Both the position numbers and the translations under genes were made by a program. Below the pieces are notes generated by a model, which saw nothing but the letters and a program-made list of their open reading frames with translations, did no database searches and had not been told where the DNA came from. This document shows positions 1 to 64,000 of a stretch of 64,000 bases of DNA, piece after piece. Source of the stretch: a plasmid. The stretch lies in sequence record NZ_CP118102.1, one strand, 5' to 3'. Numbering within the stretch: the stretch's first letter is position 1; every line of letters starts with the position of its first letter.

Positions 1-81
1 GTTTTCCTTGGCCGTATGACCTAGTTTCTTCTGGAGTTGTTGAACGTTTTCCTTTGGTGTCGTTAGCCGTTTGGTATTCAC
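1..81 (-). CDS. Group II intron reverse transcriptase/maturase, N-terminal fragment (partial, runs off the window)
   Basis: GTG start at 81..79 with an aggagg RBS. The N-terminal peptide VNTKRLTTPKENVQQLQKKLGHTAKEN is typical of intron-encoded proteins. It is absent from the ORF track because it is truncated. Confidence 0.4.
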   Translation of the reverse strand, partial: MNTKRLTTPKENVQQLQKKLGHTAKEN

Positions 82-478
82 TAATTCGTACCTCCTAAAA
101 AAACATGCACAAAGCAGGGCTCCTTCCCTCCTGCAGGTTGTGTTGTCCTGCAGTTCCTCAGTATTATGAGCCCCTCGGACTCCCTTCCTGCAAGTAGATC
201 ATTTCGTCTTTTGGACTTATAGACCACTTTGCTACGGTTTAGCCGGGGTTCGGCTTCCCCTTGTCCCTCTTGCGAGGCCTCTTTGACGACGCGGCAGGAT
301 TCACTTGATGTTACGGCCTGGTATGTTGCTCGCTCTGTCTCCGACAGATACTTTTGTCGATACGCTTCTACGCACAGTTTTCATCATACGTAGGTATCCT
401 AGCTACACAGGGGCTTGGCCCCTCCCGTGACCGGACTTTCACCGGCTAGAAGATGCGTGCTTGGCTGGGCACGCGCTT
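1..478 (-). mobile_element. Probable group II intron, 5' portion. The structured GC-rich domain I-IV RNA lies upstream of the intron-encoded protein start, and the element continues beyond the window start.
   Basis: Minus-strand 81..1 reads RBS aggagg then GTG-N-T-K-R-L-T-T-P-K-E-N-V-Q-Q-L-Q-K-K-L-G-H-T-A-K-E-N, which resembles N-termini of bacterial group II intron reverse transcriptase/maturases. The preceding ~400 nt is GC-rich and hairpin-dense, unlike the surrounding AT-rich DNA. The exact 5' splice site was not resolved. Confidence 0.35.
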
Positions 479-641
479 AATAGAAGAAAAGCAGCATATC
501 ATGATGATCTGACCTGCTGCTCTTTAATGATGATTTAAATTTATTCTGTTGATAGAGAGGACACTGTGTACGGTGTATGGATTTTCCCCTTACTGTGATC
601 TGCTTTCATTCCATTTAAAACAATTCCTATTTAGAAGGGAA

Positions 642-887
642 TTACTTATGCAGCCGATCACTTATTTCAGTAAGATTCTCAGCAAACCCCACGAATACTC
701 TATCATCTATAACTATAGTTGGAACTATCTGCTTCCCCGTTAGTTTCCGAACCTCTTCTGCATACGTGGCATCCTCTTCGCAATTATATTCAGTAAAGGA
801 TACCTGATGTTCATTGAAAAATCGTTTAGCATAATTGCAATCACTACAAGTTGGAATCGTATAAATCTTAACAGAATTTCTACTCAT
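642..887 (-). CDS. Glutaredoxin-like protein (NrdH/YruB-type thioredoxin fold)
   Basis: 81 aa with N-terminal IYTIPTCSDCNYAKRFF (CxxC redox motif in a beta-alpha-beta context) and a C-terminal VPTIVID motif typical of Grx/NrdH. Confidence 0.6.
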   Translation of the reverse strand: MSRNSVKIYTIPTCSDCNYAKRFFNEHQVSFTEYNCEEDATYAEEVRKLTGKQIVPTIVIDDRVFVGFAENLTEISDRLHK

Positions 888-916
888 CTCATCTCTCTCC
901 TTCTTCTTTGTGTTGA

Positions 917-1537
917 TTATCCAGCTACACGCTTTAGCTCATCAAGCGAGACCCGATTGACAAACTTACTGAACTTTTCTTTTCCTTTGGCATTAGCAAT
1001 GTAATAATGAATAATGGCCTTAATAACCGGAACCAGCTGCTCTGCCACTAGTCCAGTTAGTAACTTAGTTGCAATGGAAGCTTTTAGTCCCTTCGGTTCA
1101 CCACCGACATAAATATCGAATGCACTCTTCATCTTGACTACACTAATATCTTTTAACAATGGCTCACTTGTTCCGAGTCCGCAACCTGCATAACCAATTT
1201 TTATTGGTGTTGGTGTTTCAATTCCAGCTATCGCTTCATTTAACCTTAGTGCTGTATCTAAACCGGCATCTTCTGCTCCTTTGCAAAAATTACAAGCAAT
1301 TAGACTTTTCACCACAAATCCAGACGGATAAACTTCTAATCCAGCTTCCCTTAGCTCTTTTGTAATTCTGTCTCTCTGATTGACCGGTACTTCCATGTAA
1401 AGCTGCTTGAATGGTGTCATTTCTAATTTTGTTTGACTATCTGCCAAAGTACCGATCTTTACTAACTGCTCAGGAGTGAAGAGGCTTCCGCCAACTTGTA
1501 TTGGCGGATTGACAGCAATTTTAATGTTTTCTCCCAT
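917..1537 (-). CDS. Nitrite/sulfite reductase-like ferredoxin-fold, 4Fe-4S domain protein
   Basis: 206 aa with Cys clusters CNFC...GYAGCGLGT resembling the NIR_SIR 4Fe-4S/sirohaem binding half-domain. A small stand-alone form. Confidence 0.35.
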   Translation of the reverse strand: MGENIKIAVNPPIQVGGSLFTPEQLVKIGTLADSQTKLEMTPFKQLYMEVPVNQRDRITKELREAGLEVYPSGFVVKSLIACNFCKGAEDAGLDTALRLNEAIAGIETPTPIKIGYAGCGLGTSEPLLKDISVVKMKSAFDIYVGGEPKGLKASIATKLLTGLVAEQLVPVIKAIIHYYIANAKGKEKFSKFVNRVSLDELKRVAG

Positions 1538-1565
1538 AACTAATCCCCCATGTAGATCATTAATG

Positions 1566-4022
1566 CTAGAGTTTCACACGTTGTAATCGCAAAGCATTTA
1601 GAACAACGGAAACTGAACTCAGTGCCATAGCTGCACCCGCGACCCAAGGCGCCAACAAACCGATAGCTGCGATCGGAATCCCAAGGGTATTGTAACCAAG
1701 AGCCCAGAAAAGATTTTGTTTGATGTTGCTCATTGTCTTACGACTCATATATATAGCGTCCGGAATGCTAGATAGATCCCCTCGCATTAACGTAACGTCC
1801 GCAGCTTCCATAGCAACATCTGTGCCAGTGCCGATTGCCATTCCGATATCAGCTGTAGCGAGTGCCGGAGCATCGTTAATTCCATCCCCCACCATAGCAA
1901 CCTTTTTACCTTCTGTTTGAAGTTTTTTTACTTCCTCTGCTTTACCTTCTGGAAGTACTTCCGCACGAACATGGTCGATGCCGACTTCAGCGGCGATCGC
2001 TTTCGCAGTTCGTTCATTATCCCCAGTGATCATAATGACCTGAATTCCCATATCCTTCAATCGGCTAACCGCAGCTTTTGATGTCTCTTTGATAGTATCC
2101 GCTACTGCCACCATTCCGGCATACTGACCATCAATTGCAACTAGCATTGCAGTTTTTCCAGACTCCTCCAAGGTCGCCATGTTTTCAAAGGCTTCTTTCG
2201 CGCTCACGCTGTATTTATCCATCAGCCTACGTGTTCCGATCAGGACATTCTTTCCTTCTACGGAAGCCTTGATGCCAAAACCGGGAATAGCCTCAAACGC
2301 TTCGGTTGCTGGAATCTCAATATTTCGATCTTGAATACCTGCAACAATTGCTTCTGCAAGCGGGTGCTCTGAATTTTTTTCAGCGGCACCAACAAGTCTT
2401 AGAAACTCCACTTTATCTATATTTGTTATTACATCTGTAAGTTCTGGCTTCCCTTTAGTGACAGTCCCCGTTTTATCCAGAATGATGGTGTCAATTTTAT
2501 GAGTTTGTTCTAGGTGTTCGCCACCTTTGAATAGAATACCGAATTCAGCTGCCCGTCCGGATCCTGCCATAATGGATGTCGGGGTCGCAAGACCAAGTGC
2601 GCAAGGACATGCAATAACAAGAATCGCAATTGCCTTTTCTAAAGATCCGGCAAAATCACTTGGAGTTATAAAGAAGTACCAAATTAAGAAGGCCAACACT
2701 GCGATACCAACAACGATTGGGACGAAAATGCCCGAGATCTTGTCGGCAATTCGTTGAATAGGAGCTTTCGAACCTTGAGCTTCCTCTACGACTTTCACGA
2801 TCTGAGCTAATGCAGTTTCTTTGCCAACTTTCGTTGCTCGAACCCGAAGCATACCCTTTTTGTTAATCGTCGCTCCAATTACCGCATCGCCGGGTTTCTT
2901 TTCGACAGGTATGCTTTCTCCCGTCAACATGGATTCATCTATTGAAGATTCACCTTCAATGACTTCACCATCTACAGGCACTTTGTTTCCAGGACGTACA
3001 AGGATGATATCACCAACCAAAACCTCGTCTACTGGCATTGTTAATTCCTGGCCATCACGAATAACTAGAGCTGTCTTTGCCTGAAGTCCCATCAAGGATT
3101 TAATAGCTTCTGAAGTGCGTCCTTTAGCTTGGGCTTCAAACAATTTACCCATGACAACCAATGTAATGAGAACCGCACTTGTCTCAAAATACAAAGAAGG
3201 ACCATGATGCATATCGCTGCCGCTTAAGTACCAATCCATTGTTAAATATAAACTGTAAAAATAAGCTGCAGAAGTACCTAGCGAGATTAGTACATCCATA
3301 TTCGCACTGCCGTTACGAAGAGCTTTATAGGCGCCAACGTAAAAATGCCAACCTATATAAAATTGCACTGGTGTTGCAAGTATTAATTGAAACCATGGAT
3401 TCATAAAGATCTCCGGCATGTAAATCCAGGATGTGAAGGAGAAATGGGCAACCATACTCCACAACAACGGCAATGATAGGATTGCTGAGATGAGTAACCG
3501 CTGTTTCTGACGCTTAGTTTCTTTTTCCCGGTGATCTTCAGCAGATTCGTTTTCATTCATTAAGATGGCTTTGTAGCCTAGCTGGTTGACTTTGTTTTGC
3601 ATATCAGAAACTGATATTTCATCAGGAGAATACTCAACCCGTGCCGACTCTAAAGCAAAATTGACGGTTGCATTCGTTACGCCGGGCAACTTTCCTAGAC
3701 CTTTCTCTATCCGGTTGGCACAGGCAGCACAGGTCATACCCTCAAGCTGAAATTGAGCGACTTCGCTTACCGTTTCGTAACCCAACTTACGGATGGTTTG
3801 CTCAAAATTCTCAATACTTATTTTAGTAGGATCATAATTAACACTTGCTTTTTCCAAAGCAAAGTTGACGTTTGCTGAAGTCACACCATCAAGTTTGCTC
3901 AATCCTTTTTCAATGCGATTTGCGCAGGCGGCACAAGTCATGCCGCTCACCCGCAAAGTTGTTTGTTTTATTGGAGTTGAACTTGTTTCCAATGTACTCA
4001 CTCTCCGTCCATTAAAATTCAC
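1566..4022 (-). CDS. copA: Copper-translocating P1B-type ATPase CopA
   Basis: 818 aa with two N-terminal HMA domains ([15 protein letters not shown] twice), a CPC transmembrane motif ([11 protein letters not shown]), the DKTGT phosphorylation site, GDGINDAP and HP motifs. Confidence 0.95.
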
Positions 4023-4219
4023 ATAACATCATATCCTTGTTCTTCAATGGTTTCTTTAATTTGATCTAATGTTGTATTATCTTCGTTATAGGTTATCTCC
4101 ACAGTATTGCTGTTCAAATCCACCTTTCCAGATACCCCTATACTTTTCAGTGCACCTTCGATGGAGTTCACACAATGCTGACAGCTCATTCCCTCAACTT
4201 GCAAAGTCATATTTTTCAT
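4019..4219 (-). CDS. copZ: Copper chaperone CopZ (HMA domain)
   Basis: 66 aa with the [14 protein letters not shown] metal-binding motif. The stop overlaps the copA start (ATGA coupling). Confidence 0.9.
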
Positions 4220-4283
4220 TTAAAATTCTCCCTTCAATATCATTTTTTATAGTGTTTCCCTATAGATAAAATTAAATGAGTTT

Positions 4284-4305
4284 ATATACCCCCCCACCGT
4301 ATATA
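4284..4305. promoter_or_regulatory. Second, imperfect CsoR-like site proximal to the copZ start
   Basis: ATATACCCCCCCACCGTATATA, with TATAC...GTATA arms around a poly-C tract. A weaker palindrome than the upstream site. Confidence 0.3.
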
Positions 4306-4373
4306 AAACCCCTTTTTAAAGGGCCTTGTTGAATGGGCCCTATATTACATAAATCACTTCTGTTTCAATTTAC

Positions 4374-4391
4374 TATACCCCCAGGGGGTAT
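4374..4391. promoter_or_regulatory. CsoR-type copper repressor operator upstream of copZA
   Basis: Near-perfect GC-rich inverted repeat TATACCCCC-A-GGGGGTAT(G), a pseudo-palindrome typical of CsoR operators in Bacillus/Listeria/Staphylococcus. Confidence 0.55.
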
Positions 4392-4536
4392 GTCAAGACA
4401 AAAAGTTCAAATTTTCCAAAACTAGGTATCTGTTGATTTTAAGGCTTGAAGTTGTATCATTAGATCCTATAACATAAAAGATACTTCGTTATTTAAACAT
4501 CTATTTCAATACAAAACACGAGGAGTAAATAGAATT

Positions 4537-5229
4537 ATGATTACAGTATTAATAATAGACGATGAACAGAGAATGCTTGATCTATTGTCGCTTTATCTTA
4601 CCCCCCTAGGGTATAAATGTATCAAAGTAAACTCAGCTGTAGATGCATTGATTTATTTGGAATCAAATCAAGTAGACATAATTTTATTAGATATAATGAT
4701 GCCAGATATGAATGGTTGGGAAGCATGCGAAAAAATCAGAAAAACTTCGAACATTCCAATCATTATGCTTACCGCTCGCAGTGAAAAATCTGATATTGTA
4801 AAGGGTTTAAAGATCGGTGCTGACGATTATGTAATGAAGCCATTTGATGATACTGAATTGGTCGCAAGGATAGAAGCCGTACTTCGAAGGGGAAAGACTG
4901 AAGAAGAAATAAATGAGTTATCCTTTAAAGGCTTATCCTTAATAAAAGATTCGTTTGAAGCCCTTTATAAGAATATAAAGATTGAATTAACCCCCAAAGA
5001 GTTCTATATGGTCGATCTCTTCCTCAATAATCAAAACAGAGTTTTCTCAAGAGAACATCTAATCAGTAAGATTTGGGGATATGATGTTTTTATTGATGAT
5101 CGTACCATTGATTCTCACGTTCGAAATATAAGAAAAAAACTTAGAGATGTAGATTTTCCTGCTGATGATTATTTACACACTGTATGGGGGGTAGGGTATA
5201 AATGGACAAGTGATAAAAATCAATCTTAG
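4537..5229 (+). CDS. OmpR/PhoB-family response regulator
   Basis: 230 aa with a receiver domain (DDE...LLDIMMPDMNGW...LTAR...K) and a C-terminal winged-helix (trans_reg_C). An RBS aggag precedes the ATG. Confidence 0.85.
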   Translation: MITVLIIDDEQRMLDLLSLYLTPLGYKCIKVNSAVDALIYLESNQVDIILLDIMMPDMNGWEACEKIRKTSNIPIIMLTARSEKSDIVKGLKIGADDYVMKPFDDTELVARIEAVLRRGKTEEEINELSFKGLSLIKDSFEALYKNIKIELTPKEFYMVDLFLNNQNRVFSREHLISKIWGYDVFIDDRTIDSHVRNIRKKLRDVDFPADDYLHTVWGVGYKWTSDKNQS

Positions 5230-5235
5230 AATATA

Positions 5236-5278
5236 AAAGGCAGAAGAAGGCTTGTACGATGCTCTCTTCTGCTTTTTT
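5236..5278. terminator. Rho-independent terminator, bidirectional context
   Basis: Hairpin gcagaagaagg...cttctgc followed by TTTTTT. It lies between the convergent response-regulator and lipoprotein genes. Confidence 0.5.
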
Positions 5279-5286
5279 AAGACAAA

Positions 5287-5880
5287 TCACTTAGCAGCTG
5301 GTGCTAACTCATTTTCTGTTACCCATTTATGATTCTTAACTTCTTCGCCACCTGTAGTAGGGGTAAAATCAATCATATACACTGTTGTTCTTTCAGCAGA
5401 GTCAATTTTAACAGTCGCCCCCTTCATACCTTCCATATGAGAAGCTTCTGTTTGTACTTCATCCCCAGGCGCTAATGGTTCTTCACCTGCATCAACTAGT
5501 TCTTCATGAATTACCCATTTATGATTTTCTACGGGTTCTCCACCTGTAGTCGGGGTATAAGAAATCGCATAGGCTGTAGTATCATAAGCACCAACAATAG
5601 TTGCTTCAGCGCCTTTCATTCCCTCCATATGCCCTTCTTTAATAATAGCTTTAGTACCGACAGGATACTTAGGATTCTCTGCTTCCTTTAGATTCTCTGG
5701 TACTTCTCCTGAAGTCGAATGATTCATCTCAGAGTGATCCATCCCTGTATTTTCTTCTGTACCTTGATTCATGTCCGCATTTTCATTTTGATTTTCATCA
5801 TTAGCGCCACCACACGCAGAAAGCATAAGCGCTGTGATTAGTGTAATAATACCGATCATCAATTTTTTGTTTTTGAACAT
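5287..5880 (-). CDS. CopL/YdhK-like copper-binding lipoprotein (two DUF1541-type repeats)
   Basis: Lipobox LSAC after the signal peptide. There is an internal duplication (YDTTAYAISYTPTTGGEPVENHKWVIHEEL versus TTVYMIDFTPTTGGEEVKNHKWVTENEL). Each repeat carries Met/His-rich HMEGMKGA motifs. Confidence 0.6.
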   Translation of the reverse strand: MFKNKKLMIGIITLITALMLSACGGANDENQNENADMNQGTEENTGMDHSEMNHSTSGEVPENLKEAENPKYPVGTKAIIKEGHMEGMKGAEATIVGAYDTTAYAISYTPTTGGEPVENHKWVIHEELVDAGEEPLAPGDEVQTEASHMEGMKGATVKIDSAERTTVYMIDFTPTTGGEEVKNHKWVTENELAPAAK

Positions 5881-6104
5881 AATTAATTCCTCCTTTATTT
5901 ACACTCACTATAACCACTAAATTTGCAGAAAATATGGAGCAGTCAGACATATAAACCTTACAGACGACACATTTTAATCGTACAAATTCCAAAGTCATTT
6001 TAAATATTTCCTGGAAGGTGAACTTAATATACATAAAAAGTTATTTTGAAATAAGAATTTGCTTCTCAAAAATTAAGAAAAGAGCACTAGCAAAGTGCTC
6101 TTCT

Positions 6105-7484
6105 CTAATATTCCTTTTCTAAATACACTTCAAATCTTGTTCCTTTCCCTGCCTCACTAGATACACGGATAGATCCATTGTGTAACTCAACCAACATTTT
6201 CGTTATGGCAAGTCCTAGACCGGTTCCTCCATGTTCTCTCGACCTTGATTTCTCGACCCGGTAAAATCTTTCAAATAAGAAGGGGAGTTCTTCTTTTGAA
6301 ATCCCTGATCCCGTATCTGTAACTGAAATACATACCATAGTATTATTAACTTGCTGTGCTGATATTTCTATAGAGCCCTCCTTCGTATACCGAATGGAGT
6401 TATCCAATAAGTTCAAAAAGATTTGTTCAAGTCGACCAGGATCACCATTAACTATCAACGCTAGGTCAATATGTTTTTTAATTGTTATCCCTTTGTTCTC
6501 CGCTCTCATAGACACTTTACTGACAACTTGTTCTATAATTTTATTGATACATACCGCATCTTTATATATTGTCAATTTACCTTCTTCCATCTTGGATAAA
6601 TCGAATAAATCAATAATCAAGCGATTAAGCCGTTTAGCTTCCTGTGATATGATGTCTAAGTATTTTTTCATATCTTCTTCAGTCTCATAAAGTCCCTTTG
6701 ATATTACGTTTGCATAACCTTCAAGGTACATAATTGGCGTTTTAAGTTCGTGTGAGATATTAGCAAAAAACTCAGTACGTGTATCTTGATATCGTTGCAA
6801 GTCTTTTGCAAGATCATTTATTGCAGCTGCTAATGAACCAATTTCATCCCTAGTACTCACTTCTACTCTACTATCAAGATGACCAGCAGCTATTTTTCTA
6901 GTAGCTTTCTCCATCTGAACCAAAGGTCCAGACATCTTTCTTGATAAAAAAAATGAAACACCCACCGCTATGATAAAACCGATCAATCCAGTTAAACATA
7001 AGAGCTGTCTTACCTCCAGTATAGAGGAATTAACGATATCAAGTGAAGAAATCACAAGAACTCCACCCCCAATATCCAACAATGGTTTACCAGAGATTAG
7101 GTAGGATTCTCCATTCTCAGTACTATAGTTTATCATTAATGATTCTCCGTTAAGTAATCTATTGATTTCAGTTGCGGTAATGAAATTTACATGATGATTA
7201 GAGGCCTTACTTGATTTTCCTAATAATTCTCCTTGCCTATCTAAAACAAAGATCTCCACCTTCGAAAATTCTGCCATAGTGGATATCAAATCCGTAGGTA
7301 TGCTCTTACTAGAATGTACCATTTCGACAAAATGGGATGACATTTCGGCCACATCTTGTTCTGATTTTTGATAATACATATTCGAAAAGATTTTATCAAC
7401 GACAAATCCCAAGGAAAGCAGAACCGTTAACAGCAGAGATACGATAATAATTCCTAATTTAAAAGCTATTCGATTCATTCTCAT
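6105..7484 (-). CDS. Membrane sensor histidine kinase (HAMP-HisKA-HATPase)
   Basis: 459 aa with two TM segments flanking an extracytoplasmic loop. Has the H-box ISHELKTPI, N/G-boxes LLDNSIRYT, DTGSGI and GGTGLGL. Confidence 0.85.
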   Translation of the reverse strand: MRMNRIAFKLGIIIVSLLLTVLLSLGFVVDKIFSNMYYQKSEQDVAEMSSHFVEMVHSSKSIPTDLISTMAEFSKVEIFVLDRQGELLGKSSKASNHHVNFITATEINRLLNGESLMINYSTENGESYLISGKPLLDIGGGVLVISSLDIVNSSILEVRQLLCLTGLIGFIIAVGVSFFLSRKMSGPLVQMEKATRKIAAGHLDSRVEVSTRDEIGSLAAAINDLAKDLQRYQDTRTEFFANISHELKTPIMYLEGYANVISKGLYETEEDMKKYLDIISQEAKRLNRLIIDLFDLSKMEEGKLTIYKDAVCINKIIEQVVSKVSMRAENKGITIKKHIDLALIVNGDPGRLEQIFLNLLDNSIRYTKEGSIEISAQQVNNTMVCISVTDTGSGISKEELPFLFERFYRVEKSRSREHGGTGLGLAITKMLVELHNGSIRVSSEAGKGTRFEVYLEKEY

Positions 7485-7943
7485 ATGTGACCACCGTTCT
7501 GTTAGTTATGTCTAAATCTATGACACTTATAATTCTCTGATATATGGAGTAGTGAGTGTCTCAGAAATACTATTGTGACCTCGTAACCAACGATCACCTT
7601 ATAACCCAACATTATTCCTCCATTAGGAGGTTTATATTATTATACGCCTGAAATTTGAATATTTTGTGCATAAACACGACTAATCTATTTAAAGTTCTTA
7701 GTTCCGGCTATGGTAGAGAAATAGCTTTTCAAAGTGATTTTTATGCTTCAAGCTGATCATTAATCATCTTAGCTTTTGAAAAGATATCGAGAATTTTTTT
7801 TATTTTGACTCATTATCTCCATATATTCTGCACATTTTTGGTTTATTGAAATACAAGGCCTTGAGGAATCTGGTATGTATCGAGGACTAATTGTAAATAG
7901 TAATTACGTATGTAAAGAATTAATCACTGAAAGGAGAATGGAA

Positions 7944-8273
7944 ATGTCACATGAACAGTATAAACAATGTATAGAGGAATGCTTACGATGTATGGTGACT
8001 TGTAATCACTGCTATGATGCTTGTTTAAAAGAAGAAGACACTAAAATGATGGCAGAATGTATCCGTTTAGATCGGCTTTGTGCTGACATCTGCTCTTTTG
8101 CTGCAACAGCAATGAGCAGTAATTCACCATTTATCAAAGAAATTTGCTCATTGTGTGCTGAGATTTGCCAAGCATGTGGTGATGAGTGCAAAAAACATAA
8201 TCATGACCATTGTCAAAAATGTGCGGAAGCTTGTTTTAAATGTGCAGATGTATGTCGTAACATGGCTGCATAA
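7944..8273 (+). CDS. Csp3/YhjQ-like four-helix-bundle Cys-rich copper storage protein (DUF326)
   Basis: ~18 Cys in repeated CxxxC spacing (CIEECLRCMVTCNHCYDAC...CADICSFAA...CSLCAEICQACGDECKK...CQKCAEACFKCADVCR). The start is chosen at the ATG with correct aaggag spacing; the ORF track start at 7875 is likely too early. Confidence 0.65.
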   Translation: MSHEQYKQCIEECLRCMVTCNHCYDACLKEEDTKMMAECIRLDRLCADICSFAATAMSSNSPFIKEICSLCAEICQACGDECKKHNHDHCQKCAEACFKCADVCRNMAA

Positions 8274-8290
8274 CATTAAAACTACTTTTA

Positions 8291-8324
8291 TAACCGCTCC
8301 CAGTAACTGGGGCGGTTATTTTTG
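8291..8324 (+). terminator. Rho-independent terminator after the csp3-like gene
   Basis: aaccgctcccagtaactggggcggtt hairpin followed by atttttg. Confidence 0.5.
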
Positions 8325-8559
8325 ATTACAGCTGAAACAGTTTCTGATTATTAAAAAAGACATATCTATTACAAATTTGTTATGGTTATATGTCACAAAA
8401 TTTGATGAACTTTTTTTAGTCTGTCAATTTTTATTTAAAATCTCGATATGTTAGATAAAAATCCTTATCAAATCATAAGAAGCAACAAATTTTAAAGGTT
8501 ATAATTGACAAGTCTCGATTTATACACTACAGTGATTAGTGTTACAATATTTTAATTAT

Positions 8560-8672
8560 TTTGCCGAATTTTAATCTATTAAAAACGGGGGAACCACACT
8601 GGGTGAATTGTTCAAAATAGTGTTATATATAGGTAACCTTCTACCGAACCCTTAAGCTAACTCCGTAGGCAT
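8560..8672 (+). ncRNA. Candidate ydaO-type c-di-AMP riboswitch leader
   Basis: Lies in the leader of an NlpC/P60 hydrolase gene. It contains the elements ACGGGGGAACC, CUGGGUGAAUUG and ACCGAACCC, recalled from ydaO-class RNAs. A CUCC segment could pair with the GGAG RBS. Confidence 0.4.
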
Positions 8673-8691
8673 CGAAGGGAGAATATTATAC

Positions 8692-9171
8692 TTGAAAAAA
8701 ATTATTATGTCTCTATTAGGGGCTGTTATTATTATTTCTTCTGGAACCACAAGTGCATTTGCTAATGACCAATCAAAATTACAATCAGAAGTTAGCCAAG
8801 TGGTAGGAACACCTTATAAATGGGGTGGAACGTCCGTAGCAAGTGGCTTTGATTGCTCCGGCTTCATATTGTACATATTTGATAAATTCAATCAAAAACT
8901 TCCTAGAACTTCGGCTGCTCAAGCCAAAACAGGTACTGCGGTAGCAAAAAGCAACTTAAGAACGGGAGATTTGGTTTTCTTCAATACGAGTGGAAAAGGA
9001 ATATCTCATGCAGGGATCTACATAGGGGATGGACAATTTGCTCATTCCTCGAGCAGTAAAGGAGTAAGAGTAAGTAAACTTTCGGAAACATACTACAAGG
9101 AACGGTACGTTACAGCTAGAAGAACAATTAGTGATAAGAATTTTTCTAAGATGGTTGATGACTCTCATTAA
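8692..9171 (+). CDS. NlpC/P60 (C40) family cell-wall peptidase
   Basis: Signal peptide, then catalytic Cys (GFDCSGFILYIF) and His (ISHAGIYIGDGQFAH). TTG start with a gaagggag RBS. Confidence 0.8.
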   Translation: MKKIIMSLLGAVIIISSGTTSAFANDQSKLQSEVSQVVGTPYKWGGTSVASGFDCSGFILYIFDKFNQKLPRTSAAQAKTGTAVAKSNLRTGDLVFFNTSGKGISHAGIYIGDGQFAHSSSSKGVRVSKLSETYYKERYVTARRTISDKNFSKMVDDSH

Positions 9172-9354
9172 AGAGGGAAGGACAAGCTACTTCACAGCAC
9201 TTTGTTAATGATTCTAAACATCTTCTACTTTGAAGTAGAAGATGTTTTTTTATTTATCTTTCACTGTGGTTTATGTAAGGATTAAAAAAATATATACTCC
9301 TAGGTAACAAGTCCGCCTTATCTGTTGGAAGTTTGACTTAAACTTAAACTATTT

Positions 9355-9387
9355 TTAATTTAATTTTGTTAAACTAATCTGCCCGTT
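9355..9387. repeat. Left part of ~145-bp repeat copy A, interrupted by the IS110 insertion
   Basis: ttaaactaatctgcccgtt matches ttaaacaaacctgcccgtt at 20780..20798. Confidence 0.6.
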
Positions 9388-10964
9388 CGTATTATGAGGT
9401 CACCAGATCTTTCTGGTCGACCTCTTTTTTGTTTGGTCGTAAGATAGCGGTAGCCGGGGATCGAGCGTATCTGCCCGTGGGACTTGGATCCCGAGAGCTA
9501 TTCTGTTCATCCCCCCTACTTGTTCAACCATGGTTAGGCTGGTTGGGACGTTGATCCCGTATCACATGCGATAGTGTGGAAAACAAGAAGGTTAGGGGTT
9601 ACCGGTGAATATACTTTGGGAGTGATGTCATGAATCCAGTCATTGGTTTGGATGTGTCCAAGGGAGAGAGCCATGCACAAGCTTTTTTAGACCGCGGAGA
9701 AGCTCATGGGAAGATCTTTAGATTTAATCATGATCTAGAGGGATTATCGGCTTTTCTTAATTATGTTAGAGCGGTAGAATCAGTTGCAGGCATAAGCCCT
9801 TGTATTGTGATGGAGGCAACAGGTCATTATCATAGCCCTGTTGTTCAGTTTCTGGATGAGCACCAGTATCTATACATCGTCATTAATCCGTTAATCTCAT
9901 ATGAAGCTAAAAAGACTAATTTGAGACGCGTCAAGACGGATGCTGCTGATGCCTATCAACTTGGGGCCCTGTTCTATAAAGAAGAATTCGAACCCATCAA
10001 AAAACGGGGGCAGCATCTCATGAATTTACGCTATCTCACGCGTCAGCATGAATCTTTAACGGGTATGTATGTTCAAGTGAAGCTGCAGTTCCAGGCTATT
10101 CTAGATCAGGTTTTTCCTGAATACCATGGTGTGTTCGGTGACCTCTATTCGAAAGTTTCTCTTCGATTCCTAGCTTTACACCCGACCTCTAAAGAAATCC
10201 TGGAAATGTCGGAGCAGGAAATTTCAACAGAGATACACCACCTGATCGCACGAGGCAAATCCACCTCATGGAGTTTGGAACGTGCTCAAATTCTAATGGC
10301 TGCAGCTAAGCGAAACCCCTTTAAGGAGACGGCATTTCCAAGTCATCTGATCTCCATGCAACTGCTCATTAAATTGCTTCTTCAATACCAGGACCATCTA
10401 GCAGACCTTGATAAATCGATAGAGATCCTGGTTGAAGAGTTACCTGAATATGATTTAATCCAATCGATACCTGGTATCGGTACTAAAATTGCTGCAACAA
10501 TTTTGGCTGAGATTGGGGAAATCGATCGATTCGATCACGCAAAGAAGCTGGTGGCTTTTGCTGGTGTTGATCCCAGTGTATTTGCTTCAGGTAAGTTTGT
10601 GGCAACCCAAAACAGAATCACGAAACACGGCTCCAGAAGGCTTCGTACAGCCCTGTATCAAGCTGTGCAATGTGGTATTCGTAGTAATAGAAACAAGAAA
10701 TTAAGAACTTACTACGACAAAAGCGTGCTGAAGGAAAGCTTTTCAAAGTAGCGGTAATTGCTTGTGTAAACAAACTCATCCACTGGATTTTTGCTATCTT
10801 GACTTCGAAAGAAGCATTTCGGCTAGAATAAGTTGAATGAAATTCAAAGATATGAAATATATTCCTGTGCCGAAGGGGACGGTTATTTATCATGCCCTTT
10901 TTAAAGTATACCACCTCATGAAGTCGCAATTAATAATTAAATATTGACAAGCTATTAGCTGGAA
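9388..10964 (+). mobile_element. IS110-family insertion sequence (~1.58 kb) with a structured 5' non-coding region
   Basis: Boundaries come from alignment of split repeat copy A to intact copy B (20770..20920). There are no terminal inverted repeats, as is usual for IS110. The 5' region contains ATCTGCCCGT, identical to the left target flank. Confidence 0.7.
9630..10751 (+). CDS. IS110-family transposase (DEDD N-domain + Transposase_20 C-domain)
   Basis: GLDVSK, MEATGHYH and IPGIGTKIAATILAEIGEIDRF motifs, plus a C-terminal KHGSRRLRTALYQAV. Confidence 0.9.
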   Translation: MNPVIGLDVSKGESHAQAFLDRGEAHGKIFRFNHDLEGLSAFLNYVRAVESVAGISPCIVMEATGHYHSPVVQFLDEHQYLYIVINPLISYEAKKTNLRRVKTDAADAYQLGALFYKEEFEPIKKRGQHLMNLRYLTRQHESLTGMYVQVKLQFQAILDQVFPEYHGVFGDLYSKVSLRFLALHPTSKEILEMSEQEISTEIHHLIARGKSTSWSLERAQILMAAAKRNPFKETAFPSHLISMQLLIKLLLQYQDHLADLDKSIEILVEELPEYDLIQSIPGIGTKIAATILAEIGEIDRFDHAKKLVAFAGVDPSVFASGKFVATQNRITKHGSRRLRTALYQAVQCGIRSNRNKKLRTYYDKSVLKESFSK

Positions 10965-11095
10965 TAGCTTAATGAAAATGGAGCAGTTGCCGACTGGCAA
11001 TCTGCTCCATGCTATTTGTCTATATAAATAAAATAACTGCTTGGCTGCAAATTTACATTGTTTTATATAATCGGCGAAGTGCATCTCTCATTTCA
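10965..11095. repeat. Right part of ~145-bp repeat copy A (contains a minus-strand terminator hairpin and the last 12 codons of the PTP-like gene)
   Basis: agcttaatgaaaatggagcagttgccgactggcaatctgctccat...acattgttttatataatcggcgaagtgcatctctcat aligns to 20800..20915. Confidence 0.6.
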
Positions 11096-11481
11096 GGCTT
11101 AATATTGATATCGGGTCTCTTAGATTTTGCAGTTAGTTCAGCAGAATCTACATCCTTCTCGTGTCCTAATTCAAGCAGAAGTCCTGTTGAAACCGTTCCT
11201 GTACGATTACGCCCTCCTGAACAGTGAAAGTATACCTTCTTCCCTTCATCCACTGCTTTCTTAACAGCATGAATAGCCCTTTTAATCGATTCGTCTTGAT
11301 GATCTTGATCTTCAACGATAGGGAAATGGTGACGAGTGGTACTCTCACGTAACTCTAAGTTGCCACTTGAACCGTCCCGCAAGTCAAACACATCCGTTAT
11401 CCCTTGCTCCTTTACCGCCTGTTCAATATCATCAGCACCACCTATATAGACTTTATCTTTAATAAGTTCATGATAACTCAT
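11053..11481 (-). CDS. Dual-specificity/tyrosine phosphatase-fold protein (CX5R P-loop)
   Basis: VYFHCSGGRNRTG signature. It is the last gene of the minus-strand ars operon. The C-terminal 12 aa (MRDALRRLYKTM) are encoded inside the repeat. Confidence 0.6.
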   Translation of the reverse strand: MSYHELIKDKVYIGGADDIEQAVKEQGITDVFDLRDGSSGNLELRESTTRHHFPIVEDQDHQDESIKRAIHAVKKAVDEGKKVYFHCSGGRNRTGTVSTGLLLELGHEKDVDSAELTAKSKRPDINIKPEMRDALRRLYKTM

Positions 11482-11561
11482 TGCTGGTTTCCTCCAAATT
11501 CTCTAAGATAACTTCTATCCCTAAAGAAGCCGAGAATTTAATCTCGGCTTACTTTGTACGC

Positions 11562-11981
11562 TTACTGGCCCGTTTTCGCGAACGTTTCGATACGCTGTCC
11601 AATCTCATCACGTACCCGTTGGAATACTGACCATTTTTCTTCGTCTGTTCCTTGGGCTTTCGCTGGATCATCAAATCCCCAGTGTTCACGGCGAACATTT
11701 GGTGGAGTAATTGGACATTTATCAGCTGCATCACCGCAAAGAGTGATGACAAGATCAGCGGAATTCAGAATAGTTGGGTCGATCATATCGGATGTTTGAT
11801 TGGAAATATCAATTCCCACTTCGTTCATTGCTTTTACCGCATTTGGATTTAATCCATGGGCTTCAATTCCTGCACTATACACATTCCATTCGTTCCCAAG
11901 GTGTTTTTTAGCCCAGCCTTCAGCCATTTGACTGCGGCAAGAGTTTCCAGTACACAAGAAATAGATCGTTTTTTCACTCAT
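11562..11981 (-). CDS. arsC: Thioredoxin-coupled arsenate reductase ArsC (LMW-PTP family)
   Basis: [19 protein letters not shown]-loop, with the downstream Cys in [10 protein letters not shown]. Near-identical architecture to Bacillus/Staphylococcus ArsC. Confidence 0.95.
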
Positions 11982-12019
11982 ATTGTTATCTCTCCTTTAA
12001 TAAGTCCAAACTATATTTT

Positions 12020-13315
12020 TTATAAAATGAGGAGCCATAGGTACAAACCTAAGAGTGTAATAAACAGGGTTGGAATCGTAATAATTATCCCTGTCTTAAA
12101 GTAGGTTCCCCATGATATTTTGATGCCTTTCGTTGAAAGTACATGCAGCCATAGAAGCGTTGCTAATGAACCGATTGGAGTAATTTTAGGTCCTAAATCA
12201 GATCCGATGACGTTTGCGTAAACCAAAGCTTCTTTTATGACTCCTGTAGCATGAGTCGCATCAATAGCAAGCGCATTAATCATTACTGTCGGCATGTTAT
12301 TCATAATGGATGAAAGAATAGCTGCAATGAATCCCATTCCCATCGTTGCTACAAATAATCCCTGCTCTGCCACAGATGCAATTGCATCAGCCAAGAGATC
12401 TGTCATGCCTGCATTTCGTAGTCCATATACAACAACGTACATCCCGATTGAAAAGAATACGATATTCCAAGGTGCTCCTTTAACTACTTCTTTCGTTTGT
12501 ACAGCAGGACTTCTTCTTGCCAGCATTAAGAAGGCTAAAGCGATGATTCCAGCAACGATAGAAACTGGAATACCCACGAACTCACTTACAAAGTAACCAA
12601 CAACGAGTATGGCGAGTACGTACCAAGATATCCGAAACATGGCTCTGTCCTTTATCGCTTCACTTGGAGCTTTAAGATCGGAGTCGTCAAATCGCTTAGG
12701 AATACTTCTTCTGAAGAAAATATAAAGAACAAGAATACTTGCCACCAAAGCAAAAATATTTGGAATGATCATCCGACTGGCATACTCGTTGAAGCTGATG
12801 CCAAAGAAATCGGCAGACACGATATTGACCAGGTTACTTACAACCAGCGGAAGCGATGTTGTATCTGCAATAAAACCACTGGCAATGATAAACGGAAACA
12901 CTTTTTTCTCATCAAAATTCAGGGCTCGTACCATAGCAAGCACAATCGGTGTCAGAATGAGTGCGGCTCCGTCATTTGCAAAGAAAGCCGCTACGATTGC
13001 ACCGAGTATACTAATGTACACAAACATTCGAATCCCATTTCCTTTGGCTGCTCGAGCCATATGCAGCGCAGCCCATTCAAAGAATCCAATTCGATCCAAG
13101 ATTAATGAAATTAAGATAATGGCCACAAACGCTAATGTTGCATTCCATACGATCTGGGTAACATCCCAAACATCTTGAAAACTGACAACTCCAACTAACA
13201 GAGCTAGGACAGCACCGCCACATGCAGACCAACCAATGTTTAAATTTTTTGGTTGCCATATGACGAGCACTAGTGTAACTAAAAAAATGATACAAGCTAA
13301 TATTGTCGACACCAC
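12020..13315 (-). CDS. arsB: Arsenite efflux permease ArsB (ArsB/NhaD family)
   Basis: 431 aa polytopic protein with an ArsB-like N-terminus ([23 protein letters not shown]). Confidence 0.9.
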
Positions 13316-13493
13316 TATAAAACCTCCAACTTGACTATCTTCTAAGGTTTAACAAGACATACACAGCATGCTTTGACCTTATTTGTAAGAATTTCACCGT
13401 GCCAGAATATAAGCTCTAGGATTTGTCATACACCGCCTCCTCTATTCCGAGATCATTATATAAGCATATGCTTATATATACAACCCACTTTTT

Positions 13494-13847
13494 TTATTTT
13501 CCTCCGATACAAGAAGATTGTAATCCCTGTTTATTAAGCTCCGTCAGAATTTGCTGAGCATGAGGTAAATTTTGCAGAACAGCCTGAATATACGGTTTGT
13601 CCTCCACATGCAACGAATAGTAAATCCACTGACTTCTTCTCGTTTCTTTTACAAGATCCAGGGATTTCAGCTTCCGGATATGCTGACTTATCGCCGGCTG
13701 AGACATTTCAAAGATATCCACAAATTCGCATACGCACCATTCGCGTTCTTGTAAAAGCAACATCATCGTAAGTCTTGTCTTATCTCCTAGAAGCTTCAAA
13801 CGATCCGCAGCGAGAGATAAATCAGATGTGGTTACAATTCCACTCAT
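13494..13847 (-). CDS. arsR: ArsR/SmtB-family As(III)-responsive repressor
   Basis: CVCEFVDIFEMSQPAISQHIRKL wHTH with the CVC metalloid-binding motif. First gene of arsR-arsB-arsC. Confidence 0.85.
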   Translation of the reverse strand: MSGIVTTSDLSLAADRLKLLGDKTRLTMMLLLQEREWCVCEFVDIFEMSQPAISQHIRKLKSLDLVKETRRSQWIYYSLHVEDKPYIQAVLQNLPHAQQILTELNKQGLQSSCIGGK

Positions 13848-14008
13848 GATCCTACTCCCCTTTCTTACTCTCGATTATTTCTGTTGTATTCATCATACAT
13901 AACATCTATCTATTTATCAAATTATTTTGATGTATTGATACAACACTGACTCTATGTTAATATTTAATTAATCAAAAATATTTGATTATTATAAGGGAGA
14001 ATATTCTC

Positions 14009-14332
14009 ATGACGATAGACGCGACATTCTTGGCCAGTTATGAGGCCAAATTTAAAGCATTAGCGGATCAGAAGCGACTTCTCATTATCAATAAACTTTG
14101 TCAGCATGAAGAAGTTTGCGTTTGTGATCTTGTAGAAAAGATGGAAATACCTCAGTCCAAGCTCTCCTATCACCTTAAGATACTTCTAGATGCCGGATTC
14201 ATACTCAAAGAAACAAGAGGTACTTGGAGCTATTACAGGCTAAATCAAAGTGAAATCAATAAAGTACTGTCTCCGGAATTGTGCTGTATATTTACAAAAC
14301 CGAATCGTACAACCGATCAAACCACATGCTAA
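14009..14332 (+). CDS. Second ArsR/SmtB-family regulator, divergent from arsRBC
   Basis: VCVCDLVEKMEIPQSKLSYHLKIL. Start placed at the ATG with an aagggag RBS (the track ORF starts earlier). Confidence 0.8.
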   Translation: MTIDATFLASYEAKFKALADQKRLLIINKLCQHEEVCVCDLVEKMEIPQSKLSYHLKILLDAGFILKETRGTWSYYRLNQSEINKVLSPELCCIFTKPNRTTDQTTC

Positions 14333-14361
14333 TCTAATTTGTAACGCCAAGGAGGATTCTT

Positions 14362-15315
14362 ATGTATAAATCAGTTATTATTGGTACCGGTCCTGCAGGA
14401 TACACAGCAGCCATTTATCTTGCACGTGCTAATTTGAACCCTCTCATTATTGAAGGACTTCAGCCTGGTGGACAGTTAACCACAACGACCGAAATTGAGA
14501 ACTTCCCGGGTTTTCCTGAAGGGATCATGGGTCCAGAATTAATGGATAACATGCGTAAACAAGCCGAACGTTTTGGAGCTGAGTTTAAATCCGGATTTGT
14601 AAGCGAAGTAGACTTCAGTCAACGACCTTTTAAACTCAAAATTGATGGCCAGCCTGAGATCGAAGCAGAATCCGTTATTATCTCCACTGGAGCATCAGCT
14701 AGATATCTCGGTATACCTAATGAGCAAGAATACGTCGGGCGTGGCGTGAGTACCTGTGCTACATGTGATGGATTCTTCTTCCGCGGTAAGAAAATCATTG
14801 TCGTAGGCGGTGGAGACTCTGCTATGGAGGAAGCTAACTTCTTAACTCGATTTGCTTCTGAAGTCGTATTAGTCCATCGTCGGGATGATTTAAGGGCCTC
14901 TAAAATTATGCAAGACCGGGCAAGATCAAACCCGAAAATAACGTTTGCCTTAAATCGAACACCAGTAGAAGTACTTCCCAAAGAAATGGGGATTCAAGGA
15001 TTAAAAGTCCTTAATAATGAAACGGGACAAGAAGAAGTGATTGAGGCGGACGGATTATTTGTCGCTATTGGACACACGCCCAATACCTCTTTCCTAGGTG
15101 GACAAATCAATACGGACGCTCATGGATACATTGTTGTAAATCCAGGAACGACAGAAACCAATATCCCAGGTGTTTTTGCTTGTGGAGACGTACAGGACTC
15201 TAAGTACCGTCAAGCGATCACCGCTGCAGGATCAGGTTGTATGGCTGCTATGGATTCTGAAAAATTCCTGGAGGGTTCGGCCATACAGGACTGGAGCGGC
15301 ATTCTAGATCAATAA
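14362..15315 (+). CDS. trxB: Thioredoxin-disulfide reductase (TrxB; ArsT-like in ars context)
   Basis: GTGPAGYTAAIY FAD site, CATCDG redox centre and GGGDSAMEEA NADPH site. Confidence 0.9.
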   Translation: MYKSVIIGTGPAGYTAAIYLARANLNPLIIEGLQPGGQLTTTTEIENFPGFPEGIMGPELMDNMRKQAERFGAEFKSGFVSEVDFSQRPFKLKIDGQPEIEAESVIISTGASARYLGIPNEQEYVGRGVSTCATCDGFFFRGKKIIVVGGGDSAMEEANFLTRFASEVVLVHRRDDLRASKIMQDRARSNPKITFALNRTPVEVLPKEMGIQGLKVLNNETGQEEVIEADGLFVAIGHTPNTSFLGGQINTDAHGYIVVNPGTTETNIPGVFACGDVQDSKYRQAITAAGSGCMAAMDSEKFLEGSAIQDWSGILDQ

Positions 15316-15397
15316 TCTCTCTTCAAAAGCTCATCAAACATTACTGATGAGCTTTTGTTTTATATTAAAGAAAATAGTCTACAGTGGAGGCAGCAAA

Positions 15398-15907
15398 ATG
15401 GAGATACGTATTCGACCTGCAATCGAAAGTGATGCTCGAGGTATTATGGAGATCTATAATTACTCAATCGTAGTTGAGAGAAATGCAACCTTTGATACAA
15501 TACCTAAAACGTTAGAAGATCGAACCCAGTGGATACGATCCCAAGGGGATCGGTATCCCATTGTAGTTGCAGAATTGAATGACCAGATTATTGGCTGGGC
15601 CTCTGTGTCCAGTTACCGGACAAGGGAGTGTTATCAAGGGGTTGGAGAATTTTCTGTATATGTACATAAAGACTTTAGAAAGCAAAATTTAGGCTACAAG
15701 CTGCTTGATCAACTTATTAAGGTGTGCAAGGATGCAGGTTATTGGAAGCTGCTCTCTCGTATCTTCACCTTTAATCAAGGAAGCCGTAAACTATGTGAAC
15801 GGTGTGGATTTAGAGAAGTTGGGATATATGAAAAACATGCGAAATTAGGGGATGATTGGCTCGATGTAGTCATAGTAGAGAAAATCATTTCCGAAAATCT
15901 AATCTAG
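15398..15907 (+). CDS. GNAT acetyltransferase of the phosphinothricin acetyltransferase (PAT) family; ArsN1-like
   Basis: Alignable to PAT/YwnH-type enzymes (IYNYSI...PIVVAE...GWASVSSYRTRECYQGVGEFSVYVHKD...GYKLL). Lies in an operon with arsR2-trxB. Confidence 0.6.
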   Translation: MEIRIRPAIESDARGIMEIYNYSIVVERNATFDTIPKTLEDRTQWIRSQGDRYPIVVAELNDQIIGWASVSSYRTRECYQGVGEFSVYVHKDFRKQNLGYKLLDQLIKVCKDAGYWKLLSRIFTFNQGSRKLCERCGFREVGIYEKHAKLGDDWLDVVIVEKIISENLI

Positions 15908-15916
15908 TGGAGATTA

Positions 15917-15946
15917 AAAAGGCCCGTCATCGGCGGGCCCTTTTAA
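15917..15946. terminator. Bidirectional rho-independent terminator
   Basis: aaaaaggcccgtcatcggcgggccctttt; a GC stem flanked by A and T runs between convergent genes. Confidence 0.6.
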
Positions 15947-15961
15947 TTATTTATTTGTAGC

Positions 15962-17356
15962 TTAGCTACAACAAGAAGACACTTTCGCAGCAGGTGTTGG
16001 AGAACAGCAGCTCTCCTCAACTTGATTGGATACATTATTTATACTGCATACACCCGTCTCTGGTAATTCCAACTCCACTTTTTCGGCTCCTTCGTAATCC
16101 CCTGCCAGATATGCAGCAATGGATCTCACCTGCTCATAGCCTGTCGCCATAAGAAAGGTTGGAGCTCGGCCGTAGCTCTTCATGCCCACAATATAGAAGT
16201 TCTTTTCCAAATGCCGAAGTTCTTTTTCCCCGTGTGGACGAACCGTTCCACAGCTGTGTACATTAGGATCAATAAGTGGAGCTAGAGTCTCTACACTTTC
16301 CGTACTTTGATCGATACTCAGTCGCAGCTCGCCTAAGAACGAGAAATCCGGACGACTTCCTGTGTTTACAACAATTTCATCTATGCCCTCAACTTGTTTT
16401 ACTTCACCAAGACTCGTGCCGGTAATGTTGATTTTACCATCCACTTGTTTCAACTGATGAATATGGAATGGTGTAAAGACCTTTATTCTACCTTGATCTA
16501 CAAGTCGATGAATTCGACTTCCGAGTGCTCCTCTAGCCTTCAGTTGGTCATTGTCTTCCCCACCATACGCATTTCCTACTTTACTCTTTCGCATGATCCA
16601 AAAGATTTTTGTATTTGGATCTTTAGACAGTTCCAGCATTGAGTTAATTGCCGAATGCCCTCCTCCAATTACCGCCACTTTCTTACCATTGAATCGTTCA
16701 CCATCTCTGCTATTAATATCAGGGATGCCATAATAAATATGCTCTTTAAGATCTCCTTCTTCCTTCGTCCAAATCCCACTGCTATGGACAGGATTCGCTT
16801 TCCCCCAAGTGCCTGTCGCATCAACCACTGCTTTTGCTTCATACAGGGTTGTCAATTGGTTTTCCTCCACCAGAACAATAAATGGCTGGCTTTCACGCCC
16901 TAAGGTCTTCATTTTGTCCATATCTTTTCTGCTGACTGCTGTTACTTTTGCATTCAGCTTTATGTTGGATTCTATCTCAGGCAAACGGGATAGTGGGTAA
17001 AGATACTGCTCCAAAAGCTCTTTACCAGTTGGTAAAACATCATCATCTGGACGTTCCCAACCCGCTTTCTCGAGTAATCTAGCCGCTGCTTTATCGATGT
17101 TGTATTGCCAAGGGGAAAATACTTGTACATGCCCCCATTCCTTAATATGACTTCCCACCTCAGCTCCAGACTCAAAGATGATAATATTTTCTCCTCTTTC
17201 AATGAGGTGTGCTGCTGCGGCAAGTCCGATTGGTCCGGCACCAATGATGGCTACAGGTAGATTGGATGACGGGTTACCGCCCGTTTTAACGACATCTTTG
17301 TTGGTTTCAGAAGCACAACAATTATTTTGAACTTGTGTAAATTGGATTTCTTTCAT
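15962..17356 (-). CDS. FAD/NAD(P)-binding oxidoreductase with vicinal cysteine pairs at both termini
   Basis: Two Rossmann motifs (IIGAGPIGLAAAAHL and VAVIGGGHSAINSM). N-terminal NNCCAS and C-terminal SCCSPTPAAKVSSCCS. Confidence 0.6.
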   Translation of the reverse strand: MKEIQFTQVQNNCCASETNKDVVKTGGNPSSNLPVAIIGAGPIGLAAAAHLIERGENIIIFESGAEVGSHIKEWGHVQVFSPWQYNIDKAAARLLEKAGWERPDDDVLPTGKELLEQYLYPLSRLPEIESNIKLNAKVTAVSRKDMDKMKTLGRESQPFIVLVEENQLTTLYEAKAVVDATGTWGKANPVHSSGIWTKEEGDLKEHIYYGIPDINSRDGERFNGKKVAVIGGGHSAINSMLELSKDPNTKIFWIMRKSKVGNAYGGEDNDQLKARGALGSRIHRLVDQGRIKVFTPFHIHQLKQVDGKINITGTSLGEVKQVEGIDEIVVNTGSRPDFSFLGELRLSIDQSTESVETLAPLIDPNVHSCGTVRPHGEKELRHLEKNFYIVGMKSYGRAPTFLMATGYEQVRSIAAYLAGDYEGAEKVELELPETGVCSINNVSNQVEESCCSPTPAAKVSSCCS

Positions 17357-17380
17357 TTAACATACCTCTCTTCATGTTTT

Positions 17381-17403
17381 TATTTGCATTTTGCAAGTAT
17401 ATG
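17381..17403. promoter_or_regulatory. MarR-type operator palindrome, site 1 (upstream of the flavoprotein gene)
   Basis: TATTTGCATTTTGCAAGTATAT; inverted repeat TTGCA-TTT-TGCAA with extended ATAT arms. Confidence 0.55.
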
Positions 17404-17429
17404 TTGATTACGTAGGGTGATCTTGAAGA

Positions 17430-17879
17430 TCACCCCATTGGTGTACAGCATTTATCTGATTTAAGCATACTTTCATTTAACAACTTAATGGATCGGAGAA
17501 CCGTTTCTCGCTCAAATTCATTCATAAAAGAGAAAACCTCATTTAAGTAGCTGTTCATATTCTCATCGATCGTCGTAGCCACGAATTTTCCTTCAGTCGT
17601 CAGATGCAGAATATATACTCTACGATCCTCTGGAAGTGTTGTTTTCTTAACTAAGTTCTTTTTAATCAATGTTTGTACCTGACGGCTAAATGTGGTTATA
17701 TCCATGCCAAGCGTATCCGCGATCTGCTGCATAGATGGCTCATGCTGTCGATCAATTTCATAAAGTATATGGCTTTGGATCATGGATATATCATTAGTCC
17801 CTACACTACAACAATTCTTATTCAAAAGGCCGAATCGGCGTGCAGTTACTTGTAGTAGTTCTCTCGGACTTTCTTCCAT
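17430..17879 (-). CDS. MarR-family transcriptional regulator with two vicinal Cys pairs
   Basis: wHTH core (MQQIADTLGMDITTFSRQVQTLIKKNLV), plus CC at residues ~23-24 and KCCTPMG at the C-terminus. Confidence 0.8.
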   Translation of the reverse strand: MEESPRELLQVTARRFGLLNKNCCSVGTNDISMIQSHILYEIDRQHEPSMQQIADTLGMDITTFSRQVQTLIKKNLVKKTTLPEDRRVYILHLTTEGKFVATTIDENMNSYLNEVFSFMNEFERETVLRSIKLLNESMLKSDKCCTPMG

Positions 17880-17910
17880 CTAAGCTCACCTCTTGATTCA
17901 GTTATACTAT

Positions 17911-17935
17911 ATATATTTGCATTTTGCAAGTATAT
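17911..17935. promoter_or_regulatory. MarR-type operator palindrome, site 2 (marR promoter; autoregulation)
   Basis: ATATATTTGCATTTTGCAAGTATAT; identical core to site 1. Confidence 0.55.
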
Positions 17936-18048
17936 GATTTGAATCATCCATGTATATATCCGATCACCAAGTCAATATTCAATATTAAAGGGGCAGAGCG
18001 TTAAAATCTTAAAAACAAATTTAGACTTCTGATTTTAAACTAACCATC

Positions 18049-19098
18049 CTAATTTAAAATTTTTTTGGCTTGATCGATTACATATCGAGCATCGGGTCCA
18101 ACACCACGAAGTGTAGCAGATGAAAAAGACCGCTGTCCAGGTATTCCCACATAATAAAGTCCTTCTACAGCAGTACTTACCCCTTTCTTTTGTAACGGTT
18201 CTTCATTCACATTTAAAGCATCTAACCTCTTTAAATATTCATAATTTGATCGATAACCCGTTGCAAATATGACCTGATCTATCTTCTCTTTCTCACCGTT
18301 TTCCCAAACCACTCCTTCTTCATAAAAGGCACTGAACATCGGTCTTTGTTGTGGTTTTCCTTCCTTTAATCGCTGTCGATAATGATCTAGATCCATTACG
18401 GATGAATTAAGGGCTAACTTTTTACCGATGGGCCAAACGGAATCGATACCAAACCATTTAAACCAATCATGAATATCTCGACCTAAAATACGCTGCGGCA
18501 CCAGAGATACAGGTTCTCTTACTGCGAGTGTAGCATGTGCTACTTCCGCTAATTCCATGCTAATTTGTACTGCTGAATTCCCTCTCCCCACAACAATTAC
18601 CCTTTGATCTTTGTATGCTTCAGGGGATCTATAAAATGCAGAATGAGTTATAGACCTTTTGTAAGTTTGCTCTCCGGTTATTTGAGGAACATAGGGCTTG
18701 TTAAACGATCCGGTAGCACAGATAAGAGTCCGGGATAAGTACCTTTTGCCTGAAGAAGTATGAATTTCAAAAACACCTGTATTATTCCGGAGCACCTCTA
18801 TGACTCGGGTATGAAAAACCAGAGGCAACTCAAAAAATCTCGCGTATTCATTTAAATACGCTATCACTTCATCTCGAAGTGGATAACGCTCCCCCGGAGA
18901 TGCCAAAGGAAGACCCGGTAATGATGAGTACTTAGCCGGTGAAAATAACTTAAGGCTGTCATAATAATAAGGCCAAGATCCTGCAGCCTGCCCCCCAGCT
19001 TCTAAAATCAAAAAAGAACGTCCACTCGTCTTTAAATAATATCCCGAGGCTAAGCCTGCCTGGCCGCCGCCAATAACAATCGTATCCCAAATTTTCAT
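18049..19098 (-). CDS. Flavin-containing monooxygenase-like NAD(P)/FAD oxidoreductase (ArsO/CzcO-like)
   Basis: IVIGGGQAGLASGYYL and VIVVGRGNSAVQI dinucleotide motifs. 349 aa, downstream of the MFS gene in the same operon. Confidence 0.6.
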   Translation of the reverse strand: MKIWDTIVIGGGQAGLASGYYLKTSGRSFLILEAGGQAAGSWPYYYDSLKLFSPAKYSSLPGLPLASPGERYPLRDEVIAYLNEYARFFELPLVFHTRVIEVLRNNTGVFEIHTSSGKRYLSRTLICATGSFNKPYVPQITGEQTYKRSITHSAFYRSPEAYKDQRVIVVGRGNSAVQISMELAEVAHATLAVREPVSLVPQRILGRDIHDWFKWFGIDSVWPIGKKLALNSSVMDLDHYRQRLKEGKPQQRPMFSAFYEEGVVWENGEKEKIDQVIFATGYRSNYEYLKRLDALNVNEEPLQKKGVSTAVEGLYYVGIPGQRSFSSATLRGVGPDARYVIDQAKKILN

Positions 19099-19123
19099 TT
19101 GTACCCTTCCCTTTCCTACATCA

Positions 19124-20377
19124 TTATGAGACTTGATACAAGCGTTTCCGCCGATGATTATAAAATAAAAACAGACTACACAACCATAAAAGCAGAGCGG
19201 CCGCAGTGTTAATCATCGTATCTCCGAACACGGAGAGTAAGGTGAATCCCAAAAAAGGGCCTAATGCTGCTCCCACATCGACAATCATGGAGTAAAAAGA
19301 TACGACATGATGCCGATTGGAGGACGTAGAAGCGTACTGAGCAGCGTCTGCATCAGTAAGGGTTGTCACAATAGAAGAAATAAGAAGTAAGGCGATCAAA
19401 GTAAGTAACCAAGCTAATGTATTGACATTCAAGCCCAAAATGGCAAACATTATTCCTCCGGCTATAAAACTTACGGTTAACCAAACCGTCCTTGATTTGG
19501 ATTTATCGCTAAGCTTACCTGCCCAATAACCTAAGATCGGATCTGAAAACCATTTACATGCAAGCAGAATGCCGGTAATCGTAGCTGCTCCGATAGAGCT
19601 CAATAAAGCTATCTTTGAAAAGTCCTGCAGTTCAATCCAATAACTTAAAGTGGATTTCATATAACCTTGAAATAGGAGGGAAACACTGAATCCAGCAAAA
19701 AGAATGATGAGGAGTTTTGAATCTATTTTTAACATTGCTCGCTGGTCCAATTGTGTTAATTCTTTTTTTGTCATTTCATTACTGCCTGGCTTACGAATAA
19801 AGAACAATAACGGGATGGAGATCAAAGCAAATATACCAAATCCCATAAGTACAAATGAAACCCCGAAATTTTCTGACAACAGAGAGCCAAACACCATACC
19901 CACCACAGCCCCACAGCCTGAGAGCCCATTAAACAGTCCAGTAAGCTTACCCGGCTGGCTGCTTACGGTAACAGCTTCAACGATCGAAAGTTGACCGGCT
20001 TGTCGGATAAATGACCAAGCAATGCCCCAAATACATCTTAATACGAGCAAAAAGGCAAAACCTTGAAAGTATCCGTAGGAAAAAGTAGTAATTATTGTGA
20101 GTATAATTGCAATCATTAATCCACTTTTAATGGAATACCGGGTATAGAACCAGCCAATGAGCGGATGAATTGGAATGCGGATAAAACGATTAATAGATAG
20201 TAGAACCCCTACCTGCCATAAAGCAGTTAGTCCAAAATCCTTGCTATACACAGGTAATACTGCGTAAAGCATTGCATCACCAAATAAACAAATTGCTGTT
20301 ATTATTGCGATAATTCTCAGATTATTTTCAACTTGTGGTGTATTAAGTGGTTGATTCCTCTTCCTTTCAACGAGCAA
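19124..20377 (-). CDS. MFS transporter (candidate arsenical/organoarsenical efflux, ArsK/ArsJ-like by context)
   Basis: 417 aa, ~12 TM. Two MarR-type operator sites lie upstream. Confidence 0.7.
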   Translation of the reverse strand: MLVERKRNQPLNTPQVENNLRIIAIITAICLFGDAMLYAVLPVYSKDFGLTALWQVGVLLSINRFIRIPIHPLIGWFYTRYSIKSGLMIAIILTIITTFSYGYFQGFAFLLVLRCIWGIAWSFIRQAGQLSIVEAVTVSSQPGKLTGLFNGLSGCGAVVGMVFGSLLSENFGVSFVLMGFGIFALISIPLLFFIRKPGSNEMTKKELTQLDQRAMLKIDSKLLIILFAGFSVSLLFQGYMKSTLSYWIELQDFSKIALLSSIGAATITGILLACKWFSDPILGYWAGKLSDKSKSRTVWLTVSFIAGGIMFAILGLNVNTLAWLLTLIALLLISSIVTTLTDADAAQYASTSSNRHHVVSFYSMIVDVGAALGPFLGFTLLSVFGDTMINTAAALLLWLCSLFLFYNHRRKRLYQVS

Positions 20378-20447
20378 CGTTCTTCACACTCCTCTGCTTC
20401 GCTTCTCAATAAATGGTTTTATGAAACATCTTCTTTATACCCTTAAA

Positions 20448-20472
20448 ACTTGTTATTTGCAAGTAATTTTAT
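20448..20472. promoter_or_regulatory. MarR-type operator-like site 3 (upstream of the MFS operon)
   Basis: AACTTGTTATTTGCAAGTAATT with ACTTG...CAAGT arms sharing the TTGCAAGTA half-site. Confidence 0.4.
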
Positions 20473-20543
20473 ATAAAATAAAATAAAGATCTTCTATATT
20501 TTAACTGAATTTAGGGAAATAAAAATAAATATTTAGAATATAA

Positions 20544-20570
20544 TTTACTTGCATTTTACAAATATATAGT
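20544..20570. promoter_or_regulatory. MarR-type operator site 4 (upstream of the MFS operon)
   Basis: TACTTGCATTTTACAAATATAT; one mismatch from the site 1/2 core. Confidence 0.45.
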
Positions 20571-20769
20571 ATATAACTTAATCAAATAAATAGATCAGGG
20601 GGATCATTCCATCTTTAGAGAATTTTATTATTACGAACACACAATGAACCAAGAGAAAAATACAACAGAATGGCTAGATGACAGTATATTCAGAACAATA
20701 GAGACCCTCCTCTCAAGTAATGTAAAAACGACCTTCTATTAAGAAGGTCGTTCTGTATTGACGATTCGG

Positions 20770-20920
20770 CAATTTAGAATTAAACAAACCTGCCCGTTAG
20801 CTTAATAAAAATGGAGCAGATTGCCGACCGGTAATCTGCTCCATTCTATTTGAATAGCTGCAAACTTTACATTGTTTTATACAATCGGCGAGGTGCATCT
20901 CTCATCTCCTTTATGATTTT
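20770..20920. repeat. Intact copy B of the ~145-bp repeat, containing a minus-strand intrinsic terminator
   Basis: Stem atggagcagatt/aatctgctccat (12 bp) with loop gccgaccggt, followed on the minus strand by TTTTTATT. The 3' part overlaps the end of gene 20911..21570. Confidence 0.6.
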
Positions 20921-21570
20921 TCTCCACCTGACATATCTTGATCGAAGGGGATTTTAATCGTTGGAGTCTCATGAGTTTTAAGCTCTTGAGAAATGGAGTG
21001 AACATTTTGGATTAATACTGCAGCATTCTCTTTAAACTCAGTGTAATTTAAAAAAATAGTCAAAAGAACAATGATCAGTCTTACTGTTGGAAAATAGAAA
21101 TATTTAAGGAAAACTTTAAGATCCATTCCTTCAGGTGGTTTGAGATCGGATATCAATTCCTGTACTTGTTCTCTGGTTATATATTCAACTTTTGATTCTT
21201 CATCATTTTCATTTGGTATCGCAATTTTTTCTGGTATTTGTGTTTTTACAAATTTAAGGAGTTTAACATGAAAATCTATTGGGAATGTAAGTGAATTTGA
21301 GTATGTACTTGTAGAAATAATGCTGTTTATTACCTTTGCTGTATCATCTTGATCAAGATCGTAGGTAGTAGATATGGCTTTCGATGCTTTATGCACAGTG
21401 TCCACAAGTTGAGTTAAAGTTTCAGGCAGCGACTTTAGCGAGTCCGGCATTTGAGGTATCATTACATCGCTTAGTGATTTCAGTTTTTTAAGCTGTTCGT
21501 TTATATCTATTTCAGTTCCTTCCAACTCTTTAAGACTTTCCTGAATCAAAATATTTAAATCTCTACCCAT
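20911..21570 (-). CDS. Hypothetical coiled-coil protein with a C-terminal TM helix
   Basis: 219 aa with no recognisable catalytic motifs. It terminates immediately at the repeat copy B boundary. Confidence 0.45.
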   Translation of the reverse strand: MGRDLNILIQESLKELEGTEIDINEQLKKLKSLSDVMIPQMPDSLKSLPETLTQLVDTVHKASKAISTTYDLDQDDTAKVINSIISTSTYSNSLTFPIDFHVKLLKFVKTQIPEKIAIPNENDEESKVEYITREQVQELISDLKPPEGMDLKVFLKYFYFPTVRLIIVLLTIFLNYTEFKENAAVLIQNVHSISQELKTHETPTIKIPFDQDMSGGEKS

Positions 21571-21891
21571 TTTATCGCCTCCATTATTCCTTCAGTTGTT
21601 ACTATTTTGATCAAGATATTTATCCTATCATTCTAATTGATTTTAAGCGAGGGATCATTACAATGTTATCCAATGCCTATTACTCTGATCCCCTTTTAGC
21701 AAAAGTATAGAGACACATTATAAAACGTCCAAACATTAGTTCTAGTCTCTATTTCCGCATGCCCTTTAACGTTATCTAAGACTGCTCTTATCTTTCTTTG
21801 CTTCTTCTCATAATCATGCTCAGGCTGAAATCCTGCGAACTCATGAGTCTGAGTGAGGAAACTGAATCATTTCGAGGGAGTTGAATAAGAA

Positions 21892-22182
21892 TTATATCTT
21901 CATAAAGTAATCAGTAAGCTTCTCATTTTCTTTTTCACGTAATCGTTTATTTTCTTGTTCAAGTTCTTTACCAATAATCAATGAGGCTATAAGTAGAACG
22001 ACTAAAACAATTACAATAATTATAAATGCTATATCAACTTTATCCAATTTAATGACCCTCCTTTCTTCTTCAGCTGCCTTATATCTTGATTTTATTGGAA
22101 TTGTATCACAACTAGTTCTTTTATCGGCTAATTTCGTTTGATAGCACACCCATTCAGCCTTTTTGATGTATGTAAAACTCAC
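21892..22182 (-). CDS. Small membrane protein with a charged coiled-coil tail
   Basis: TM IAFIIIVIVLVVLLIASLII followed by ELEQENKRLREKENEK. Confidence 0.35.
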   Translation of the reverse strand: MSFTYIKKAEWVCYQTKLADKRTSCDTIPIKSRYKAAEEERRVIKLDKVDIAFIIIVIVLVVLLIASLIIGKELEQENKRLREKENEKLTDYFMKI

Positions 22183-22599
22183 TTTTTCTAATAACGGTAA
22201 TGAAGTTGTTCTTTCCCTTTTTCAGTTAATGTGTAAGTTATATAAAGAACAATAGCGTGAGTTCTATAGACTCACGCTATTGGTTTTATTAACGATATTT
22301 AAAACACCAGGAAACATATAGTTTAAGCAAGGCAAGTCAAGATTAGATTTAATGAATTAACAACCAGAAAGTTCAAAGCATAAGTTTGAGGATTACTCAA
22401 CATTTGATAACATCATTGTGTAAGAAGCAGGATAGATGGCGAAAATTATAGCGATACTTAAAACAAAGATCTTACCTTTAGTAGTTAGCACTTATAATAG
22501 AATCCCTTATAAACATGTTGTTAATAGAATATATAATACTTGCATAGGGTATGATCTTCAGAATAATTGAGAATTGATTTCTCACTTCGTCTTTAATAT

Positions 22600-23463
22600 T
22601 CAAAAATTTATGAACTGAACAAATACTGGATCCCTAAGTTTACCTGCCCTTGTCCAATTTCGTATTTTTACCTGGGCATTAATTATAGGTTCTAAGTACA
22701 CAAAATCTTTATTCTCTCCTGTTTTAATTTTATTATTGATTCGGTACAAATCTCGCTTATTATCAGAGTTGACACCAAAACGAATCAGTCCAGCGTACGT
22801 GACCTCACCATTTGGCTTCCTGATCCCGGCTATCCAACCAAACTCACCTTTACGATAGCCCATGATGACTACATCGATATAAGTCCAGTTAATGACCTTC
22901 AGCCAATCTGTAGAGCGGCGGCCAACATAGGTGCTGTCCAAACGTTTGCCGACCATTCCCTCCATCTGCGTAAGCTCCATCTGCTTGAACAGAGCCTCGC
23001 CAGCTCCCTGTACAAATGGAGTTTTACCCATTCTAGTGTTAGGAAATGGTATGGCCTGCAGCAGCTCCTTACGTTCTTGCAACGGAAGTTTACGTGTGTC
23101 TTGTCCGTCATAATGAAGGATATCGAATACTACATAAGTAACTGGCAGGGTCTGAGACATAAAATTAATCTTATCTTCCTTACGAGCTAGGAAACGTTTC
23201 ATAACCAGCTCAAAGTCTACACGTCCCGTTTCTGGATCCGCGACAGCTACCTCACCGTCCAGAACTATGTCTTTATCGAAGGAACTCTCCAGGAGCTCAG
23301 GATACTGTTTAAAGCATTCTGTTCGATGCCTAGTGTATAAATTGGTCCTTCCAGAAAACTGAGAATAAATAAGCCGGTGACCGTCAATCTTTGGTTCAAA
23401 TATATATTTATCGTTACTGAAAGGCTGATACGCTGTTTCAAGTAACATCGGATTTATGAACAT
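22600..23463 (-). CDS. Stand-alone ATP-dependent DNA ligase (LigD ligase-domain-like)
   Basis: Motif I FEPKIDGHR (KxDGxR) near the N-terminus. 287 aa, consistent with the adenylation + OB core only. Confidence 0.55.
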   Translation of the reverse strand: MFINPMLLETAYQPFSNDKYIFEPKIDGHRLIYSQFSGRTNLYTRHRTECFKQYPELLESSFDKDIVLDGEVAVADPETGRVDFELVMKRFLARKEDKINFMSQTLPVTYVVFDILHYDGQDTRKLPLQERKELLQAIPFPNTRMGKTPFVQGAGEALFKQMELTQMEGMVGKRLDSTYVGRRSTDWLKVINWTYIDVVIMGYRKGEFGWIAGIRKPNGEVTYAGLIRFGVNSDNKRDLYRINNKIKTGENKDFVYLEPIINAQVKIRNWTRAGKLRDPVFVQFINF

Positions 23464-23799
23464 ATTAACACCCAGTTCAATTATACAGTTCAGTTTGATT
23501 ATTAGCCTGAGGTAAGTCCTGGCATTTCACTAATGTAAAATCCGACTTAATTTTGTCTACTGTCTAAGTTGGTCGTTATTCCTCCTTTTAAAATTCAACT
23601 CCGATGCTACGCAGGTACTCAACATAACAAATCATTTGAACAATTTCACATACGCCCCTTCTTAAGCCACAAAAAAGAAAGCACCTTGAAAAATAGCAAT
23701 TCAGCCATTTAACAGTTGCTTCCTGTTTTCGCTCTATTGAATTGAAAACAATTTCTAAGCGGATATTCGTCTGGAAAAATGAAGAGTTTACTGTGCATA

Positions 23800-25400
23800 C
23801 TCCAGATTTTTTACAGCATGTTATTCTCCGTTAGCCACCCATGCCCCTTTCGGGGCACCACAGAATAATGAAAATTTTTGGGATACGTTTTATACTATTC
23901 TTACGGCTGGCGAGGGAGGTCGATAAACTATGGTGTCCTGAACCCTTCCGTTAGTCTGACCCCAGCGACCTCGGTGCACCACGGAATGTCGCTCCTTTTT
24001 AGGAAGCACGCAGGGTAGATTAACCCTTTTTGGTTGTTGCACCAGCCCCCAATTTCACTTTGCCGTAGAAAGGTGATTATCATGGATGTTCTCATTGAAC
24101 GAGCATGCGGTTTGGATGTTCACAAGAAGAACATTACTGCATGCATTATTACACCTGAAGGAAAGGAGATTAAAACCTTCCGTACTCACACAGTCTTTAT
24201 CTTGGAACTCATCGATTGGATTAAGGATCATCGCTGCACTCATGTGGCCATGGAGAGCACCGGTGTGTTTTGGAAACCCATCGTGAACCTGCTGGAAGCC
24301 GAAGATATCGAATTCCTAGTCGTCAACGCACAGCACATAAAAGCAGTTCCCGGACGGAAAACCGACGTGAAAGATGCAGAATGGATTTGCTATCTACTTC
24401 GACATGGTCTGCTAAAACCTAGCTATATTCCCGATCGCAACCAACGTGAAATGAGAGAGCTTGTTCGCTATCGCCGGAGTCTGATTCAAGAACGTTCTCG
24501 TGAACATAACCGTGTTCAAAAAGTTTTGGAAGGCGCCAATATTAAGCTCGCTTCTGTCGTATCAGACATTATGGGGCTCTCAAGCCGGGACATGCTTGAG
24601 GCCATGGTCCATGGTGAAACCGATCCGGAAACACTGGCTGGCTTTGCACGCAGATCCATGAAGAGAAAGAAAGAAGAACTCGAGCTCGCGCTGAAAGGCA
24701 ACATGAGTTCACATCAACGGATGATGTTAAAAACCATGCTTACCCATATCGACTTCCTGAACGAACAAATCATCGAGCTGGATATGGAGGTAGCCAAACG
24801 GCTCGCCCCTTTCCAAAAAGACCTGGATCGACTGGATAGCATTCCGGGAATCGCAGCCCGAACGGCAGAACAAATCCTCGCCGAGATTGGCACGGACATT
24901 GCTTCTCGTTTCCCGAGTTCAGCCCATTTATGCTCATGGGTTGGTCTTGTTCCAGGTCACAATGAAAGTGCAGGCAAACGCAAGTCCTCCAAAACACGTA
25001 AAGGCAACAAATATCTCCGATCCGCACTCATCGAAGCTTCTCATTCCATACGGGGATCTGATAATTATCTCGGTGCCCAGTACAGGCGAATTGCAGCTCG
25101 CAAAGGAAGGCACCGCGCAGCTGTTGCTGTAGCCCATTCCATCATGACCATTGCTTACCATTTACTAACCAGGCAAGAAGATTATAAAGACTTAGGCTCC
25201 GATTATTTTGAGAAACGACACCAAGATGCGATCGTCAAACAAACCGTTCGAAAGCTAGAAAACCTTGGATTTACCGTAACCCTGGCCACATCTGAAGTAT
25301 CCTAATTAACCTGCTCAAACCAAGCGACGCAGCCTTTTTAAAAATCTTGCAAGCTGCGCCTAGTTTCGTATTGTCTTTTTTAGAGTTACGCTATGAATTA
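23800..25400 (+). mobile_element. Second IS110-family element (ends approximate)
   Basis: Transposase ORF plus a ~280-bp structured 5' leader. The leader has two similar stem-loop modules (23826..23870 and 23945..23992) sharing TCCGTTAG and GCACCACrGAAT. Confidence 0.55.
24082..25305 (+). CDS. IS110-family transposase
   Basis: GLDVHKK, VAMESTG and IPGIAARTAEQILAEIG motifs. Start at the ATG with a gaaaggtg RBS. Confidence 0.9.
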   Translation: MDVLIERACGLDVHKKNITACIITPEGKEIKTFRTHTVFILELIDWIKDHRCTHVAMESTGVFWKPIVNLLEAEDIEFLVVNAQHIKAVPGRKTDVKDAEWICYLLRHGLLKPSYIPDRNQREMRELVRYRRSLIQERSREHNRVQKVLEGANIKLASVVSDIMGLSSRDMLEAMVHGETDPETLAGFARRSMKRKKEELELALKGNMSSHQRMMLKTMLTHIDFLNEQIIELDMEVAKRLAPFQKDLDRLDSIPGIAARTAEQILAEIGTDIASRFPSSAHLCSWVGLVPGHNESAGKRKSSKTRKGNKYLRSALIEASHSIRGSDNYLGAQYRRIAARKGRHRAAVAVAHSIMTIAYHLLTRQEDYKDLGSDYFEKRHQDAIVKQTVRKLENLGFTVTLATSEVS

Positions 25401-25495
25401 ATTTTCAGGGTAGTTTAAAGGGAAAGGTACAAACTTTTTGAAATTCAAAACATGGTATAAGCAAAGGGCAAGCCATCTGAACTCCAAAAGGCAAA

Positions 25496-25702
25496 TTAAA
25501 ATTCTTCATCCTTTTTCACTAAAGGCACTTCATATAATTGTCCATCCTTTTCTACTAAAGCCACTTCATGATAATTACCTCTTTCTTTAACATCATCCCA
25601 ATCCATCAAATAATCACACGGTTCACACCAAAACTCTCTAATTGGAGGTGGCTGCCATGACATTCTCCGACCACAATCAGGACAATTCACAATAATACTC
25701 AT
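25496..25702 (-). CDS. Small zinc-ribbon protein
   Basis: CPDCGRR...CEPCDY (two CxxC pairs). Confidence 0.4.
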   Translation of the reverse strand: MSIIVNCPDCGRRMSWQPPPIREFWCEPCDYLMDWDDVKERGNYHEVALVEKDGQLYEVPLVKKDEEF

Positions 25703-25947
25703 CGTCTTTTCCCCACTTGGGCTAGATGTACCAACCTAAAATACTCCGTCACGATTCCATTGACATTCTTGTCGATACTATCAATGGAATCATTTTTATT
25801 TACACTTGTAGAATCACGTTCAATACTTTTTGTTAAACCGAGTGATTCGTTTATTTCATCAGGATTCACATTTTCGAATGTATCAATAATTTCATTCCCC
25901 TTTACAGTATAAGTATACTGGATTTTTTGCCTTATCTTACAGGACAT
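25699..25947 (-). CDS. Hypothetical small protein
   Basis: 82-aa ORF, 4-nt overlap with the downstream zinc-ribbon gene. Confidence 0.3.
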   Translation of the reverse strand: MSCKIRQKIQYTYTVKGNEIIDTFENVNPDEINESLGLTKSIERDSTSVNKNDSIDSIDKNVNGIVTEYFRLVHLAQVGKRR

Positions 25948-26003
25948 TCTTGTTATCCGATTTTATTTAGAAGAGGGCGATAAACACCCTCTTCTAAATT
26001 CAA

Positions 26004-29000
26004 CTAAATTCCTGAAGTTAATGTAAAGGTGAATACAGATCGATAAGTACCAGCCATCAAACCTGTTTCCTCTCCTGGTACATACTTACTTCCAGTTCCT
26101 GACGATTCAATATTTACTTTATCCGGTATACTAAGGGTGAAGTCTAGAGGTATTTCATAATATCCCATGCCTTCAAATTCCTTGGCTGATGCCAAAACTT
26201 CGGATTGAGTTCCTGTAAATATTTTCTTTCCAACATTGGACAGCTGGGCTTCAGGTCCTGACAACGTATTACTGCCTTTAACATCTACAGATAGTGAGCT
26301 AGCTGGAATACTCACTACTAAATCCATTGTATTTAATGAGTTATCTGTTATTGGATCGGAGACAAAATCCTTTACATCGAGACTGTACTGCCATCCCTTC
26401 GCATTACCTCTGTAATCCTCGATAAGTGCCCTACTCACAGAATTAATCTGTTGGTAAGGTCTCGTGCTATCGATGATAATGGTTGAAAGATCTGCTCCTT
26501 CAAATCGAGAGTTTAATCCCCCACCATGAACCGTGAAGTCTACATCTTCGGTAGTAATGGTTTCCAGTGGTCCCCCAGGATTCGGTGTTGGATCAGGATT
26601 CGGGTCAGTCCCTTCACCGGGAACTACGATGGTAAATGGGCCTCCAGAGTAAACCACATTACCTGAATTCACTTCTCGTATTTCCACATAAATTTGATAC
26701 GTACCAGGGGCATAAGCTACCGGACCTGCATACTCAGTCCACATTTCATCTTGGCCGTCTTTGTAATATACCTCAAGATCCGGAGAAGAGATACCTGGAT
26801 CAACGGTAAGTTGTCCATCTTCTACCATAACTTTAGGGTCTACCTTTGTAGTAACAAAACTTACGATCTCACTTTCTATTCCATCAGTAGCCACCACTTT
26901 TGCTCTTACAGTGTGTACGTCATTAGATACTGTAATAACGCCTGTGGTTTTATTCCACTCACCACCCCCTACAGAATAGTAAGCGTCTCCTTCCGTTGGA
27001 TCAAACTGAACCTCAAGATCTAATCCATACTGAGTGTTTAATCCTTTCTGTACGACTACCGGTTTGTTAACTATTACAGGTTCACTTGGGCTTTCTGCTG
27101 TGAGATTAAACGATTTACTAATCAATACTTCATCTCTTGAATTCAACATTCTTACTTCAACCGTATGATCTCCCGGTTGCAGTAACAGGTTGTTATCTAC
27201 ATTGAATTCTTGCCAATCTCCACCATCTACCTTCACCTGTACTTTGGTACTTCCTGTAGCCGAAGCACGTACTTTGAATTCATCCTTCGAGAGTTTTTCC
27301 ACCGTAGGATGACCTTCTGTGATTACGATTGGATTACTCGTGATTGTGAGCTCTCCAACTTCGCTGATATTGCCGTTACTGTCTGCAGATCTTGCTTCGA
27401 TGGTTACATTACCAGAGTCAGTAATGACGATCTCACCATTGTAATCCAGCCATCCCCCACCATTGATTTGATATTGTTTTGTTGCAATATCTCCTGTAGT
27501 ACCAAAATTGATTGACACTACGGACTGATCAAACTTGTCTTGCGAAGCAATCGATAGTATAGGTTTATCAGGAGCAGTTTCTGGTACAACATAATCGGCT
27601 GGGTAAACCACCGGAGCATTACTCACCACTTGCCAGTTACCCCATTGGTCAAAAAAGCCTAAGATACCATCTTCGTCTATAGCATACACATGAGTCTGCA
27701 TGGATATTTCAGGTCTCAAACTAAAGAGCGAAAGATACTTTTTTGGTAGGACGGTTATAACACCGTCACCTTCCCACTTGAGAACTGTGTTGTCATCCTT
27801 CAAGGCGAACATACGTGGAATTGTCAGCATTCCATTTGTTCCATTTCCTTGTATTGCAAAGTCTTTAATATTTTCAATTTCATTGCCAGGACCAGTTAGA
27901 CGAACAGGAGAAGTAATGTTCCGATCCTTTGTACCAAACATTCCATCACTGTTAGTGCCCCAACCGTACAAATAACCGTTAGGCTTCGCGAATATTACGG
28001 TACCAGCGCGAGTTCCCCACACCTTTGATACTCCTGTAGCTATTTGTGTTCTTGTTGAAGAGAAACTGGCTTCTGAAGCATTCCAACTATTGATAGGAGT
28101 ACCCCAGTATTCAAGGTTACCATTATCAAGATTAAGGTACCCGGTTGAGATGTTCTTACTAGTTGAGTTAGTCTTCTCCCCCGCAGACGCCATCTTTCTA
28201 AGGTTCTCTACTTTCACATCTGCTGGGAAAGGATACAGTGTGTTACTGTATTTTGATTCGCCCACACCATATAAGCTTTCTCTAGAATCATATGCCAAGA
28301 AATTAGTCAGTGAGAAAGACTGACCTTTCACTGTAAACACACGTCTAGATGCTTCAAGACTGGTTGTTGTACCAGGGTTGTTATAATCATGAATATAATT
28401 GAAGCCTTCTACAGCTTTCATCTCAAACTCAGAAGCGTCAGTGAAAGCAGGGAAGCGATCGGTTATGTCTACGGGTTTTGCATTGGTACGAGAGTTTTGA
28501 TTAAATCCTGCACCTACAAGATAGACTTTATTATTCGTAACGAGCAAAACACTATCTACTGCTAAGCTATAGATCTTCTGCACTCCTTGTAAAGGGTCGC
28601 CAGTAACTGGATCAACAACTTCTGTAGGCACAGTTTTGTCTACTTTACTACCAATACCCAACTGCCCCTCTGTTCCTCTACCCCAGGCCATAACTGTCGT
28701 GTCTTCCATCACAGCAAAGTAGCTCAAAAATTTACTCCATTTTCCAGCCTGGTTAATAACCTCGAAATCCTTCACTCCATCCAGCATTTTAACTGCTGGG
28801 GTTCCTTGGTAGAGTTCTCCGGATTGTGTAATATAAACACTATTACCTCCGGTATAACTTCTCACTTTCTTCATGCCACTATCAAACCCAGTAACTTCAT
28901 ACGGTGAATTCATATTTAGGTGAAGACTTTTACCATCATCTAGCTTAAATTCATAACCCACAGTAGGCCTGCTAGAGTAATCTGAAACGTAGGGCTCTAC

Positions 29001-29162
29001 ACTAAGAATCTTTGAGTATTCCGCAGCCTGAGCTTTAGGTTCCAGTTCTGCAAACGAGTAGGTACCAACCAATAGTGCAACCACCAACGTTCCGATAAGA
29101 CTCCTCTTCCATCCAATCCGGATCTTATTCTTTTTCTGATTAATTTCCAAGTCACTCACCAC
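26004..29162 (-). CDS. Giant WxL-domain cell-surface protein with RCC1-like beta-propeller repeats and Ig-like domains
   Basis: Signal/anchor at the N-terminus. RCC1-like repeats (WGRGTEGQLGIGSK; YLYGWGTNSDGMFG). The C-terminal WxL module (GWQYSL...TYRSVFTFTLTSGI) is shared with the adjacent small WxL protein. Confidence 0.65.
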   Translation of the reverse strand: MVSDLEINQKKNKIRIGWKRSLIGTLVVALLVGTYSFAELEPKAQAAEYSKILSVEPYVSDYSSRPTVGYEFKLDDGKSLHLNMNSPYEVTGFDSGMKKVRSYTGGNSVYITQSGELYQGTPAVKMLDGVKDFEVINQAGKWSKFLSYFAVMEDTTVMAWGRGTEGQLGIGSKVDKTVPTEVVDPVTGDPLQGVQKIYSLAVDSVLLVTNNKVYLVGAGFNQNSRTNAKPVDITDRFPAFTDASEFEMKAVEGFNYIHDYNNPGTTTSLEASRRVFTVKGQSFSLTNFLAYDSRESLYGVGESKYSNTLYPFPADVKVENLRKMASAGEKTNSTSKNISTGYLNLDNGNLEYWGTPINSWNASEASFSSTRTQIATGVSKVWGTRAGTVIFAKPNGYLYGWGTNSDGMFGTKDRNITSPVRLTGPGNEIENIKDFAIQGNGTNGMLTIPRMFALKDDNTVLKWEGDGVITVLPKKYLSLFSLRPEISMQTHVYAIDEDGILGFFDQWGNWQVVSNAPVVYPADYVVPETAPDKPILSIASQDKFDQSVVSINFGTTGDIATKQYQINGGGWLDYNGEIVITDSGNVTIEARSADSNGNISEVGELTITSNPIVITEGHPTVEKLSKDEFKVRASATGSTKVQVKVDGGDWQEFNVDNNLLLQPGDHTVEVRMLNSRDEVLISKSFNLTAESPSEPVIVNKPVVVQKGLNTQYGLDLEVQFDPTEGDAYYSVGGGEWNKTTGVITVSNDVHTVRAKVVATDGIESEIVSFVTTKVDPKVMVEDGQLTVDPGISSPDLEVYYKDGQDEMWTEYAGPVAYAPGTYQIYVEIREVNSGNVVYSGGPFTIVVPGEGTDPNPDPTPNPGGPLETITTEDVDFTVHGGGLNSRFEGADLSTIIIDSTRPYQQINSVSRALIEDYRGNAKGWQYSLDVKDFVSDPITDNSLNTMDLVVSIPASSLSVDVKGSNTLSGPEAQLSNVGKKIFTGTQSEVLASAKEFEGMGYYEIPLDFTLSIPDKVNIESSGTGSKYVPGEETGLMAGTYRSVFTFTLTSGI

Positions 29163-29165
29163 CCC

Positions 29166-29735
29166 TTAAATACCTGAAGTCGCTGTATATGTAAATACAG
29201 ACTTATATGTTCCAGCGATAACCCCGATTTCTGCACCTTCACTATTTGTCATAGTCTTTGGCAAGCTCAGAATGTAATTCACCTCAAAATCATACGCTCC
29301 TTGACCTTTACCTACATCTGCGGAAACGATGGTGCTAGGAACTGAGGAGAGTACTTTGTTCTGTGCAAGCTCTCCACCTTGCGTAAAATCAATCGGTACA
29401 CCGGAAATGGTATTTTTCAGAGTGGTAGTAAATTGTACGATACTAGCAGGAAGCTTAAATTCCTGGCCGTCCATAGTAGTTACAAAATCTGTAGCTGCGA
29501 CACTATATGCCCAGCCAGCCCCATTGCCTCTATCATCAATTGCTCTAAGGAACGAATCCGCTTGTGATTTTAGATTATCCCTTGATGAGAGAGTAATGTC
29601 GTTAAAGCTTAGACGGGTTTGGGCGAACTGCAGACTTCCGCCTGTGACTGCAATCTCTTTCTCAATTTCTTGTGCAGAAGCTGCTAGAGGGAAAGCTATT
29701 ACCATTACTAGCATACTTGCCAAGACTTTCTTCAT
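29166..29735 (-). CDS. Small WxL-domain surface protein
   Basis: Signal peptide, GWAYSV and a C-terminal TYKSVFTYTATSGI. Confidence 0.65.
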   Translation of the reverse strand: MKKVLASMLVMVIAFPLAASAQEIEKEIAVTGGSLQFAQTRLSFNDITLSSRDNLKSQADSFLRAIDDRGNGAGWAYSVAATDFVTTMDGQEFKLPASIVQFTTTLKNTISGVPIDFTQGGELAQNKVLSSVPSTIVSADVGKGQGAYDFEVNYILSLPKTMTNSEGAEIGVIAGTYKSVFTYTATSGI

Positions 29736-29817
29736 CTCCTGTTCACTCCTTCAGATGTATTAGTTCTAATAGATCCTAAACTTACACCTTGCTCACCTCC
29801 TTTCAGGTCAGTTTTTT

Positions 29818-30936
29818 CTAGTGAGTCCCCTTAAACTGATGTGAGGCAAGCTTAGATTTAAGAGACTTCTCATCTCTTTCTTTCTTTTTCTTCTTAAGCA
29901 GGAGGAAAAGCAAGAGGAAGAAACCAATAATAAATACAAGAATTAAGATCCCTATTACAATTACTAAGGCCAGATTATTTTTTACCCAATCCCAGATATC
30001 TGTTTTTTGTAATATTCCTGCATAGTTCAATGCGTCTTGAGACTTCTGTGCTTCCGCTTCGGTTATCGTAAAGTTAAATGTTCTACTTACTTTGTCATCG
30101 CTATAATTAGCTTCAAAAATTGCGGAGTATTCTCCAGGAAGCAAAACTTTATCTTGTACCGTATAGACCATATCTGCTGTCGTACCCGCATAGATAGACT
30201 TTTCTGACGGTTGATTATTAAAACTTTCACTAAAAATACCATTACCCTTAGAGTCTCTTACTTGGAGGACACCGTGAGGCCTTTCTAAAATAGTACCTTT
30301 GTTAGTAAGCTTTACAGTAAATTGAGAAAAACCGTTAGCTATGTACTCATGTTTGAAATTGTCGATGCTCATTTCGTGCTTAGACTGTTCAACTTGATTT
30401 TCAAGAACGATCTGTACTCCTATTCTTTGAGCCTTCTCAATCAACATGACAGCATGAGTCGAATTCACCTCAGGTGTTCTCCTTTCAGAATTATCTAAAG
30501 ACTCCTCTGCGGCCACTACTCCTACATGCTGTCCAGGGACGATATTCTTTGGAACATTCACTTTGAAACTTAACTTCTTCTTCTCTTTCGCTTTTAGAGA
30601 TACTTTAAAGGGTTCTGCAGGTTGTATCCACGAACCAACTGATGCTAATTCCTCATCTTTACCTGAGAACAATTTGCCGCCATTAACACCTGGTTTAGCA
30701 TCTGCTGGATAAACCCAGACTTCTAACGGTTCTTCTTTTAAGTTCTGTAGATAGAAATCATAGGTCTTTGATTCTCCTCCACTTACAGTATCTCTGTAAA
30801 AACCCGTAGATTGTTCTATCTCTTTAACTGGAGACAAAAGGAACTTAACATCCTCTTGTGCTTCGACATGAGTATTTCCTATAACCATAAAGAAAAAAAA
30901 GCATAAGATTCCTAACATCCAGCTAGATTTTTTCAC
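29818..30936 (-). CDS. DUF916/DUF3324-type cell-surface protein with a C-terminal TM anchor (csc/WxL cluster partner)
   Basis: Signal peptide, then a C-terminal hydrophobic helix followed by KKKKKERDEK. Architecture typical of WxL-locus companion proteins. Confidence 0.55.
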   Translation of the reverse strand: MKKSSWMLGILCFFFFMVIGNTHVEAQEDVKFLLSPVKEIEQSTGFYRDTVSGGESKTYDFYLQNLKEEPLEVWVYPADAKPGVNGGKLFSGKDEELASVGSWIQPAEPFKVSLKAKEKKKLSFKVNVPKNIVPGQHVGVVAAEESLDNSERRTPEVNSTHAVMLIEKAQRIGVQIVLENQVEQSKHEMSIDNFKHEYIANGFSQFTVKLTNKGTILERPHGVLQVRDSKGNGIFSESFNNQPSEKSIYAGTTADMVYTVQDKVLLPGEYSAIFEANYSDDKVSRTFNFTITEAEAQKSQDALNYAGILQKTDIWDWVKNNLALVIVIGILILVFIIGFFLLLFLLLKKKKKERDEKSLKSKLASHQFKGTH

Positions 30937-30983
30937 TTCGTCATCTCCTCTACTCTTCTGCTACCTTTTGATGGAGTAAGCCC

Positions 30984-31634
30984 CTAACTACCTGTATTTA
31001 ACAGCGTCTCATCTTCTTTTGTAGTTAGCATGTTGAGCCAATTTGTTACTTTATCTAATTGTTCAATATTAATAGTGTTTCTAGGTTGATAATCGCGAAT
31101 GAAACTATCCAGTTCCTCAGTGGTTAGCACAGCTGTATTTGAATTTCTTTTTAAACTTACCTCTAATTCAACTTGGGGATGAGTAAATACAACGATCCCT
31201 TGTACCCACATTGGCAAACCGATGCTTTCAAGGTTCTTGGCAAGCACAAAAGTATGTATTCTGGTCATTGCCATAGGATTTCTAAGCGTCTTGGGTTCCG
31301 TGGTGTTATTTCCTGTCTGCTTGTACTGACACCAAACCTTATCTTCCTCAGATCCCACAATGCGGCCTGAACGATTCTTTCTGACGATGATAAAAACACC
31401 TTGATCTTGGACACGAATTTCCTCGATCTTCACTTTAATATCCTCATGAAACAGCTCAATATTTTTGTATATCTGGTTAGGGCTATCATGACTAAGAGTA
31501 TTTACTGGTTTTTTTCCTGTGGATTTTATTTCATGTCGAAATTTATTCTCCCTTAAAGTTTTGAATAGCAAGAAACATACAATTGCTAGGGACAATACAA
31601 TTAAAATGGTTGTTATTAAATTTTGTAACTCCAA
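30984..31634 (-). CDS. NERD (nuclease-related) domain membrane-anchored protein
   Basis: N-terminal TM followed by a GVFIIVRKNRSGRIVGSEEDKVW...VVFTHPQV core. Confidence 0.5.
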   Translation of the reverse strand: MELQNLITTILIVLSLAIVCFLLFKTLRENKFRHEIKSTGKKPVNTLSHDSPNQIYKNIELFHEDIKVKIEEIRVQDQGVFIIVRKNRSGRIVGSEEDKVWCQYKQTGNNTTEPKTLRNPMAMTRIHTFVLAKNLESIGLPMWVQGIVVFTHPQVELEVSLKRNSNTAVLTTEELDSFIRDYQPRNTINIEQLDKVTNWLNMLTTKEDETLLNTGS

Positions 31635-31658
31635 TTAATCCACCTACATATTTTGTAT

Positions 31659-31931
31659 TTAGTTAAATATGACTTTCGTTGAAAGTATTAAGAGTAATAT
31701 GAGATTCATGATAATAAGTAACGGGATACCTAACTTAAAAAGAAGGTGCTTTGTTTTATGTCTAAAAAGGTACATCCCCATCCATACGCCTGTTGCCCCA
31801 CCCAAGGCCGCGATTGCGAATAATCGCTTTTCTGGAACTCTCCGTGCTCTTATAATTGCCTGACTCTTGTCGTACCACATGATGAACAAGCCAGCAGTGT
31901 TAATAAGTGCAAAATAGCCGAATATTAGCAT
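31659..31931 (-). CDS. DUF1294 small membrane protein
   Basis: MWYDKSQA...RRVPEKRLFAIAALGGATG pattern. Confidence 0.5.
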   Translation of the reverse strand: MLIFGYFALINTAGLFIMWYDKSQAIIRARRVPEKRLFAIAALGGATGVWMGMYLFRHKTKHLLFKLGIPLLIIMNLILLLILSTKVIFN

Positions 31932-32102
31932 GCTTTTTCCCCTTAAAAATTTTAAAGAAATCTAATTAATCTAAATTACAAGACAAATAATATTACTCTC
32001 GATCAAAGCTGATACTTCACCCCTTTTAATTGTATGTATGTTAGTTAATATACTAATATACATATATACTAGTATCAATTATTTTCTTCTGAAAAGTACT
32101 AT

Positions 32103-32768
32103 TTAATTCTTAGGATTTATGGAAAGTTGACTCCAGGGAATTTTTACTGTAGAAACAGATTGATTATACTCGGTTTCCTGTTCTACTAGTTCGATGAGAG
32201 ATCGGAGGATGGCAGCATCAAAAAGAAAAGATTCTTCCTCCATTATTTTAATTGCACTAACAGCACTTAATGGAGATTGGTATGGCCTGCCTCCAATGAT
32301 CGTGGAAAATGTATCGCTTATAGCAGCTATCCGTCCACTTAAGGGGATCTGTTTACCCTTTAATCCTTTTAAGTATCCACTTCCATCAAAGCGTTCATGG
32401 TGGTACTCAACTATATTATTAATCACTGATGGGAGTTCAAAGCTTTCTATTAGCTTAATTCCCTTTTGTACGTGTTCAGATAAACATGCCTTATCCTTGG
32501 TCGAAAGGACTCCGTTTCCTTTTAAAATATCGTCCCCCATGGCGATCTTCCCTAAATCATGAATTAAAGAACCGGCATAGTATAGCATTGATTGTTTAGG
32601 GTCATGGATCTGAGCGAGTTTATATGAATAATGAGCCATCAAGACAGAATGGTTAGCGGTTTGTTCATCTCTCAATTTTATACAGTAGAAAAGTGCATCA
32701 ATGATCATCAAGTAGCTCTTTAAAGCCTGTTCATTCATCTTAGGCGATGGGTTCACTACGTTAACCAT
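32103..32768 (-). CDS. HD-GYP domain c-di-GMP phosphodiesterase
   Basis: IHDLGKIAM (HD) and HHERFDGSGYLKG (HD-GYP signature). Confidence 0.7.
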   Translation of the reverse strand: MVNVVNPSPKMNEQALKSYLMIIDALFYCIKLRDEQTANHSVLMAHYSYKLAQIHDPKQSMLYYAGSLIHDLGKIAMGDDILKGNGVLSTKDKACLSEHVQKGIKLIESFELPSVINNIVEYHHERFDGSGYLKGLKGKQIPLSGRIAAISDTFSTIIGGRPYQSPLSAVSAIKIMEEESFLFDAAILRSLIELVEQETEYNQSVSTVKIPWSQLSINPKN

Positions 32769-33883
32769 TAACTTACACCTACTTTTGGATTAATTTCACT
32801 GACATCTCTTGATGCCAAGGCTTCATGATCTCCGTATTCGACTACTCTGTTTTTCCCTGTCTTTTTTGCAACATACATAGCGTCATCAGCTCGTTTGATT
32901 AATTCGTCTGCAGATAGACCTTCAACAAATGTACTAAACCCTATACTTACAGTGATTGAGTAGATCCCCTCTTTCGTATCAAACGATGCCTCATTTTCCA
33001 CCCTAGAACGGATGGTTTCTGTTAGCTCGGAAATATTCAGATTCGACTCTATAATTAAAGCGACGAATTCTTCTCCCCCGTATCTTCCTCCAACACCTAC
33101 TCCTTCTAATTCCTCAATAAGGATTGATGAAACTTTCTTTAAAACAACATCACCTTTTTTATGTCCGAACGTATCATTTAACAGTTTGAAATTATCAATA
33201 TCTAGAAAAATTAAATGTGCATCAACTTTTTTGTCTACGCTTCTAGTGACAAATGTCGTGAACTGTTTACGATTGTATAGTCCGGTTAAGGGATCCTGTA
33301 TAGATGATTCATATGTATCACGAATTAATTGAATCAAGTAATCGACGATATACGAAATGATTACTGTGTAAGAAGAAATATATAGAAGAATGATAATTAT
33401 CTCTAAAGGTGGACTATTTCCTATAAACAAACCAAGGATTACGACTATCTTAGAGAGTATAAATAAGATAATTGAAGACTTTGCTTTGTTATGCATAGCT
33501 GCAGCTAGGTAATACCATGCAGCTGTCGCTAACACAATTGATAACATAGGCTGAATCGCAGGAAACGGAATCAGTAGACCAGTTAGTCCAATTGACCCAC
33601 ATCCTAGATAAACCACCGACCGCTCCCATCGCAGTACCGTGTTAGATAACTGGTAAAAGCTAAACAAGGTACAAATGAATAGTACGTCACCTAAGATTTG
33701 TGCTCTCAATGTCTGGTCATCAAATGCACCAAAAAGGGATAAAATATGATACACACTAGTTACAACTACAATAATGGTCAATTGAATATTGGTACTTGAG
33801 TTCTTACGTTTAGGCATTCTTCTAGTTAGATTCCACATTATATACAAAAGCGGAAGCATTATAACTGATTGTGAGAGTGACAC
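32768..33883 (-). CDS. Membrane-anchored diguanylate cyclase (GGDEF)
   Basis: ~6 TM N-domain, then RYGGEEF active site and a KKVDAHLIFLDIDNFK A-site. The stop overlaps the HD-GYP start. Confidence 0.8.
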   Translation of the reverse strand: MSLSQSVIMLPLLYIMWNLTRRMPKRKNSSTNIQLTIIVVVTSVYHILSLFGAFDDQTLRAQILGDVLFICTLFSFYQLSNTVLRWERSVVYLGCGSIGLTGLLIPFPAIQPMLSIVLATAAWYYLAAAMHNKAKSSIILFILSKIVVILGLFIGNSPPLEIIIILLYISSYTVIISYIVDYLIQLIRDTYESSIQDPLTGLYNRKQFTTFVTRSVDKKVDAHLIFLDIDNFKLLNDTFGHKKGDVVLKKVSSILIEELEGVGVGGRYGGEEFVALIIESNLNISELTETIRSRVENEASFDTKEGIYSITVSIGFSTFVEGLSADELIKRADDAMYVAKKTGKNRVVEYGDHEALASRDVSEINPKVGVS

Positions 33884-33953
33884 TTAATCCCTCCTAAATG
33901 AAAGAGTTTTAGGGAAGGGGGCTACCCTTCCCTGTATAACCATTTTTGAAATG

Positions 33954-36900
33954 TTAGAATGGAACCTGCGGACTAAAGTCATCTCGACTTGATAAATCGG
34001 CATGATAGAATACAACGTCTCCATCCTGTAAAGTAAATCTGTTACCAAAGGAGTCAAACTTAATTCGCTGAGATCCTTCTAATTGCCATTGATTCATTAA
34101 CGGCGCATTGATGTATTGCAAATGTGGTTTGTTTAGATCACCGTTACGAATGGTTTCGATATCAAAGTTCACGATGATATAGCCATTCTTAAAGAAAATT
34201 GGAGAATTATCATCGAGCCCTCCGTGTGTACGTCCATACTCAGCAATATCTGTCCCAACTTCTACCACATAAGGCTCTGCAGGTAAACTGTATTCCCCAT
34301 ACCAATTCTGAACAGCTGCATTCGCACGTTGGACATTCACAGAAGCTGGCAAGTTTGTTTTAGGACCTATAAAGGTACGTAGTTGCTCTGGAAGCAGCAG
34401 GAGATTATAGCCACCAACTGGAGTTTTTTGCTTGGTATCTTTACTTATAAACTGTTCCGTGTACTCCTGCTTCGTCATCGATCCGAGTTGCCCCGTTGTA
34501 TAGTAATTATCGAACTTAAAACTGGCCGTATCGATCATTTCTTCTGTAGGCACATTCCGAAGTCGATCATTCATAATGACATAGCGCTGTACCTTATCTT
34601 CTTCTGATCCAATCTTCACAAAATTACTCTCATTGGTTTTGTAATAAAGATCTACTGGAAAGCGATACTGACCATCTTTTGATACAAAGTGGAACGTCGG
34701 AGTAATTCGTATTCCATCTTCTTTGCCGAACATATTTCCTTTAGTTTTAAAGTCGAATTTGAAGTGATAACCGGTTTTCACAGCTACATTTTTATAACCC
34801 TCTGCAGGATGACTACCAGGAAGAATTGGCAAAGTATATTGCTCGGAGTTTCCACGAGGAGCACCATCTATGCCGTTCATTCCAACCCAATATGATAAAC
34901 CTGTAGGTAGTGTACTACCTATTTGCGTACGGAAAACGGACTCCCAATTGTAATCAGCTATATCAGTTACTTGAAAATCGTACAGCCGGCCAATCACTTC
35001 GATGGAAACTTCATCGACAGCTACGTGGTTCACTAAGTCAAGATTTGCATCATACTGATATGGTAACTCTGGAGGAGCGTTCTCAGCTATGTTCCTGAAA
35101 TACACCTGATAATCACCTTCATCAACCCATACTGGAAGGAAGAACTCTGTATCAAGCTGATTTACAGGAATATCAATCCAGGTATTCTTTGGATAAAATT
35201 GTGTTCGGCTACTGTTATAAACATCGAATGGAAACTGGACTTGTTTGGTTCTGAAATACTTTGCGTAATCACGATTACCGTAACCTGGATAATTCGTATG
35301 TTGTCCATTCGTCGGTATCCGAACTGTAAATGGTCGATCCAATATGAATGCAGCACGATTATAGTTCGGGTTCGTCTTCTGATTATGTTCGCGGTCATCC
35401 GTTACCGAGGAGTAGTTCACAACGGGCGTATGAACGGTTACGGTATTTATCCCGTATATCGGGAAATTCTTATTACTACCACCGTTAATATTACCTTCCA
35501 TGAGACCATAGTAAATTGTCCCAGAACTTGTTGTATTTGCTCGGTTAGTCTTACTACTACTGATAATGTTCCCAGGCTTATACAACACGTTTTCATTAAT
35601 TTGAGGCGGCTCAGGAATTGTACTCGGCGTTGGTCCGCTTTCATCAACACGGCTGCCACTCATGATAGTAGCTCCGTTAAATACAAGCGAGTCATTCGTC
35701 ACTTCTACCTTCTTAACACCTTCTTCAGCAACGCTCTGCAAGTTTTCACTTGGTGGTGATGGTGGACTCGAATAAGAGCTTCCACCGAAAGATCCTGGCG
35801 GTGCAATAATTGGATTTGGCGGTGATGGCGGATAGAAGGCGCCCGTTTGATCCACTGTAAATTCTGGTGGCTTATACCCCTGTGGGGTGATGCTTATCTG
35901 ATCACCTGGTAATGCGTAATTTTTGAGCTGCCCTTCATCAATTTTGTATACTTCTAAGTTATCAATCACCCAATATGAATAAGGCCGTTCAACTGTATAC
36001 TGTTGCACTACCGTTTCAGGAGTCTGTTGAGGATCCGGAATTGTTGTTGGTTCTCCATTCGGTCCAGGTGGACCTGGTTGACCAGGATCCCAGTGCAATG
36101 TCCAAGTCTTTTCTACATTAACTGTAAAAGTACATACCCCAGACATCTGGACGAAAGAATGTTGAGCAAGGTAGTTTCGAGCCAGGATATTTCCATATAA
36201 GCTCTCTGATGTTGGAATACCTTGTAACACGTCAAATTGTTCACTGCCTCGTTGATCAGCCAAGATTTTAGCTGTTACGACTGGATCCATGTATCGTCCA
36301 TCAATAGTAGTTCCAGGAGTTGGTGCTGTACAACTAGCTTCAGGAATTTCCGGATCAGGCGGCGGTGGATTCCCCTCTTTCTTATAGTAAAAGTTCACAT
36401 AGTAAATAGGGAAGGTAGCATCATACTTAAAGCCACTCGGATCTCCGGGCGTAATTTCTCCACCGCTTGGAGGTGCAACCGTACTTTTTTTATGGCCAAC
36501 GTATGTATATTCCTCGGTGCCTGGTGTGTGGGTGAATCTATAGTCTACGTTTTTCTCAAGCTTCTCTTCCCGATCCTGAAATCCATCTATGTTATTTAGT
36601 CTTTGCCCCGTCGTCGTCCAGTGTTGGACGATGGCTTTTCCTTCTTCTGGTTCAAGTTCAATCGTGAACAGTGTAGGAAAGAAATAACGCCAACCTTCTA
36701 CATTCTCTCCGAAAACTTGGCCGTTTTCAGTTTCTTCTTCAAGCCTCCTATCGACCTGCTTTACAGCTTCCAAAGTCCCATTCAACACGAAAACTTCCTT
36801 CTGCCCGACATTTGTTCCTTTGCCTACAACAGGCGTGTTTCTATAATTATTGTAATTCCTTGTTGAAGTGGCATCTTGATAGTATTGTTTGCGATTTACA

Positions 36901-37277
36901 GCCAATTCTCCCGTTCTCGAAGTTTCAAATGTCTCATCTGCAAGCTCCCAGTTAAAATCAAAAGGTTTAATTCTAATGTCTTTAATCTTACGGCTCGAAC
37001 CAAACGTAAATTCATATGTTCCACCATCTACAACTGCGACTGTATCTCCTGGTTTATGGCCGCCGCCAGTCCATTGCCCCGAATTGTTTTTCCAAACCTC
37101 GTAATATACCATCCCTACGAAGTAGTATAGATTCGGATTGTCCTCGTCCTGAAGAAGGCGATTTGAGCTAATTGGAAAAACTGCTGCCTCGGCCTTCCCT
37201 GGATGAAGTGTAAACACGACGAGAATAGAAGATAGAATAAGTACCGCACTGAGTAAGGAGCTCATCATCTTTTTCAT
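33954..37277 (-). CDS. Large secreted Pro-rich surface protein (1107 aa)
   Basis: Signal peptide. Pro-rich tracts (PGQPGPPGPNGEP; PPSPPNPIIAPPGS...SPPSPPS). No enzymatic motifs recognised. Confidence 0.55.
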   Translation of the reverse strand: MKKMMSSLLSAVLILSSILVVFTLHPGKAEAAVFPISSNRLLQDEDNPNLYYFVGMVYYEVWKNNSGQWTGGGHKPGDTVAVVDGGTYEFTFGSSRKIKDIRIKPFDFNWELADETFETSRTGELAVNRKQYYQDATSTRNYNNYRNTPVVGKGTNVGQKEVFVLNGTLEAVKQVDRRLEEETENGQVFGENVEGWRYFFPTLFTIELEPEEGKAIVQHWTTTGQRLNNIDGFQDREEKLEKNVDYRFTHTPGTEEYTYVGHKKSTVAPPSGGEITPGDPSGFKYDATFPIYYVNFYYKKEGNPPPPDPEIPEASCTAPTPGTTIDGRYMDPVVTAKILADQRGSEQFDVLQGIPTSESLYGNILARNYLAQHSFVQMSGVCTFTVNVEKTWTLHWDPGQPGPPGPNGEPTTIPDPQQTPETVVQQYTVERPYSYWVIDNLEVYKIDEGQLKNYALPGDQISITPQGYKPPEFTVDQTGAFYPPSPPNPIIAPPGSFGGSSYSSPPSPPSENLQSVAEEGVKKVEVTNDSLVFNGATIMSGSRVDESGPTPSTIPEPPQINENVLYKPGNIISSSKTNRANTTSSGTIYYGLMEGNINGGSNKNFPIYGINTVTVHTPVVNYSSVTDDREHNQKTNPNYNRAAFILDRPFTVRIPTNGQHTNYPGYGNRDYAKYFRTKQVQFPFDVYNSSRTQFYPKNTWIDIPVNQLDTEFFLPVWVDEGDYQVYFRNIAENAPPELPYQYDANLDLVNHVAVDEVSIEVIGRLYDFQVTDIADYNWESVFRTQIGSTLPTGLSYWVGMNGIDGAPRGNSEQYTLPILPGSHPAEGYKNVAVKTGYHFKFDFKTKGNMFGKEDGIRITPTFHFVSKDGQYRFPVDLYYKTNESNFVKIGSEEDKVQRYVIMNDRLRNVPTEEMIDTASFKFDNYYTTGQLGSMTKQEYTEQFISKDTKQKTPVGGYNLLLLPEQLRTFIGPKTNLPASVNVQRANAAVQNWYGEYSLPAEPYVVEVGTDIAEYGRTHGGLDDNSPIFFKNGYIIVNFDIETIRNGDLNKPHLQYINAPLMNQWQLEGSQRIKFDSFGNRFTLQDGDVVFYHADLSSRDDFSPQVPF

Positions 37278-37294
37278 TCGGCTCGTTGTGCTCC

Positions 37295-38242
37295 TTACTT
37301 GAATGGATTAACAATGACAACTGCATAATTCTCTAAGTCGCCATCTTCCAGCAAAATATAATCCGCCTGATTAATTTTGAAGTTTCTCCAACCCTCATAG
37401 CTTTCAATGTATTTTCCAGTTTGGAACTTATCTGACCGACTTACCACAGGATAATGATTCATGGCCGTTTTATCACCGTTATTAATAAAAGCCGCATCTA
37501 AAACTTGACGACCTTTCGCATAATCGTTCTTAACAAGGAATGAAACTGGATTTCCTCTTTGACTGCTTCTAATCTGAACCAAATCATCTCCTGTTACTTG
37601 GTTCTTAACAATATTTAAACTGTAGACTACTTGACTATTTCCCAACTGAATTGGAAGGTCACTTTCCTTAATGATCTTTACTCCTGAATATGCTTTATCA
37701 TTCAAGTTTGTAAATGCACTCTTTGTTTTCGTATACGCCTTGAACTCGCTCAATTTCGTAAGCTTGAATTCCTTATCGTCTGTGCTTCGGAAATCTTTCT
37801 CCCCGATCCAGACCCAGCGGCTGATTTTGTCCCATTCTACTTTTTGACCGAGTCCTTCACTTACGAGACGAATCGGAACAAACGTCCGGTTCTGCTTCAG
37901 GATGATTTTTGTACCATAGTCCTTTTTCTTTCCGTTGACTAAAGCTGTCGTTCGGCCAACTGTCATCTTCACCGTGTGATCCTTACTTGTAATACCTACA
38001 GTTTGAACCTTTCCTGTTTTGGAATAGCTAACTTTAGCTCCGAGTGATTCCGAAACGAAACGGATCGGCACCATCACGCTGCCTTGAGCATCTTGAAATG
38101 GTTTTGCATCTGGAAAACTCATTTTGTTGGTGTTAAGAAGAACTTCTACTTGTTGAGAACTAGCTAAAGCGGACCCGGAAGTGAATCCTAACATTCCAAA
38201 CGCTAGCACACCCGTCATGATAGTTAAAACTGTCTTTTTCAT
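37295..38242 (-). CDS. Secreted protein with copper-amine-oxidase N-terminal-like (stalk) repeats
   Basis: Signal peptide. Repeated VPIRFVSESLG / VPIRLVSEGLG beta-sandwich motifs typical of Cu_amine_oxidN1 domains. Confidence 0.55.
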   Translation of the reverse strand: MKKTVLTIMTGVLAFGMLGFTSGSALASSQQVEVLLNTNKMSFPDAKPFQDAQGSVMVPIRFVSESLGAKVSYSKTGKVQTVGITSKDHTVKMTVGRTTALVNGKKKDYGTKIILKQNRTFVPIRLVSEGLGQKVEWDKISRWVWIGEKDFRSTDDKEFKLTKLSEFKAYTKTKSAFTNLNDKAYSGVKIIKESDLPIQLGNSQVVYSLNIVKNQVTGDDLVQIRSSQRGNPVSFLVKNDYAKGRQVLDAAFINNGDKTAMNHYPVVSRSDKFQTGKYIESYEGWRNFKINQADYILLEDGDLENYAVVIVNPFK

Positions 38243-38409
38243 ATCTTTTACTCCTTATCTAAATTATTTAATTTCTTGTCCTTAATGAGCCTATAAAGGG
38301 TATGAGGAAACAATTGTTAGCGATGAGCTATCAATGGAGACAAAGATATAATAAATTTCAAATGCTCACTTCCCTTCAAGAAATGTCTTCATTATTATTG
38401 TATTAAATA

Positions 38410-38425
38410 TTGTGTTATAACACAA
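38410..38425. promoter_or_regulatory. Perfect 16-bp palindrome in the intergenic region between the Tad-like operon and downstream secreted-protein genes
   Basis: TTGTGTTATAACACAA equals its own reverse complement. Confidence 0.35.
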
Positions 38426-38446
38426 CACAATACAGACTTTTTATTA

Positions 38447-39457
38447 TTATTTATTGTTTTGATTTGTACACACCTTCGGGAAATATCCTTTCATTGCAGC
38501 TTCTTTTTCACTCGAAAACGCTTGTTCTATTCGATATCGAAAGCTACAAGATTCTCTGTAGTAATATTTCAATCCGGTTGAAGGATCCACTGCTGCATAA
38601 ATTACCGGCGCTTTAACCAACCTCCCTCCTCCAAACGCATAATTGTTGTAAAATTGATCACCTATTGGAATCCCCTGGATAAAGGCCATAATTCCGATAT
38701 CATCCACGGTATTGACCCAATCCTCTTGGGATATTGTAGGAAGTGTAAAAGTGTAGCTGATACCACTACGGGTCATAACTTCATTGTGTTTATTGATGAA
38801 ATAAGCTAGGTCTTTTTGAACATTGCTGACAATCCAACTTTTTCTTGCTTCTTCAAACTGAACCGTACTGTTCAGGATCTGAATATCTGTTTTGTTTTGT
38901 AATTCCCATTGGTACCCCTCTATCCATTTTCGGTCAGAAGCGTCAAATGCATAAACGTAACTATCCAGAGTAAAATTCAAACTGTTGCCCTGTGAATCTG
39001 TGTAAGCATATGGTTTTTTAGGACGCCACATATGTTTCATTTCAGTTGTTCCATCAGCATTTTTGTACTCGCTAAGGGTATACAACCAGTACCCATCATA
39101 ATCTAGCACGACTACAGCTGGTATGTAGGAAGCAAGGGTACTTTGTCCAACTGGATCATTCTGTACTTCAAAATTCAAATATAGTGTTTTAAAAAAAGTA
39201 TCGATTGCCTGTTCTTTGTTTGCTTTAAAGTATTTTGAAGACTGATAACCAGCTTCGTATTCTTGCATTTCATTGATGTTTAGCATAAATCCAGCATCTT
39301 GCGCTGCTGTCTTAAGAGCTGCATCATATTTGTCTTCTAGCTGCGCTACGAGCATAAGGTCATTTGTACGCAGATCCAAAACATAGTAGAAAGGGAAAAA
39401 GAAAAGGACAAAGACGATGGCCAGGTTAGTAATCCTCATTGAGTACCATCCCTCCAT
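38447..39457 (-). CDS. N-terminally anchored extracytoplasmic protein (candidate TadE/pseudopilin-like accessory)
   Basis: A single N-terminal hydrophobic helix (ITNLAIVFVLFFFPFYYV); the remainder is soluble. Confidence 0.3.
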   Translation of the reverse strand: MEGWYSMRITNLAIVFVLFFFPFYYVLDLRTNDLMLVAQLEDKYDAALKTAAQDAGFMLNINEMQEYEAGYQSSKYFKANKEQAIDTFFKTLYLNFEVQNDPVGQSTLASYIPAVVVLDYDGYWLYTLSEYKNADGTTEMKHMWRPKKPYAYTDSQGNSLNFTLDSYVYAFDASDRKWIEGYQWELQNKTDIQILNSTVQFEEARKSWIVSNVQKDLAYFINKHNEVMTRSGISYTFTLPTISQEDWVNTVDDIGIMAFIQGIPIGDQFYNNYAFGGGRLVKAPVIYAAVDPSTGLKYYYRESCSFRYRIEQAFSSEKEAAMKGYFPKVCTNQNNK

Positions 39458-39980
39458 AATTCATATAGATCTTTGGCACATCCCCGCTGTTACCTACCAA
39501 TATAAAATCTTGCATTATAGTTGACATCGTTCGATTTTTATTTTTGACAGAAACGGTAATAAAATCATTTAGTGCGAGCTTATATTTTCTTGAATCGTTG
39601 TCTGCAGGAATATTAGTTTCTGGAAAAAGAACCTTCATGATTTCTTCGGTATAATGACCTTCATAATATGTATCAAAAGAGTTTTGGAATGTTGCTGGAT
39701 TTGCTGGGTCTGAATAGACAGGATTATACTTTTTGTGCATGTGCTCTAACGTTACGTCGTACACATTCCCTGTCTCCCCAAGTTTCTTATTAAACTGCAG
39801 ATACATCTCAGGTGAGATATATCCTTTCGTTCTTACTGCGTCTACAAATTCGGTAACTGTCTGATGGACTACAGTTTGAATCTGGTTATCATGACGTACC
39901 GTGGACTGATACAATGGATACAACATCATTAATATCAGAGCAATAAATCCAGCTACAAGTTTAGAAAATATGTCCATCAA
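39426..39980 (-). CDS. N-terminally anchored small protein (pilin-like accessory)
   Basis: MMDIFSKLVAGFIALILMMLYPLY anchor; overlaps the neighbouring genes. Confidence 0.3.
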   Translation of the reverse strand: MMDIFSKLVAGFIALILMMLYPLYQSTVRHDNQIQTVVHQTVTEFVDAVRTKGYISPEMYLQFNKKLGETGNVYDVTLEHMHKKYNPVYSDPANPATFQNSFDTYYEGHYTEEIMKVLFPETNIPADNDSRKYKLALNDFITVSVKNKNRTMSTIMQDFILVGNSGDVPKIYMNYGGMVLNEDY

Positions 39981-39988
39981 TTCATCCC

Positions 39989-40411
39989 CTAGTTAAAAAT
40001 GATCTTTGTTAATTCGCCTTTAGTATTTCTCTCATACACAACGCTATATGATTTATTGGGATCGATGTGAGAAACATCGGTATTATCAATAGTCAAATTT
40101 TTAGTAAAAAGTATGTCTTCAACTTCAATGTCTGCGTTGATTTCTTGAATTCGAAAGATACTGTAAATGACTTGTGCTCCAGAATATAATTCCTCGCCAA
40201 CCTCTTGAATTGTACTGAATACGCGATGATCTTCATTGGCTCGGACCTGAGGCAAATTGTTTGTACTTTGTTCTTGCGAAACTAGTCCCCAGAGTGCAAA
40301 AGATGCTGCAGATATAAAGATTAATATTGCAGTTGCTAAAGAAATGGAAGTTTCGGTATTCTCATTCATGAACAAGATCTCCCTTAATTTTATGGGAGGG
40401 ATTCCCTTCAA
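39989..40411 (-). CDS. Pilin-like small protein with an N-terminal hydrophobic segment
   Basis: A charged leader, then SISLATAILIFISAASFALWGLV. Confidence 0.3.
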   Translation of the reverse strand: MKGIPPIKLREILFMNENTETSISLATAILIFISAASFALWGLVSQEQSTNNLPQVRANEDHRVFSTIQEVGEELYSGAQVIYSIFRIQEINADIEVEDILFTKNLTIDNTDVSHIDPNKSYSVVYERNTKGELTKIIFN

Positions 40412-40442
40412 GAGCCTAGGAATCCCATGTAATATCTTTTAA

Positions 40443-40901
40443 TCATCCTTGAGTAAAAATGATTCCGCGTACGACATTGTTCTTATCGTAAACAACTTTA
40501 GAGTAGAACTTTCCGGATGGGTTGATATAGTTGCTGCTTGTTTGATCTTGTGCAGTGGTAATACTAATATTTTTTGTATCTCCTACGATTTCACCAGCAG
40601 CATTAAATGCATTTCCGTAAGTCATACTTCCACCTTTACCTGTAACTACTGTTAATCCAAATTGATCTTGGTTCATATACTGACGCACAGCATTCAATAC
40701 TTGGCTACCAGTCATGGACGAATTATCGTAGTTGTTGTACTCCGATTGTGATAATGTTTGTTGAATTCCTGTCATTTTTTCTTGGCCAGTTTTCGCTCCT
40801 GCTTGGAAGACACCGAAAAGTAAAACTACCAATGTAATTAGTGCGATTGTCAGCATTATACCTCCGGATAATCGCAATCCGGTATTTGTTGATTCTTCCA
40901 T
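40443..40901 (-). CDS. Pilin-like protein (candidate major subunit of the Tad-like filament)
   Basis: Leader MEESTNTGLRLSGG, then a 20-aa hydrophobic helix. Located immediately downstream of the TadBC-like gene. Confidence 0.35.
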   Translation of the reverse strand: MEESTNTGLRLSGGIMLTIALITLVVLLFGVFQAGAKTGQEKMTGIQQTLSQSEYNNYDNSSMTGSQVLNAVRQYMNQDQFGLTVVTGKGGSMTYGNAFNAAGEIVGDTKNISITTAQDQTSSNYINPSGKFYSKVVYDKNNVVRGIIFTQG

Positions 40902-40919
40902 TTTCTCTCTTCCCTTCGG

Positions 40920-42962
40920 CTAAATATTCATTATTTGTTGCATCGTCTGATCCATTTGTCCAATGGATACATAAATCATAGGAAACAATAGGTATAAAAA
41001 GATCAGCAGATATGCAGGTGCCCAACCACAAATTCTTCCCCACACAACTTTTTTACTAATGAGTCGATTCATGCGATCAATCTTTTGTTCCCTATGAAAC
41101 TCTTGCTCCATTTCCAAATCATCAAAAGCCTCAATAAGTGGTATCTTTTCAAGTGCCAGCTGCAGTCGATTAACGATTCTCACAAATGAGATAAACGGTG
41201 CATCATCTTTAAGTTCTTCAAGTGCCCTTTCTGGACCACTGTCAAAGTTAGCGATGCACTTCCGTAGTGTGGGCTTAAATATTATGCTATATCTCTCCAT
41301 CCATTCGAGGATTGACTGCACATTCATTCGTTCAAATTGACTAAGAATAGAAATCACCACATGGAATTGATCTACTTCATTTTGAATTTCCATGATTCTC
41401 ATCTTTCTCTGGAATTGAGTCAACCATAGTGGAATGAAGAATCCGATACAGGCACCACCGATAGCAATGAGCAGCTCCCACCACCTAAAGTACTGATTGT
41501 TGAGAACTTCTATTTTCTCAATGATCCTGGTCACGGTATTATTTAAAGCAGCGCTTTCTGATGGAGCATCTGGCATTAATATTACCCTTTCTAAAACTGC
41601 TTCCCTGGTAAGAGTATCAGCCCCTTTCAAGTCACGAATTAGTGCATTATCAAAGTCTGTAAGTTCTTTTCCTCTTAATTTTTCTTCATCCGTCATGTAG
41701 CCCATCAAGTGTGATGCCTCTGTTGTTAGATTGGTATAAATTTGATGACTTGTATTCCAATGAAGAAAAAAGGAAAGCACGATGACCCCGATAAAGCAGG
41801 TCAAACTCACAACTATTCGTTGTATATAGAACCACTCAATCGTAAGTGGTGAGTTTGATTCTTTTAATAAAAGCGTTACTTCATAATGTTTTCTTGTTCT
41901 TTTAGAAGGTACAACACGGTCAATAATCCAACTTACACCAGGCCATTCATATACATGCTTCTCCCAATTTCGTCTAGATGTGGTCGTCATGTATCTTGAT
42001 TCCTCAATCTCACTAATCTTGCGGACAAGCAAATAGAAAATAATGCACGCTGAATAAATGATTATCCGCAAAATATAGCCAATATTTCCGGAGTAAAATT
42101 GATTCATAATCGGGAAGTAAGTTGTTGCCCAGGTTTCAATCGGAAAAGTGAGGAGAATCGGTAATAATGCGAACAAAGACAAGTTACTAAGCTTATAACT
42201 TAGACGTCTTCTTCTTAGGACATCATCCCTGATCTCTCGAACCAGCTTGCTTAGAGCATTAAGAAACATAGATCCCTTAGAAACCAAACGGTCACCGTAC
42301 TCCATTACTAAAAATGAGACACCAGCGAACATTTTTAAGTACCTATTAGGAACTACTGTATAGAAAGCTTCAAGGTCTTTCTTAGGATCTTTTGCAGTGA
42401 GTATCTCATGAATACGCTCCGCCTGAAGTTTCATATCATGAGGGGAACGTTGTGCCCCTTGGTAAATCGCTTCATCAACCAATTTCAATTCTTGATAGTC
42501 ATGACGAACTTCTTCAAGATAATTTACTAACTGTACAAGGAGCCGATCTTCAACACGCTTGACAAAAACATTAATGAGTAAAGTATTAAGAACGATAACA
42601 CCCATGATTGAAAAGAGGACCATTACAAGGTTTTTACTGAAGATAGCCATAAGCGCAATTACAAGAAAGGAAATGGCAAGAACCTTCAGTGTAATCCGCA
42701 TTGTCTCTCTTCTCAGTGTAAGCTCGTCATAAGGATTAATGGTTGCGAGACGAAACCGAACCTGTCTGATGAGTTTACCTAGAACAGGTAATTTCGATAA
42801 CTCAACGTAAGACTTCTGATAGAACACGAGAAGTCTCTTATTGCTCTCCTTCTTAGACCCAAATGTCGATGTCTTATTTTTTCGAACTGAGACATAGTGG
42901 TAAACGCTTGATAAGACTAAAGCTATCAAACAAATAATCAACAATATTTGGATGTTAATCAT
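40920..42962 (-). CDS. Polytopic membrane protein, probable fused TadB-TadC (two T2SS-F-like modules)
   Basis: 680 aa, about twice TadB length, with two TM clusters separated by cytoplasmic helical domains. Overlaps the upstream ATPase gene by 8 nt. Confidence 0.45.
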   Translation of the reverse strand: MINIQILLIICLIALVLSSVYHYVSVRKNKTSTFGSKKESNKRLLVFYQKSYVELSKLPVLGKLIRQVRFRLATINPYDELTLRRETMRITLKVLAISFLVIALMAIFSKNLVMVLFSIMGVIVLNTLLINVFVKRVEDRLLVQLVNYLEEVRHDYQELKLVDEAIYQGAQRSPHDMKLQAERIHEILTAKDPKKDLEAFYTVVPNRYLKMFAGVSFLVMEYGDRLVSKGSMFLNALSKLVREIRDDVLRRRRLSYKLSNLSLFALLPILLTFPIETWATTYFPIMNQFYSGNIGYILRIIIYSACIIFYLLVRKISEIEESRYMTTTSRRNWEKHVYEWPGVSWIIDRVVPSKRTRKHYEVTLLLKESNSPLTIEWFYIQRIVVSLTCFIGVIVLSFFLHWNTSHQIYTNLTTEASHLMGYMTDEEKLRGKELTDFDNALIRDLKGADTLTREAVLERVILMPDAPSESAALNNTVTRIIEKIEVLNNQYFRWWELLIAIGGACIGFFIPLWLTQFQRKMRIMEIQNEVDQFHVVISILSQFERMNVQSILEWMERYSIIFKPTLRKCIANFDSGPERALEELKDDAPFISFVRIVNRLQLALEKIPLIEAFDDLEMEQEFHREQKIDRMNRLISKKVVWGRICGWAPAYLLIFLYLLFPMIYVSIGQMDQTMQQIMNI

Positions 42963-44856
42963 AACTTACATGCCCCCAATGTTTGTTTAGGAAGGCTTTG
43001 AAATCACTTGCATCCTTAGGAGGCATAATCGCAAGCATTTGCTGTACTTTTTCCTTGGATAGAGGCTCACCAGCTACATATTTACCGTCCAGGTACTCTA
43101 CAATGTTACGATCTTTCCATACGCGTCCTGTTTTCCGCAGGAGTTCCTCTTTTTTAATTGCTATAAGTGCATCCATCTTGGACTCGAGAGTATCTCCGGA
43201 CTTGATCTCTAGAAGTTCTGAGTCATCATGCTCTTGATAAATACATTCAGTTATACGTTCAATATAACGGTGACCAGTGTTGCTTCTTTCAACATGGACA
43301 TCCAACTCAATGACTTTAGCCACCTGCTCTTCAGCAGTTTTTTGATCCGTAGCTGCTTGAGTGTTAATTAATGAATTTCGCAATGACCACATAAGGTCTC
43401 TAAAAGTTTTGGCATGGTGAGTAAAAACCGTAAATAAACTTGCGACTTGTCCCATCTTAATCATCCATGCAGCCACCTCATCAGTAGCGACTTCTCCTAA
43501 TAGATTGACGGTTCCATCTGTTTTCTTCTGCAAATCAAGGCCTTGTTGACCAGTTATATAGTCCGTTTCACGAAATGCGATTGTATTCCGCTGTGGATAC
43601 AGTTTCCGCAGGTTAAGTTCAAAAGCCATTTCTTGAATGCGTAAGTTATATACTGCTGGGATATACTTGACTGCTGCCATCATAAGAGACGTTTTACCAG
43701 AACCTTGTGGTCCAGTAATAGCAGTAATGCGAGCACCTTTCATTAGAAACTTCATCAACTCTCTAGGGAGCTCTGCATTTTCTGCTGTTTCATCTGATAT
43801 CAGATTTTCTAAAGACATGTTTGGAAGGTCAAATTTTCGAACCCAGAATGCCCAGCTTTCTGAAAAAGGCGGTCGGACTACAACAACCCGCGAACCATCT
43901 TTCAACTCATTTACTTTGAAACCTGTCTGTTCTGTCATTTGACTCGGATTGTCATATTTATAGATGTTGTTGACGATTCTCTTTAGCTCCAACTCAGAAT
44001 TAAAACTGAGAAAAGATAAATGAATTGATTTTCCTTTATAGAAAATCCATACACTTTCGTATCCGTGGTGTTTAATTTTTTTCATAGAGTTCATCAAATC
44101 CACTTCATCATCAAGCAGCTGCATTGAGCTAGGCACACCGGAAACCCCACCAGAAACGCCATCAACTCTCATGTTAAGGATGTCATCAATAACACCATAT
44201 CCTTTGTACTGTGAGTACACTCTCTGAACCACAACACTCAATCTATCCTGGAAATCCAGTTTAGTGTTCGCAAGTTCTGTCTTAAAGACCTTATTGATTT
44301 CTTCACTTGTGATAATGTAAGATTCTGTCGTTCCGTCTTCAATTTCTGATTTTAATTCATCGAGTTGATACTGACTTATCAGCTGCTCCAGTCCCTTAAA
44401 TCCGAACTTCTTTTTATATAAATGAAGAAGGATATCAAACTTATCTTGATCACTTAATTTTTTGGGATCATTAAATGGGATGATCCAGTTAATATTCTCT
44501 TCATTGATCCCATACTTCCGTTCAAGTAGATCGTATATGTATTGCTTGAGATATACTTTCTCTTGAATATCACCGGTATTCGCGTTTTTAAGGGCTTTTT
44601 CCAGTTCCACTACTATTGCTTTTCGTCGTTCATACTCTTCATCAGATAAACCTAAATCCAGTAAATTCGTATTGATAAAATCACTTATCGTCCTTTTTAC
44701 AAAGCCGAGTATCTGATCGATTTCATATCGTTTCCTGTCCATTTCATCTTTTTTAGATACTTGCTGGACGGGTTTGCGTCGTAATTTTAAAGTCAAAAAC
44801 AATATAAGACCGATCAAAATGAGGACGATAATCAGATAGTTTAAAGTCGTCCCCAT
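42955..44856 (-). CDS. CpaF/TadA-type (VirB11 superfamily) secretion ATPase with an N-terminal membrane anchor
   Basis: Walker A ITGPQGSGKTS, RIQEMAFEL (Asp box-like), and LGEVATDE...TVFTHHAKT (Walker B/His box). N-terminal TM LIIVLILIGLILFLTL. Confidence 0.65.
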   Translation of the reverse strand: MGTTLNYLIIVLILIGLILFLTLKLRRKPVQQVSKKDEMDRKRYEIDQILGFVKRTISDFINTNLLDLGLSDEEYERRKAIVVELEKALKNANTGDIQEKVYLKQYIYDLLERKYGINEENINWIIPFNDPKKLSDQDKFDILLHLYKKKFGFKGLEQLISQYQLDELKSEIEDGTTESYIITSEEINKVFKTELANTKLDFQDRLSVVVQRVYSQYKGYGVIDDILNMRVDGVSGGVSGVPSSMQLLDDEVDLMNSMKKIKHHGYESVWIFYKGKSIHLSFLSFNSELELKRIVNNIYKYDNPSQMTEQTGFKVNELKDGSRVVVVRPPFSESWAFWVRKFDLPNMSLENLISDETAENAELPRELMKFLMKGARITAITGPQGSGKTSLMMAAVKYIPAVYNLRIQEMAFELNLRKLYPQRNTIAFRETDYITGQQGLDLQKKTDGTVNLLGEVATDEVAAWMIKMGQVASLFTVFTHHAKTFRDLMWSLRNSLINTQAATDQKTAEEQVAKVIELDVHVERSNTGHRYIERITECIYQEHDDSELLEIKSGDTLESKMDALIAIKKEELLRKTGRVWKDRNIVEYLDGKYVAGEPLSKEKVQQMLAIMPPKDASDFKAFLNKHWGHVSYD

Positions 44857-45698
44857 TAAGACACTCCTTTCTCAATACTTTTAATCTTTGTGTTGACTCC
44901 TACTTCCGTAAGAATGAATTCCGCTGCTCTACGTACTTCCTGCATGAAGTAATAATTATCATGATTTCTTGTGATGTATCGATTTTTCATGAAGAATCCC
45001 TTTATATCTCCATCATTGTAGTGATCTCTGAAATTAGTATTGTAAGGAATTGAGAGAATTGGACCTTTGTAACGGTATTTATTGGCTATGTTTTTAATTT
45101 TGTATTTTGATTCAACGTCATACTGACCAACCATCAAAACGTGAGGCTTGTTATGCAGTTCCTCAGGCCAGTAGGTTTTACTTTCAAAGTACTTTTCTAA
45201 AACATTTATGTTCTGGTTAACACATACAACTATTAGATCCGAACTCTGAAGCATGGCTTTTCCTACTTCGCTATTCGTTCCACTATGAAGATCTAGCAGC
45301 ATGGCATCATAATAAGTGCTTGCCTTCTCATATATAATTTTCAATACATCCGTCGATTCTTCAAATTGTGTTTGGTTAGGTTTTCCACTATTCTTCAAGA
45401 AATCAAGGCGATCCCTTTCAATGAATAACGAGTTGTTCCTGATGGAATCATTTTGTAACTTGCCTGAACGGACAGCTCGCTCTAAAGCATCAATACCAAT
45501 TCCTGTGAAATCAAAAAATTCTGGATTAGATTGTTGCAAAGCCTTTCGGAAAGCCTGTTCTAAGGTGACGTCGGACCATTGAGGCTGCGAACAAAGAGTT
45601 CGGATCTGATATTCCATTCCAACCAGTGCTGCTATCGCAGCGGTATTACTTGTAACTCCTAAGCCATGCTGGTATCCCCAAAATACAATTTGCCCCAT
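44856..45698 (-). CDS. Degenerate ParA/MinD-like NTPase-fold protein
   Basis: VFWGYQHGLGVTSNTAAIAAL resembles a decayed deviant Walker A. DLHSG is Walker B-like. Confidence 0.35.
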   Translation of the reverse strand: MGQIVFWGYQHGLGVTSNTAAIAALVGMEYQIRTLCSQPQWSDVTLEQAFRKALQQSNPEFFDFTGIGIDALERAVRSGKLQNDSIRNNSLFIERDRLDFLKNSGKPNQTQFEESTDVLKIIYEKASTYYDAMLLDLHSGTNSEVGKAMLQSSDLIVVCVNQNINVLEKYFESKTYWPEELHNKPHVLMVGQYDVESKYKIKNIANKYRYKGPILSIPYNTNFRDHYNDGDIKGFFMKNRYITRNHDNYYFMQEVRRAAEFILTEVGVNTKIKSIEKGVS

Positions 45699-45700
45699 CC

Positions 45701-46381
45701 TTAACCTCTCCTTTCAGTTTGCTTCCATAGATTTAAAGTTTCTTTTGGGCTCTGCTCAAGAATTCGTGATACGATTGACCTGATCACATCTTTGTATGGT
45801 CCTGAAATCCCCTTAAGTTTTACCGTACTGGAGAATTGATTATTGGTTTTTCTTGTTAAGTCACGCTCGTCCGGATAGTAAGTCAAAGTATCCTCCCAAT
45901 GGATAGGGTGTCTTTCTAAGAGATCATTAAGATAGGACTCGTTATGAGTACCATTGACCTCAAATAATACTTTAGTAAAAGGGTAGAGCTCAGAAATCAT
46001 CTTTTCTTGGAAGTATGATTGAAGGAGCTTTGCATTACTCTGCATAACCGGATTCTCAAATGAAGAGACCAAGTAGTACATGTCGGCTAACGGCCAATTT
46101 CTCAGGGCCTCTTCATTTTCTGCATCTATTAGTACGATATCGTACTCACCTTTTTTTAGATGCACTTCCAAATCACTGTAGCTTTTTAATCCTTCAGCAA
46201 CATCAAAGTGATCATACTCCTGAAGAGTAGTATTCATCTCCACTTTCGGATAGGCATGCATATATCTACTAGTTAATGTGCAGTCAGCTATCAAAACTCT
46301 CTTCACTTGTGATACTAGCTTGGCAATGTAAAACAACAGATCAGTTTTATCGTAATTTCCTACAAAGAGAATATGCTTCAT
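45701..46381 (-). CDS. Hypothetical protein in the Tad-like operon
   Basis: 226 aa. Weak ParA-like N-terminus (ILFVGNYDKTDLLFYIA). No confident motif. Confidence 0.3.
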   Translation of the reverse strand: MKHILFVGNYDKTDLLFYIAKLVSQVKRVLIADCTLTSRYMHAYPKVEMNTTLQEYDHFDVAEGLKSYSDLEVHLKKGEYDIVLIDAENEEALRNWPLADMYYLVSSFENPVMQSNAKLLQSYFQEKMISELYPFTKVLFEVNGTHNESYLNDLLERHPIHWEDTLTYYPDERDLTRKTNNQFSSTVKLKGISGPYKDVIRSIVSRILEQSPKETLNLWKQTERRG

Positions 46382-46390
46382 AACTGCCTC

Positions 46391-47374
46391 CTACTCTGTT
46401 ACCGTAGCATCAACTGGGACACTCACATTGTTATCTGTGAAAACAGCTTCTGAGTTTTGGGGAGTTTGCTGCTGATCGAGCAATGAATTCCCCGTAACTG
46501 TTGAGGTCTCAGCTACCTCTTCAGTTTCCTTCTTGGTTCCGTTCTTGCCGTTACTATAATCCTGTCTTTGCTTCTCAGTCATAGATTGCAAATCACTTTC
46601 AAGCTTCTGACGATATCTTCGTTCTAGCTCCGTTGTTGCAACATCTATAATATTGGGATCAGAATCGATCAAATCTAAGACCTTTTCATTAGCAGGGTAC
46701 GTAATAGCAGCCTCATTTTGCATGTGTGGATCCACATAGGTTAATGCGTAAATTGTGGCATCATTGATATAAGCGTCCACAATGGCACTAGACATTGTTA
46801 AGATTTCTTGCTCGTCCATCTCATACCAAATGGTTCCATTGGCTAAGTCTTTAACTTTTTTCTTGGATAGTACTATGTAGTCTTGGCCTGTTGGAAACTT
46901 AACGCGGACATCGACAAATTCATCCTTCTCCAGTTTGCTTGGAAGCTCGATAAGGCGAAACTCTTGGTTTCTCAAATCATCAGGTGTTATTCCATCTTCA
47001 TAAAGCATCGAGTCGGTGATAGGTGTATTCTTTTTCAAATTAATCTTTGTGTACTTTCCTACAATATCATTAGCATGCATAACGTTTTCTGGTACTGCTC
47101 TTTTCGGAACATTTATGGTTACAAGGTCCGATTCATGTAGAATATCACCAGCCTCGTAATCGTCTGCAGCTACCTGAACGGCTATTGTTTCTTCTTCTAA
47201 CTGCATTTGTGCAAAGTCACGTTGCTCCTCAAGAATGTTTCTTTCAGTTTCGTTTTTACCCTCGATGTGTTTGAAATAGAAGTAGCCGATTGTAACACAA
47301 ATCAGTAGTACAACAATTCCGCCGATGGAGCCGGCTAAAATCAATTGTTTTTGGCGAAATCTTATTTTTGACAT
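46391..47374 (-). CDS. CpaB/RcpC-like pilus assembly protein (SAF domain) with an N-terminal TM
   Basis: TM anchor, then a SAF-like segment (AGDILHESDLVTINVPKRAVPENVMHANDIVGKYTKINLKKNTPI). Confidence 0.45.
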   Translation of the reverse strand: MSKIRFRQKQLILAGSIGGIVVLLICVTIGYFYFKHIEGKNETERNILEEQRDFAQMQLEEETIAVQVAADDYEAGDILHESDLVTINVPKRAVPENVMHANDIVGKYTKINLKKNTPITDSMLYEDGITPDDLRNQEFRLIELPSKLEKDEFVDVRVKFPTGQDYIVLSKKKVKDLANGTIWYEMDEQEILTMSSAIVDAYINDATIYALTYVDPHMQNEAAITYPANEKVLDLIDSDPNIIDVATTELERRYRQKLESDLQSMTEKQRQDYSNGKNGTKKETEEVAETSTVTGNSLLDQQQTPQNSEAVFTDNNVSVPVDATVTE

Positions 47375-47411
47375 GAATTTTCTCCCTTCATCTCATAACT
47401 GCCGTTCAAAA

Positions 47412-48797
47412 TTAGTCCTGAAAGAATGTCTGCATCTTCTTTTTAAGTAGTGAGAGTCGTTGATGTTGGTGCAGCTTCAATATTTCCTCTAATGTTGAGT
47501 TAACTACCTTATCCTTCTGATATGGATCTGTTTGAAACGGCAAAGAATGTATTTTCCTCTTTGGTAATTTTTTTCTTATATCATCAACCGTCTGTTTTGA
47601 AGCCATAGGAACGCACAATTTCCACCTGCTTTGATCAAGGTCAATTTGTTCCTCAAAGAAGTTCATAATGTCTTTCTGTTTCCATTCACTTCCTGACCCA
47701 ACGACGATGGATATATTTGCTCGTAAAAATTCTTCATAGCAATAACTTTCTTGATAGGCTCCCATATCAATAATGATGAAAGCGTAATTTCCTGAGTGAT
47801 AATGATAAAGTTTAAGATCCTTGACGGACTTAGCATATCTAACTCCGTCAATTGTAAATGTTGGATTTTTGAGTATTGTTGGATTATCTATACCTTCATA
47901 GGCAGCTTCAATTTCTACAAAATCGTTTGAATCGTTTGCTTCTATTAAAAGAACAGGATAATTTTCACTCGCTAGATAGTTAGCTAGCATAATGGCAGTA
48001 TGAGTACAACCGACACCACTTTTTACACCAGTTACTGCAATTACAGCTGTTCCAACAAACCTTTCTTTTTTACGCTTAACATTTTTTTGTAGTACAGGAG
48101 CAAAATCAAGTTCCTCTGTACGAATAACATCTAGATTTTTTTGCTTTTTTCCTTCGATAATCGCCTTTTTCTTCTCATCTATCTTTTCAAATAACTTGGC
48201 ACTTGTTTCAGAGATTTGACGACTAAATTCTTTTGCAGATTCACTAAATCGGGAAACTGGTTGATTGTCTAAAGAAGCATTCTCAAGAGATCCATCTTCC
48301 TTCTCAGTTGTTTCATCAGAGATTATTTCAACTTCAGTAGTGAATGTCTCTTCCTGGTATTCTTCCTTGCCTTCATCAAGTTTCTCACCAAAGCAATTCT
48401 CCTGAGGGTTCTTTAGTACAGGAACTCGAACGCTATGTCCTAAGGCTTCAAGGATTCTTACTTCAACAATTCCGGGTTCAAGATCCATATAATTAAGGCA
48501 AGTAATACCTTCATCCATTAAGCTTGAAATCAATTCATCATCTTCTCGATGGTAAATCAGCATAATTGTTGAACCAGGACGCTCAATTCGTATCTTCGCT
48601 ACGAGTCGCTTAAATGCATCGTCAGACCGTATAACATTCTCCATGAAGACAACAATATTTGATTCAATTGACTCCCACTGAGGAACAAAGAAATCTAAAG
48701 AATCAATTGTTCTGACTATTCTCCCAATATCACTAAGCTCATCAGCAAACCATTCTGCTTCATCCCTATCCGGGGTAGCTAAGAATATTCGATTCAT
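47412..48797 (-). CDS. CpaE/TadZ-like ParA-family ATPase with an N-terminal receiver-like domain
   Basis: A pseudo-receiver N-domain, then AVTGVKSGVGCTHTAIMLANYLA (deviant Walker A) and IIDMGA (Walker B). Confidence 0.5.
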   Translation of the reverse strand: MNRIFLATPDRDEAEWFADELSDIGRIVRTIDSLDFFVPQWESIESNIVVFMENVIRSDDAFKRLVAKIRIERPGSTIMLIYHREDDELISSLMDEGITCLNYMDLEPGIVEVRILEALGHSVRVPVLKNPQENCFGEKLDEGKEEYQEETFTTEVEIISDETTEKEDGSLENASLDNQPVSRFSESAKEFSRQISETSAKLFEKIDEKKKAIIEGKKQKNLDVIRTEELDFAPVLQKNVKRKKERFVGTAVIAVTGVKSGVGCTHTAIMLANYLASENYPVLLIEANDSNDFVEIEAAYEGIDNPTILKNPTFTIDGVRYAKSVKDLKLYHYHSGNYAFIIIDMGAYQESYCYEEFLRANISIVVGSGSEWKQKDIMNFFEEQIDLDQSRWKLCVPMASKQTVDDIRKKLPKRKIHSLPFQTDPYQKDKVVNSTLEEILKLHQHQRLSLLKKKMQTFFQD

Positions 48798-48863
48798 TTA
48801 CAACCCCCTGTATTCCTGTATATATATCAATTTATTAATATACAAACATGAAATGAAAGCTTG

Positions 48864-49772
48864 TTAGCTAAGATTATAGTATTGCTTCTCCTCATTCTGA
48901 AATATGAAAAAGCTTGTTTTGAGATTTTTCTGATGGTTGTACAGATCATTATCAGTTAGAAACCAAACATAATCTGAAATACCTTCTTGCATGATAAGCT
49001 TTTGTGCTAAAGTGGCCTTCTCTTCAGTAGAGAGAAGTAAGATGAGTATGCCACCACCTTCAGTACTTTTAAGAAAGTTTTTGTAGAACTGAGCTTGATA
49101 TCTTAAGGTTTTCAACCATTTCTCGTCTTCGCGATGAACAACCAAGTAGAATGAAAGCATTTTCCCCTTTGGAGTTCGAAGTATATAACGAGCCATGGGT
49201 ATTTGTTGTTCTTCTTCAATTTTTAAAATAGGATGAAATTCAAAGTGTGTCATTTTGAAATTCTCTCGAAGTTGAATATACAACTCGTTAGTCACTGAAT
49301 ATTTCATTCGATATAGCATGGTCATAGGCCGTGTAGCCCTCGGATCTCTATTACCTAACACTAAGCCGTATCGATATTTCAATACATCAGCACCGCTAGC
49401 ACCTAACTCATAAAAACTCTGACGATTCTCACTCGGACTTGAATAAGTTTTCCATTGAATGCGCCGAATCATTCCATATTTCAACAGCTTACGAACTCTC
49501 TTTTTAACTGTTTCCTCTCTCTCTGCTTCAGGAAAGAAAATTCTTTGTAATTGAGATAGCGTAATCCAGCGGTGTACAAAAAGAAATCTTACAATTTCAA
49601 TATCCCTGTCTGTGATCCAACCATTTTTTATTTTTTCTTCGATGTAATAAAACTCATGTCTTGTTAGCTGATCCATCCCTGTAACGTACGCATATGGATC
49701 ATCCCAAATCGGTTTTGGTTGGAGTGTCGGTTCTTCCGCTGAATCTAACAACGGAGACACTTGAAATTCCAT
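48864..49772 (-). CDS. Replication-relaxation family protein (Replic_Relax-like wHTH)
   Basis: LTRHEFYYIEEKIKNGWITDRDIEIVRFLFVHRWITLSQLQRIFF...KKRVRKLLKYGMIRR, the pattern of plasmid replication-relaxation proteins. Confidence 0.5.
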   Translation of the reverse strand: MEFQVSPLLDSAEEPTLQPKPIWDDPYAYVTGMDQLTRHEFYYIEEKIKNGWITDRDIEIVRFLFVHRWITLSQLQRIFFPEAEREETVKKRVRKLLKYGMIRRIQWKTYSSPSENRQSFYELGASGADVLKYRYGLVLGNRDPRATRPMTMLYRMKYSVTNELYIQLRENFKMTHFEFHPILKIEEEQQIPMARYILRTPKGKMLSFYLVVHREDEKWLKTLRYQAQFYKNFLKSTEGGGILILLLSTEEKATLAQKLIMQEGISDYVWFLTDNDLYNHQKNLKTSFFIFQNEEKQYYNLS

Positions 49773-49784
49773 ATTACACTCCCC

Positions 49785-50633
49785 TTAATAAATTTCATGA
49801 GGAAATTTGCAAATTCTTGATTTAATACGCCTTCTCTCCACATCAATGTTTCTTATTTTCACACTCACTCGTTTTCCAATAAGTGAACCATGAGAGGGAA
49901 GCTTTGGTGGAAACCAAGCAAGAGTCTCAACGCCAGGTGTCAGCTTAACGAAAATCCCAACATTTTCAACGACACGTGTTATTTCCCCGGGATAAAAATT
50001 GCCCACGCCAAAATTCTCTCGGACACGATTCCATGGGTCTTCTAACAACTCTTTACGGGATACTCGTACTTGCTGTTTCTCCCTATCAATTTTCTTGATT
50101 TTAACAGTAAGCGTAGTGCCGAGTGGTACAAGGTTCTTAGCTGAATGCGTCCAATCATATTCATAATCTTGAATGGCTAGCACACATGAAACCCCTTTTA
50201 CTAAAACATACAAACGTTCCTCTTCCCATCCGGAAACTGTTCCTGTAACAACATGTCCTTCTTCAGCAGTCTCCCAAAATTCCTCCTGAAGTTCATCAAT
50301 TGCTTGCACACGAGAAAGCAAGACAATTCCCTTTTCTTCATCAAAGACCTGAAATTGTTCAGGGTCTAGCCCCATTTTCTGTACATCCAAAACCATAAAA
50401 TCAATTCGATGATCAATAAAACCTACAAGAGAACGGAATTTATGTTTATCAAATTGATCCTCATAAATTAACCCTTTAAGACCATTATTTAAATGAACAA
50501 GCACGCACTCCATTTTCTTGCCATGAGGTTCGTGTACCTCTACACCGCTCACTAAACCTTGGTGAATTTGTTTTCGACGTAAAGACGTCCTGTATTCCTG
50601 CATTGGATTTGATGAAAGTGATTGAAAACTCAC
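49785..50633 (-). CDS. Protein with tandem S1-like nucleic-acid-binding domains
   Basis: GHVVTGTVSGWEEERLYVLVKGVSCVLAI and GEITRVVENVGIFVKLTPGVETLAWFP resemble S1/OB folds. Confidence 0.35.
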   Translation of the reverse strand: MSFQSLSSNPMQEYRTSLRRKQIHQGLVSGVEVHEPHGKKMECVLVHLNNGLKGLIYEDQFDKHKFRSLVGFIDHRIDFMVLDVQKMGLDPEQFQVFDEEKGIVLLSRVQAIDELQEEFWETAEEGHVVTGTVSGWEEERLYVLVKGVSCVLAIQDYEYDWTHSAKNLVPLGTTLTVKIKKIDREKQQVRVSRKELLEDPWNRVRENFGVGNFYPGEITRVVENVGIFVKLTPGVETLAWFPPKLPSHGSLIGKRVSVKIRNIDVERRRIKSRICKFPHEIY

Positions 50634-51112
50634 GCTGATTCCTCCTTAACTTTTATGTAAAGTGCGTATTTACGATCTGTCACGAAACGAAAACCAACCA
50701 GATCCAAATCCCTACGTTTTCGATCAATTACTCTAATCGCTTTTCTTTTGAACATCTTATTAATAAATTCCTCTCCAAGCTCCGAGGACCATATTACTTT
50801 GTAATACCCTTTTGTTGGTAAATGTCCGGCTAAGTCAATGCTTATCTGAAGAGCTGAGTCACTAGCATTAATGTCATTATCTTTTTCGTTTAATTCTAAA
50901 TCTTGTGTAGCTGTTAAAATCATTTTGTTTTTACTAGACCATTCAATGAGTAAACTTGGATTTATTCTCTTTATAGCTGTAACGAATGCGTATATAGGCA
51001 CATACTCGTTCATGAGGAGACAGTTGTTATAAAAGTTCTCAAGCCTATCCACATTACAATCAGGATGGGTTAGCACAAACTCCAGTTCTTCAAGTAGATG
51101 TTTATCAATCAA
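50630..51112 (-). CDS. Hypothetical protein
   Basis: 160-aa ORF, translationally coupled to the upstream gene. Confidence 0.3.
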   Translation of the reverse strand: MIDKHLLEELEFVLTHPDCNVDRLENFYNNCLLMNEYVPIYAFVTAIKRINPSLLIEWSSKNKMILTATQDLELNEKDNDINASDSALQISIDLAGHLPTKGYYKVIWSSELGEEFINKMFKRKAIRVIDRKRRDLDLVGFRFVTDRKYALYIKVKEESA

Positions 51113-51216
51113 ACTATTGCTCCTCTCTAAATTTTCTCCTTTCCATGTATTATAATCAATTAGTTAGTTTATATATATATTAATATACAACTATATTTGA
51201 AAAAAATGAAGGGTTA

Positions 51217-51849
51217 TTATTTAACCCTTTTAAGTTGACCTCTTTTTATTGTTTTTGGCAGCAGCTCTGTTGTATCCAACTGCCTTATTTCTAAGTAAGC
51301 ATTACCAAACCGATCGGTAGTTCTCTCGATATAATATTCTTGATCCTCAAACAGTATATACGACTCATCATCGTAGTACTCTCCCTTTCGAATCTCATCT
51401 ATAGCAAATTTAAGTATCTCCTTCGAATGTAGAATACTTGCTGATATCTTAATTTCAGGATGATTGTATACACTTTCAGTTCCAGTCGTCATCAATTTGT
51501 ATGGTTGTTGAGTCAAAGGATTGTTCATAGTAACAATATTAACTTCATCATCATGAGATATTTTTATTTTTGCAAGATTATCTTGTGGAATCATTTCAAA
51601 ACTTAACAACGAACCATTAAAATACCAAGCATGGTTTATGTCAAAATCGAGGGTGTAAATCTTATCCAAGATACCATGAAACAATTCCTCATAATTATTT
51701 ATTGATTCTTCTATATATAGATCTGGGTAACCATAATGTTGGAGTCCGTATGTTCTAACATACTTGATGTTGCCATCTAAGTCAGTCGTCACAACTGGTT
51801 TTATTGAAGGATCAAAAAATTGATGCATATACATCGCATCCCTTCTCAA
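51217..51849 (-). CDS. Hypothetical protein (first gene of the long minus-strand operon)
   Basis: 210-aa ORF preceded by an AT-rich promoter region. Confidence 0.3.
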   Translation of the reverse strand: MRRDAMYMHQFFDPSIKPVVTTDLDGNIKYVRTYGLQHYGYPDLYIEESINNYEELFHGILDKIYTLDFDINHAWYFNGSLLSFEMIPQDNLAKIKISHDDEVNIVTMNNPLTQQPYKLMTTGTESVYNHPEIKISASILHSKEILKFAIDEIRKGEYYDDESYILFEDQEYYIERTTDRFGNAYLEIRQLDTTELLPKTIKRGQLKRVK

Positions 51850-52087
51850 AAGTTTCCGATATAGATTATTATATTACTCTTTTTCAATTCAACAAAATTT
51901 TTTAACCTCCCCCTGTAATTTTTCCTGCAAGTTGGGTAAAATGTACTAGAAAGTAATTAATGAAAACATATTTTAATGCTTTTAAATATGAGTTTTTATG
52001 ATATATATACGCTAATCGATATATGTTATTTACTTATATTGTGTGTTAATATATATGATAGTAACCTGAAAGGCTCGGTGAAATAAT

Positions 52088-52393
52088 ATGACCTTTTCTT
52101 TTGATTTATCGTCAGAGTTAAGAGATTACTTAGAAAAAATGATTACAAATCTGCCAAACGCTCCAAAACTCGTTATGCAATCCCTATCAAAAAAGGATTA
52201 TAACAAGGAAGATTTATCCCTAGAAAGCAGAGTACGTCGTGGTGAACTTAATTACGCAGTTATTTGGATTGAAGCTCTCGGCTTTGTACAATATAATACG
52301 AGTGGTCGCCAAAAACTCTACAGTCTCACACCACTTGGTATCAAAGTTTATGAAGAATTTAATGAATTGTTCCATACTTTGAATGAAGAATAA
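52088..52393 (+). CDS. Small hypothetical protein
   Basis: 101 aa, followed by a strong terminator. Confidence 0.35.
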   Translation: MTFSFDLSSELRDYLEKMITNLPNAPKLVMQSLSKKDYNKEDLSLESRVRRGELNYAVIWIEALGFVQYNTSGRQKLYSLTPLGIKVYEEFNELFHTLNEE

Positions 52394-52395
52394 AA

Positions 52396-52440
52396 AGAGT
52401 AGCATGACGGATTACTCCGTCGCGCTACTCTTTTTTTCCT
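52396..52440. terminator. Bidirectional rho-independent terminator
   Basis: aaaagagtagcatgacggattactccgtcgcgctactcttttttt. Confidence 0.55.
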
Positions 52441-54862
52441 TTCTGGAGATTTGTGCATCGTTCTTGATTTGCTGTGCTAACTTAAGTGCCTTATCATCTA
52501 TACTTGCCGGTTTGAAGGTTACCCCACTAGGAGATACAACACTCTCATTTACCTTCAGCTTCGATTTATCATCATCAATACTTCGAGCCAATGGTTCTGG
52601 GTCATCCCAAATCGAATTTCGGATTATCTCTGGCTCAGTGTCTTCAGTATGGAGTTCAGCCTCAACTTTAGTGGAATGAAGTTCTTTACTAAGTTGTGCG
52701 TTCCTTTTTATTCTTTCCAGTTGATCAATACTATTATCTTTTCTTTTCCCTCCTACATCCCCCCTATTTGGAGATTCCGTATTTAATATCTCCTGGTCTT
52801 CAATAATCTCATCATCTTTTAAAACTTCTTTAAGGGGAGTGAACAGGATCTTCGGCAGCGGATAGATAAGCCCTATTACCGGATCCAGTCTAACATTATT
52901 ATGTACTCCTCTGAATAGACATTCCGCGGGATCCCCAGTTTCAGGATTGTATCCTTTCAGACTAAGTATTTCTTTTGGCATCACAGTATACCTTTTTTCT
53001 TCTTTTATCTGAGTTTTGAAACCAGTAGCAGACATTTCATCAGTCCCACTACTTTGTCCAATTTTGTATTCTTCACCTATCATTTCTGAATAGTACTTAG
53101 CATCATTAGGATCCAAACCAGCCATTATGAATTTCTGAACAGCATTTTGTTTTACCATAGCTCCTAATCTTTTACTCACATCGTCTAATTGTTCATTCCC
53201 TTGATGAATCACATTAACAAACACTTCGAATTCTCTGGCCATTTCCATAAATGTTGAGAATTCTTCATCCGCAAACATTTCCACTTCATCGATAGTTAAT
53301 TGATGTGGGCGTACATTCCCATCCATATTTCTCCGGAATGTGCTCGCCCTTGCAAGGTTCAAAAATAAACGACCAGCAGTGTACGTTAAAGTTTGTAATG
53401 TACCGTAAGCTCCATTAAAAAGAATAATTTCGCCATTCTTCATAGCTTCATCAATGCTAAATGTTGATTTACCACAAAACATCTTTTGAATATATTTGTT
53501 AGACGTCAATTCAGAAAGGTAATCATACAAGTTAGAGTAAGTTTGCATCGCATGCTCCTGCATTTTAGGTGAACCCGCCATATTTCGTGTATATTCAATC
53601 AGCAACGGTACCTGACTTTCTTTTCCAAGAAGTGTAATTTGGTGCAACACTTCAACTCTAAATTCATCATTAATTGGTTGAATCAACTTATCTAACTCAT
53701 TGTAAGTGGCTTCGTTTCCGTAAACTAGTTTTAACGCTTTAACACCTACTCGAAAAAGCTGTGTAGATCGACTTTTAAAGTAAATTTGTGCATCTGGTCC
53801 AAGATAAGCATGAAACGCTGCTACATTCCTCTCGATCATTGGTTCAATATCTTCACTTTCAGGAACATAAAAAGGATTTAAACAATCAGAGTTCTCAACC
53901 AAAGGATCAAGTCTGTAATACTTCCTCCCAATTCGATCCAAAAAATTAGCCATTCGTTTTATCAAACTTCCCTTAGGATCAATAATCGTACTTCCAATGT
54001 AGTCATTCAACAAATCCTGAGTAATCAAGTTAGTTGCGAAAAGAGTTTTACCAGCTCCTGTTCCTGCAATGATTTGACCATGCTGTGCTCTATCTGATCG
54101 ATTAAGCTTCATGAGCTGACTTTGTCTTTCTCTAGTTGGATTCGTGTAAAACAGTTCCAATTCACATAACTCAGAGTAGTATCTTAAATGGCTTAAACAA
54201 CCTGGTGTATTTATATCTATATCCTCTAATTTAACTAGTCCATCTCTAATAAAAGTAGTATTCTCCTCCCCCTCTCCCTCTCCCTCGCTCTCACTAAAAG
54301 TCATTATTGTATTTTTTGACTTACTTTTGTTAGAAGTATTTATTCCCTCAGCTGCCACAGAGAGTTTATTAAAAATTGTAGAATTCGCCCGTATACGCAA
54401 TGTGTAATATAAAGTCAAGATGATTGTAGATACGAATAAAAGAATTGTAATTACAAATCCAATTTTATTGTCTGTAAAATAAATTATCAGTTGGCCTACT
54501 GCTAGCACACTAAGTGCATTCAAAAAAGTCTGAATTACAGGCTTTGCATAATGATTTCTATGTAATGCAGGACATGAATATATCGAGTGTCCTAAAAAGC
54601 AGACTAAAATAATAGGAACTGCTCTAAATACAATCGGATCATCTATTCCGAGTATTACGTCTTGATATTTTGTGACCAACCATAGAAAAATGATAATTAA
54701 TAAAACTAACAATAAAAAAGCTTGAGAATTCCAGATGGTATTCTTATTTACTGGATCAAGAGAAAATCTTCGAACAGCAATATACACATTCTTAAATATA
54801 AATGCTATCATATGACCGATGGCTGAAATTATTCCTCCGATAACCATTCCAATATATTTCAA
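52412..54862 (-). CDS. Type IV secretion coupling protein (VirD4/TraG/TcpA family)
   Basis: N-terminal TM helices, Walker A IIAGTGAGKT, IIDPKGS, and a Walker B-like LTIDEVEMFADEEF. 816 aa with an acidic/lysine-rich C-tail. Confidence 0.7.
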   Translation of the reverse strand: MKYIGMVIGGIISAIGHMIAFIFKNVYIAVRRFSLDPVNKNTIWNSQAFLLLVLLIIIFLWLVTKYQDVILGIDDPIVFRAVPIILVCFLGHSIYSCPALHRNHYAKPVIQTFLNALSVLAVGQLIIYFTDNKIGFVITILLFVSTIILTLYYTLRIRANSTIFNKLSVAAEGINTSNKSKSKNTIMTFSESEGEGEGEENTTFIRDGLVKLEDIDINTPGCLSHLRYYSELCELELFYTNPTRERQSQLMKLNRSDRAQHGQIIAGTGAGKTLFATNLITQDLLNDYIGSTIIDPKGSLIKRMANFLDRIGRKYYRLDPLVENSDCLNPFYVPESEDIEPMIERNVAAFHAYLGPDAQIYFKSRSTQLFRVGVKALKLVYGNEATYNELDKLIQPINDEFRVEVLHQITLLGKESQVPLLIEYTRNMAGSPKMQEHAMQTYSNLYDYLSELTSNKYIQKMFCGKSTFSIDEAMKNGEIILFNGAYGTLQTLTYTAGRLFLNLARASTFRRNMDGNVRPHQLTIDEVEMFADEEFSTFMEMAREFEVFVNVIHQGNEQLDDVSKRLGAMVKQNAVQKFIMAGLDPNDAKYYSEMIGEEYKIGQSSGTDEMSATGFKTQIKEEKRYTVMPKEILSLKGYNPETGDPAECLFRGVHNNVRLDPVIGLIYPLPKILFTPLKEVLKDDEIIEDQEILNTESPNRGDVGGKRKDNSIDQLERIKRNAQLSKELHSTKVEAELHTEDTEPEIIRNSIWDDPEPLARSIDDDKSKLKVNESVVSPSGVTFKPASIDDKALKLAQQIKNDAQISRKEKKSSATE

Positions 54863-55009
54863 AAAGCTGCACCTCTCATATTAGTATATTAGTTAATTAA
54901 TATATTACAATAAAATCCTCTAAAATCTACTACCTATTGAATATTTCTTACTGAACGAAACGGCAATTGAACAGACTTAGATTACAAATATACATTTCTC
55001 CCATGCACA

Positions 55010-55090
55010 TGGAGCCCCCTCCATCTAACTTAAACGTCTCCCACACTCATGTAGACCCCCTCCCACACCGAAAATACCCCCTCCAATTAT
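55010..55090. repeat. CCCCCTCC direct-repeat iterons (3 copies; spacing 41 and 21 bp)
   Basis: Copies at 55015, 55056 and 55077. A related ggggggagggg run occurs at 56341..56354. Confidence 0.5.
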
Positions 55091-55159
55091 GTAGGAGATC
55101 GTCTCCCAGTCCAAAATTATACTCTTACACTTTAACTTGCAACAGTATTTATGGTATAT

Positions 55160-55380
55160 GTATACATCTCTCATAGTATTAGTATCTATCTATCTTATTT
55201 GATATATATATCTCTCTTAGTATGTATATATATCTCTCTCAATGAATTGGAGATATATACATGTGCCTTGTTTGCTCTTCCCGATTCAATGGGAGTCGTA
55301 TATAATTCTATTAAGAGAACCGTATTACATCGGGTAGATACATCTCTCAATCATTTTGGAGAGGGTCTCCAATACGAAGG
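55160..55380. repeat. AT-rich iteron field with ATATCTCTC motifs and inverted copies (ATATCTC...GAGATAT)
   Basis: gtatacatctctc, tatatatctctctt and atatctctctcaatgaattggagatatat, plus catctctcaatcattttggagag. Confidence 0.5.
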
Positions 55381-55390
55381 GAGGGTTATC

Positions 55391-56200
55391 ATGAACGAAA
55401 CTATGTTTGAAAAGGCCTATACAATTAAGGAATTTAGTGATGCTACAGGAGTTCCGCAAAATACTCTCCGTAACTGGGAGGAAAAATTGGGGGAAGCTTT
55501 TGTAGTCCCAAGGGATCCACACGAGAATCGTTACTATACTGAGAGGCATTTAGAATTAATCCGGCTAATTCAGAAATGGCGCGATTCCGAGTATGAGTTG
55601 AGCTTTACCCAGATAAAGCAGATGCTTCTCCATATGAATATGGCAGGGCCTAAAAATGAGATGTATTCAGCTCCAAGTGGGGAAGAAGGGGGCTCCAACT
55701 CACTTGTATCCCTCTCCCAACAGAATTCACAATCCTTACAGCTACAAGAGGTTCAACAACTTGTAGTTAATATGGAAGAGCGTATGCAGCAGTTTTTTGG
55801 TCACCTTGATCAAGTGCTGCAAACACACGCTGAAACTACCCACGCGTTCGTTAGGCAAGAAATTGAGACTCTAAAATCATCTCAATCTAGTAGAGACGAG
55901 AACTTAATTCAGAAAATAGAATCAAAATTCCATGACAAAATTCAAGAAGAACACAGAGAGTTTCTATCTAGCATCAATTCAATGAAAGATGAGTTTAGAT
56001 CTCAGGTTGAGACAACTACAGAAACAAACAAAAGACACTTAGATGACCTTATGGCAAACACTAAGAGCGAGTTCCAACAACAGTTAGAGGACAATATGAA
56101 GAACTGGGCAGTTATCTCCCGAGAAGATTTAGAAAGAGAAGAGAATGCACGTAAGAAAAAGAAAAAAGGATTCTTCGGGTTATTCGGTGGGGGAGAGTAA
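55391..56200 (+). CDS. MerR-like HTH protein with a long coiled coil and a Lys/Gly-rich tail
   Basis: The start is placed at MNETMF with a gaagggaggg RBS, so the upstream part of the track ORF is likely non-coding iterons. YTIKEFSDATGVPQNTLRNWEEKLG is a MerR-type HTH. Confidence 0.5.
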   Translation: MNETMFEKAYTIKEFSDATGVPQNTLRNWEEKLGEAFVVPRDPHENRYYTERHLELIRLIQKWRDSEYELSFTQIKQMLLHMNMAGPKNEMYSAPSGEEGGSNSLVSLSQQNSQSLQLQEVQQLVVNMEERMQQFFGHLDQVLQTHAETTHAFVRQEIETLKSSQSSRDENLIQKIESKFHDKIQEEHREFLSSINSMKDEFRSQVETTTETNKRHLDDLMANTKSEFQQQLEDNMKNWAVISREDLEREENARKKKKKGFFGLFGGGE

Positions 56201-56203
56201 CAA

Positions 56204-56236
56204 AAAAAGCGCTGCTTTACGCGGCGCTTTTTTTGT
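56204..56236. terminator. Rho-independent terminator
   Basis: caaaaaaagcgctgctttacgcggcgcttttttt. Confidence 0.5.
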
Positions 56237-56269
56237 TACTCTTTTCAGTAATAAGAAGGGAAGTACACT

Positions 56270-56315
56270 CAGATTAAATTAACGACGCGTAATGTTACGT
56301 AACGCATCGTTATTA
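56270..56315. repeat. ACG...GCGTAACG-type iteron downstream of tubZ (tubC-like)
   Basis: aacgacgcgtaatgttacgtaacgcatcgttattatt. It is related to three motifs at 58060..58240, including a shared cgttattatt tail. Confidence 0.45.
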
Positions 56316-56355
56316 TTGGATAACAACCCACCCCTATAAAGGGGGGGAGGGGAGC

Positions 56356-57687
56356 CTACAGTAAAAAGTCATCATCATCAGATGATTTAGTCTTTTTGCT
56401 TGTATCTCCAAATAAATCAAACTCACTATTTACCGGTTCCTTTGATGCTGCCACTTCATTTTTTGTGATTGTTTTGAATGCAGACAAATCCAATGTTGTC
56501 TTGTTCTTTCTCTCATTCTTTTTAATTTCTAACTCTTGCTCTTCGCGGTCAATTTCCTCCAACATTTTAACGATTCTATCAGGTAATTGGGAGCATACTA
56601 CACCAGTATAGAGAATTGCTTTATTGGTTTCATTTTCGCTGTGTTTTCCTCGACTAGTAGTTGTTCCCCAGATATTGTTTTCAATCAATCCGGAATGAGG
56701 TTTCTCAGCATTAGCAATAAAGCGGCCAAATCTTTCTTCCAGTGTTCTAAACTCTGAATCAGTTATAATCGGGTTCTTATGCTTAGGATGAATTACTGCA
56801 ACAAATCCATTTACTGCATCCAGTTCGTAGTCATAGTCATTGGCAGTAGGAGATTCTCTGAAGCTCTTTTCAATGATAGAAGTGAGGCTATTTACTTCAA
56901 GAGAGTCATTCTCATGAATATAGCATTTTCCCGACGAATAGTAGCCAGGAGTACTCAGTACATCAAGTAATTCATCTTCGTCAAAAGTCTTGCTAGAAGG
57001 GAGTGAAGTCATAAAAGATATCTCTGTGAGCAATGAAGCGAGAGTACTGTTACCATAGTCAGTCCATTCTAGTTTAGTTTCTGTGTTACTAAAAATCCCT
57101 TCTGTCATCGTGTATAGCTTTTCATTATCAATGATTGTAACTGATCCACAAGCGTTTTTCTTAATCAATTCATCAATATGTGATAAACCCCATCGAGCGT
57201 TCTTTTTGATACCACGTTTTTCCCATGATCCTGGTACTGAGACGATTGCGCCAAATGACGGTTTTCCGTTGAATGGCTTTCTTACTCTGCTTAAGTTACT
57301 TAAGATGATAGGAGCAGCTGCATTACCTGTGCCTCCACCCATACCTGCGATAACAAAAACAAAGTCAGCATCTACAACATCGGGATTGCTTAAAAGAGAG
57401 AGGACCATTTCACGGTTATCTTTAATAGCAGCTTGGCCACGCTCTATATCCTTGACTGCTCCATTGTAACCCTCTAATTTGATAATATTCTGGACAACTT
57501 TGAGGTCCGAAAGGTCTGATTCAGAGGTGTTTAGAGCGTAAACTGTATGTCCTAACCGGGCTAGTTCGTCACCTTGACGTCCACCGAATTGTCCGCAAGC
57601 TATAAAACAAAACTTAAGTTTTTTCTGGTTACCATCAGTCCGACGCATAAAGCCCTCAAGTGTGATAAATCCAAGATTCATTTCCAT
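56356..57687 (-). CDS. tubZ: TubZ-like tubulin/FtsZ-superfamily GTPase (plasmid/phage partition)
   Basis: T1 loop FIACGQFGGRQGDEL (cf. TubZ GAGQKGNKEADL) and the tubulin signature GMGGGTGNAAAP. It lacks FtsZ-like C-terminal features. Confidence 0.65.
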   Translation of the reverse strand: MEMNLGFITLEGFMRRTDGNQKKLKFCFIACGQFGGRQGDELARLGHTVYALNTSESDLSDLKVVQNIIKLEGYNGAVKDIERGQAAIKDNREMVLSLLSNPDVVDADFVFVIAGMGGGTGNAAAPIILSNLSRVRKPFNGKPSFGAIVSVPGSWEKRGIKKNARWGLSHIDELIKKNACGSVTIIDNEKLYTMTEGIFSNTETKLEWTDYGNSTLASLLTEISFMTSLPSSKTFDEDELLDVLSTPGYYSSGKCYIHENDSLEVNSLTSIIEKSFRESPTANDYDYELDAVNGFVAVIHPKHKNPIITDSEFRTLEERFGRFIANAEKPHSGLIENNIWGTTTSRGKHSENETNKAILYTGVVCSQLPDRIVKMLEEIDREEQELEIKKNERKNKTTLDLSAFKTITKNEVAASKEPVNSEFDLFGDTSKKTKSSDDDDFLL

Positions 57688-57709
57688 TAGTTTTACCTCC
57701 TATTATTGT

Positions 57710-58012
57710 TTAAGCCTTACTATCACGTAAGTAAAGAGCTAATTGTTTTCCTCTTATTTCGTCTGGAATATACTTCTTCTGTCTCCGATCGAGTGGGGAG
57801 GGGTCTACATTAACAAAACCATTGGTCTCTAATAGAAGAAGAGCCTTCTCTACTAAATAACGATCCCCAATTTTACTAACCAGAAGTGTCCAGGTAACTC
57901 CTCCTTCAGAACGGTGATTCCAAATCTCAGCAAATACGCTGATCATTTCTTGTGGAATTCTACGAGCTATAAAGTCTAATACTTCTGGAGGGTATTCAAC
58001 GTGACCATTCAA
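57710..58012 (-). CDS. tubR: TubR-like small DNA-binding protein upstream of tubZ
   Basis: 100 aa, immediately upstream and co-oriented with the tubZ-like gene. Size and position match TubR. Confidence 0.4.
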   Translation of the reverse strand: MNGHVEYPPEVLDFIARRIPQEMISVFAEIWNHRSEGGVTWTLLVSKIGDRYLVEKALLLLETNGFVNVDPSPLDRRQKKYIPDEIRGKQLALYLRDSKA

Positions 58013-58059
58013 TTCTCAATCACTCCCTTTCACATAAGATATTACGATTTGAAATAAAC

Positions 58060-58240
58060 TAAAACACACGACGCCTTACGACGCACTAAATATGATTTAA
58101 CAAAAATAATTAACGTTACTTAACGCAGCGTCATTTTATGTAATTTGACACTTTAGCCTTAGAATCCTGCATATTATCTACAATTTTAATAATTTAAAAT
58201 CCAGAATTTCACGTTGCGTAACGTGTCGTTATTATTATTC
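58060..58240. repeat. Cluster of three TTACGTAACG-like motifs upstream of tubR (candidate tubC centromere)
   Basis: cacgacgccttacgacgcac; taacgttacttaacgcagcgtc; cacgttgcgtaacgtgtcgttattatt. Confidence 0.45.
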
Positions 58241-58651
58241 CGCAGGATATTGTTTCCTGTCAAGTTCTTGGAGCCTTAATTTCATTTTTTTTAGTGCTTC
58301 TATGATTAGTTGGAACTAAATCCAGTTCAAAATTTTGGTCTTATTAAGTTCAAACGAAGCTTTTTGAGTAGAGTAATATATTTAGAAAGTTTGCAATTAC
58401 GCTGTTGCTTCCCATTAATAAATTTGGTTACCGTTTATCTTTATAGGAATTTGTTCATCCATTGACTCCTTATTTGTCCATTCATTGATCTTTTTATCTA
58501 TCTGCCTAATTGTTTTTTAATTTCATGATACAAAGCCAATGATTTTGTTATACTTCCTTGTATGGCGTGGGTTCTTAATCATAAAGAATTCCCGACTAAT
58601 ACCCTAAAAGAGGGTGTATCAACCTAAGCCCACTCATGGGTAGCAAAGGAG

Positions 58652-59653
58652 ATGAATGAATTGGCTGACCAAGTGAAGTTTGAACGGATTGATCCAAGTG
58701 AAGAGGGAGGCAAAAAACGAAAGAAGGGAGTTAGCGACTACTCCATAGGCGAAGCGATAGATCTCCTAACAGAGAGGGAGTGGCGTCTATTGATAGACCT
58801 CTACAAGTGTAGATGTATCCCACAAACAGAAGTCGTAGACACGTACTTTATTGATTCACCAGAAATGCATTATGAGGAATATGTAACTGCAGGTAAGGTA
58901 GAAAAAAACAAACTGGAAGAAAAAAATAGGAACAGAGCAGTCTTGAAAGCACGCCGGACATTTAAGCGGTTAAAGGATCGCGGTCTAGTAGAAAGTACTT
59001 CCATCATTCCAGATGCTATTGATTTACCAAGCAAACGAAGGGGGAGAGTTACAGGAGAAACATGGTATTACCTATCTAACAGAGGACTGAGGATAGTTGA
59101 GAAACGATTAGAAATACCTGATGATTCTAAGTTGTCTAAAGTTGAAGTAGACATGGAACGAGCGAAAAAAGACCATTATTGGGAACTCGGAAAGATATAT
59201 CTCGATTTAAGATATCAGTGGATGGCGAGATTTAATGATTTAAGACAATTCATTGATTGGGATTGGTATCCCTCTGAAATAGTGTGGGGAGACAATAGGG
59301 TAAAAGAGGTACGCCCCGATGCAATATTGCGAATTGGAGAACAGCTCTTTTGTATTGAGTTAGATCGATCTACTGAACCAATTCAGAGATCCCCTTTCTA
59401 CACGGAACAGGTTTCCATACAAAAGAAGCTGGAACGGTATAGAGATGTTATAAAAGCTTCTACGAATCCAATAATTCGAAATTCAATCATTGCTTTTGTA
59501 ATTCCAGATGCTGTTTATCGGACAAGGCTTCAAAATATAGGTAATGCTGCCGATAAAGTTTTTGGCAAAAAACATCGAGTGCTGATTGGTCGGAAAATAG
59601 AAGATATTCTTATTGCTTATTCCGATCTTGCAGGCACATCCCACTACAATTAG
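58652..59653 (+). CDS. Replication-relaxation family protein (second paralog)
   Basis: LTEREWRLLIDLYKCRCIPQTEVVDTYF ... RRTFKRLKDRGLVES, the Replic_Relax wHTH pattern. Confidence 0.5.
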   Translation: MNELADQVKFERIDPSEEGGKKRKKGVSDYSIGEAIDLLTEREWRLLIDLYKCRCIPQTEVVDTYFIDSPEMHYEEYVTAGKVEKNKLEEKNRNRAVLKARRTFKRLKDRGLVESTSIIPDAIDLPSKRRGRVTGETWYYLSNRGLRIVEKRLEIPDDSKLSKVEVDMERAKKDHYWELGKIYLDLRYQWMARFNDLRQFIDWDWYPSEIVWGDNRVKEVRPDAILRIGEQLFCIELDRSTEPIQRSPFYTEQVSIQKKLERYRDVIKASTNPIIRNSIIAFVIPDAVYRTRLQNIGNAADKVFGKKHRVLIGRKIEDILIAYSDLAGTSHYN

Positions 59654-59780
59654 AGCGGGAGACCTTTACAATTTGTGCTGAAACCCACTCTAATTGTTGT
59701 ATATTAATATATATACTTGTGTGTTATTATGTTAGTTAGTTAATTGATATATATGTATATATGAAATTGGGGGTGAGTAT

Positions 59781-60164
59781 TTGAGCAAGAACAAAAAAGT
59801 TGTTTTGGTAAGTGTAGGAGCATTACTGCTTCTAATTGCTTCGGTTATTTTTTTTCGGAGCCCCACAAAAGAATTGCAGCCTGAGCCAAGCCCATCACTT
59901 GTACATACAGAAGAAAGCCAAGAATCTCATGGTATCTCTTCAGAGGAATACAGCGATTCTCACGACAGAGTGGCTAAGGTAATCGATGACGCAACAAACG
60001 CAATAGCGGAACGAGCTCCTGGTTGGTGGGACAAAATCGAATCATGGTGGGATTGGTTCCTCGGGTTTAAAACGCATCATGCCATTATTTTAGCTATAGT
60101 TGCATTGTTCATTATTGGTGTCGTCTTCAATCCGAAAAACCGTGATCAGTCTCGAAATCGATAG
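59781..60164 (+). CDS. Small membrane protein (T4SS accessory candidate)
   Basis: N-terminal TM, acidic Ser-rich middle, W-rich segment and a second TM. Confidence 0.35.
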   Translation: MSKNKKVVLVSVGALLLLIASVIFFRSPTKELQPEPSPSLVHTEESQESHGISSEEYSDSHDRVAKVIDDATNAIAERAPGWWDKIESWWDWFLGFKTHHAIILAIVALFIIGVVFNPKNRDQSRNR

Positions 60165-60177
60165 GGGGTGATAATCT

Positions 60178-61302
60178 TTGGGACTATTCAGAAAAAGCAA
60201 AATAATAGATACAGATGAACCAGTAGCAACTACGGATTCTGTAAAGAAGACAGCTGAGAGGTTGAAGTCTGACAAGGCAATAAAGGAACGAGCTCCAAAA
60301 TCAAGGACTGGAATGAAATTACTTAGAACGTGCGTTTGGATATTCGTCGGTTTTATCCTCATCAAAGGGTGCATGTCATTTGTTCAAGGTACACGTGTGG
60401 TAAACCAGACCATCATTAATGGAGAAACCGCTCCTGTAATTGAAGAAAGAGTTAAAGGATTCGCCGCGGATTATGCTTCAGAATACTTCACCTGGAATAT
60501 GAATAACTTCTCTGAGCGTTCAACACGATTGGCTGCTTTTGTGTCGGGCATTGATTCAGATGCAGGAATAAAATCTCTAGACGTTAAAGGATCAAGTCGT
60601 GTCCTGACAACAGAAGTATTTGATGCAAAACAACTAAACGAAAATCAAGTGGAAGTAACAGTGATGGTAAGAAGAGAAGTTGAAATTCCTACTGAACCAT
60701 CAAGCACAACACCTACGAATAATATTGAGAGTACTGAAAGAGCAGTATCAATAAACAAAGTCTACATGGTTGTACCAGTGACTGTAGCAGAAGAGGGGTT
60801 GGTAATCCGGTCGTATCCTCGGTTTGTTACCGAATTACCAAAAGGGGAAGCAACAACTACCTCGATAGGCCCATCAGTCTCCGACACAAATACGCTTGCT
60901 TTAGCGAAAGAATTAACCGGCAGCTTCCTTAGTGCTTGGTACGAAGGAAATGCTAGTCAGTTGCGTTATTTCTACTCAATTGCGGATGATGCTCCAAAAT
61001 CTCTGATCAAATCTTCATTCGTATTTGACCGAGTTGAAAGCCTCAATATGTACCGTATCGAAGATCAAAGTGAAACAATGAGAATTCAAGCGACAGTCAT
61101 CTTAAAAAGCGACATTGGCGAGTCATTTACTAACGCATGGTCACTCGACGTAACTGAGAAAGATGGCCGATTATATGTTCTTAAATCCTCCCAGGAAACC
61201 GAAAAAAATGATTCTGCCGTAGAGGAACAATTGACTGAAGAGCCACAACCGAATGTAGAAGAAACAACTCAGGTGCTGCCTGAGCCCAATAATGCAAATT
61301 AA
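60178..61302 (+). CDS. VirB8/ConB-like bitopic T4SS protein (candidate)
   Basis: Cytoplasmic N-terminus, a single TM (LLRTCVWIFVGFILI), and a ~300-aa extracytoplasmic domain. Position is upstream of the VirB3/VirB4-like genes. Confidence 0.4.
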   Translation: MGLFRKSKIIDTDEPVATTDSVKKTAERLKSDKAIKERAPKSRTGMKLLRTCVWIFVGFILIKGCMSFVQGTRVVNQTIINGETAPVIEERVKGFAADYASEYFTWNMNNFSERSTRLAAFVSGIDSDAGIKSLDVKGSSRVLTTEVFDAKQLNENQVEVTVMVRREVEIPTEPSSTTPTNNIESTERAVSINKVYMVVPVTVAEEGLVIRSYPRFVTELPKGEATTTSIGPSVSDTNTLALAKELTGSFLSAWYEGNASQLRYFYSIADDAPKSLIKSSFVFDRVESLNMYRIEDQSETMRIQATVILKSDIGESFTNAWSLDVTEKDGRLYVLKSSQETEKNDSAVEEQLTEEPQPNVEETTQVLPEPNNAN

Positions 61303-61320
61303 TGAAAGGATGTTAACTAA

Positions 61321-61626
61321 ATGAAGATGTTTAAAAAGGATTTAATGATCCGTACTACATTAATGTCAAGTGCTCTTATGCTGATAGCTACTCCTGCTTT
61401 TGCAAGTGGTCCAGGAGTAAAGTTAGGTGATTGGCTTGAAACTAATATTGGTGGAGTTGTACCAGGAATCCTGATTGCTATCGGTGTTTATCATCTAATC
61501 AAACGCGATTGGATGAAACTAATCAGTTTTGTTGCAATTGCACTTGTAGTAGCTATCCTGATGAACTGGTCTGATGTACAAAAGCTAGCTAAGTACTTCT
61601 TTGACCAAATCTTCGGAGGCATCTAA
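61321..61626 (+). CDS. Small secreted/membrane protein (signal peptide + 2 TM; pilin/VirB2-like or holin-like candidate)
   Basis: AFASGP signal peptide, then two hydrophobic helices. Confidence 0.35.
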   Translation: MKMFKKDLMIRTTLMSSALMLIATPAFASGPGVKLGDWLETNIGGVVPGILIAIGVYHLIKRDWMKLISFVAIALVVAILMNWSDVQKLAKYFFDQIFGGI

Positions 61627-62031
61627 ATGAGTGATAGACAATCAGAATCCCCACGAGTAACCGTATCTAATTACTCAAAGATATGGACCTGGGATTGGGT
61701 TATTTACGCTTTTGAAGGCAAGAAGTTACCGGTGCCTGCGAATGTTCGAGCTATCGGCACATTCTTCGCTTGTCTAGTATTTTGGTCGATTTTCGGTAAA
61801 ATATTATTTTTCCTGCCAGATGCTTATATTTATGTAGTCCTCCCATTTGTCTCTGCCTGGTTAATCATGAAACAAAAACTTGATGGGAAAGCGCCACATA
61901 AATGGCTACTTTCAATGATATTTCACTGGATAAGACCAAAACATCTTCGAAGATATCGACCGATTCAACACAATAAGCGATATACCTACGGCAGCAAAGT
62001 GGTTTATCGTACTCACCGGGAGCGTGCTTAA
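61627..62031 (+). CDS. VirB3/ConD-like small membrane protein (candidate)
   Basis: Two TM helices. Immediately precedes the VirB4-like ATPase gene, the canonical VirB3-VirB4 order. Confidence 0.4.
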   Translation: MSDRQSESPRVTVSNYSKIWTWDWVIYAFEGKKLPVPANVRAIGTFFACLVFWSIFGKILFFLPDAYIYVVLPFVSAWLIMKQKLDGKAPHKWLLSMIFHWIRPKHLRRYRPIQHNKRYTYGSKVVYRTHRERA

Positions 62032-62067
62032 TACGCGCTCCTCTTTTTTAATAAGGAGGGTAGAACT

Positions 62068-64000
62068 ATGGGTGTGGAAGTGACTAAGCGACCAAATAAA
62101 ATAAACGTTGAGTTCCCTATTGCTTACTTTGAAGGAAACTTAATATTTAATCATAACAAGCAGGTGTGGGCCGTATATGAGCTAGATCCTTTCATATATG
62201 ACCATCAGAGTGACCAACAAAAAATAGATCGTCTGATTGCCCAAACCTCTTTCCTAAGCATGTTAACGGACCAATTCCAAATCCTATGGTTACCTAAAGC
62301 CCATGACATTGCTAAGCACCATGAAAAGCTTAGACAACGAAATACTGGACCGCTTAAAAGTTGGGGGAACAGGTATATCTCCGGAATGGAAGATTATCTA
62401 GGCGAAGCATACAACACATCGGATGGATCCAATAATGCGGAATATCGTCCCTATGTTGTTGTATACATCCCCAAGAGTGATGATAAGGATCTGGTAGAAC
62501 AAATAGAGAACGTATATACCGAAATGAAGAAAATGATTCTTCATCCTAAACGTTTTATTGAACATATTTCAGGTCTTAATGAACCAGAAATTTTCGAACA
62601 TGAATACCAGGCTTATATGGTAAAGGAGCGGCAAATATACGATCGTATTTCCCGCAGAATCAAAGTAAAACGAGGAACTCCTGCAACAACAGAGTGGCTA
62701 ATCAAGCGTAACTTCTGGTGGGGGATATCGGATCCAGTTCTCCGTTCGACGAAAGACAAACCATGGACTCCAAAGAAAAGAAAAGGAAACCGCGGCGGTC
62801 TTGATACATTCTTATATGACTCAAGACAAATTATCACTTTGACTGAGGCTGAAATTGATGGATCGCATCCTCGTAGATTGCAGATTAATCAGCCCCATGA
62901 AGGCCAGGACGATTACATCTACCATACGTATCTTACCGTTTCTGAACTTCCAGATAATATGGATATGCCGGGAAGTGAGTGGCTTTACAGTGCAGCTACA
63001 TTGCCATTTCCAGTTCAAATGAGCATTAAAGTGGAAGTGATAGAAGCACCTGAAGCAATTAAGAAACTAGCAAAGAAAAAAACTGACATCGACAACCAGG
63101 TAAAGAACGTGCATGAAGCTGGTGCAACCGTACCTCTTGAACTTGCTGAAAAGCAAGAAAGGGCATTACTGCTCGAAGACGAGTATAAGAAAAGAAAGAA
63201 CCAAACCTTCATTACACATATTACCTTTGGGCTGTACCATACGGATATTAATCTCTTAAAAAGTAATGCCAAGATATTGCAGGATCATTTCAGAGATTTC
63301 GGAAACATACATGTTGAATTACCTGCAGGTGATCAATGGTTACTCTTTAATGATTTTATCCCTGGATCCCCCCGCTATGTTTCAGACTATATTCAAAGAA
63401 TCCCTCCTGAAACATTGGCTTCCGGAATGTTTGGGGCAACTCAACAGTTAGGAGATAACATTGGGGTCTATATAGGCACAACGGGGTCATTACAACAACC
63501 TGTATTTGTTGATCTTAGGCACGCTAGCCAAATCAATAGATCACCGTCTTTTACCATAAGCGGAACACTCGGAGGCGGTAAATCCGTCCTGCTAAACTTG
63601 TTAGGATATATTAACGCAGTATGCGGAGGAAAAACTCTAATATTCGACCCTAAGGGTGAACGTTCTCATTGGCCGGATATGCTGCCTGAGCTAAAAGGAC
63701 AAATTCAAGTGGCTACCTTATCTGCTTCTCATGAGGATCAAGGGAAGCTGGATCCTTTTGTGATGCTACAAAATATTGAAGATGCTAAAGAAGCAGCGAT
63801 GGACATTTTATCATACTTAGCATCTGTACAGAGTGATCGGGTAGAGTACAGTTACATATCTCAAGCGGTCACAAGAGTAGCTTCCGAACCGAAACCTTAC
63901 TTAAAAAAATGTATTGATGTCCTGCGACAAATGGGTGAGACTAGACAACCGGCTGCTGTGGTAGCTGAAGTACTCGACAGTTTCAGTAACTTATCATTTG
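62068..64000 (+). CDS. VirB4/ConE/TcpF-family conjugative ATPase (partial, runs off the window end)
   Basis: ATG with an aaggagg RBS. The open frame runs to the window end. P-loop ISGTLGGGKSVLLN followed by LIFDPKGE, as in VirB4-type ATPases. Confidence 0.55.
   Translation, partial: MGVEVTKRPNKINVEFPIAYFEGNLIFNHNKQVWAVYELDPFIYDHQSDQQKIDRLIAQTSFLSMLTDQFQILWLPKAHDIAKHHEKLRQRNTGPLKSWGNRYISGMEDYLGEAYNTSDGSNNAEYRPYVVVYIPKSDDKDLVEQIENVYTEMKKMILHPKRFIEHISGLNEPEIFEHEYQAYMVKERQIYDRISRRIKVKRGTPATTEWLIKRNFWWGISDPVLRSTKDKPWTPKKRKGNRGGLDTFLYDSRQIITLTEAEIDGSHPRRLQINQPHEGQDDYIYHTYLTVSELPDNMDMPGSEWLYSAATLPFPVQMSIKVEVIEAPEAIKKLAKKKTDIDNQVKNVHEAGATVPLELAEKQERALLLEDEYKKRKNQTFITHITFGLYHTDINLLKSNAKILQDHFRDFGNIHVELPAGDQWLLFNDFIPGSPRYVSDYIQRIPPETLASGMFGATQQLGDNIGVYIGTTGSLQQPVFVDLRHASQINRSPSFTISGTLGGGKSVLLNLLGYINAVCGGKTLIFDPKGERSHWPDMLPELKGQIQVATLSASHEDQGKLDPFVMLQNIEDAKEAAMDILSYLASVQSDRVEYSYISQAVTRVASEPKPYLKKCIDVLRQMGETRQPAAVVAEVLDSFSNLSF

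Follow-up and report, generated by a model that had tools for sequence, protein, structure and literature searches.

The thin pilus of the IncI1 plasmid R64 is a plasmid-encoded type IV pilus (type IVb) that aids conjugation in liquid; its pil genes include a dedicated prepilin peptidase, PilU, and are genetically tied to transfer. In Firmicutes, Imam et al. (2011) described tad-like loci in which tadA, tadC, tadZ and rcpC are distant from the remaining tad genes of Clostridia and none of the encoded proteins has a prepilin motif (PLoS One, PMC3244431). More recently, a putative Tad pilus cluster (proteins 927-938) was reported in the gut Clostridia clade TANB77 (Nat Commun 2024;15:10726, PMC11680825). 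It comprises a CpaB-like protein of 358 aa, two ParA-like proteins (231 and 280 aa), a TadA/CpaF-like ATPase of 640 aa with one TMH, a protein of 693 aa with 8 TMH and TadC-like and TadB-like halves and, at its end, several 1-TMH pilin-like proteins, the last of them large (PMC11680825). The locus described here is a further member of this recently noted family, and the independent assignments made for TANB77 with AF2 and Foldseek agree with ours (PMC11680825).

In the 64,000-nucleotide stretch of DNA analysed (the window), which is 100% identical to a Paenibacillus urinalis plasmid, ten co-directional and intact ORFs, A to J, occupy positions 38447-48797 of the minus strand, where an earlier sequence-only reading had placed them. 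The gene pairs D/E, E/F and I/J overlap, C/D, B/C and H/I are separated by 2-9 nt, and A/B, F/G and G/H by 18-37 nt. The packing is indeed tight, but since some pairs lie 18-37 nt apart, the proposal that all genes are translationally coupled was slightly overstated. The best sigma-70-like promoter match of the region (TTCAGA-17-TATAAT, a consensus match only) is found upstream of A on the same strand (48873..48901). As this gene order was found again in plasmids of Bacilli and Clostridia and in 80 genome loci, the operon is far beyond chance, and it is real. These 80 species-representative genome loci are the basis of the counts out of 80 given below. Among them the core B-J is conserved, and the order CpaB - ParA-like - ATPase - platform - small bitopic proteins, which is the Tad order, occurs in 80/80 (B itself in 78/80).

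By its sequence, E (42955-44856, 633 aa) is a secretion ATPase of the CpaF/TadA clade and not a VirB11. Its core (residues 262-544) aligns with residues 85-366 of CpaF (phmmer against PDB, 1.3e-7), and the family profile retrieved CpaF at 1.7e-15, archaeal GspE at 4.6e-5, FlaI at 3e-4 and VirB11 at 1.4e-3 from PDB, with CpaF ahead of VirB11, PilT and GspE by at least 10 orders of magnitude (about 12 for VirB11). The profile search thus sustains the CpaF/TadA-like assignment made earlier and favoured it over the scenario that had been set against it, a T4SS VirB11. The catalytic motifs are kept, namely Walker A (GPQGSGKT), the Asp box, the Walker B Glu and the His box, while Pfam T2SSE reached 15.4 bits on E, under its cut-off of 24.9. 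Instead of the extra domain of ~350 aa that had been described, there is an N-terminal addition of ~260 aa including a TM helix, with a family-specific region of ~240 aa, plus a C-terminal extension of ~90 aa. The N-terminal TM anchor was correctly recognised in the window copy, but it is not universal in the family, the C. botulinum copy being devoid of it.

With the single sequence of E, the NCBIfam VirB11 model fell just tenfold short of the TadA-family model (3.5e-6 versus 5.4e-7), and MOB-suite assigns 'MPF_T' to some of the operon-bearing plasmids. Both could speak for the locus being part of a T4SS, made of a VirB11-type traffic ATPase, a VirB6/TcpH-like channel and VirB8-like bitopic proteins. 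Given the profile distance between CpaF and VirB11, the presence of SAF/CpaB and TadZ-like partners, which are Tad hallmarks, the lack of any VirB4 or T4CP with the locus in most genomes, and the existence of separate Tcp-type T4SS genes in the window, we consider this reading extremely improbable.

The first of these partners, B (46391-47374, 327 aa), is bitopic, with an N-terminal TM and a SAF domain scoring above the Pfam cut-offs (SAF, 32 bits against 21; ChapFlgA, 32 bits against 23.8). Its best NCBIfam match is TIGR03177 pilus_cpaB, at 6e-8 but under the model cut-off, and it is the CpaB/RcpC-like SAF protein that had been claimed. Of the profile checks proposed with that claim, SAF passed, whereas T2SSE was sub-threshold, T2SSF gave no match at any time with the operon proteins, and TadE/F had no Pfam match.

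All three ParA-like proteins (A, C and D) have degenerate Walker A motifs. D (44856-45698, 280 aa; detected in 78/80 loci) matched the ATPase at the TadZ position of the Tad locus on the Thermoanaerobacterium plasmid pTHETHE01 (hhalign, 95.8%, E = 6.9e-9), ParA 3ea0 (E = 0.004) and A (hhalign, 64%), and its best match points to a TadZ/CpaE-like degenerate ParA-family protein. In A (47412-48797, 461 aa), an N-terminal receiver-like domain, by eye without the conserved phospho-acceptor Asp, is joined by an acidic linker to a C-terminal domain of the ParA/MinD fold. The Walker A of A (GVKSGVGCT) has no Lys and Pfam AAA_31 and CbiA remained slightly under cut-off; the family profile matches PF-32, Soj and MinD structures (3e-6 to 7e-3). 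In 54/80 loci, this C-terminal domain is fused instead to a Ser/Thr kinase. C (45701-46381, 226 aa; 69/80 loci) is small and cytoplasmic, and its aligned motifs ILFVGxxDKTD...VLIxD and YDxVLxDxD suggest a ParA/MinD-like protein at the motif level only, with E = 0.1 against MinD 4v02 and no significant hhalign match to D. At the position of C, the TANB77 cluster has protein 928, which was called TadZ-like by structure (PMC11680825). The trio of one CpaE/TadZ-like and two degenerate ParA-like proteins is thus retained, with C at that level, but its best TadZ match is D and not A.

F (40920-42962, 680 aa) is a polytopic, all-helical membrane protein for which Foldseek found no match in PDB. The hhalign matches that bridge to F come from the Tad-like loci of C. 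botulinum pCBH/pCLJ-type plasmids and of pTHETHE01. This evidence, weak but mutually consistent and moderate overall, speaks in favour of the TadB-TadC fusion seen by the sequence-only reading, and F is probably a fused TadB/TadC-like platform.

The four remaining proteins are bitopic, N-terminally anchored and pilin-like, as had been noticed, and are putative filament subunits. G (40443-40901, 152 aa) has a short N-terminus, a hydrophobic helix and a beta-rich head, the N-terminal helix being 54 residues long; across the family the helix is conserved and the middle variable, and paralogues occur within single loci. It is our candidate for the major pilin-like subunit. H (39989-40411, 140 aa, or 126 aa with the PGAP start at 40369) is small and fast-evolving, tblastn detecting it in 33/80 loci, and I (39426-39980, 184 aa; 74/80 loci) has a conserved Pro at about residue 22 (numbering from Met1). 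The largest, J (38447-39457, 336 aa, or 330 aa in PGAP; 73/80 loci), has D/N at position 5 and is possibly a tip or minor subunit. I matches a ~177-aa gene of TANB77-type MAG loci (E = 1e-11 to 1e-17) and J a part of their final gene of 560-620 aa; in TANB77, the N-terminal quarter of the final large protein is TadE/PilV-like by Foldseek (PMC11680825).

The canonical G/xxxxE prepilin motif was not found in G-J: among 132 representatives, only ~60% have A or G at the putative -1 position, and Glu is missing at +5. No prepilin peptidase is annotated on the whole 190-kb plasmid NZ_CP118110.1, which extends to the full replicon the earlier observation that TadV is missing from the window; nor did one turn up among the Pfam neighbours listed for four distinct chromosomal loci or when 97 loci were crudely scanned for motifs. 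To call the Tad operon 'complete' was therefore too strong, with neither TadV nor a Flp-type pilin motif found. These absences, the degenerate Walker A motifs of the three ParA-like proteins and the failure of every curated model for pilus machinery (T2SSE, T2SSF) could also be those of a decaying, non-functional Tad remnant hitch-hiking on the plasmid. However, the ten ORFs are intact, E retains its catalytic motifs, and the same degenerate features are conserved in hundreds of genomes of Bacilli and Clostridia, which argues for purifying selection on a derived design and makes decay very improbable.

Downstream of J, all on the minus strand, follow genes for a secreted wall-binding protein with Cu_amine_oxidN1 (37295..38242; Pfam 3e-28), a secreted DUF5704 protein of 1107 aa (33954..37277; 1.7e-58) without a relative in PDB, a GGDEF diguanylate cyclase (32768..33883; 5e-37) and an HD_5 phosphohydrolase (32103..32768; 7e-27), possibly a c-di-GMP phosphodiesterase. 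The first two are recurrent accessory genes: the gene at the wall-binding position encodes an SLH anchor in Lysinibacillus and Alkalihalophilus, with choline-binding repeats in its place in C. botulinum, and the DUF5704 gene is found downstream of J both in plasmid loci and in 23/80 genome loci. The other two are accessory genes as well; GGDEF also trails the module in plasmids of P. polymyxa, A. pseudofirmus and C. botulinum but only in 6/80 genome loci, and HD_5 in 2/80. The wall-anchored protein, the DUF5704 protein and the c-di-GMP pair probably modulate or decorate the machine. The recurrence of a giant DUF5704 protein and of a wall-binding protein whose anchor matches the host, together with four distinct pilin-like genes resembling a pseudopilin set and no long Flp-like minimal pilin, would also suit a T2SS- or Com-like export or wall-crossing device, in which G-J would act not as a long adhesive pilus but as a short piston that delivers or displays these two proteins. 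Since both have ordinary Sec-type N-termini, they need no special exporter; moreover, 57/80 loci have no DUF5704 within 10 kb, and duplicated, variable G genes better fit an exposed major subunit, so that we regard such a device as unlikely.

On the other side of the operon, T4CP, S1-domain and Replic_Relax genes directly precede A on the same strand, and TcpC-like, TcpE and VirB4-like genes lie on the plus strand past ~60 kb, the VirB4-like one running off the window end; both flanks are as the sequence-only reading described them. It had taken the filament system to be co-inherited with the T4SS, and the plasmid copy might be a mating-aggregation pilus which, like the R64 thin pilus, stabilises donor-recipient contact with the neighbouring Tcp/Tn916-type T4SS. 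Besides Tcp-like genes within 12 kb, this draws on the upstream trio being found again in loci L018 and L036 (S1 and replication-relaxation without T4CP in L027 and L029) and on plasmid versions occurring on large plasmids of at least 10 genera. In addition, the pBsph-like p1593 conjugates experimentally, and pBsph has VirD4, VirB4 and VirB6 homologues and a 'pilus assembly ATPase' (PMC13239906, PMC4363355). However, just 3/80 loci, one of them the window's own contig, have a T4CP or VirB4 gene as close as 10 kb, and pBsph, pBpOF4-01 and pPPM1a have no T4SS gene within 14 kb of the operon. Related Paenibacillus plasmids sharing a 60-72% identical VirB4 do not have the operon, VirB4 being present on 677 plasmids and F on 34. 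The majority of copies come from chromosomes of Paenibacillus and from MAGs of gut Clostridia, and chromosomal core operons sit among housekeeping genes with no T4SS. The window copy is itself a second one, as the host species has a chromosomal paralogue. Considering that the machine occurs widely among Firmicutes, chromosomal as well as plasmid-borne, its placement next to conjugation genes in the window looks incidental; it does not look like a new conjugation apparatus, and a mating role of the plasmid copy is quite doubtful.

The operon is best explained, with a probability of about 0.7, as a highly divergent Tad-type (type IVc-like) type IV filament machine fitted to a single-membrane, thick-walled cell. 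Counting against this are the T2SSE and T2SSF models that were not passed, the poorly conserved -1 and +5 positions, the missing peptidase and the empty Foldseek search of F. Homology and family are established for E, B, D and A, as are the conserved synteny and the distribution; beyond these, we infer a mechanism in which E, held by its own TM helix, would dock onto F, with D, C and A (the latter with its signalling domain) recruiting, positioning or gating the motor, and B would form an extracytoplasmic collar. ATP hydrolysis would pull G from the membrane and polymerise it via the conserved helix at its N-terminus, with H, I and J as minor or tip subunits, and the product would most likely be a surface pilus or short pseudopilus for adhesion or aggregation.

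Compared with canonical Tad/Flp systems (Aggregatibacter Tad, Caulobacter Cpa), the window system shares the CpaF-clade ATPase, CpaB-like SAF protein, TadZ/CpaE-like ParA, probable platform and gene order (Rhizobium locus compared). It differs in that TadB and TadC are probably joined in one protein, which Pfam T2SSF fails to recognise, the ATPase has a membrane anchor and a long extra N-terminal part, three ParA-like proteins replace one, and TadV, a Flp G/xxxxEY pilin, TadE/F matches and a secretin are missing, the last as expected in a monoderm. The loci of Imam et al. are likewise divergent, Firmicute and tad-like without recognisable prepilins, but were reported with tadV (PMC3244431). 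R64 also combines a type IV filament operon and a T4SS on one plasmid, whereas the window family is mostly chromosomal and unlinked to T4SS. The pCBH/pCLJ-type plasmids of C. botulinum group I and pTHETHE01, all large, share CpaB - ParA-like - ATPase - two membrane proteins - small proteins, and pTHETHE01 has Cu_amine_oxidN1 and S1-domain proteins close by, as in the window. In these loci TadB- and TadC-like genes are separate, the ATPase is shorter (412-468 aa) and the small genes are Flp-sized, and neither G nor I resembles the small proteins encoded in the pTHETHE01 locus. Finally, gut Clostridia MAG loci attributed to TANB77 by their gene-size series match the window by tblastn with 46-49% (E) and 34-35% (F) identity and with E = 1e-7 to 1e-31 for B, C, D, I and J. 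Unlike the TANB77 cluster, the window locus is plasmid-borne in a Bacillus-class host, has the extra first gene A and four instead of seven pilin-like genes, and has its own surroundings, with T4CP and relaxation genes upstream and wall-binding, DUF5704, GGDEF and HD genes downstream. The order, sizes and fusions are nevertheless shared, so that what had been taken for an undescribed architecture has a published counterpart in TANB77 (PMC11680825).

The ten open reading frames of the operon (38447-48797) all lie on the minus strand, with overlaps or gaps of no more than 37 nt between neighbors. They comprise, from first to last, the ParA-like A (47412-48797), the CpaB-like B (46391-47374), the ParA-like C (45701-46381) and D (44856-45698), the 633-aa ATPase E (42955-44856), the 680-aa membrane protein F (40920-42962), and four pilin-like proteins, G (40443-40901), H (39989-40411), I (39426-39980) and J (38447-39457). 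The best promoter-like site on the operon strand, by consensus match, immediately precedes A, and a convincing terminator was not found inside the operon. Downstream, on the same strand, follow a Cu_amine_oxidN1 wall-binding protein (37295-38242), a DUF5704 protein of 1107 aa (33954-37277), a GGDEF cyclase and an HD phosphohydrolase; no c-di-GMP riboswitch was detected near the operon with Rfam. On the upstream side, a replication-relaxation protein, an S1-domain protein (49785-50633) and a T4CP are also encoded on the minus strand, and the Tcp/Tn916-type T4SS genes lie beyond this flank on the opposite strand. Coordinates, strands and neighbor annotation bear out the gene content and flanks described by the sequence-only reading. 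Over the operon span, the window and two plasmids of Paenibacillus urinalis (190 and 206 kb) are 100% identical. In a scan of one genome per species, a 253-kb contig of P. provencensis matched the F gene at 100% identity. The explanation that we favor, with a probability of roughly 0.7, is that the operon encodes a divergent Tad-type filament machine.

Several additional features were observed around the operon. In the window, DUF5704 is encoded by a single intact ORF of 1107 aa. In NZ_CP118110.1 (8541-11865) the gene is annotated as two overlapping CDSs, which implies either a frameshift in that strain or an origin of the window from a different isolate. Just downstream of the HD/GGDEF pair, a cluster encoding a 1052-aa RCC1-repeat protein, WxL-domain and DUF916 proteins (PGAP names; 26004-30936, minus strand) forms a second cell-surface module adjoining the Tad-like one. 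Farther away, a c-di-AMP (ydaO-type) riboswitch (8552-8686, plus strand, 74 bits) is found directly 5' of an ORF (8692-9171) assigned by PGAP as a C40 family peptidase, and a group II intron D1-D4 domain is present at 306-448 (minus strand, 94 bits), with group II intron reverse transcriptases annotated elsewhere in the plasmid record.

The clearest assignment concerns the motor. A profile of six members of the E family, run against the PDB, retrieved CpaF at 1.7e-15, archaeal GspE at 4.6e-5, FlaI at 3e-4 and VirB11 at 1.4e-3. Caulobacter CpaF aligns to residues 262-544 of E, with the Walker A, Asp box, Walker B Glu and His box all kept, so that E provides the TadA/CpaF-family ATPase by which a Tad system is recognized. 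The same ranking decides against the VirB11 assignment that the sequence-only reading had named as an alternative, and it is very improbable that the operon is a T4SS set of VirB11 and VirB6. E falls under the curated cut-offs of both Pfam T2SSE (15 bits versus 24.9) and TIGR03819. It has, besides the ATPase core, a TM helix at the N-terminus, ~240 aa of family-specific sequence and a tail at the C-terminus. Of the six aligned homologues, four have the helix; the C. botulinum copy lacks it, as does the A. pseudofirmus copy with its annotated start.

The partners of the motor fit the same assignment. B is above the Pfam cut-offs for SAF and ChapFlgA, and its best NCBIfam match is CpaB (TIGR03177), though under the cut-off of that model; it thus represents the CpaB/RcpC SAF protein of a Tad system. 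D matches, by hhalign, the ATPase at the TadZ position of the Thermoanaerobacterium pTHETHE01 Tad locus (probability 95.8%, E = 6.9e-9), a locus more canonical than the one in the window. The TadZ/CpaE ParA-like component is represented by D and by A, in which a receiver-like N-terminal domain precedes a ParA/MinD fold whose Walker A has no lysine, and the ParA likeness of C is at the motif level only. A closer equivalence of A to Rhizobium CpaE was rejected, the similarity being confined to the P-loop. The matches of E, B and D together sustain the Tad-like call made from the sequence. With the exception of SAF, the searches of the ten proteins with Pfam, NCBIfam, PADLOC and PHROGs gave sub-threshold hits or P-loop noise. 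A defence system and a phage module were considered and dismissed, with no PADLOC and no PHROG support, respectively. A plasmid partition system was likewise discarded, given that the ParA-like proteins have a degenerate Walker A and are encoded inside a membrane-machine operon also found on chromosomes.

The platform is harder to recognize. Pfam assigned no relevant family to F and 34 homologues, NCBIfam offered no supporting model for the F homologues named "T2SS F family" by their sources, and the AlphaFold2 (AF2) model of F, all-helical with a pLDDT of 82, had no Foldseek match in the PDB. Neither a match of F to Rhizobium TadB and TadC by hhalign nor an internal duplication between its N- and C-terminal halves was detected. 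Profile comparison, on the other hand, matched a protein named "T2SS F family" by PGAP with residues 121-314 (E = 2.9e-4) and its partner with residues 499-666 (E = 4.2e-4), and residues 139-227 and 341-671 matched the membrane-protein pair of C. botulinum pCBH with probabilities of 42% and 86%. Both halves hence map, in order, to two separate membrane proteins in two other Firmicute Tad-like loci, and we consider it probable that F is a fused TadB/TadC-like platform. The TadB-TadC fusion proposed earlier from the sequence is in this way given some backing at the profile level, while Pfam T2SSF and Foldseek were blank. Of the domains then suggested for profile searches, only SAF was above its cut-off; T2SSE remained sub-threshold, and neither T2SSF nor TadE was found. 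The pCBH locus itself (L008, 29638-36177) is a different, smaller Tad-like locus, also present on 13 related plasmids, the carriers being neurotoxin-type plasmids of group I C. botulinum and C. sporogenes, including strains Loch Maree and Ba4 657; its membrane proteins are unfused and also missed by Pfam T2SSF.

Full-length homologues of E and F were identified on 32-34 large plasmid replicons of Paenibacillus, Lysinibacillus (pBsph), Alkalihalophilus, Cytobacillus, Cohnella, Thermobacillus, Sporosarcina, Clostridium and Butyrivibrio, with a common order of A to J followed by a wall-binding protein, DUF5704 and GGDEF. The scan of one genome per species placed F relatives at no fewer than 563 loci, and the neighborhoods of the best 80 of these were searched with the window proteins (tblastn, 10 kb to either side). 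Many of these 80 are on Mb-scale Paenibacillus chromosomes, and others belong to Saccharibacillus, Tumebacillus, Brevibacillus, and gut and rumen Clostridia MAGs. The core was recovered at nearly all of them (B 78/80, C 69/80, D 78/80, E 79/80, F 80/80), as were the pilin-like proteins G (64/80), I (74/80) and J (73/80). Seen beside these counts, a decaying remnant is a highly improbable reading of the operon. The accessory genes are less frequent, DUF5704 being found at 23 and GGDEF at 6 of the 80 loci. In addition, several Paenibacillus genomes have two operon copies with very different F identities to the window F (e.g., 100% and 35%), as in P. provencensis (L018/L081; one copy on a plasmid-sized contig, the other on a 3.4-Mb contig), P. 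campinasensis (L019/L080) and P. glucanolyticus (L032/L083). Among the chromosomal copies, the first gene of the operon is, at 54 of the 80 loci, a Ser/Thr protein kinase fused to an A-type degenerate ParA domain (e.g., L015 4143-5663; L016 3968-5425), and the signaling input module appears to have been swapped, with a kinase in chromosomal copies and a receiver-like domain in the plasmid copy.

The gene following J always encodes a secreted wall-binding protein (window 37295-38242; L002 15566-16810; L003 18396-19622; L004 18759-19532), whose anchor domain tracks the wall chemistry of the host: Paenibacillus has Cu_amine_oxidN1, Lysinibacillus and Alkalihalophilus have SLH, and C. botulinum has choline-binding repeats. 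Outside the anchor domains, no homology was found between the wall-binding proteins of different hosts, and DUF5704 had no match in the PDB. A pseudopilus that exports or displays DUF5704 and the wall protein would give these neighbors a role, and is, in our judgment, distinctly unlikely. Directly after J, a few genomes of Paenibacillus and Tumebacillus encode an EssC-like FtsK/SpoIIIE ATPase (L013 15074-19479; L021, L022, L024, L035), accompanied by a WXG100 protein in three of four tblastn loci; both are hallmarks of type VII secretion.

The four pilin-like proteins share a common plan, namely a short N-terminus, a single hydrophobic helix and a globular domain. In the AF2 model of G, a 54-residue helix is followed by a beta domain; conservation is highest in the N-terminal helix and the middle is variable. 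The G family amounts to 1483 clusters at 50% identity, with two paralogues in several loci, and no Pfam model was found for 49 representatives. G and dozens of homologues are labelled "ABC transporter permease" in NCBI and UniRef with no family match behind the name, and a misannotation seems to have propagated through this pilin-like family. The N-terminus of 132 representatives follows the consensus M-[E/D]-N-x-x-K-[A/G]-[L/I/V] and ~20 hydrophobic residues, with A or G at the candidate -1 position in ~60%, K at -2 in 60% and no acidic residue at +5. The head before the helix has 6-8 residues, its K-[A/G] site is weakly conserved, and on sequence the N-terminus resembles a class III signal, but not convincingly. 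I has a Pro near position 22 (counting from Met1) and J a D/N at position 5, a pattern that would fit leaderless, "already mature" pilin helices and that any bitopic protein could show. The Flp-type motif (short leader, Gly -1, Glu +5, Tyr +6) is absent from G-J, and no Flp or TadE Pfam match was obtained among the ten proteins or the G representatives. Neither of two small proteins encoded in the pTHETHE01 Tad locus, one of them a DUF4320 protein, was matched by G or I in hhalign, and J had no match in the PDB.

As noted from the sequence, the window has no TadV, and no such prepilin peptidase (peptidase A24) is annotated anywhere on the plasmid. It is likewise missing from the Pfam neighbor lists of four distinct chromosomal copies, and a crude motif scan for A24 peptidases was negative in the window and 97 loci. 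Since the G-J N-termini resemble mature pilin helices and no operon-linked A24 peptidase was seen in the loci examined, G-J might be assembled without any prepilin peptidase, a reading that we regard as unlikely. If true, the type IV filament superfamily would include a peptidase-independent branch, namely the family whose F relatives occupy at least 563 loci across species-representative genomes, and the plasmid copies, accessorized with DUF5704, the wall anchor and the c-di-GMP pair, could constitute a transferable module for aggregation.

From the homology and distribution observed, we infer the following for a divergent Tad-type machine. The self-anchored E would sit on F, with D, C and A positioning or gating the motor and B forming the collar; G would polymerize, and H, I and J would serve as minor or tip subunits. 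The product is probably a pilus or pseudopilus that acts in adhesion or aggregation, and the plasmid copy is presumably accessorized with the wall-anchored protein, DUF5704 and the c-di-GMP pair.

The sequence-only reading had also coupled the operon to conjugation. In two genera, chromosomal copies have the same housekeeping flanks (Fpg, thioredoxin, FtsJ-type methylase, thiamine pyrophosphokinase, pyruvate dehydrogenase), with no mobile-element genes around them; the host species carries a chromosomal paralogue besides its plasmid copy (L018, L081); and the window-type VirB4 occurs on 677 plasmids, among them close Paenibacillus relatives in which the operon is absent. The operon and the conjugation module are therefore separable, and their adjacency is a feature of this plasmid lineage. 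A pilus for mating aggregation in the service of the T4SS, although encoded beside transfer genes in the window, is quite improbable, as T4CP was found at only two and VirB4 at only one of the best 80 loci, and most loci are unlinked to a transfer region, in contrast to the family-wide linkage expected for an R64 thin-pilus type. Nor was the combination of a VirB11-clade ATPase with obligatory VirB4/T4CP co-occurrence, which characterizes conjugative T4SS, found here. The proposed conjugation-coupled architecture is not supported by these contexts and counts. The S1 RNA-binding-domain protein of the upstream flank does recur beside Tad-like loci on unrelated Firmicute plasmids of Paenibacillus, Butyrivibrio (pCY186) and Thermoanaerobacterium (pTHETHE01) (window 49785-50633, minus strand; L005 7932-9200; L012 10460-11326); it is found together with the replication-relaxation protein in four genome loci, two of which also have T4CP.

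The main value of the analysis is thus corrective, in that the operon is not a new conjugation architecture. The family is large and largely invisible to the curated models tested, G and F having no Pfam model and E being missed by Pfam and NCBIfam. A gut Clostridia member has already been tied to immunotherapy response, and the copies on Paenibacillus and Lysinibacillus plasmids, of which the pBsph-like p1593 is conjugative, are in culturable, genetically tractable hosts. These hosts offer an experimental route to the product of the machine, its need for a prepilin peptidase and a possible role of the plasmid versions in aggregation or transfer.

Divergent Firmicute tad-like loci without recognizable prepilins were flagged earlier (Imam et al. 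2011, PMC3244431), and the architecture, which the sequence-only reading took to be undescribed, has a published counterpart in the TANB77 cluster of gut Clostridia, annotated by AF2 and Foldseek as putative Tad pilus genes (Nature Communications 2024, PMC11680825). In that annotation, the cluster encodes a CpaB of 358 aa, a TadZ-like protein of 231 aa, a CpaE-like protein of 280 aa, a 640-aa TadA/CpaF ATPase with one TMH and similar in sequence to "CpaF of Roseburia or Paenibacillus," a protein of 693 aa with eight TMHs whose halves are like TadC and TadB, and seven one-TMH "pilin-like" proteins, of which the last resembles TadE/PilV in its N-terminal quarter (PMC11680825). Gut Clostridia MAG loci share this size series (e.g., 357/231/280/645/667/163/170/145/141/235/177/580) and match the window proteins by tblastn (E at 46-49% and F at 34-35% identity; B, C, D, I and J at E = 1e-7 to 1e-31); by these sizes and matches, the operon is therefore a member of the already noted, putative Tad kind of the TANB77 type. 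Compared with a canonical Tad system, it lacks a linked TadV and the Flp-type pilin motif, whereas the CpaF-type ATPase, the CpaB SAF protein and the TadZ-like protein are present; compared with the TANB77 cluster, B to F agree in both order and size (327/226/280/633/680 versus 358/231/280/640/693), and several one-TMH proteins follow in each.

Follow-up and report, generated by a model that had tools for sequence, protein, structure and literature searches.

The gap upstream of the MerR-HTH coiled-coil gene that starts at 55391 holds a helically phased array of half-sites that is probably the cis-acting target of the protein encoded downstream, i.e. a TubY-box array within a type III partition module; we put the probability of this reading at roughly 0.6. 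The array would be an operator and, probably, also a segrosome-loading site. The palindrome recurs, with the 22-bp phasing and in the same place upstream of tubY, in six diverged orthologous loci. The sequence-only reading had proposed an origin of replication or else a partition/incompatibility site bound by a regulator; it is the regulator/partition side of that proposal that fits, in that the field co-varies with the type of TubY, and the origin is unsupported, with no Rep gene adjacent, no DnaA box in the field and a separate Rep module elsewhere on the plasmid.

Of the components of tubulin-based plasmid segregation, TubY is understood least: plasmid stability depends on it, yet reviews call its mechanism elusive (PMC5016525), and the mapping of its DNA target, in a single plasmid, goes no finer than a 150-bp fragment (PMC7762940). 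The locus offers a candidate TubY recognition sequence, TTGKAGA-N3-TCTMCAA, together with a natural 22-bp phased array.

The repeat field

The host replicon is a ~190-kb conjugative plasmid of Paenibacillus urinalis. Positions refer to the window, which is the whole 64,000-nucleotide stretch that was analysed. The gap and the elements found in it are as follows.

54863-55390: non-coding gap of 528 bp that holds the repeat field
54884..54915, no strand: AT-rich palindromic block, adjoining the start of the divergent T4CP (TraG/VirD4-like) gene
54996..55112, + strand: C-rich block of six half-sites with ~21 bp phasing, including three CCCCCTCC copies; half-sites TCTCCCA 54997, CCCTCCA 55017, TCTCCCA 55037, CCTCCCA 55059, CCTCCAA 55080 and TCTCCCA 55102; three half-sites with an inverted partner form imperfect palindromes, ATGGAGCCCCCTCCAT at 55009-55024, ATGTAGACCCCCTCCCA at 55049-55065 and TAGGAGATCGTCTCCCA at 55092-55108
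55122..55150, + strand: conserved spacer block, CACTTTAA-N-TG(T/C)A..GTATTT, separating the two half-site blocks
55157..55262, + strand: AT-rich half-site block (72-80% A+T) with 22 bp phasing; half-sites TACATCTCTC 55163, a degenerate TATCTATC at ~55185, TATATCTCTC 55207 and TATATCTCTC 55229; inverted copy TTGGAGATATATACAT at 55247-55262, containing GAGATATATACAT at 55250-55262
55278..55306, + strand: putative tubY promoter, -10 TATAAT at 55301-55306, poor -35; candidate TubY half-site ATGGGAG in the spacer at 55289-55295
55339..55372, + strand: leader element, half-site TACATCTCTCA and then a perfect 7-3-7 palindrome, TTGGAGAGGGTCTCCAA, at 55356-55372, before the ribosome-binding site

It is clear that the repeat field first noticed upstream of the MerR-HTH coiled-coil gene is real, and stronger than was claimed for it, being enriched, phased and conserved in orthologous loci. 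The three copies of CCCCCTCC were found as described, on the + strand at 55015, 55056 and 55077 with spacings of 41 and 21 bp, and there is no further copy in the 64-kb window; against 0.81 copies expected for the whole window, a count of three was reached in 4 of 100 shuffles, in none of which were the copies clustered. The AT-rich iterons with internal inverted copies are also present, as a run of TAYATCTCTC and the inverted copy at 55250-55262. TAYATCTCTC occurs five times in the window where 0.34 copies are expected (0 of 100 shuffles), and four of the five lie at 55163, 55207, 55229 and 55339.

Both classes of repeat, C-rich and AT-rich, are variants of a single half-site; this family has the core CTCYC / GRGAG and is present in ~10 copies with ~21.5-22 bp phasing (two helical turns) over ~240-370 bp. 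The ten CTCYC cores on the top strand (54998, 55019, 55038, 55060, 55081, 55103, 55168, 55190, 55212 and 55234) give a Rayleigh R of 0.88 at a period of 21.5 bp. Furthermore, lag 22 is the peak of an unbiased 3-mer autocorrelation over 54990-55270 (z = 10.9), where the best z among 227 control tiles of the window was 7.2, at other lags. A 7-mer half-site pattern has 11 matches in 54990-55390, the maximum for the window, where the mean per 400 bp is 0.97; this pattern was defined, at least in part, post hoc, and independent support comes from the orthologous loci. Several half-sites are completed to 7-3-7 palindromes with the consensus given above. AT dinucleotide runs inflate the autocorrelation, and lags 2, 4 and 6 score too.

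The AT-rich block at 54884..54915 is invariant or nearly so across all the orthologous intergenic regions and overlaps with a promoter-like match on the - strand; it bounds the field and lies outside the TubY-box array. A MerR-style operator in the 19-bp spacer of a T4CP-ward promoter (55113-55086) was considered and rejected, that promoter not being conserved in P. lautus.

The tubY promoter at 55278..55306 is putative, and points in its favour are that six loci have G/TATATAAT unchanged and that a TTGKAG-type half-site always lies just upstream. The promoter assignments rest on such cross-locus conservation because a consensus scan of the region showed no enrichment (12 matches, against 12.3 in shuffles). 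The leader palindrome, TTGGAGAGGGTCTCCAA, is the sole exact match in the 64-kb window and likewise in the 190-kb plasmid, and the palindrome at this position is kept, with symmetric changes, in all six loci. It could form an RNA hairpin and act at the RNA level, where the leader fold could occlude the ribosome-binding site; the RNA fold z-score is only -1.7, and an Rfam scan of 54500-59000 returned nothing credible. Such a role is unlikely for the upstream palindrome copies because they lie far upstream of the promoter.

An open reading frame can be translated through the field, and the judgement that 55391 is the more plausible coding start is supported: it is the RefSeq start, and the orthologues share this Met. 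The ribosome-binding site AAGGGAGGG is 5 nt upstream of it. The upstream extension through the repeats is not conserved in orthologues, and the repeat field is non-coding.

The downstream protein

55391..56200, + strand: tubY-like gene, 269 aa (Pfam MerR_1, 7.1e-15)
56195..56241, + strand: intrinsic terminator of tubY, a 20-bp stem and then a T-run

In an AF2 model the TubY-like protein has a wHTH (residues ~8-84), a disordered linker (88-113) and a single long helix (115-240, ~125 residues), and it ends in a lysine/phenylalanine tail, KKKKKGFFGLFG / KKKKKGFFGLFGGGE. This KKKKxGFxGLFG tail is kept in eight homologues and resembles GFFSKLFGK of pXO1 TubY. Foldseek matched the model to the wHTH domains of NmlR, MtaN and RacA. 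The protein contains no Cys, and the 125-residue helix and basic tail stand in the place of an effector domain; these features, and scores far below the cut-offs for all NCBIfam MerR equivalogs, rule out a classical effector-sensing MerR regulator.

For homology comparison pXO1 TubY was taken as the experimentally studied reference. Using hhalign, the TubY-like family matched a pXO1/P. polymyxa/P. peoriae TubY profile at 85.5% (E 5.7e-6), over the HTH only, and pXO1 TubY alone at 53%. Searches of the PDB returned MerR HTHs and apolipoprotein-like helices only, and the sequence/profile searches gave no match to 7C7Y, the C-domain of pBc10987 TubY. True orthologues are few, two in the genome scan and one in the metagenome scan, the other matches being unrelated MerR HTHs. 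The gene is convergent to tubZ, 155 nt from the tubZ stop, and has its own terminator.

The protein had been likened to KfrA and other segregation-associated filaments rather than to a metal regulator. A segregation-type HTH-coiled coil is retained from that comparison, with TubY in place of KfrA: KfrA_N was not matched at E <= 0.01, the HTH is of the MerR_1 type and the context is that of TubZ/TubR, which rules KfrA out, and both architecture and tail are those of TubY. On its architecture, tail, HTH profile match and tubZ/tubR-like neighbourhood, the precise identity of the downstream protein would be TubY-type.

The tubRZ genes and the presumed centromere

56280..56318, no strand: candidate tubC2, a TubR-type site cluster, TAACGACGCGTAATGTTACGTAACGCATCGTTATTATT, with the TAACG-N2-3-CGTTA motif as upstream of tubR
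56328..56355, - strand: G+C-rich hairpin (stem-loop fold) at the tubZ 3' end
56356..57687, - strand: tubZ, 443 aa, tubulin/FtsZ-like GTPase (Pfam Tubulin PF00091 8.9e-12; TubZ-like_C PF22453 7.7e-8)
57710..58012, - strand: tubR-like gene, 100 aa, 22 nt upstream of tubZ, in one operon with it
58066..58263, no strand: candidate tubC1 and tubRZ promoter, with TAACG/CGTTA-type sites at 58068-58086, 58111-58133 and 58210-58237
58263-58258 and 58239-58234, - strand: tubRZ promoter, -35 TTGACA and -10 AATAAT respectively (11/12 promoter match)

The best PDB match of the tubZ product is pXO1 RepX/TubZ (4ei7, 2e-18, over residues 50-387); tblastn of TubZ against phage genomes gave no match. The tubR-like ORF is conserved in orthologues, and its product is presumed to be a winged-helix centromere-binding protein. 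Pfam and NCBIfam gave no match to it, hhalign against pXO1 TubR gave a probability of 0.6%, and in the PDB only weak MarR-type matches were found (E 0.29). The tubR assignment rests on position and size because there is neither a family match nor detectable similarity to pXO1 TubR; TubR proteins are poorly conserved (PMC7762940).

The TAACG-N2-3-CGTTA-type sites at 58068-58237 overlap the -10 of tubRZ, and the two-sided TAACG/CGTTA layout around tubRZ is kept in five loci (L002, L008, L025, L027 and L005). Loci with a conserved TubR have the motif conserved too, and in L030, where TubR has diverged, it is altered; the sites flanking tubRZ are likely to be the TubR centromere. At the tubRZ promoter no convincing TubY boxes were found, just isolated weak half-sites and a lone TTGGAGC at 58268. 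Orthologues have equivalent hairpins at the 3' position of tubZ. The poly-G/GGAGGGG block at 56341, which had been thought related to the repeats, proved to be one arm of the tubZ 3' hairpin, with no CCCCCTCC match on either strand. As judged from the sequence, TubZ, the tubC-type sites and the TubY architecture fit a type III (TubZRC + TubY) partition system, which is a known system.

Orthologous loci

Synteny of tubY and tubZ was found in all seven loci examined of this TubY clade, six of which have their highest autocorrelation at lag 22; in the seventh, L030, this period ranks second, lag 57 standing above lags 21 and 23. The P. polymyxa locus has its top lag at 43. Upstream of tubY there are two exact copies of the palindrome in L025, 22 bp apart, and two in L030, and when up to 2 mismatches are allowed, 12 of the 14 matches in six loci fall in the tubY-upstream gaps, which are ~4.5% of the DNA scanned. 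The C-rich block is kept as (A/T)TGTAGACCC(C/T)CTCC in L002, L008, L025, L027, L030 and L037, and the spacer block is recognisable in five loci.

Two lineages separate the field from its other neighbours. In L030 TubY alone is recognisably conserved (36% over 256 aa), and the palindrome is kept. The TubR of this locus is very different (21% in alignment), the presumed tubC motif is changed to TATAGTGTCTAT, and the palindromes accompany tubY, with T4CP elsewhere, after Replic_Relax. By tblastn there was no match in L030 for TubZ, TubR, T4CP, DUF3116 or Replic_Relax; 12.7 kb of the 34-kb contig was covered, and another conserved binder could therefore lie elsewhere on it. The P. polymyxa/P. peoriae plasmids keep T4CP (48%), TubZ (58%), TubR (47%), DUF3116 (51%) and Replic_Relax (53%), and also the tubC motif, as TAACGG-N2-CCGTTA. 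The TubY slot of these plasmids has no match to the P. urinalis TubY-like protein and is taken instead by a pXO1-like TubY; the P. polymyxa protein in this position aligns with pXO1 TubY at full length (25%, BLASTP E 7e-6). In the slot of the field, 7-9 unrelated 43-bp iterons replace the half-site array. P. polymyxa is thus a natural swap, a different TubY with different 43-bp iterons among the same neighbours. The comparison shows that the repeat field is co-inherited with TubY and with no other neighbour, each arm of this double dissociation being one lineage.

Alternative explanations

Multi-site accessory-protein arrays occur at oriT regions, and the field has T4CP on one side and, on the other, the remainder of a Tcp-like transfer cluster (homologues of TcpC and TcpE, and two Replic_Relax genes). 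It could on this precedent be a conjugation control or oriT accessory region, on which a relaxosome or transfer regulator acts for the T4CP operon, or a transfer origin itself. This we regard as improbable: the L030 palindromes follow tubY though T4CP is elsewhere, the field has no nick-region-like conserved core and is unlinked to either Replic_Relax gene, and a much better oriT/nic candidate, an invariant CGACTAATACC plus CCCACTCATGGG, is found ~50 nt upstream of Replic_Relax. Furthermore P. polymyxa, in which other iterons take the place of the field, keeps the candidate small regulator DUF3116 at 51%.

An iteron-type (or secondary) origin, with an initiator on the 22-bp repeats and unwinding of the tract of 72-80% A+T at 55140-55260, is quite unlikely. 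Phased 22-bp direct repeats are the classic iteron format, and the inverted copies near the promoter of the adjacent gene mimic Rep autoregulation. The cumulative GC-skew minimum of the whole plasmid and a switch of gene orientation fall in the tubYZR module (plasmid 33223, window 58635), and fragments of pXO1, pBtoxis and pBsph containing tubRZ were reportedly first isolated as minireplicons. Against this, the skew minimum is 3.3 kb from the repeat field, in another intergenic region, and the skew at the field merely follows gene orientation; the repeats are also largely palindromic and co-vary with the MerR-like protein. There is a separate replication module at plasmid 80.9-93 kb, ~53 kb from the field, with a DnaA_N protein, two 'replication initiation protein' genes (83143-85475), toprim and DnaN, and with at least 10 ACTCCT-N-TTGTGACAG iterons directly upstream of rep. 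The origin reading is unsupported because this Rep-plus-iteron module lies elsewhere, the genes beside the field, T4CP and TubY, do not belong to a Rep family, and 54863-55390 contains no DnaA box at up to 1 mismatch.

MerR-type proteins untwist DNA, and a bolder proposal is that the array is an origin-organising element in which phased TubY tetramers would open the adjacent 120-bp AT-rich tract, giving the module its own, possibly secondary, origin. We hold out little hope for this either; if true, it would explain why the GC-skew minimum and orientation switch are in the tub module and not at the Rep module, and the isolation of tubRZ(Y) fragments of pXO1-like plasmids as minireplicons. In a milder version the array would be an autonomous second centromere, sopC- or ram-like, and an incompatibility determinant read by TubY.

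It is very unlikely that there is no protein array at all, i.e. that the region is an ordinary divergent promoter with pyrimidine and AT tracts produced by chance or slippage and a leader palindrome that is an mRNA hairpin only. The shuffle-level count of promoter-like matches (12 vs 12.3), the inflation of the autocorrelation by AT runs (lags 2, 4 and 6) and a leader fold that can occlude the ribosome-binding site would suit such a view; the 17-bp palindrome, the 22-bp lag and the order of the blocks, however, recur despite diverged flanking spacer and TubY down to 36%, palindrome copies lie far upstream of the promoter, and the RNA fold z-score is only -1.7.

Least probable of all, and scarcely to be entertained, is that the field is a third tubC block, a TubR-bound centromere: type III centromeres are arrays of short direct/inverted repeats that can be split into blocks (PMC5016525, PMC6009700), and the field is within 1 kb of tubRZ. 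This was rejected because a distinct conserved motif, TAACG-N2-3-CGTTA, is present at the tubRZ promoter and downstream of tubZ and absent from the field, and because of the double dissociation, in which P. polymyxa retains TubR (47%) and the TAACG motif yet has a wholly different field, and L030 has a different TubR (21%) and tubC motif with the palindrome unchanged.

Proposed role as a TubY-box array

A 7-3-7 palindrome is the format read by dimeric MerR-type winged-helix domains. Palindromes can be bound by such a MerR-like wHTH in RacA (PMC4914108), and direct-repeat arrays in BldC (PMC5859096). In pBc10987, the single case studied, TubY is a MerR-like DNA-binding tetramer that binds 150 bp adjoining its own gene and not the TubR sites, and TubY associates with TubR-tubC and with membranes (PMC7762940). 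It is further cited as activating tubRZ and modulating TubZ filaments (cited in PMC5322520, PMC5016525).

In the TubY-box array, TubY tetramers would bind boxes two by two, along a single face of the double helix. Through the boxes in the leader and in the -10/spacer region tubY would be autoregulated, and the T4CP operon that diverges from it is perhaps controlled in this way too. On the upstream boxes a complex of several TubY tetramers with DNA would nucleate, ~1 kb away from the presumed TubR centromere sites on either side of tubRZ. More speculatively, the Lys/Phe amphipathic tail and an affinity for TubR-tubC/TubZ may allow this complex to tether the plasmid at the membrane, and it could help to unload the plasmid from the treadmilling TubZ filament; the array would then be a TubY-specific, centromere-like accessory site.

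Discussion

With this locus the TubY target, the number of tetramers loaded and the function of the array as second centromere or membrane tether are now testable. It also shows that large Paenibacillus/Bacillus conjugative plasmids of this kind have a type III partition module embedded among their transfer genes, and corrects the 'iterons = origin' annotation that is tempting here.

KfrA of the IncP/IncU plasmids has an N-terminal HTH and a long coiled coil, autoregulates via inverted repeats and has an accessory role in segregation. It shares the HTH-plus-coiled-coil plan with the P. urinalis protein and differs in having KfrA_N instead of a MerR-type HTH, and in the TubZ/TubR context found here. 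The iteron origins of theta plasmids (R6K gamma, F ori2, RK2 oriV) have ~22-bp phased direct repeats beside an AT-rich tract; phasing, AT tract and the inverted half-repeats at the neighbouring gene's promoter all agree, whereas the P. urinalis field is without an adjacent Rep initiator and without DnaA boxes.

The sopC site of F consists of 12 repeats of 43 bp, each containing an inverted repeat to which SopB binds; the counterpart array of P. polymyxa/P. peoriae is one of 7 x 43 bp. F sopC and R1 parC have the same tandem, helically phased repeats with short inverted repeats beside the partition genes, and in both the array doubles as an operator, as it would here. They differ in that the presumed binder in P. 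urinalis is a MerR-like accessory protein, distinct from the system's own centromere-binding protein, and that a separate candidate TubR centromere exists; any partition or incompatibility conferred by the P. urinalis array alone is putative.

The ram sites of RacA are dispersed over ~600 kb of the chromosome and, unlike the P. urinalis field, are not a phased array. RacA of B. subtilis is built alike, from a MerR-like winged helix, a disordered linker and a coiled coil, and by binding clustered palindromic sites it anchors DNA at the membrane/pole (PMC4914108); it differs in being anchored via DivIVA, not by an amphipathic tail of its own, and in having no tubulin partner. BldC, in which a MerR-type wHTH reads direct half-site arrays of variable number and distorts the DNA (PMC5859096), is relevant to the same-strand half-sites, but is without a coiled coil, and its repeats are contiguous, at around one helical turn or less, rather than spaced by 22 bp.

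The closest known systems are the TubY (TubX) proteins of pBc10987/pXO1, pBsph and phage c-st. No long phased array is described for TubY in the literature covered, which for pBsph TubX and c-st TubY consisted of citing papers. Similarity between pXO1 TubY and the P. urinalis protein is limited to the HTH. TubY of pBc10987/pBsph acts at the tubRZ promoter, from which the P. urinalis boxes are separated by tubY, tubZ and tubR. The MerR-type HTH, flexible linker and long coiled coil are the same (PMC7762940), as are the lysine cluster with a GFFxxLFG-type amphipathic tail and the placement by tubRZ as a separate transcription unit. In C. botulinum, tubY is downstream of tubRZ (PMC7762940), as it is in the P. 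urinalis plasmid, and just as the TubY site of pBc10987 lies by its own gene and apart from the TubR sites, the P. urinalis boxes lie upstream of tubY and are distinct from tubC.

Gene neighbourhood of the repeat field

The field is located within the 528-bp gap (54863-55390) separating two divergent genes. The surrounding DNA (window 54000-58200) is 100% identical to 28588-32788 of NZ_CP118110.1, a 190-kb circular plasmid of Paenibacillus urinalis, and a P. provencensis contig encodes the MerR-HTH protein with 100% identity.

Genes and features around the field (window positions)
52412-54862, minus strand: TraG/VirD4-type coupling protein gene (T4CP; Pfam T4SS-DNA_transf, 1.4e-17)
55391-56200, plus strand: MerR-HTH protein gene, 269 aa
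56195-56241: strong terminator downstream of the MerR-HTH gene
56356-57687, minus strand: convergent tubulin-like gene (Tubulin and TubZ-like_C)
57710-58012, minus strand: 100-aa ORF
639-bp gap between the 100-aa ORF and the Replic_Relax gene
58652-59653: Replic_Relax gene, followed by Tcp-like transfer genes

The module is flanked by two Replic_Relax paralogues (48865-49773 and 58652-59653). On pXO1 (L031) a Replic_Relax gene (3988-5274) and an FtsK-like translocase also directly adjoin repX(tubZ)/tubR, so type III partition genes seem to have been linked to a putative relaxase/coupling-protein pair for a long time.

Identity of the MerR-like protein

The MerR-like protein has a MerR_1 HTH (7.1e-15) and no cysteine; a disordered linker and a single helix of ~125 residues are predicted to follow, and the C-terminal tail KKKKxGFxGLFG is conserved. 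In type III partition systems the third protein is TubY, in which a MerR-like HTH leads through a protease-sensitive linker into a parallel, tetrameric coiled coil and on to a lysine/phenylalanine tail that binds membranes and, non-specifically, DNA (PMC7762940); the architecture found here matches it. Furthermore, the closest solved structure to the neighbouring TubZ is pXO1 RepX/TubZ (2e-18), the whole of the positional orthologue on P. polymyxa pSb31l, GFFxxLFG tail included, matches pXO1 TubY (E 7e-6), and the present family matches a pXO1/P. polymyxa TubY profile with 85.5% probability over the HTH only. For these reasons the gene at 55391-56200 is treated as a probable tubY, with homology demonstrable over the HTH only. 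The sequence-only reading had likened the protein to KfrA; TubY is the identity given here in its place.

A phased array of half-sites

CCCCCTCC is present in three copies, at 55015, 55056 and 55077, and nowhere else in the window on either strand. TAYATCTCTC is found five times where 0.34 would be expected, with four copies inside 55163-55348, and the field also holds inverted copies of the repeats. On reading the sequences, a single half-site, TCTCC(C/A)A or TCTCTCA (complement TTGGAGA or TTGTAGA), underlies both types. Ten same-strand cores keep to a 21.5-bp period (R = 0.88), and unbiased 3-mer autocorrelation of the field peaks at lag 22 (z = 10.9); the best z among 227 control tiles was 7.2, at other lags. 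Several half-sites are paired, across 3 nt, with an inverted copy. The best such pair, TTGGAGAGGGTCTCCAA at 55356-55372, is a perfect 7-3-7 palindrome, and it is the single exact match to TTGKAGA-N3-TCTMCAA, the candidate TubY box, both in the window and on the whole plasmid.

The gene order T4CP, gap, MerR-like gene, tubZ, tubR-like gene, gap, Replic_Relax is shared by five further loci: P. lautus pAZOPL1 and P. sp. Cedars (both at 77-79% nucleotide identity), P. rubinfantis, a B. cereus contig and a Pristimantibacillus MAG. In the gap of each, and in a 2.1-kb ENA metagenome contig (L037) containing tubY and its upstream gap only, the same block series is found.

Blocks conserved in the gap
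(A/T)TGTAGACCC(C/T)CTCC-type sites
TATACATCT-type half-sites
putative -10 element GTATATAAT, with a TTGKAG half-site ahead of it
palindrome directly ahead of the ribosome-binding site

Lag 22 ranks top in the autocorrelation of each of these loci, and on the B. cereus contig a spacing of exactly 22 bp separates two perfect palindromes. Over six loci, 12 of the 14 palindrome matches with at most two mismatches fell in tubY-upstream gaps, which make up ~4.5% of the DNA scanned. The repeats first noticed from the sequence alone are therefore real, and counts, 21.5-22-bp phasing, palindromes and conservation in orthologous loci can be added to them. The proposed coding start also holds: 55391 is the annotated start, it has a ribosome-binding site 5 nt upstream, homologues begin at the same Met, and conservation of the long ORF from 55151 was looked for in the orthologues and not found. 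On these sequence grounds the field region is non-coding.

Two other blocks lie in the gap. The AT-rich palindromic GTATATTAGTTAATTAATATATTACAATAAAA (54884-54915) adjoins the T4CP start and is nearly invariant in all orthologous loci despite diverged flanks; it could serve T4CP as promoter or operator. CACTTTAA-N-TGTAGAAGTATTT (55122-55150), conserved in five loci, sits between the C-rich and AT-rich half-site blocks, and is unexplained by the TubY-box model.

The field probably tracks TubY

In the diverged contig L030, TubY is the only protein retained (36% over 256 aa); TubZ, TubR, T4CP, DUF3116 and Replic_Relax were not detectable by tblastn with the window's proteins in 12.7 kb of the contig, and its T4CP is situated elsewhere on the contig. 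Three TTGTAGA-N3-TCTACAA palindromes nevertheless persist upstream of tubY. The converse is seen on P. polymyxa pSb31l and a P. peoriae plasmid, which keep T4CP (48%), TubZ (58%), TubR (47%), DUF3116 (51%), Replic_Relax (53%) and a TAACGG-N2-CCGTTA tubC on either side of tubRZ, and yet have a TubY of another, pXO1-like kind. Upstream of this tubY, in the slot between T4CP and tubZ, are seven tandem 43-bp iterons, GAnCTACGACATATAGCGGTCTACnCGTAGGCTAC..., (lag 43, z = 28 by autocorrelation) without sequence relation to the window's field, and one or two further copies lie downstream of the promoter.

43-bp iterons
L005 8200-8730: P. polymyxa pSb31l
L006 8262-8753: P. peoriae

The pattern suggests an exchange of gene and field together, as a single cassette, and we infer that the field tracks TubY and no other candidate binder, on one lineage in each direction and 12.7 kb of L030.

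A second motif, unrelated to that of the field, flanks tubRZ.

TAACG-N2-3-CGTTA-type sites
58066-58240: cluster upstream of tubR, with sites at 58068-58237 overlapping the tubRZ promoter (-35 at 58263, -10 at 58234-58239)
56280-56318: downstream cluster, beyond tubZ

Both clusters are kept in orthologues, and the two-sided layout is retained in the P. lautus, P. rubinfantis, B. cereus, Pristimantibacillus and P. polymyxa loci; no such site was found in the field. These sites have the place and form expected of tubC, the presumed TubR centromere, which would then be bipartite and bracket the tubRZ operon. L030 has a different motif, TATAGTGTCTAT, around its tubR-like gene, also in two clusters, the second beyond tubY (L030 5160-5425). 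P. amylolyticus pY5S7-2 (L004 7724-8407) carries a tubRZ operon (TubR 56% identical to the window's) with TTAACGCGTCGTTA repeats, then a same-orientation MerR-like protein without the lysine/phenylalanine tail; neither a nearby T4CP gene nor a phased array upstream of the MerR-like gene was detected there.

Transfer and replication origins

It is unlikely that the field is an oriT, since in L030 it remains with tubY though the T4CP is elsewhere, and the sequence ahead of Replic_Relax offers a far better oriT/nic candidate. This is the invariant 11-mer CGACTAATACC (58593-58603), ~50 nt upstream of the gene. The window and seven orthologous loci, among them the diverged plasmids of P. polymyxa and P. 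peoriae, have one copy apiece. After the 11-mer comes a conserved CCCACTCATGGG; in five loci the conserved sequence behind it reads ATCAACCyAAnCCCACTCATGGG (window region 58590-58640). The 11-mer may be an oriT/nic core or a leader element. A similar CCGACTAATCACC is present in the pXO1 tubR-tubY gap (L031, ~7790). The tubR/Replic_Relax gap also has imperfect TTCATCCATTGA / TCCATTCATTGA-type direct repeats (58450-58510), and TTCATC/GTCATTC-like repeats occupy the equivalent place in P. lautus, P. rubinfantis, B. cereus and Pristimantibacillus.

An origin-related role for the field or module is improbable. Over the whole plasmid, cumulative GC skew reaches its minimum at 33223 (window 58635, in the tubR/Replic_Relax gap) and its maximum nearly opposite, at 136130. 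At fine scale the skew simply tracks gene orientation over the tubY-tubZ-tubR module and so does not point at the field itself, but it leaves the module a small probability of an origin-related role. The field lacks a DnaA box and an adjacent Rep gene, and a replication module is found elsewhere, at 80.9-93 kb of the plasmid (DnaA_N protein, two replication initiation genes, toprim and DnaN), with at least ten ACTCCT-N-TTGTGACAG iterons, in both orientations, directly upstream of rep.

Plasmid replication module
NZ_CP118110.1 80962-87727 (L034 30962-37727): iterons at L034 32375-33040, upstream of the 'replication initiation protein' gene

The switch in skew and gene orientation is located at the tubY-tubZ-tubR module, not at the Rep module.

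Discussion

Our reading of the field is that it is probably a partition-regulator site and not an origin. Of the two roles first proposed for it, the partition role is favoured because the field appears to track TubY, and the origin role is not supported, given the Rep module elsewhere, the missing DnaA box and the lack of an adjacent Rep gene.

MerR-type winged helices read palindromes as dimers, as known from RacA (PMC4914108), and can also polymerise on direct repeats, as does BldC (PMC5859096); structural matches of the predicted model are NmlR, MtaN and RacA. The TubY of pBc10987 is a tetramer which needs both domains for DNA binding, and its target is 150 bp adjoining its gene, not the TubR sites (PMC7762940). 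The four HTH domains of such a tetramer could fit a pair of boxes separated by two turns of the helix, like the palindromes that B. cereus has at 22-bp spacing. Candidate boxes in the promoter spacer and leader suggest that tubY would be autoregulated through them. At ~10 half-sites here and 7-9 x 43 bp in the sister clade, the array is larger than simple autoregulation would need and looks centromere-like, and TubY has been reported to join the TubR-tubC complex, bind membranes and destabilise TubZ filaments (PMC7762940, PMC5322520). More speculatively, therefore, the array might additionally load a multi-tetramer TubY complex beside the bipartite tubC.

The useful addition here is the definition, by comparative genomics, of a candidate TubY box, a phased array and a natural swap of specificity. 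The locus is ordinary for wider plasmid biology and worthwhile to the small field studying TubY. It would be a further member of the known type III TubZRC-plus-TubY systems, and the 43-bp iteron layout of its P. polymyxa and P. peoriae relatives resembles that of F sopC.
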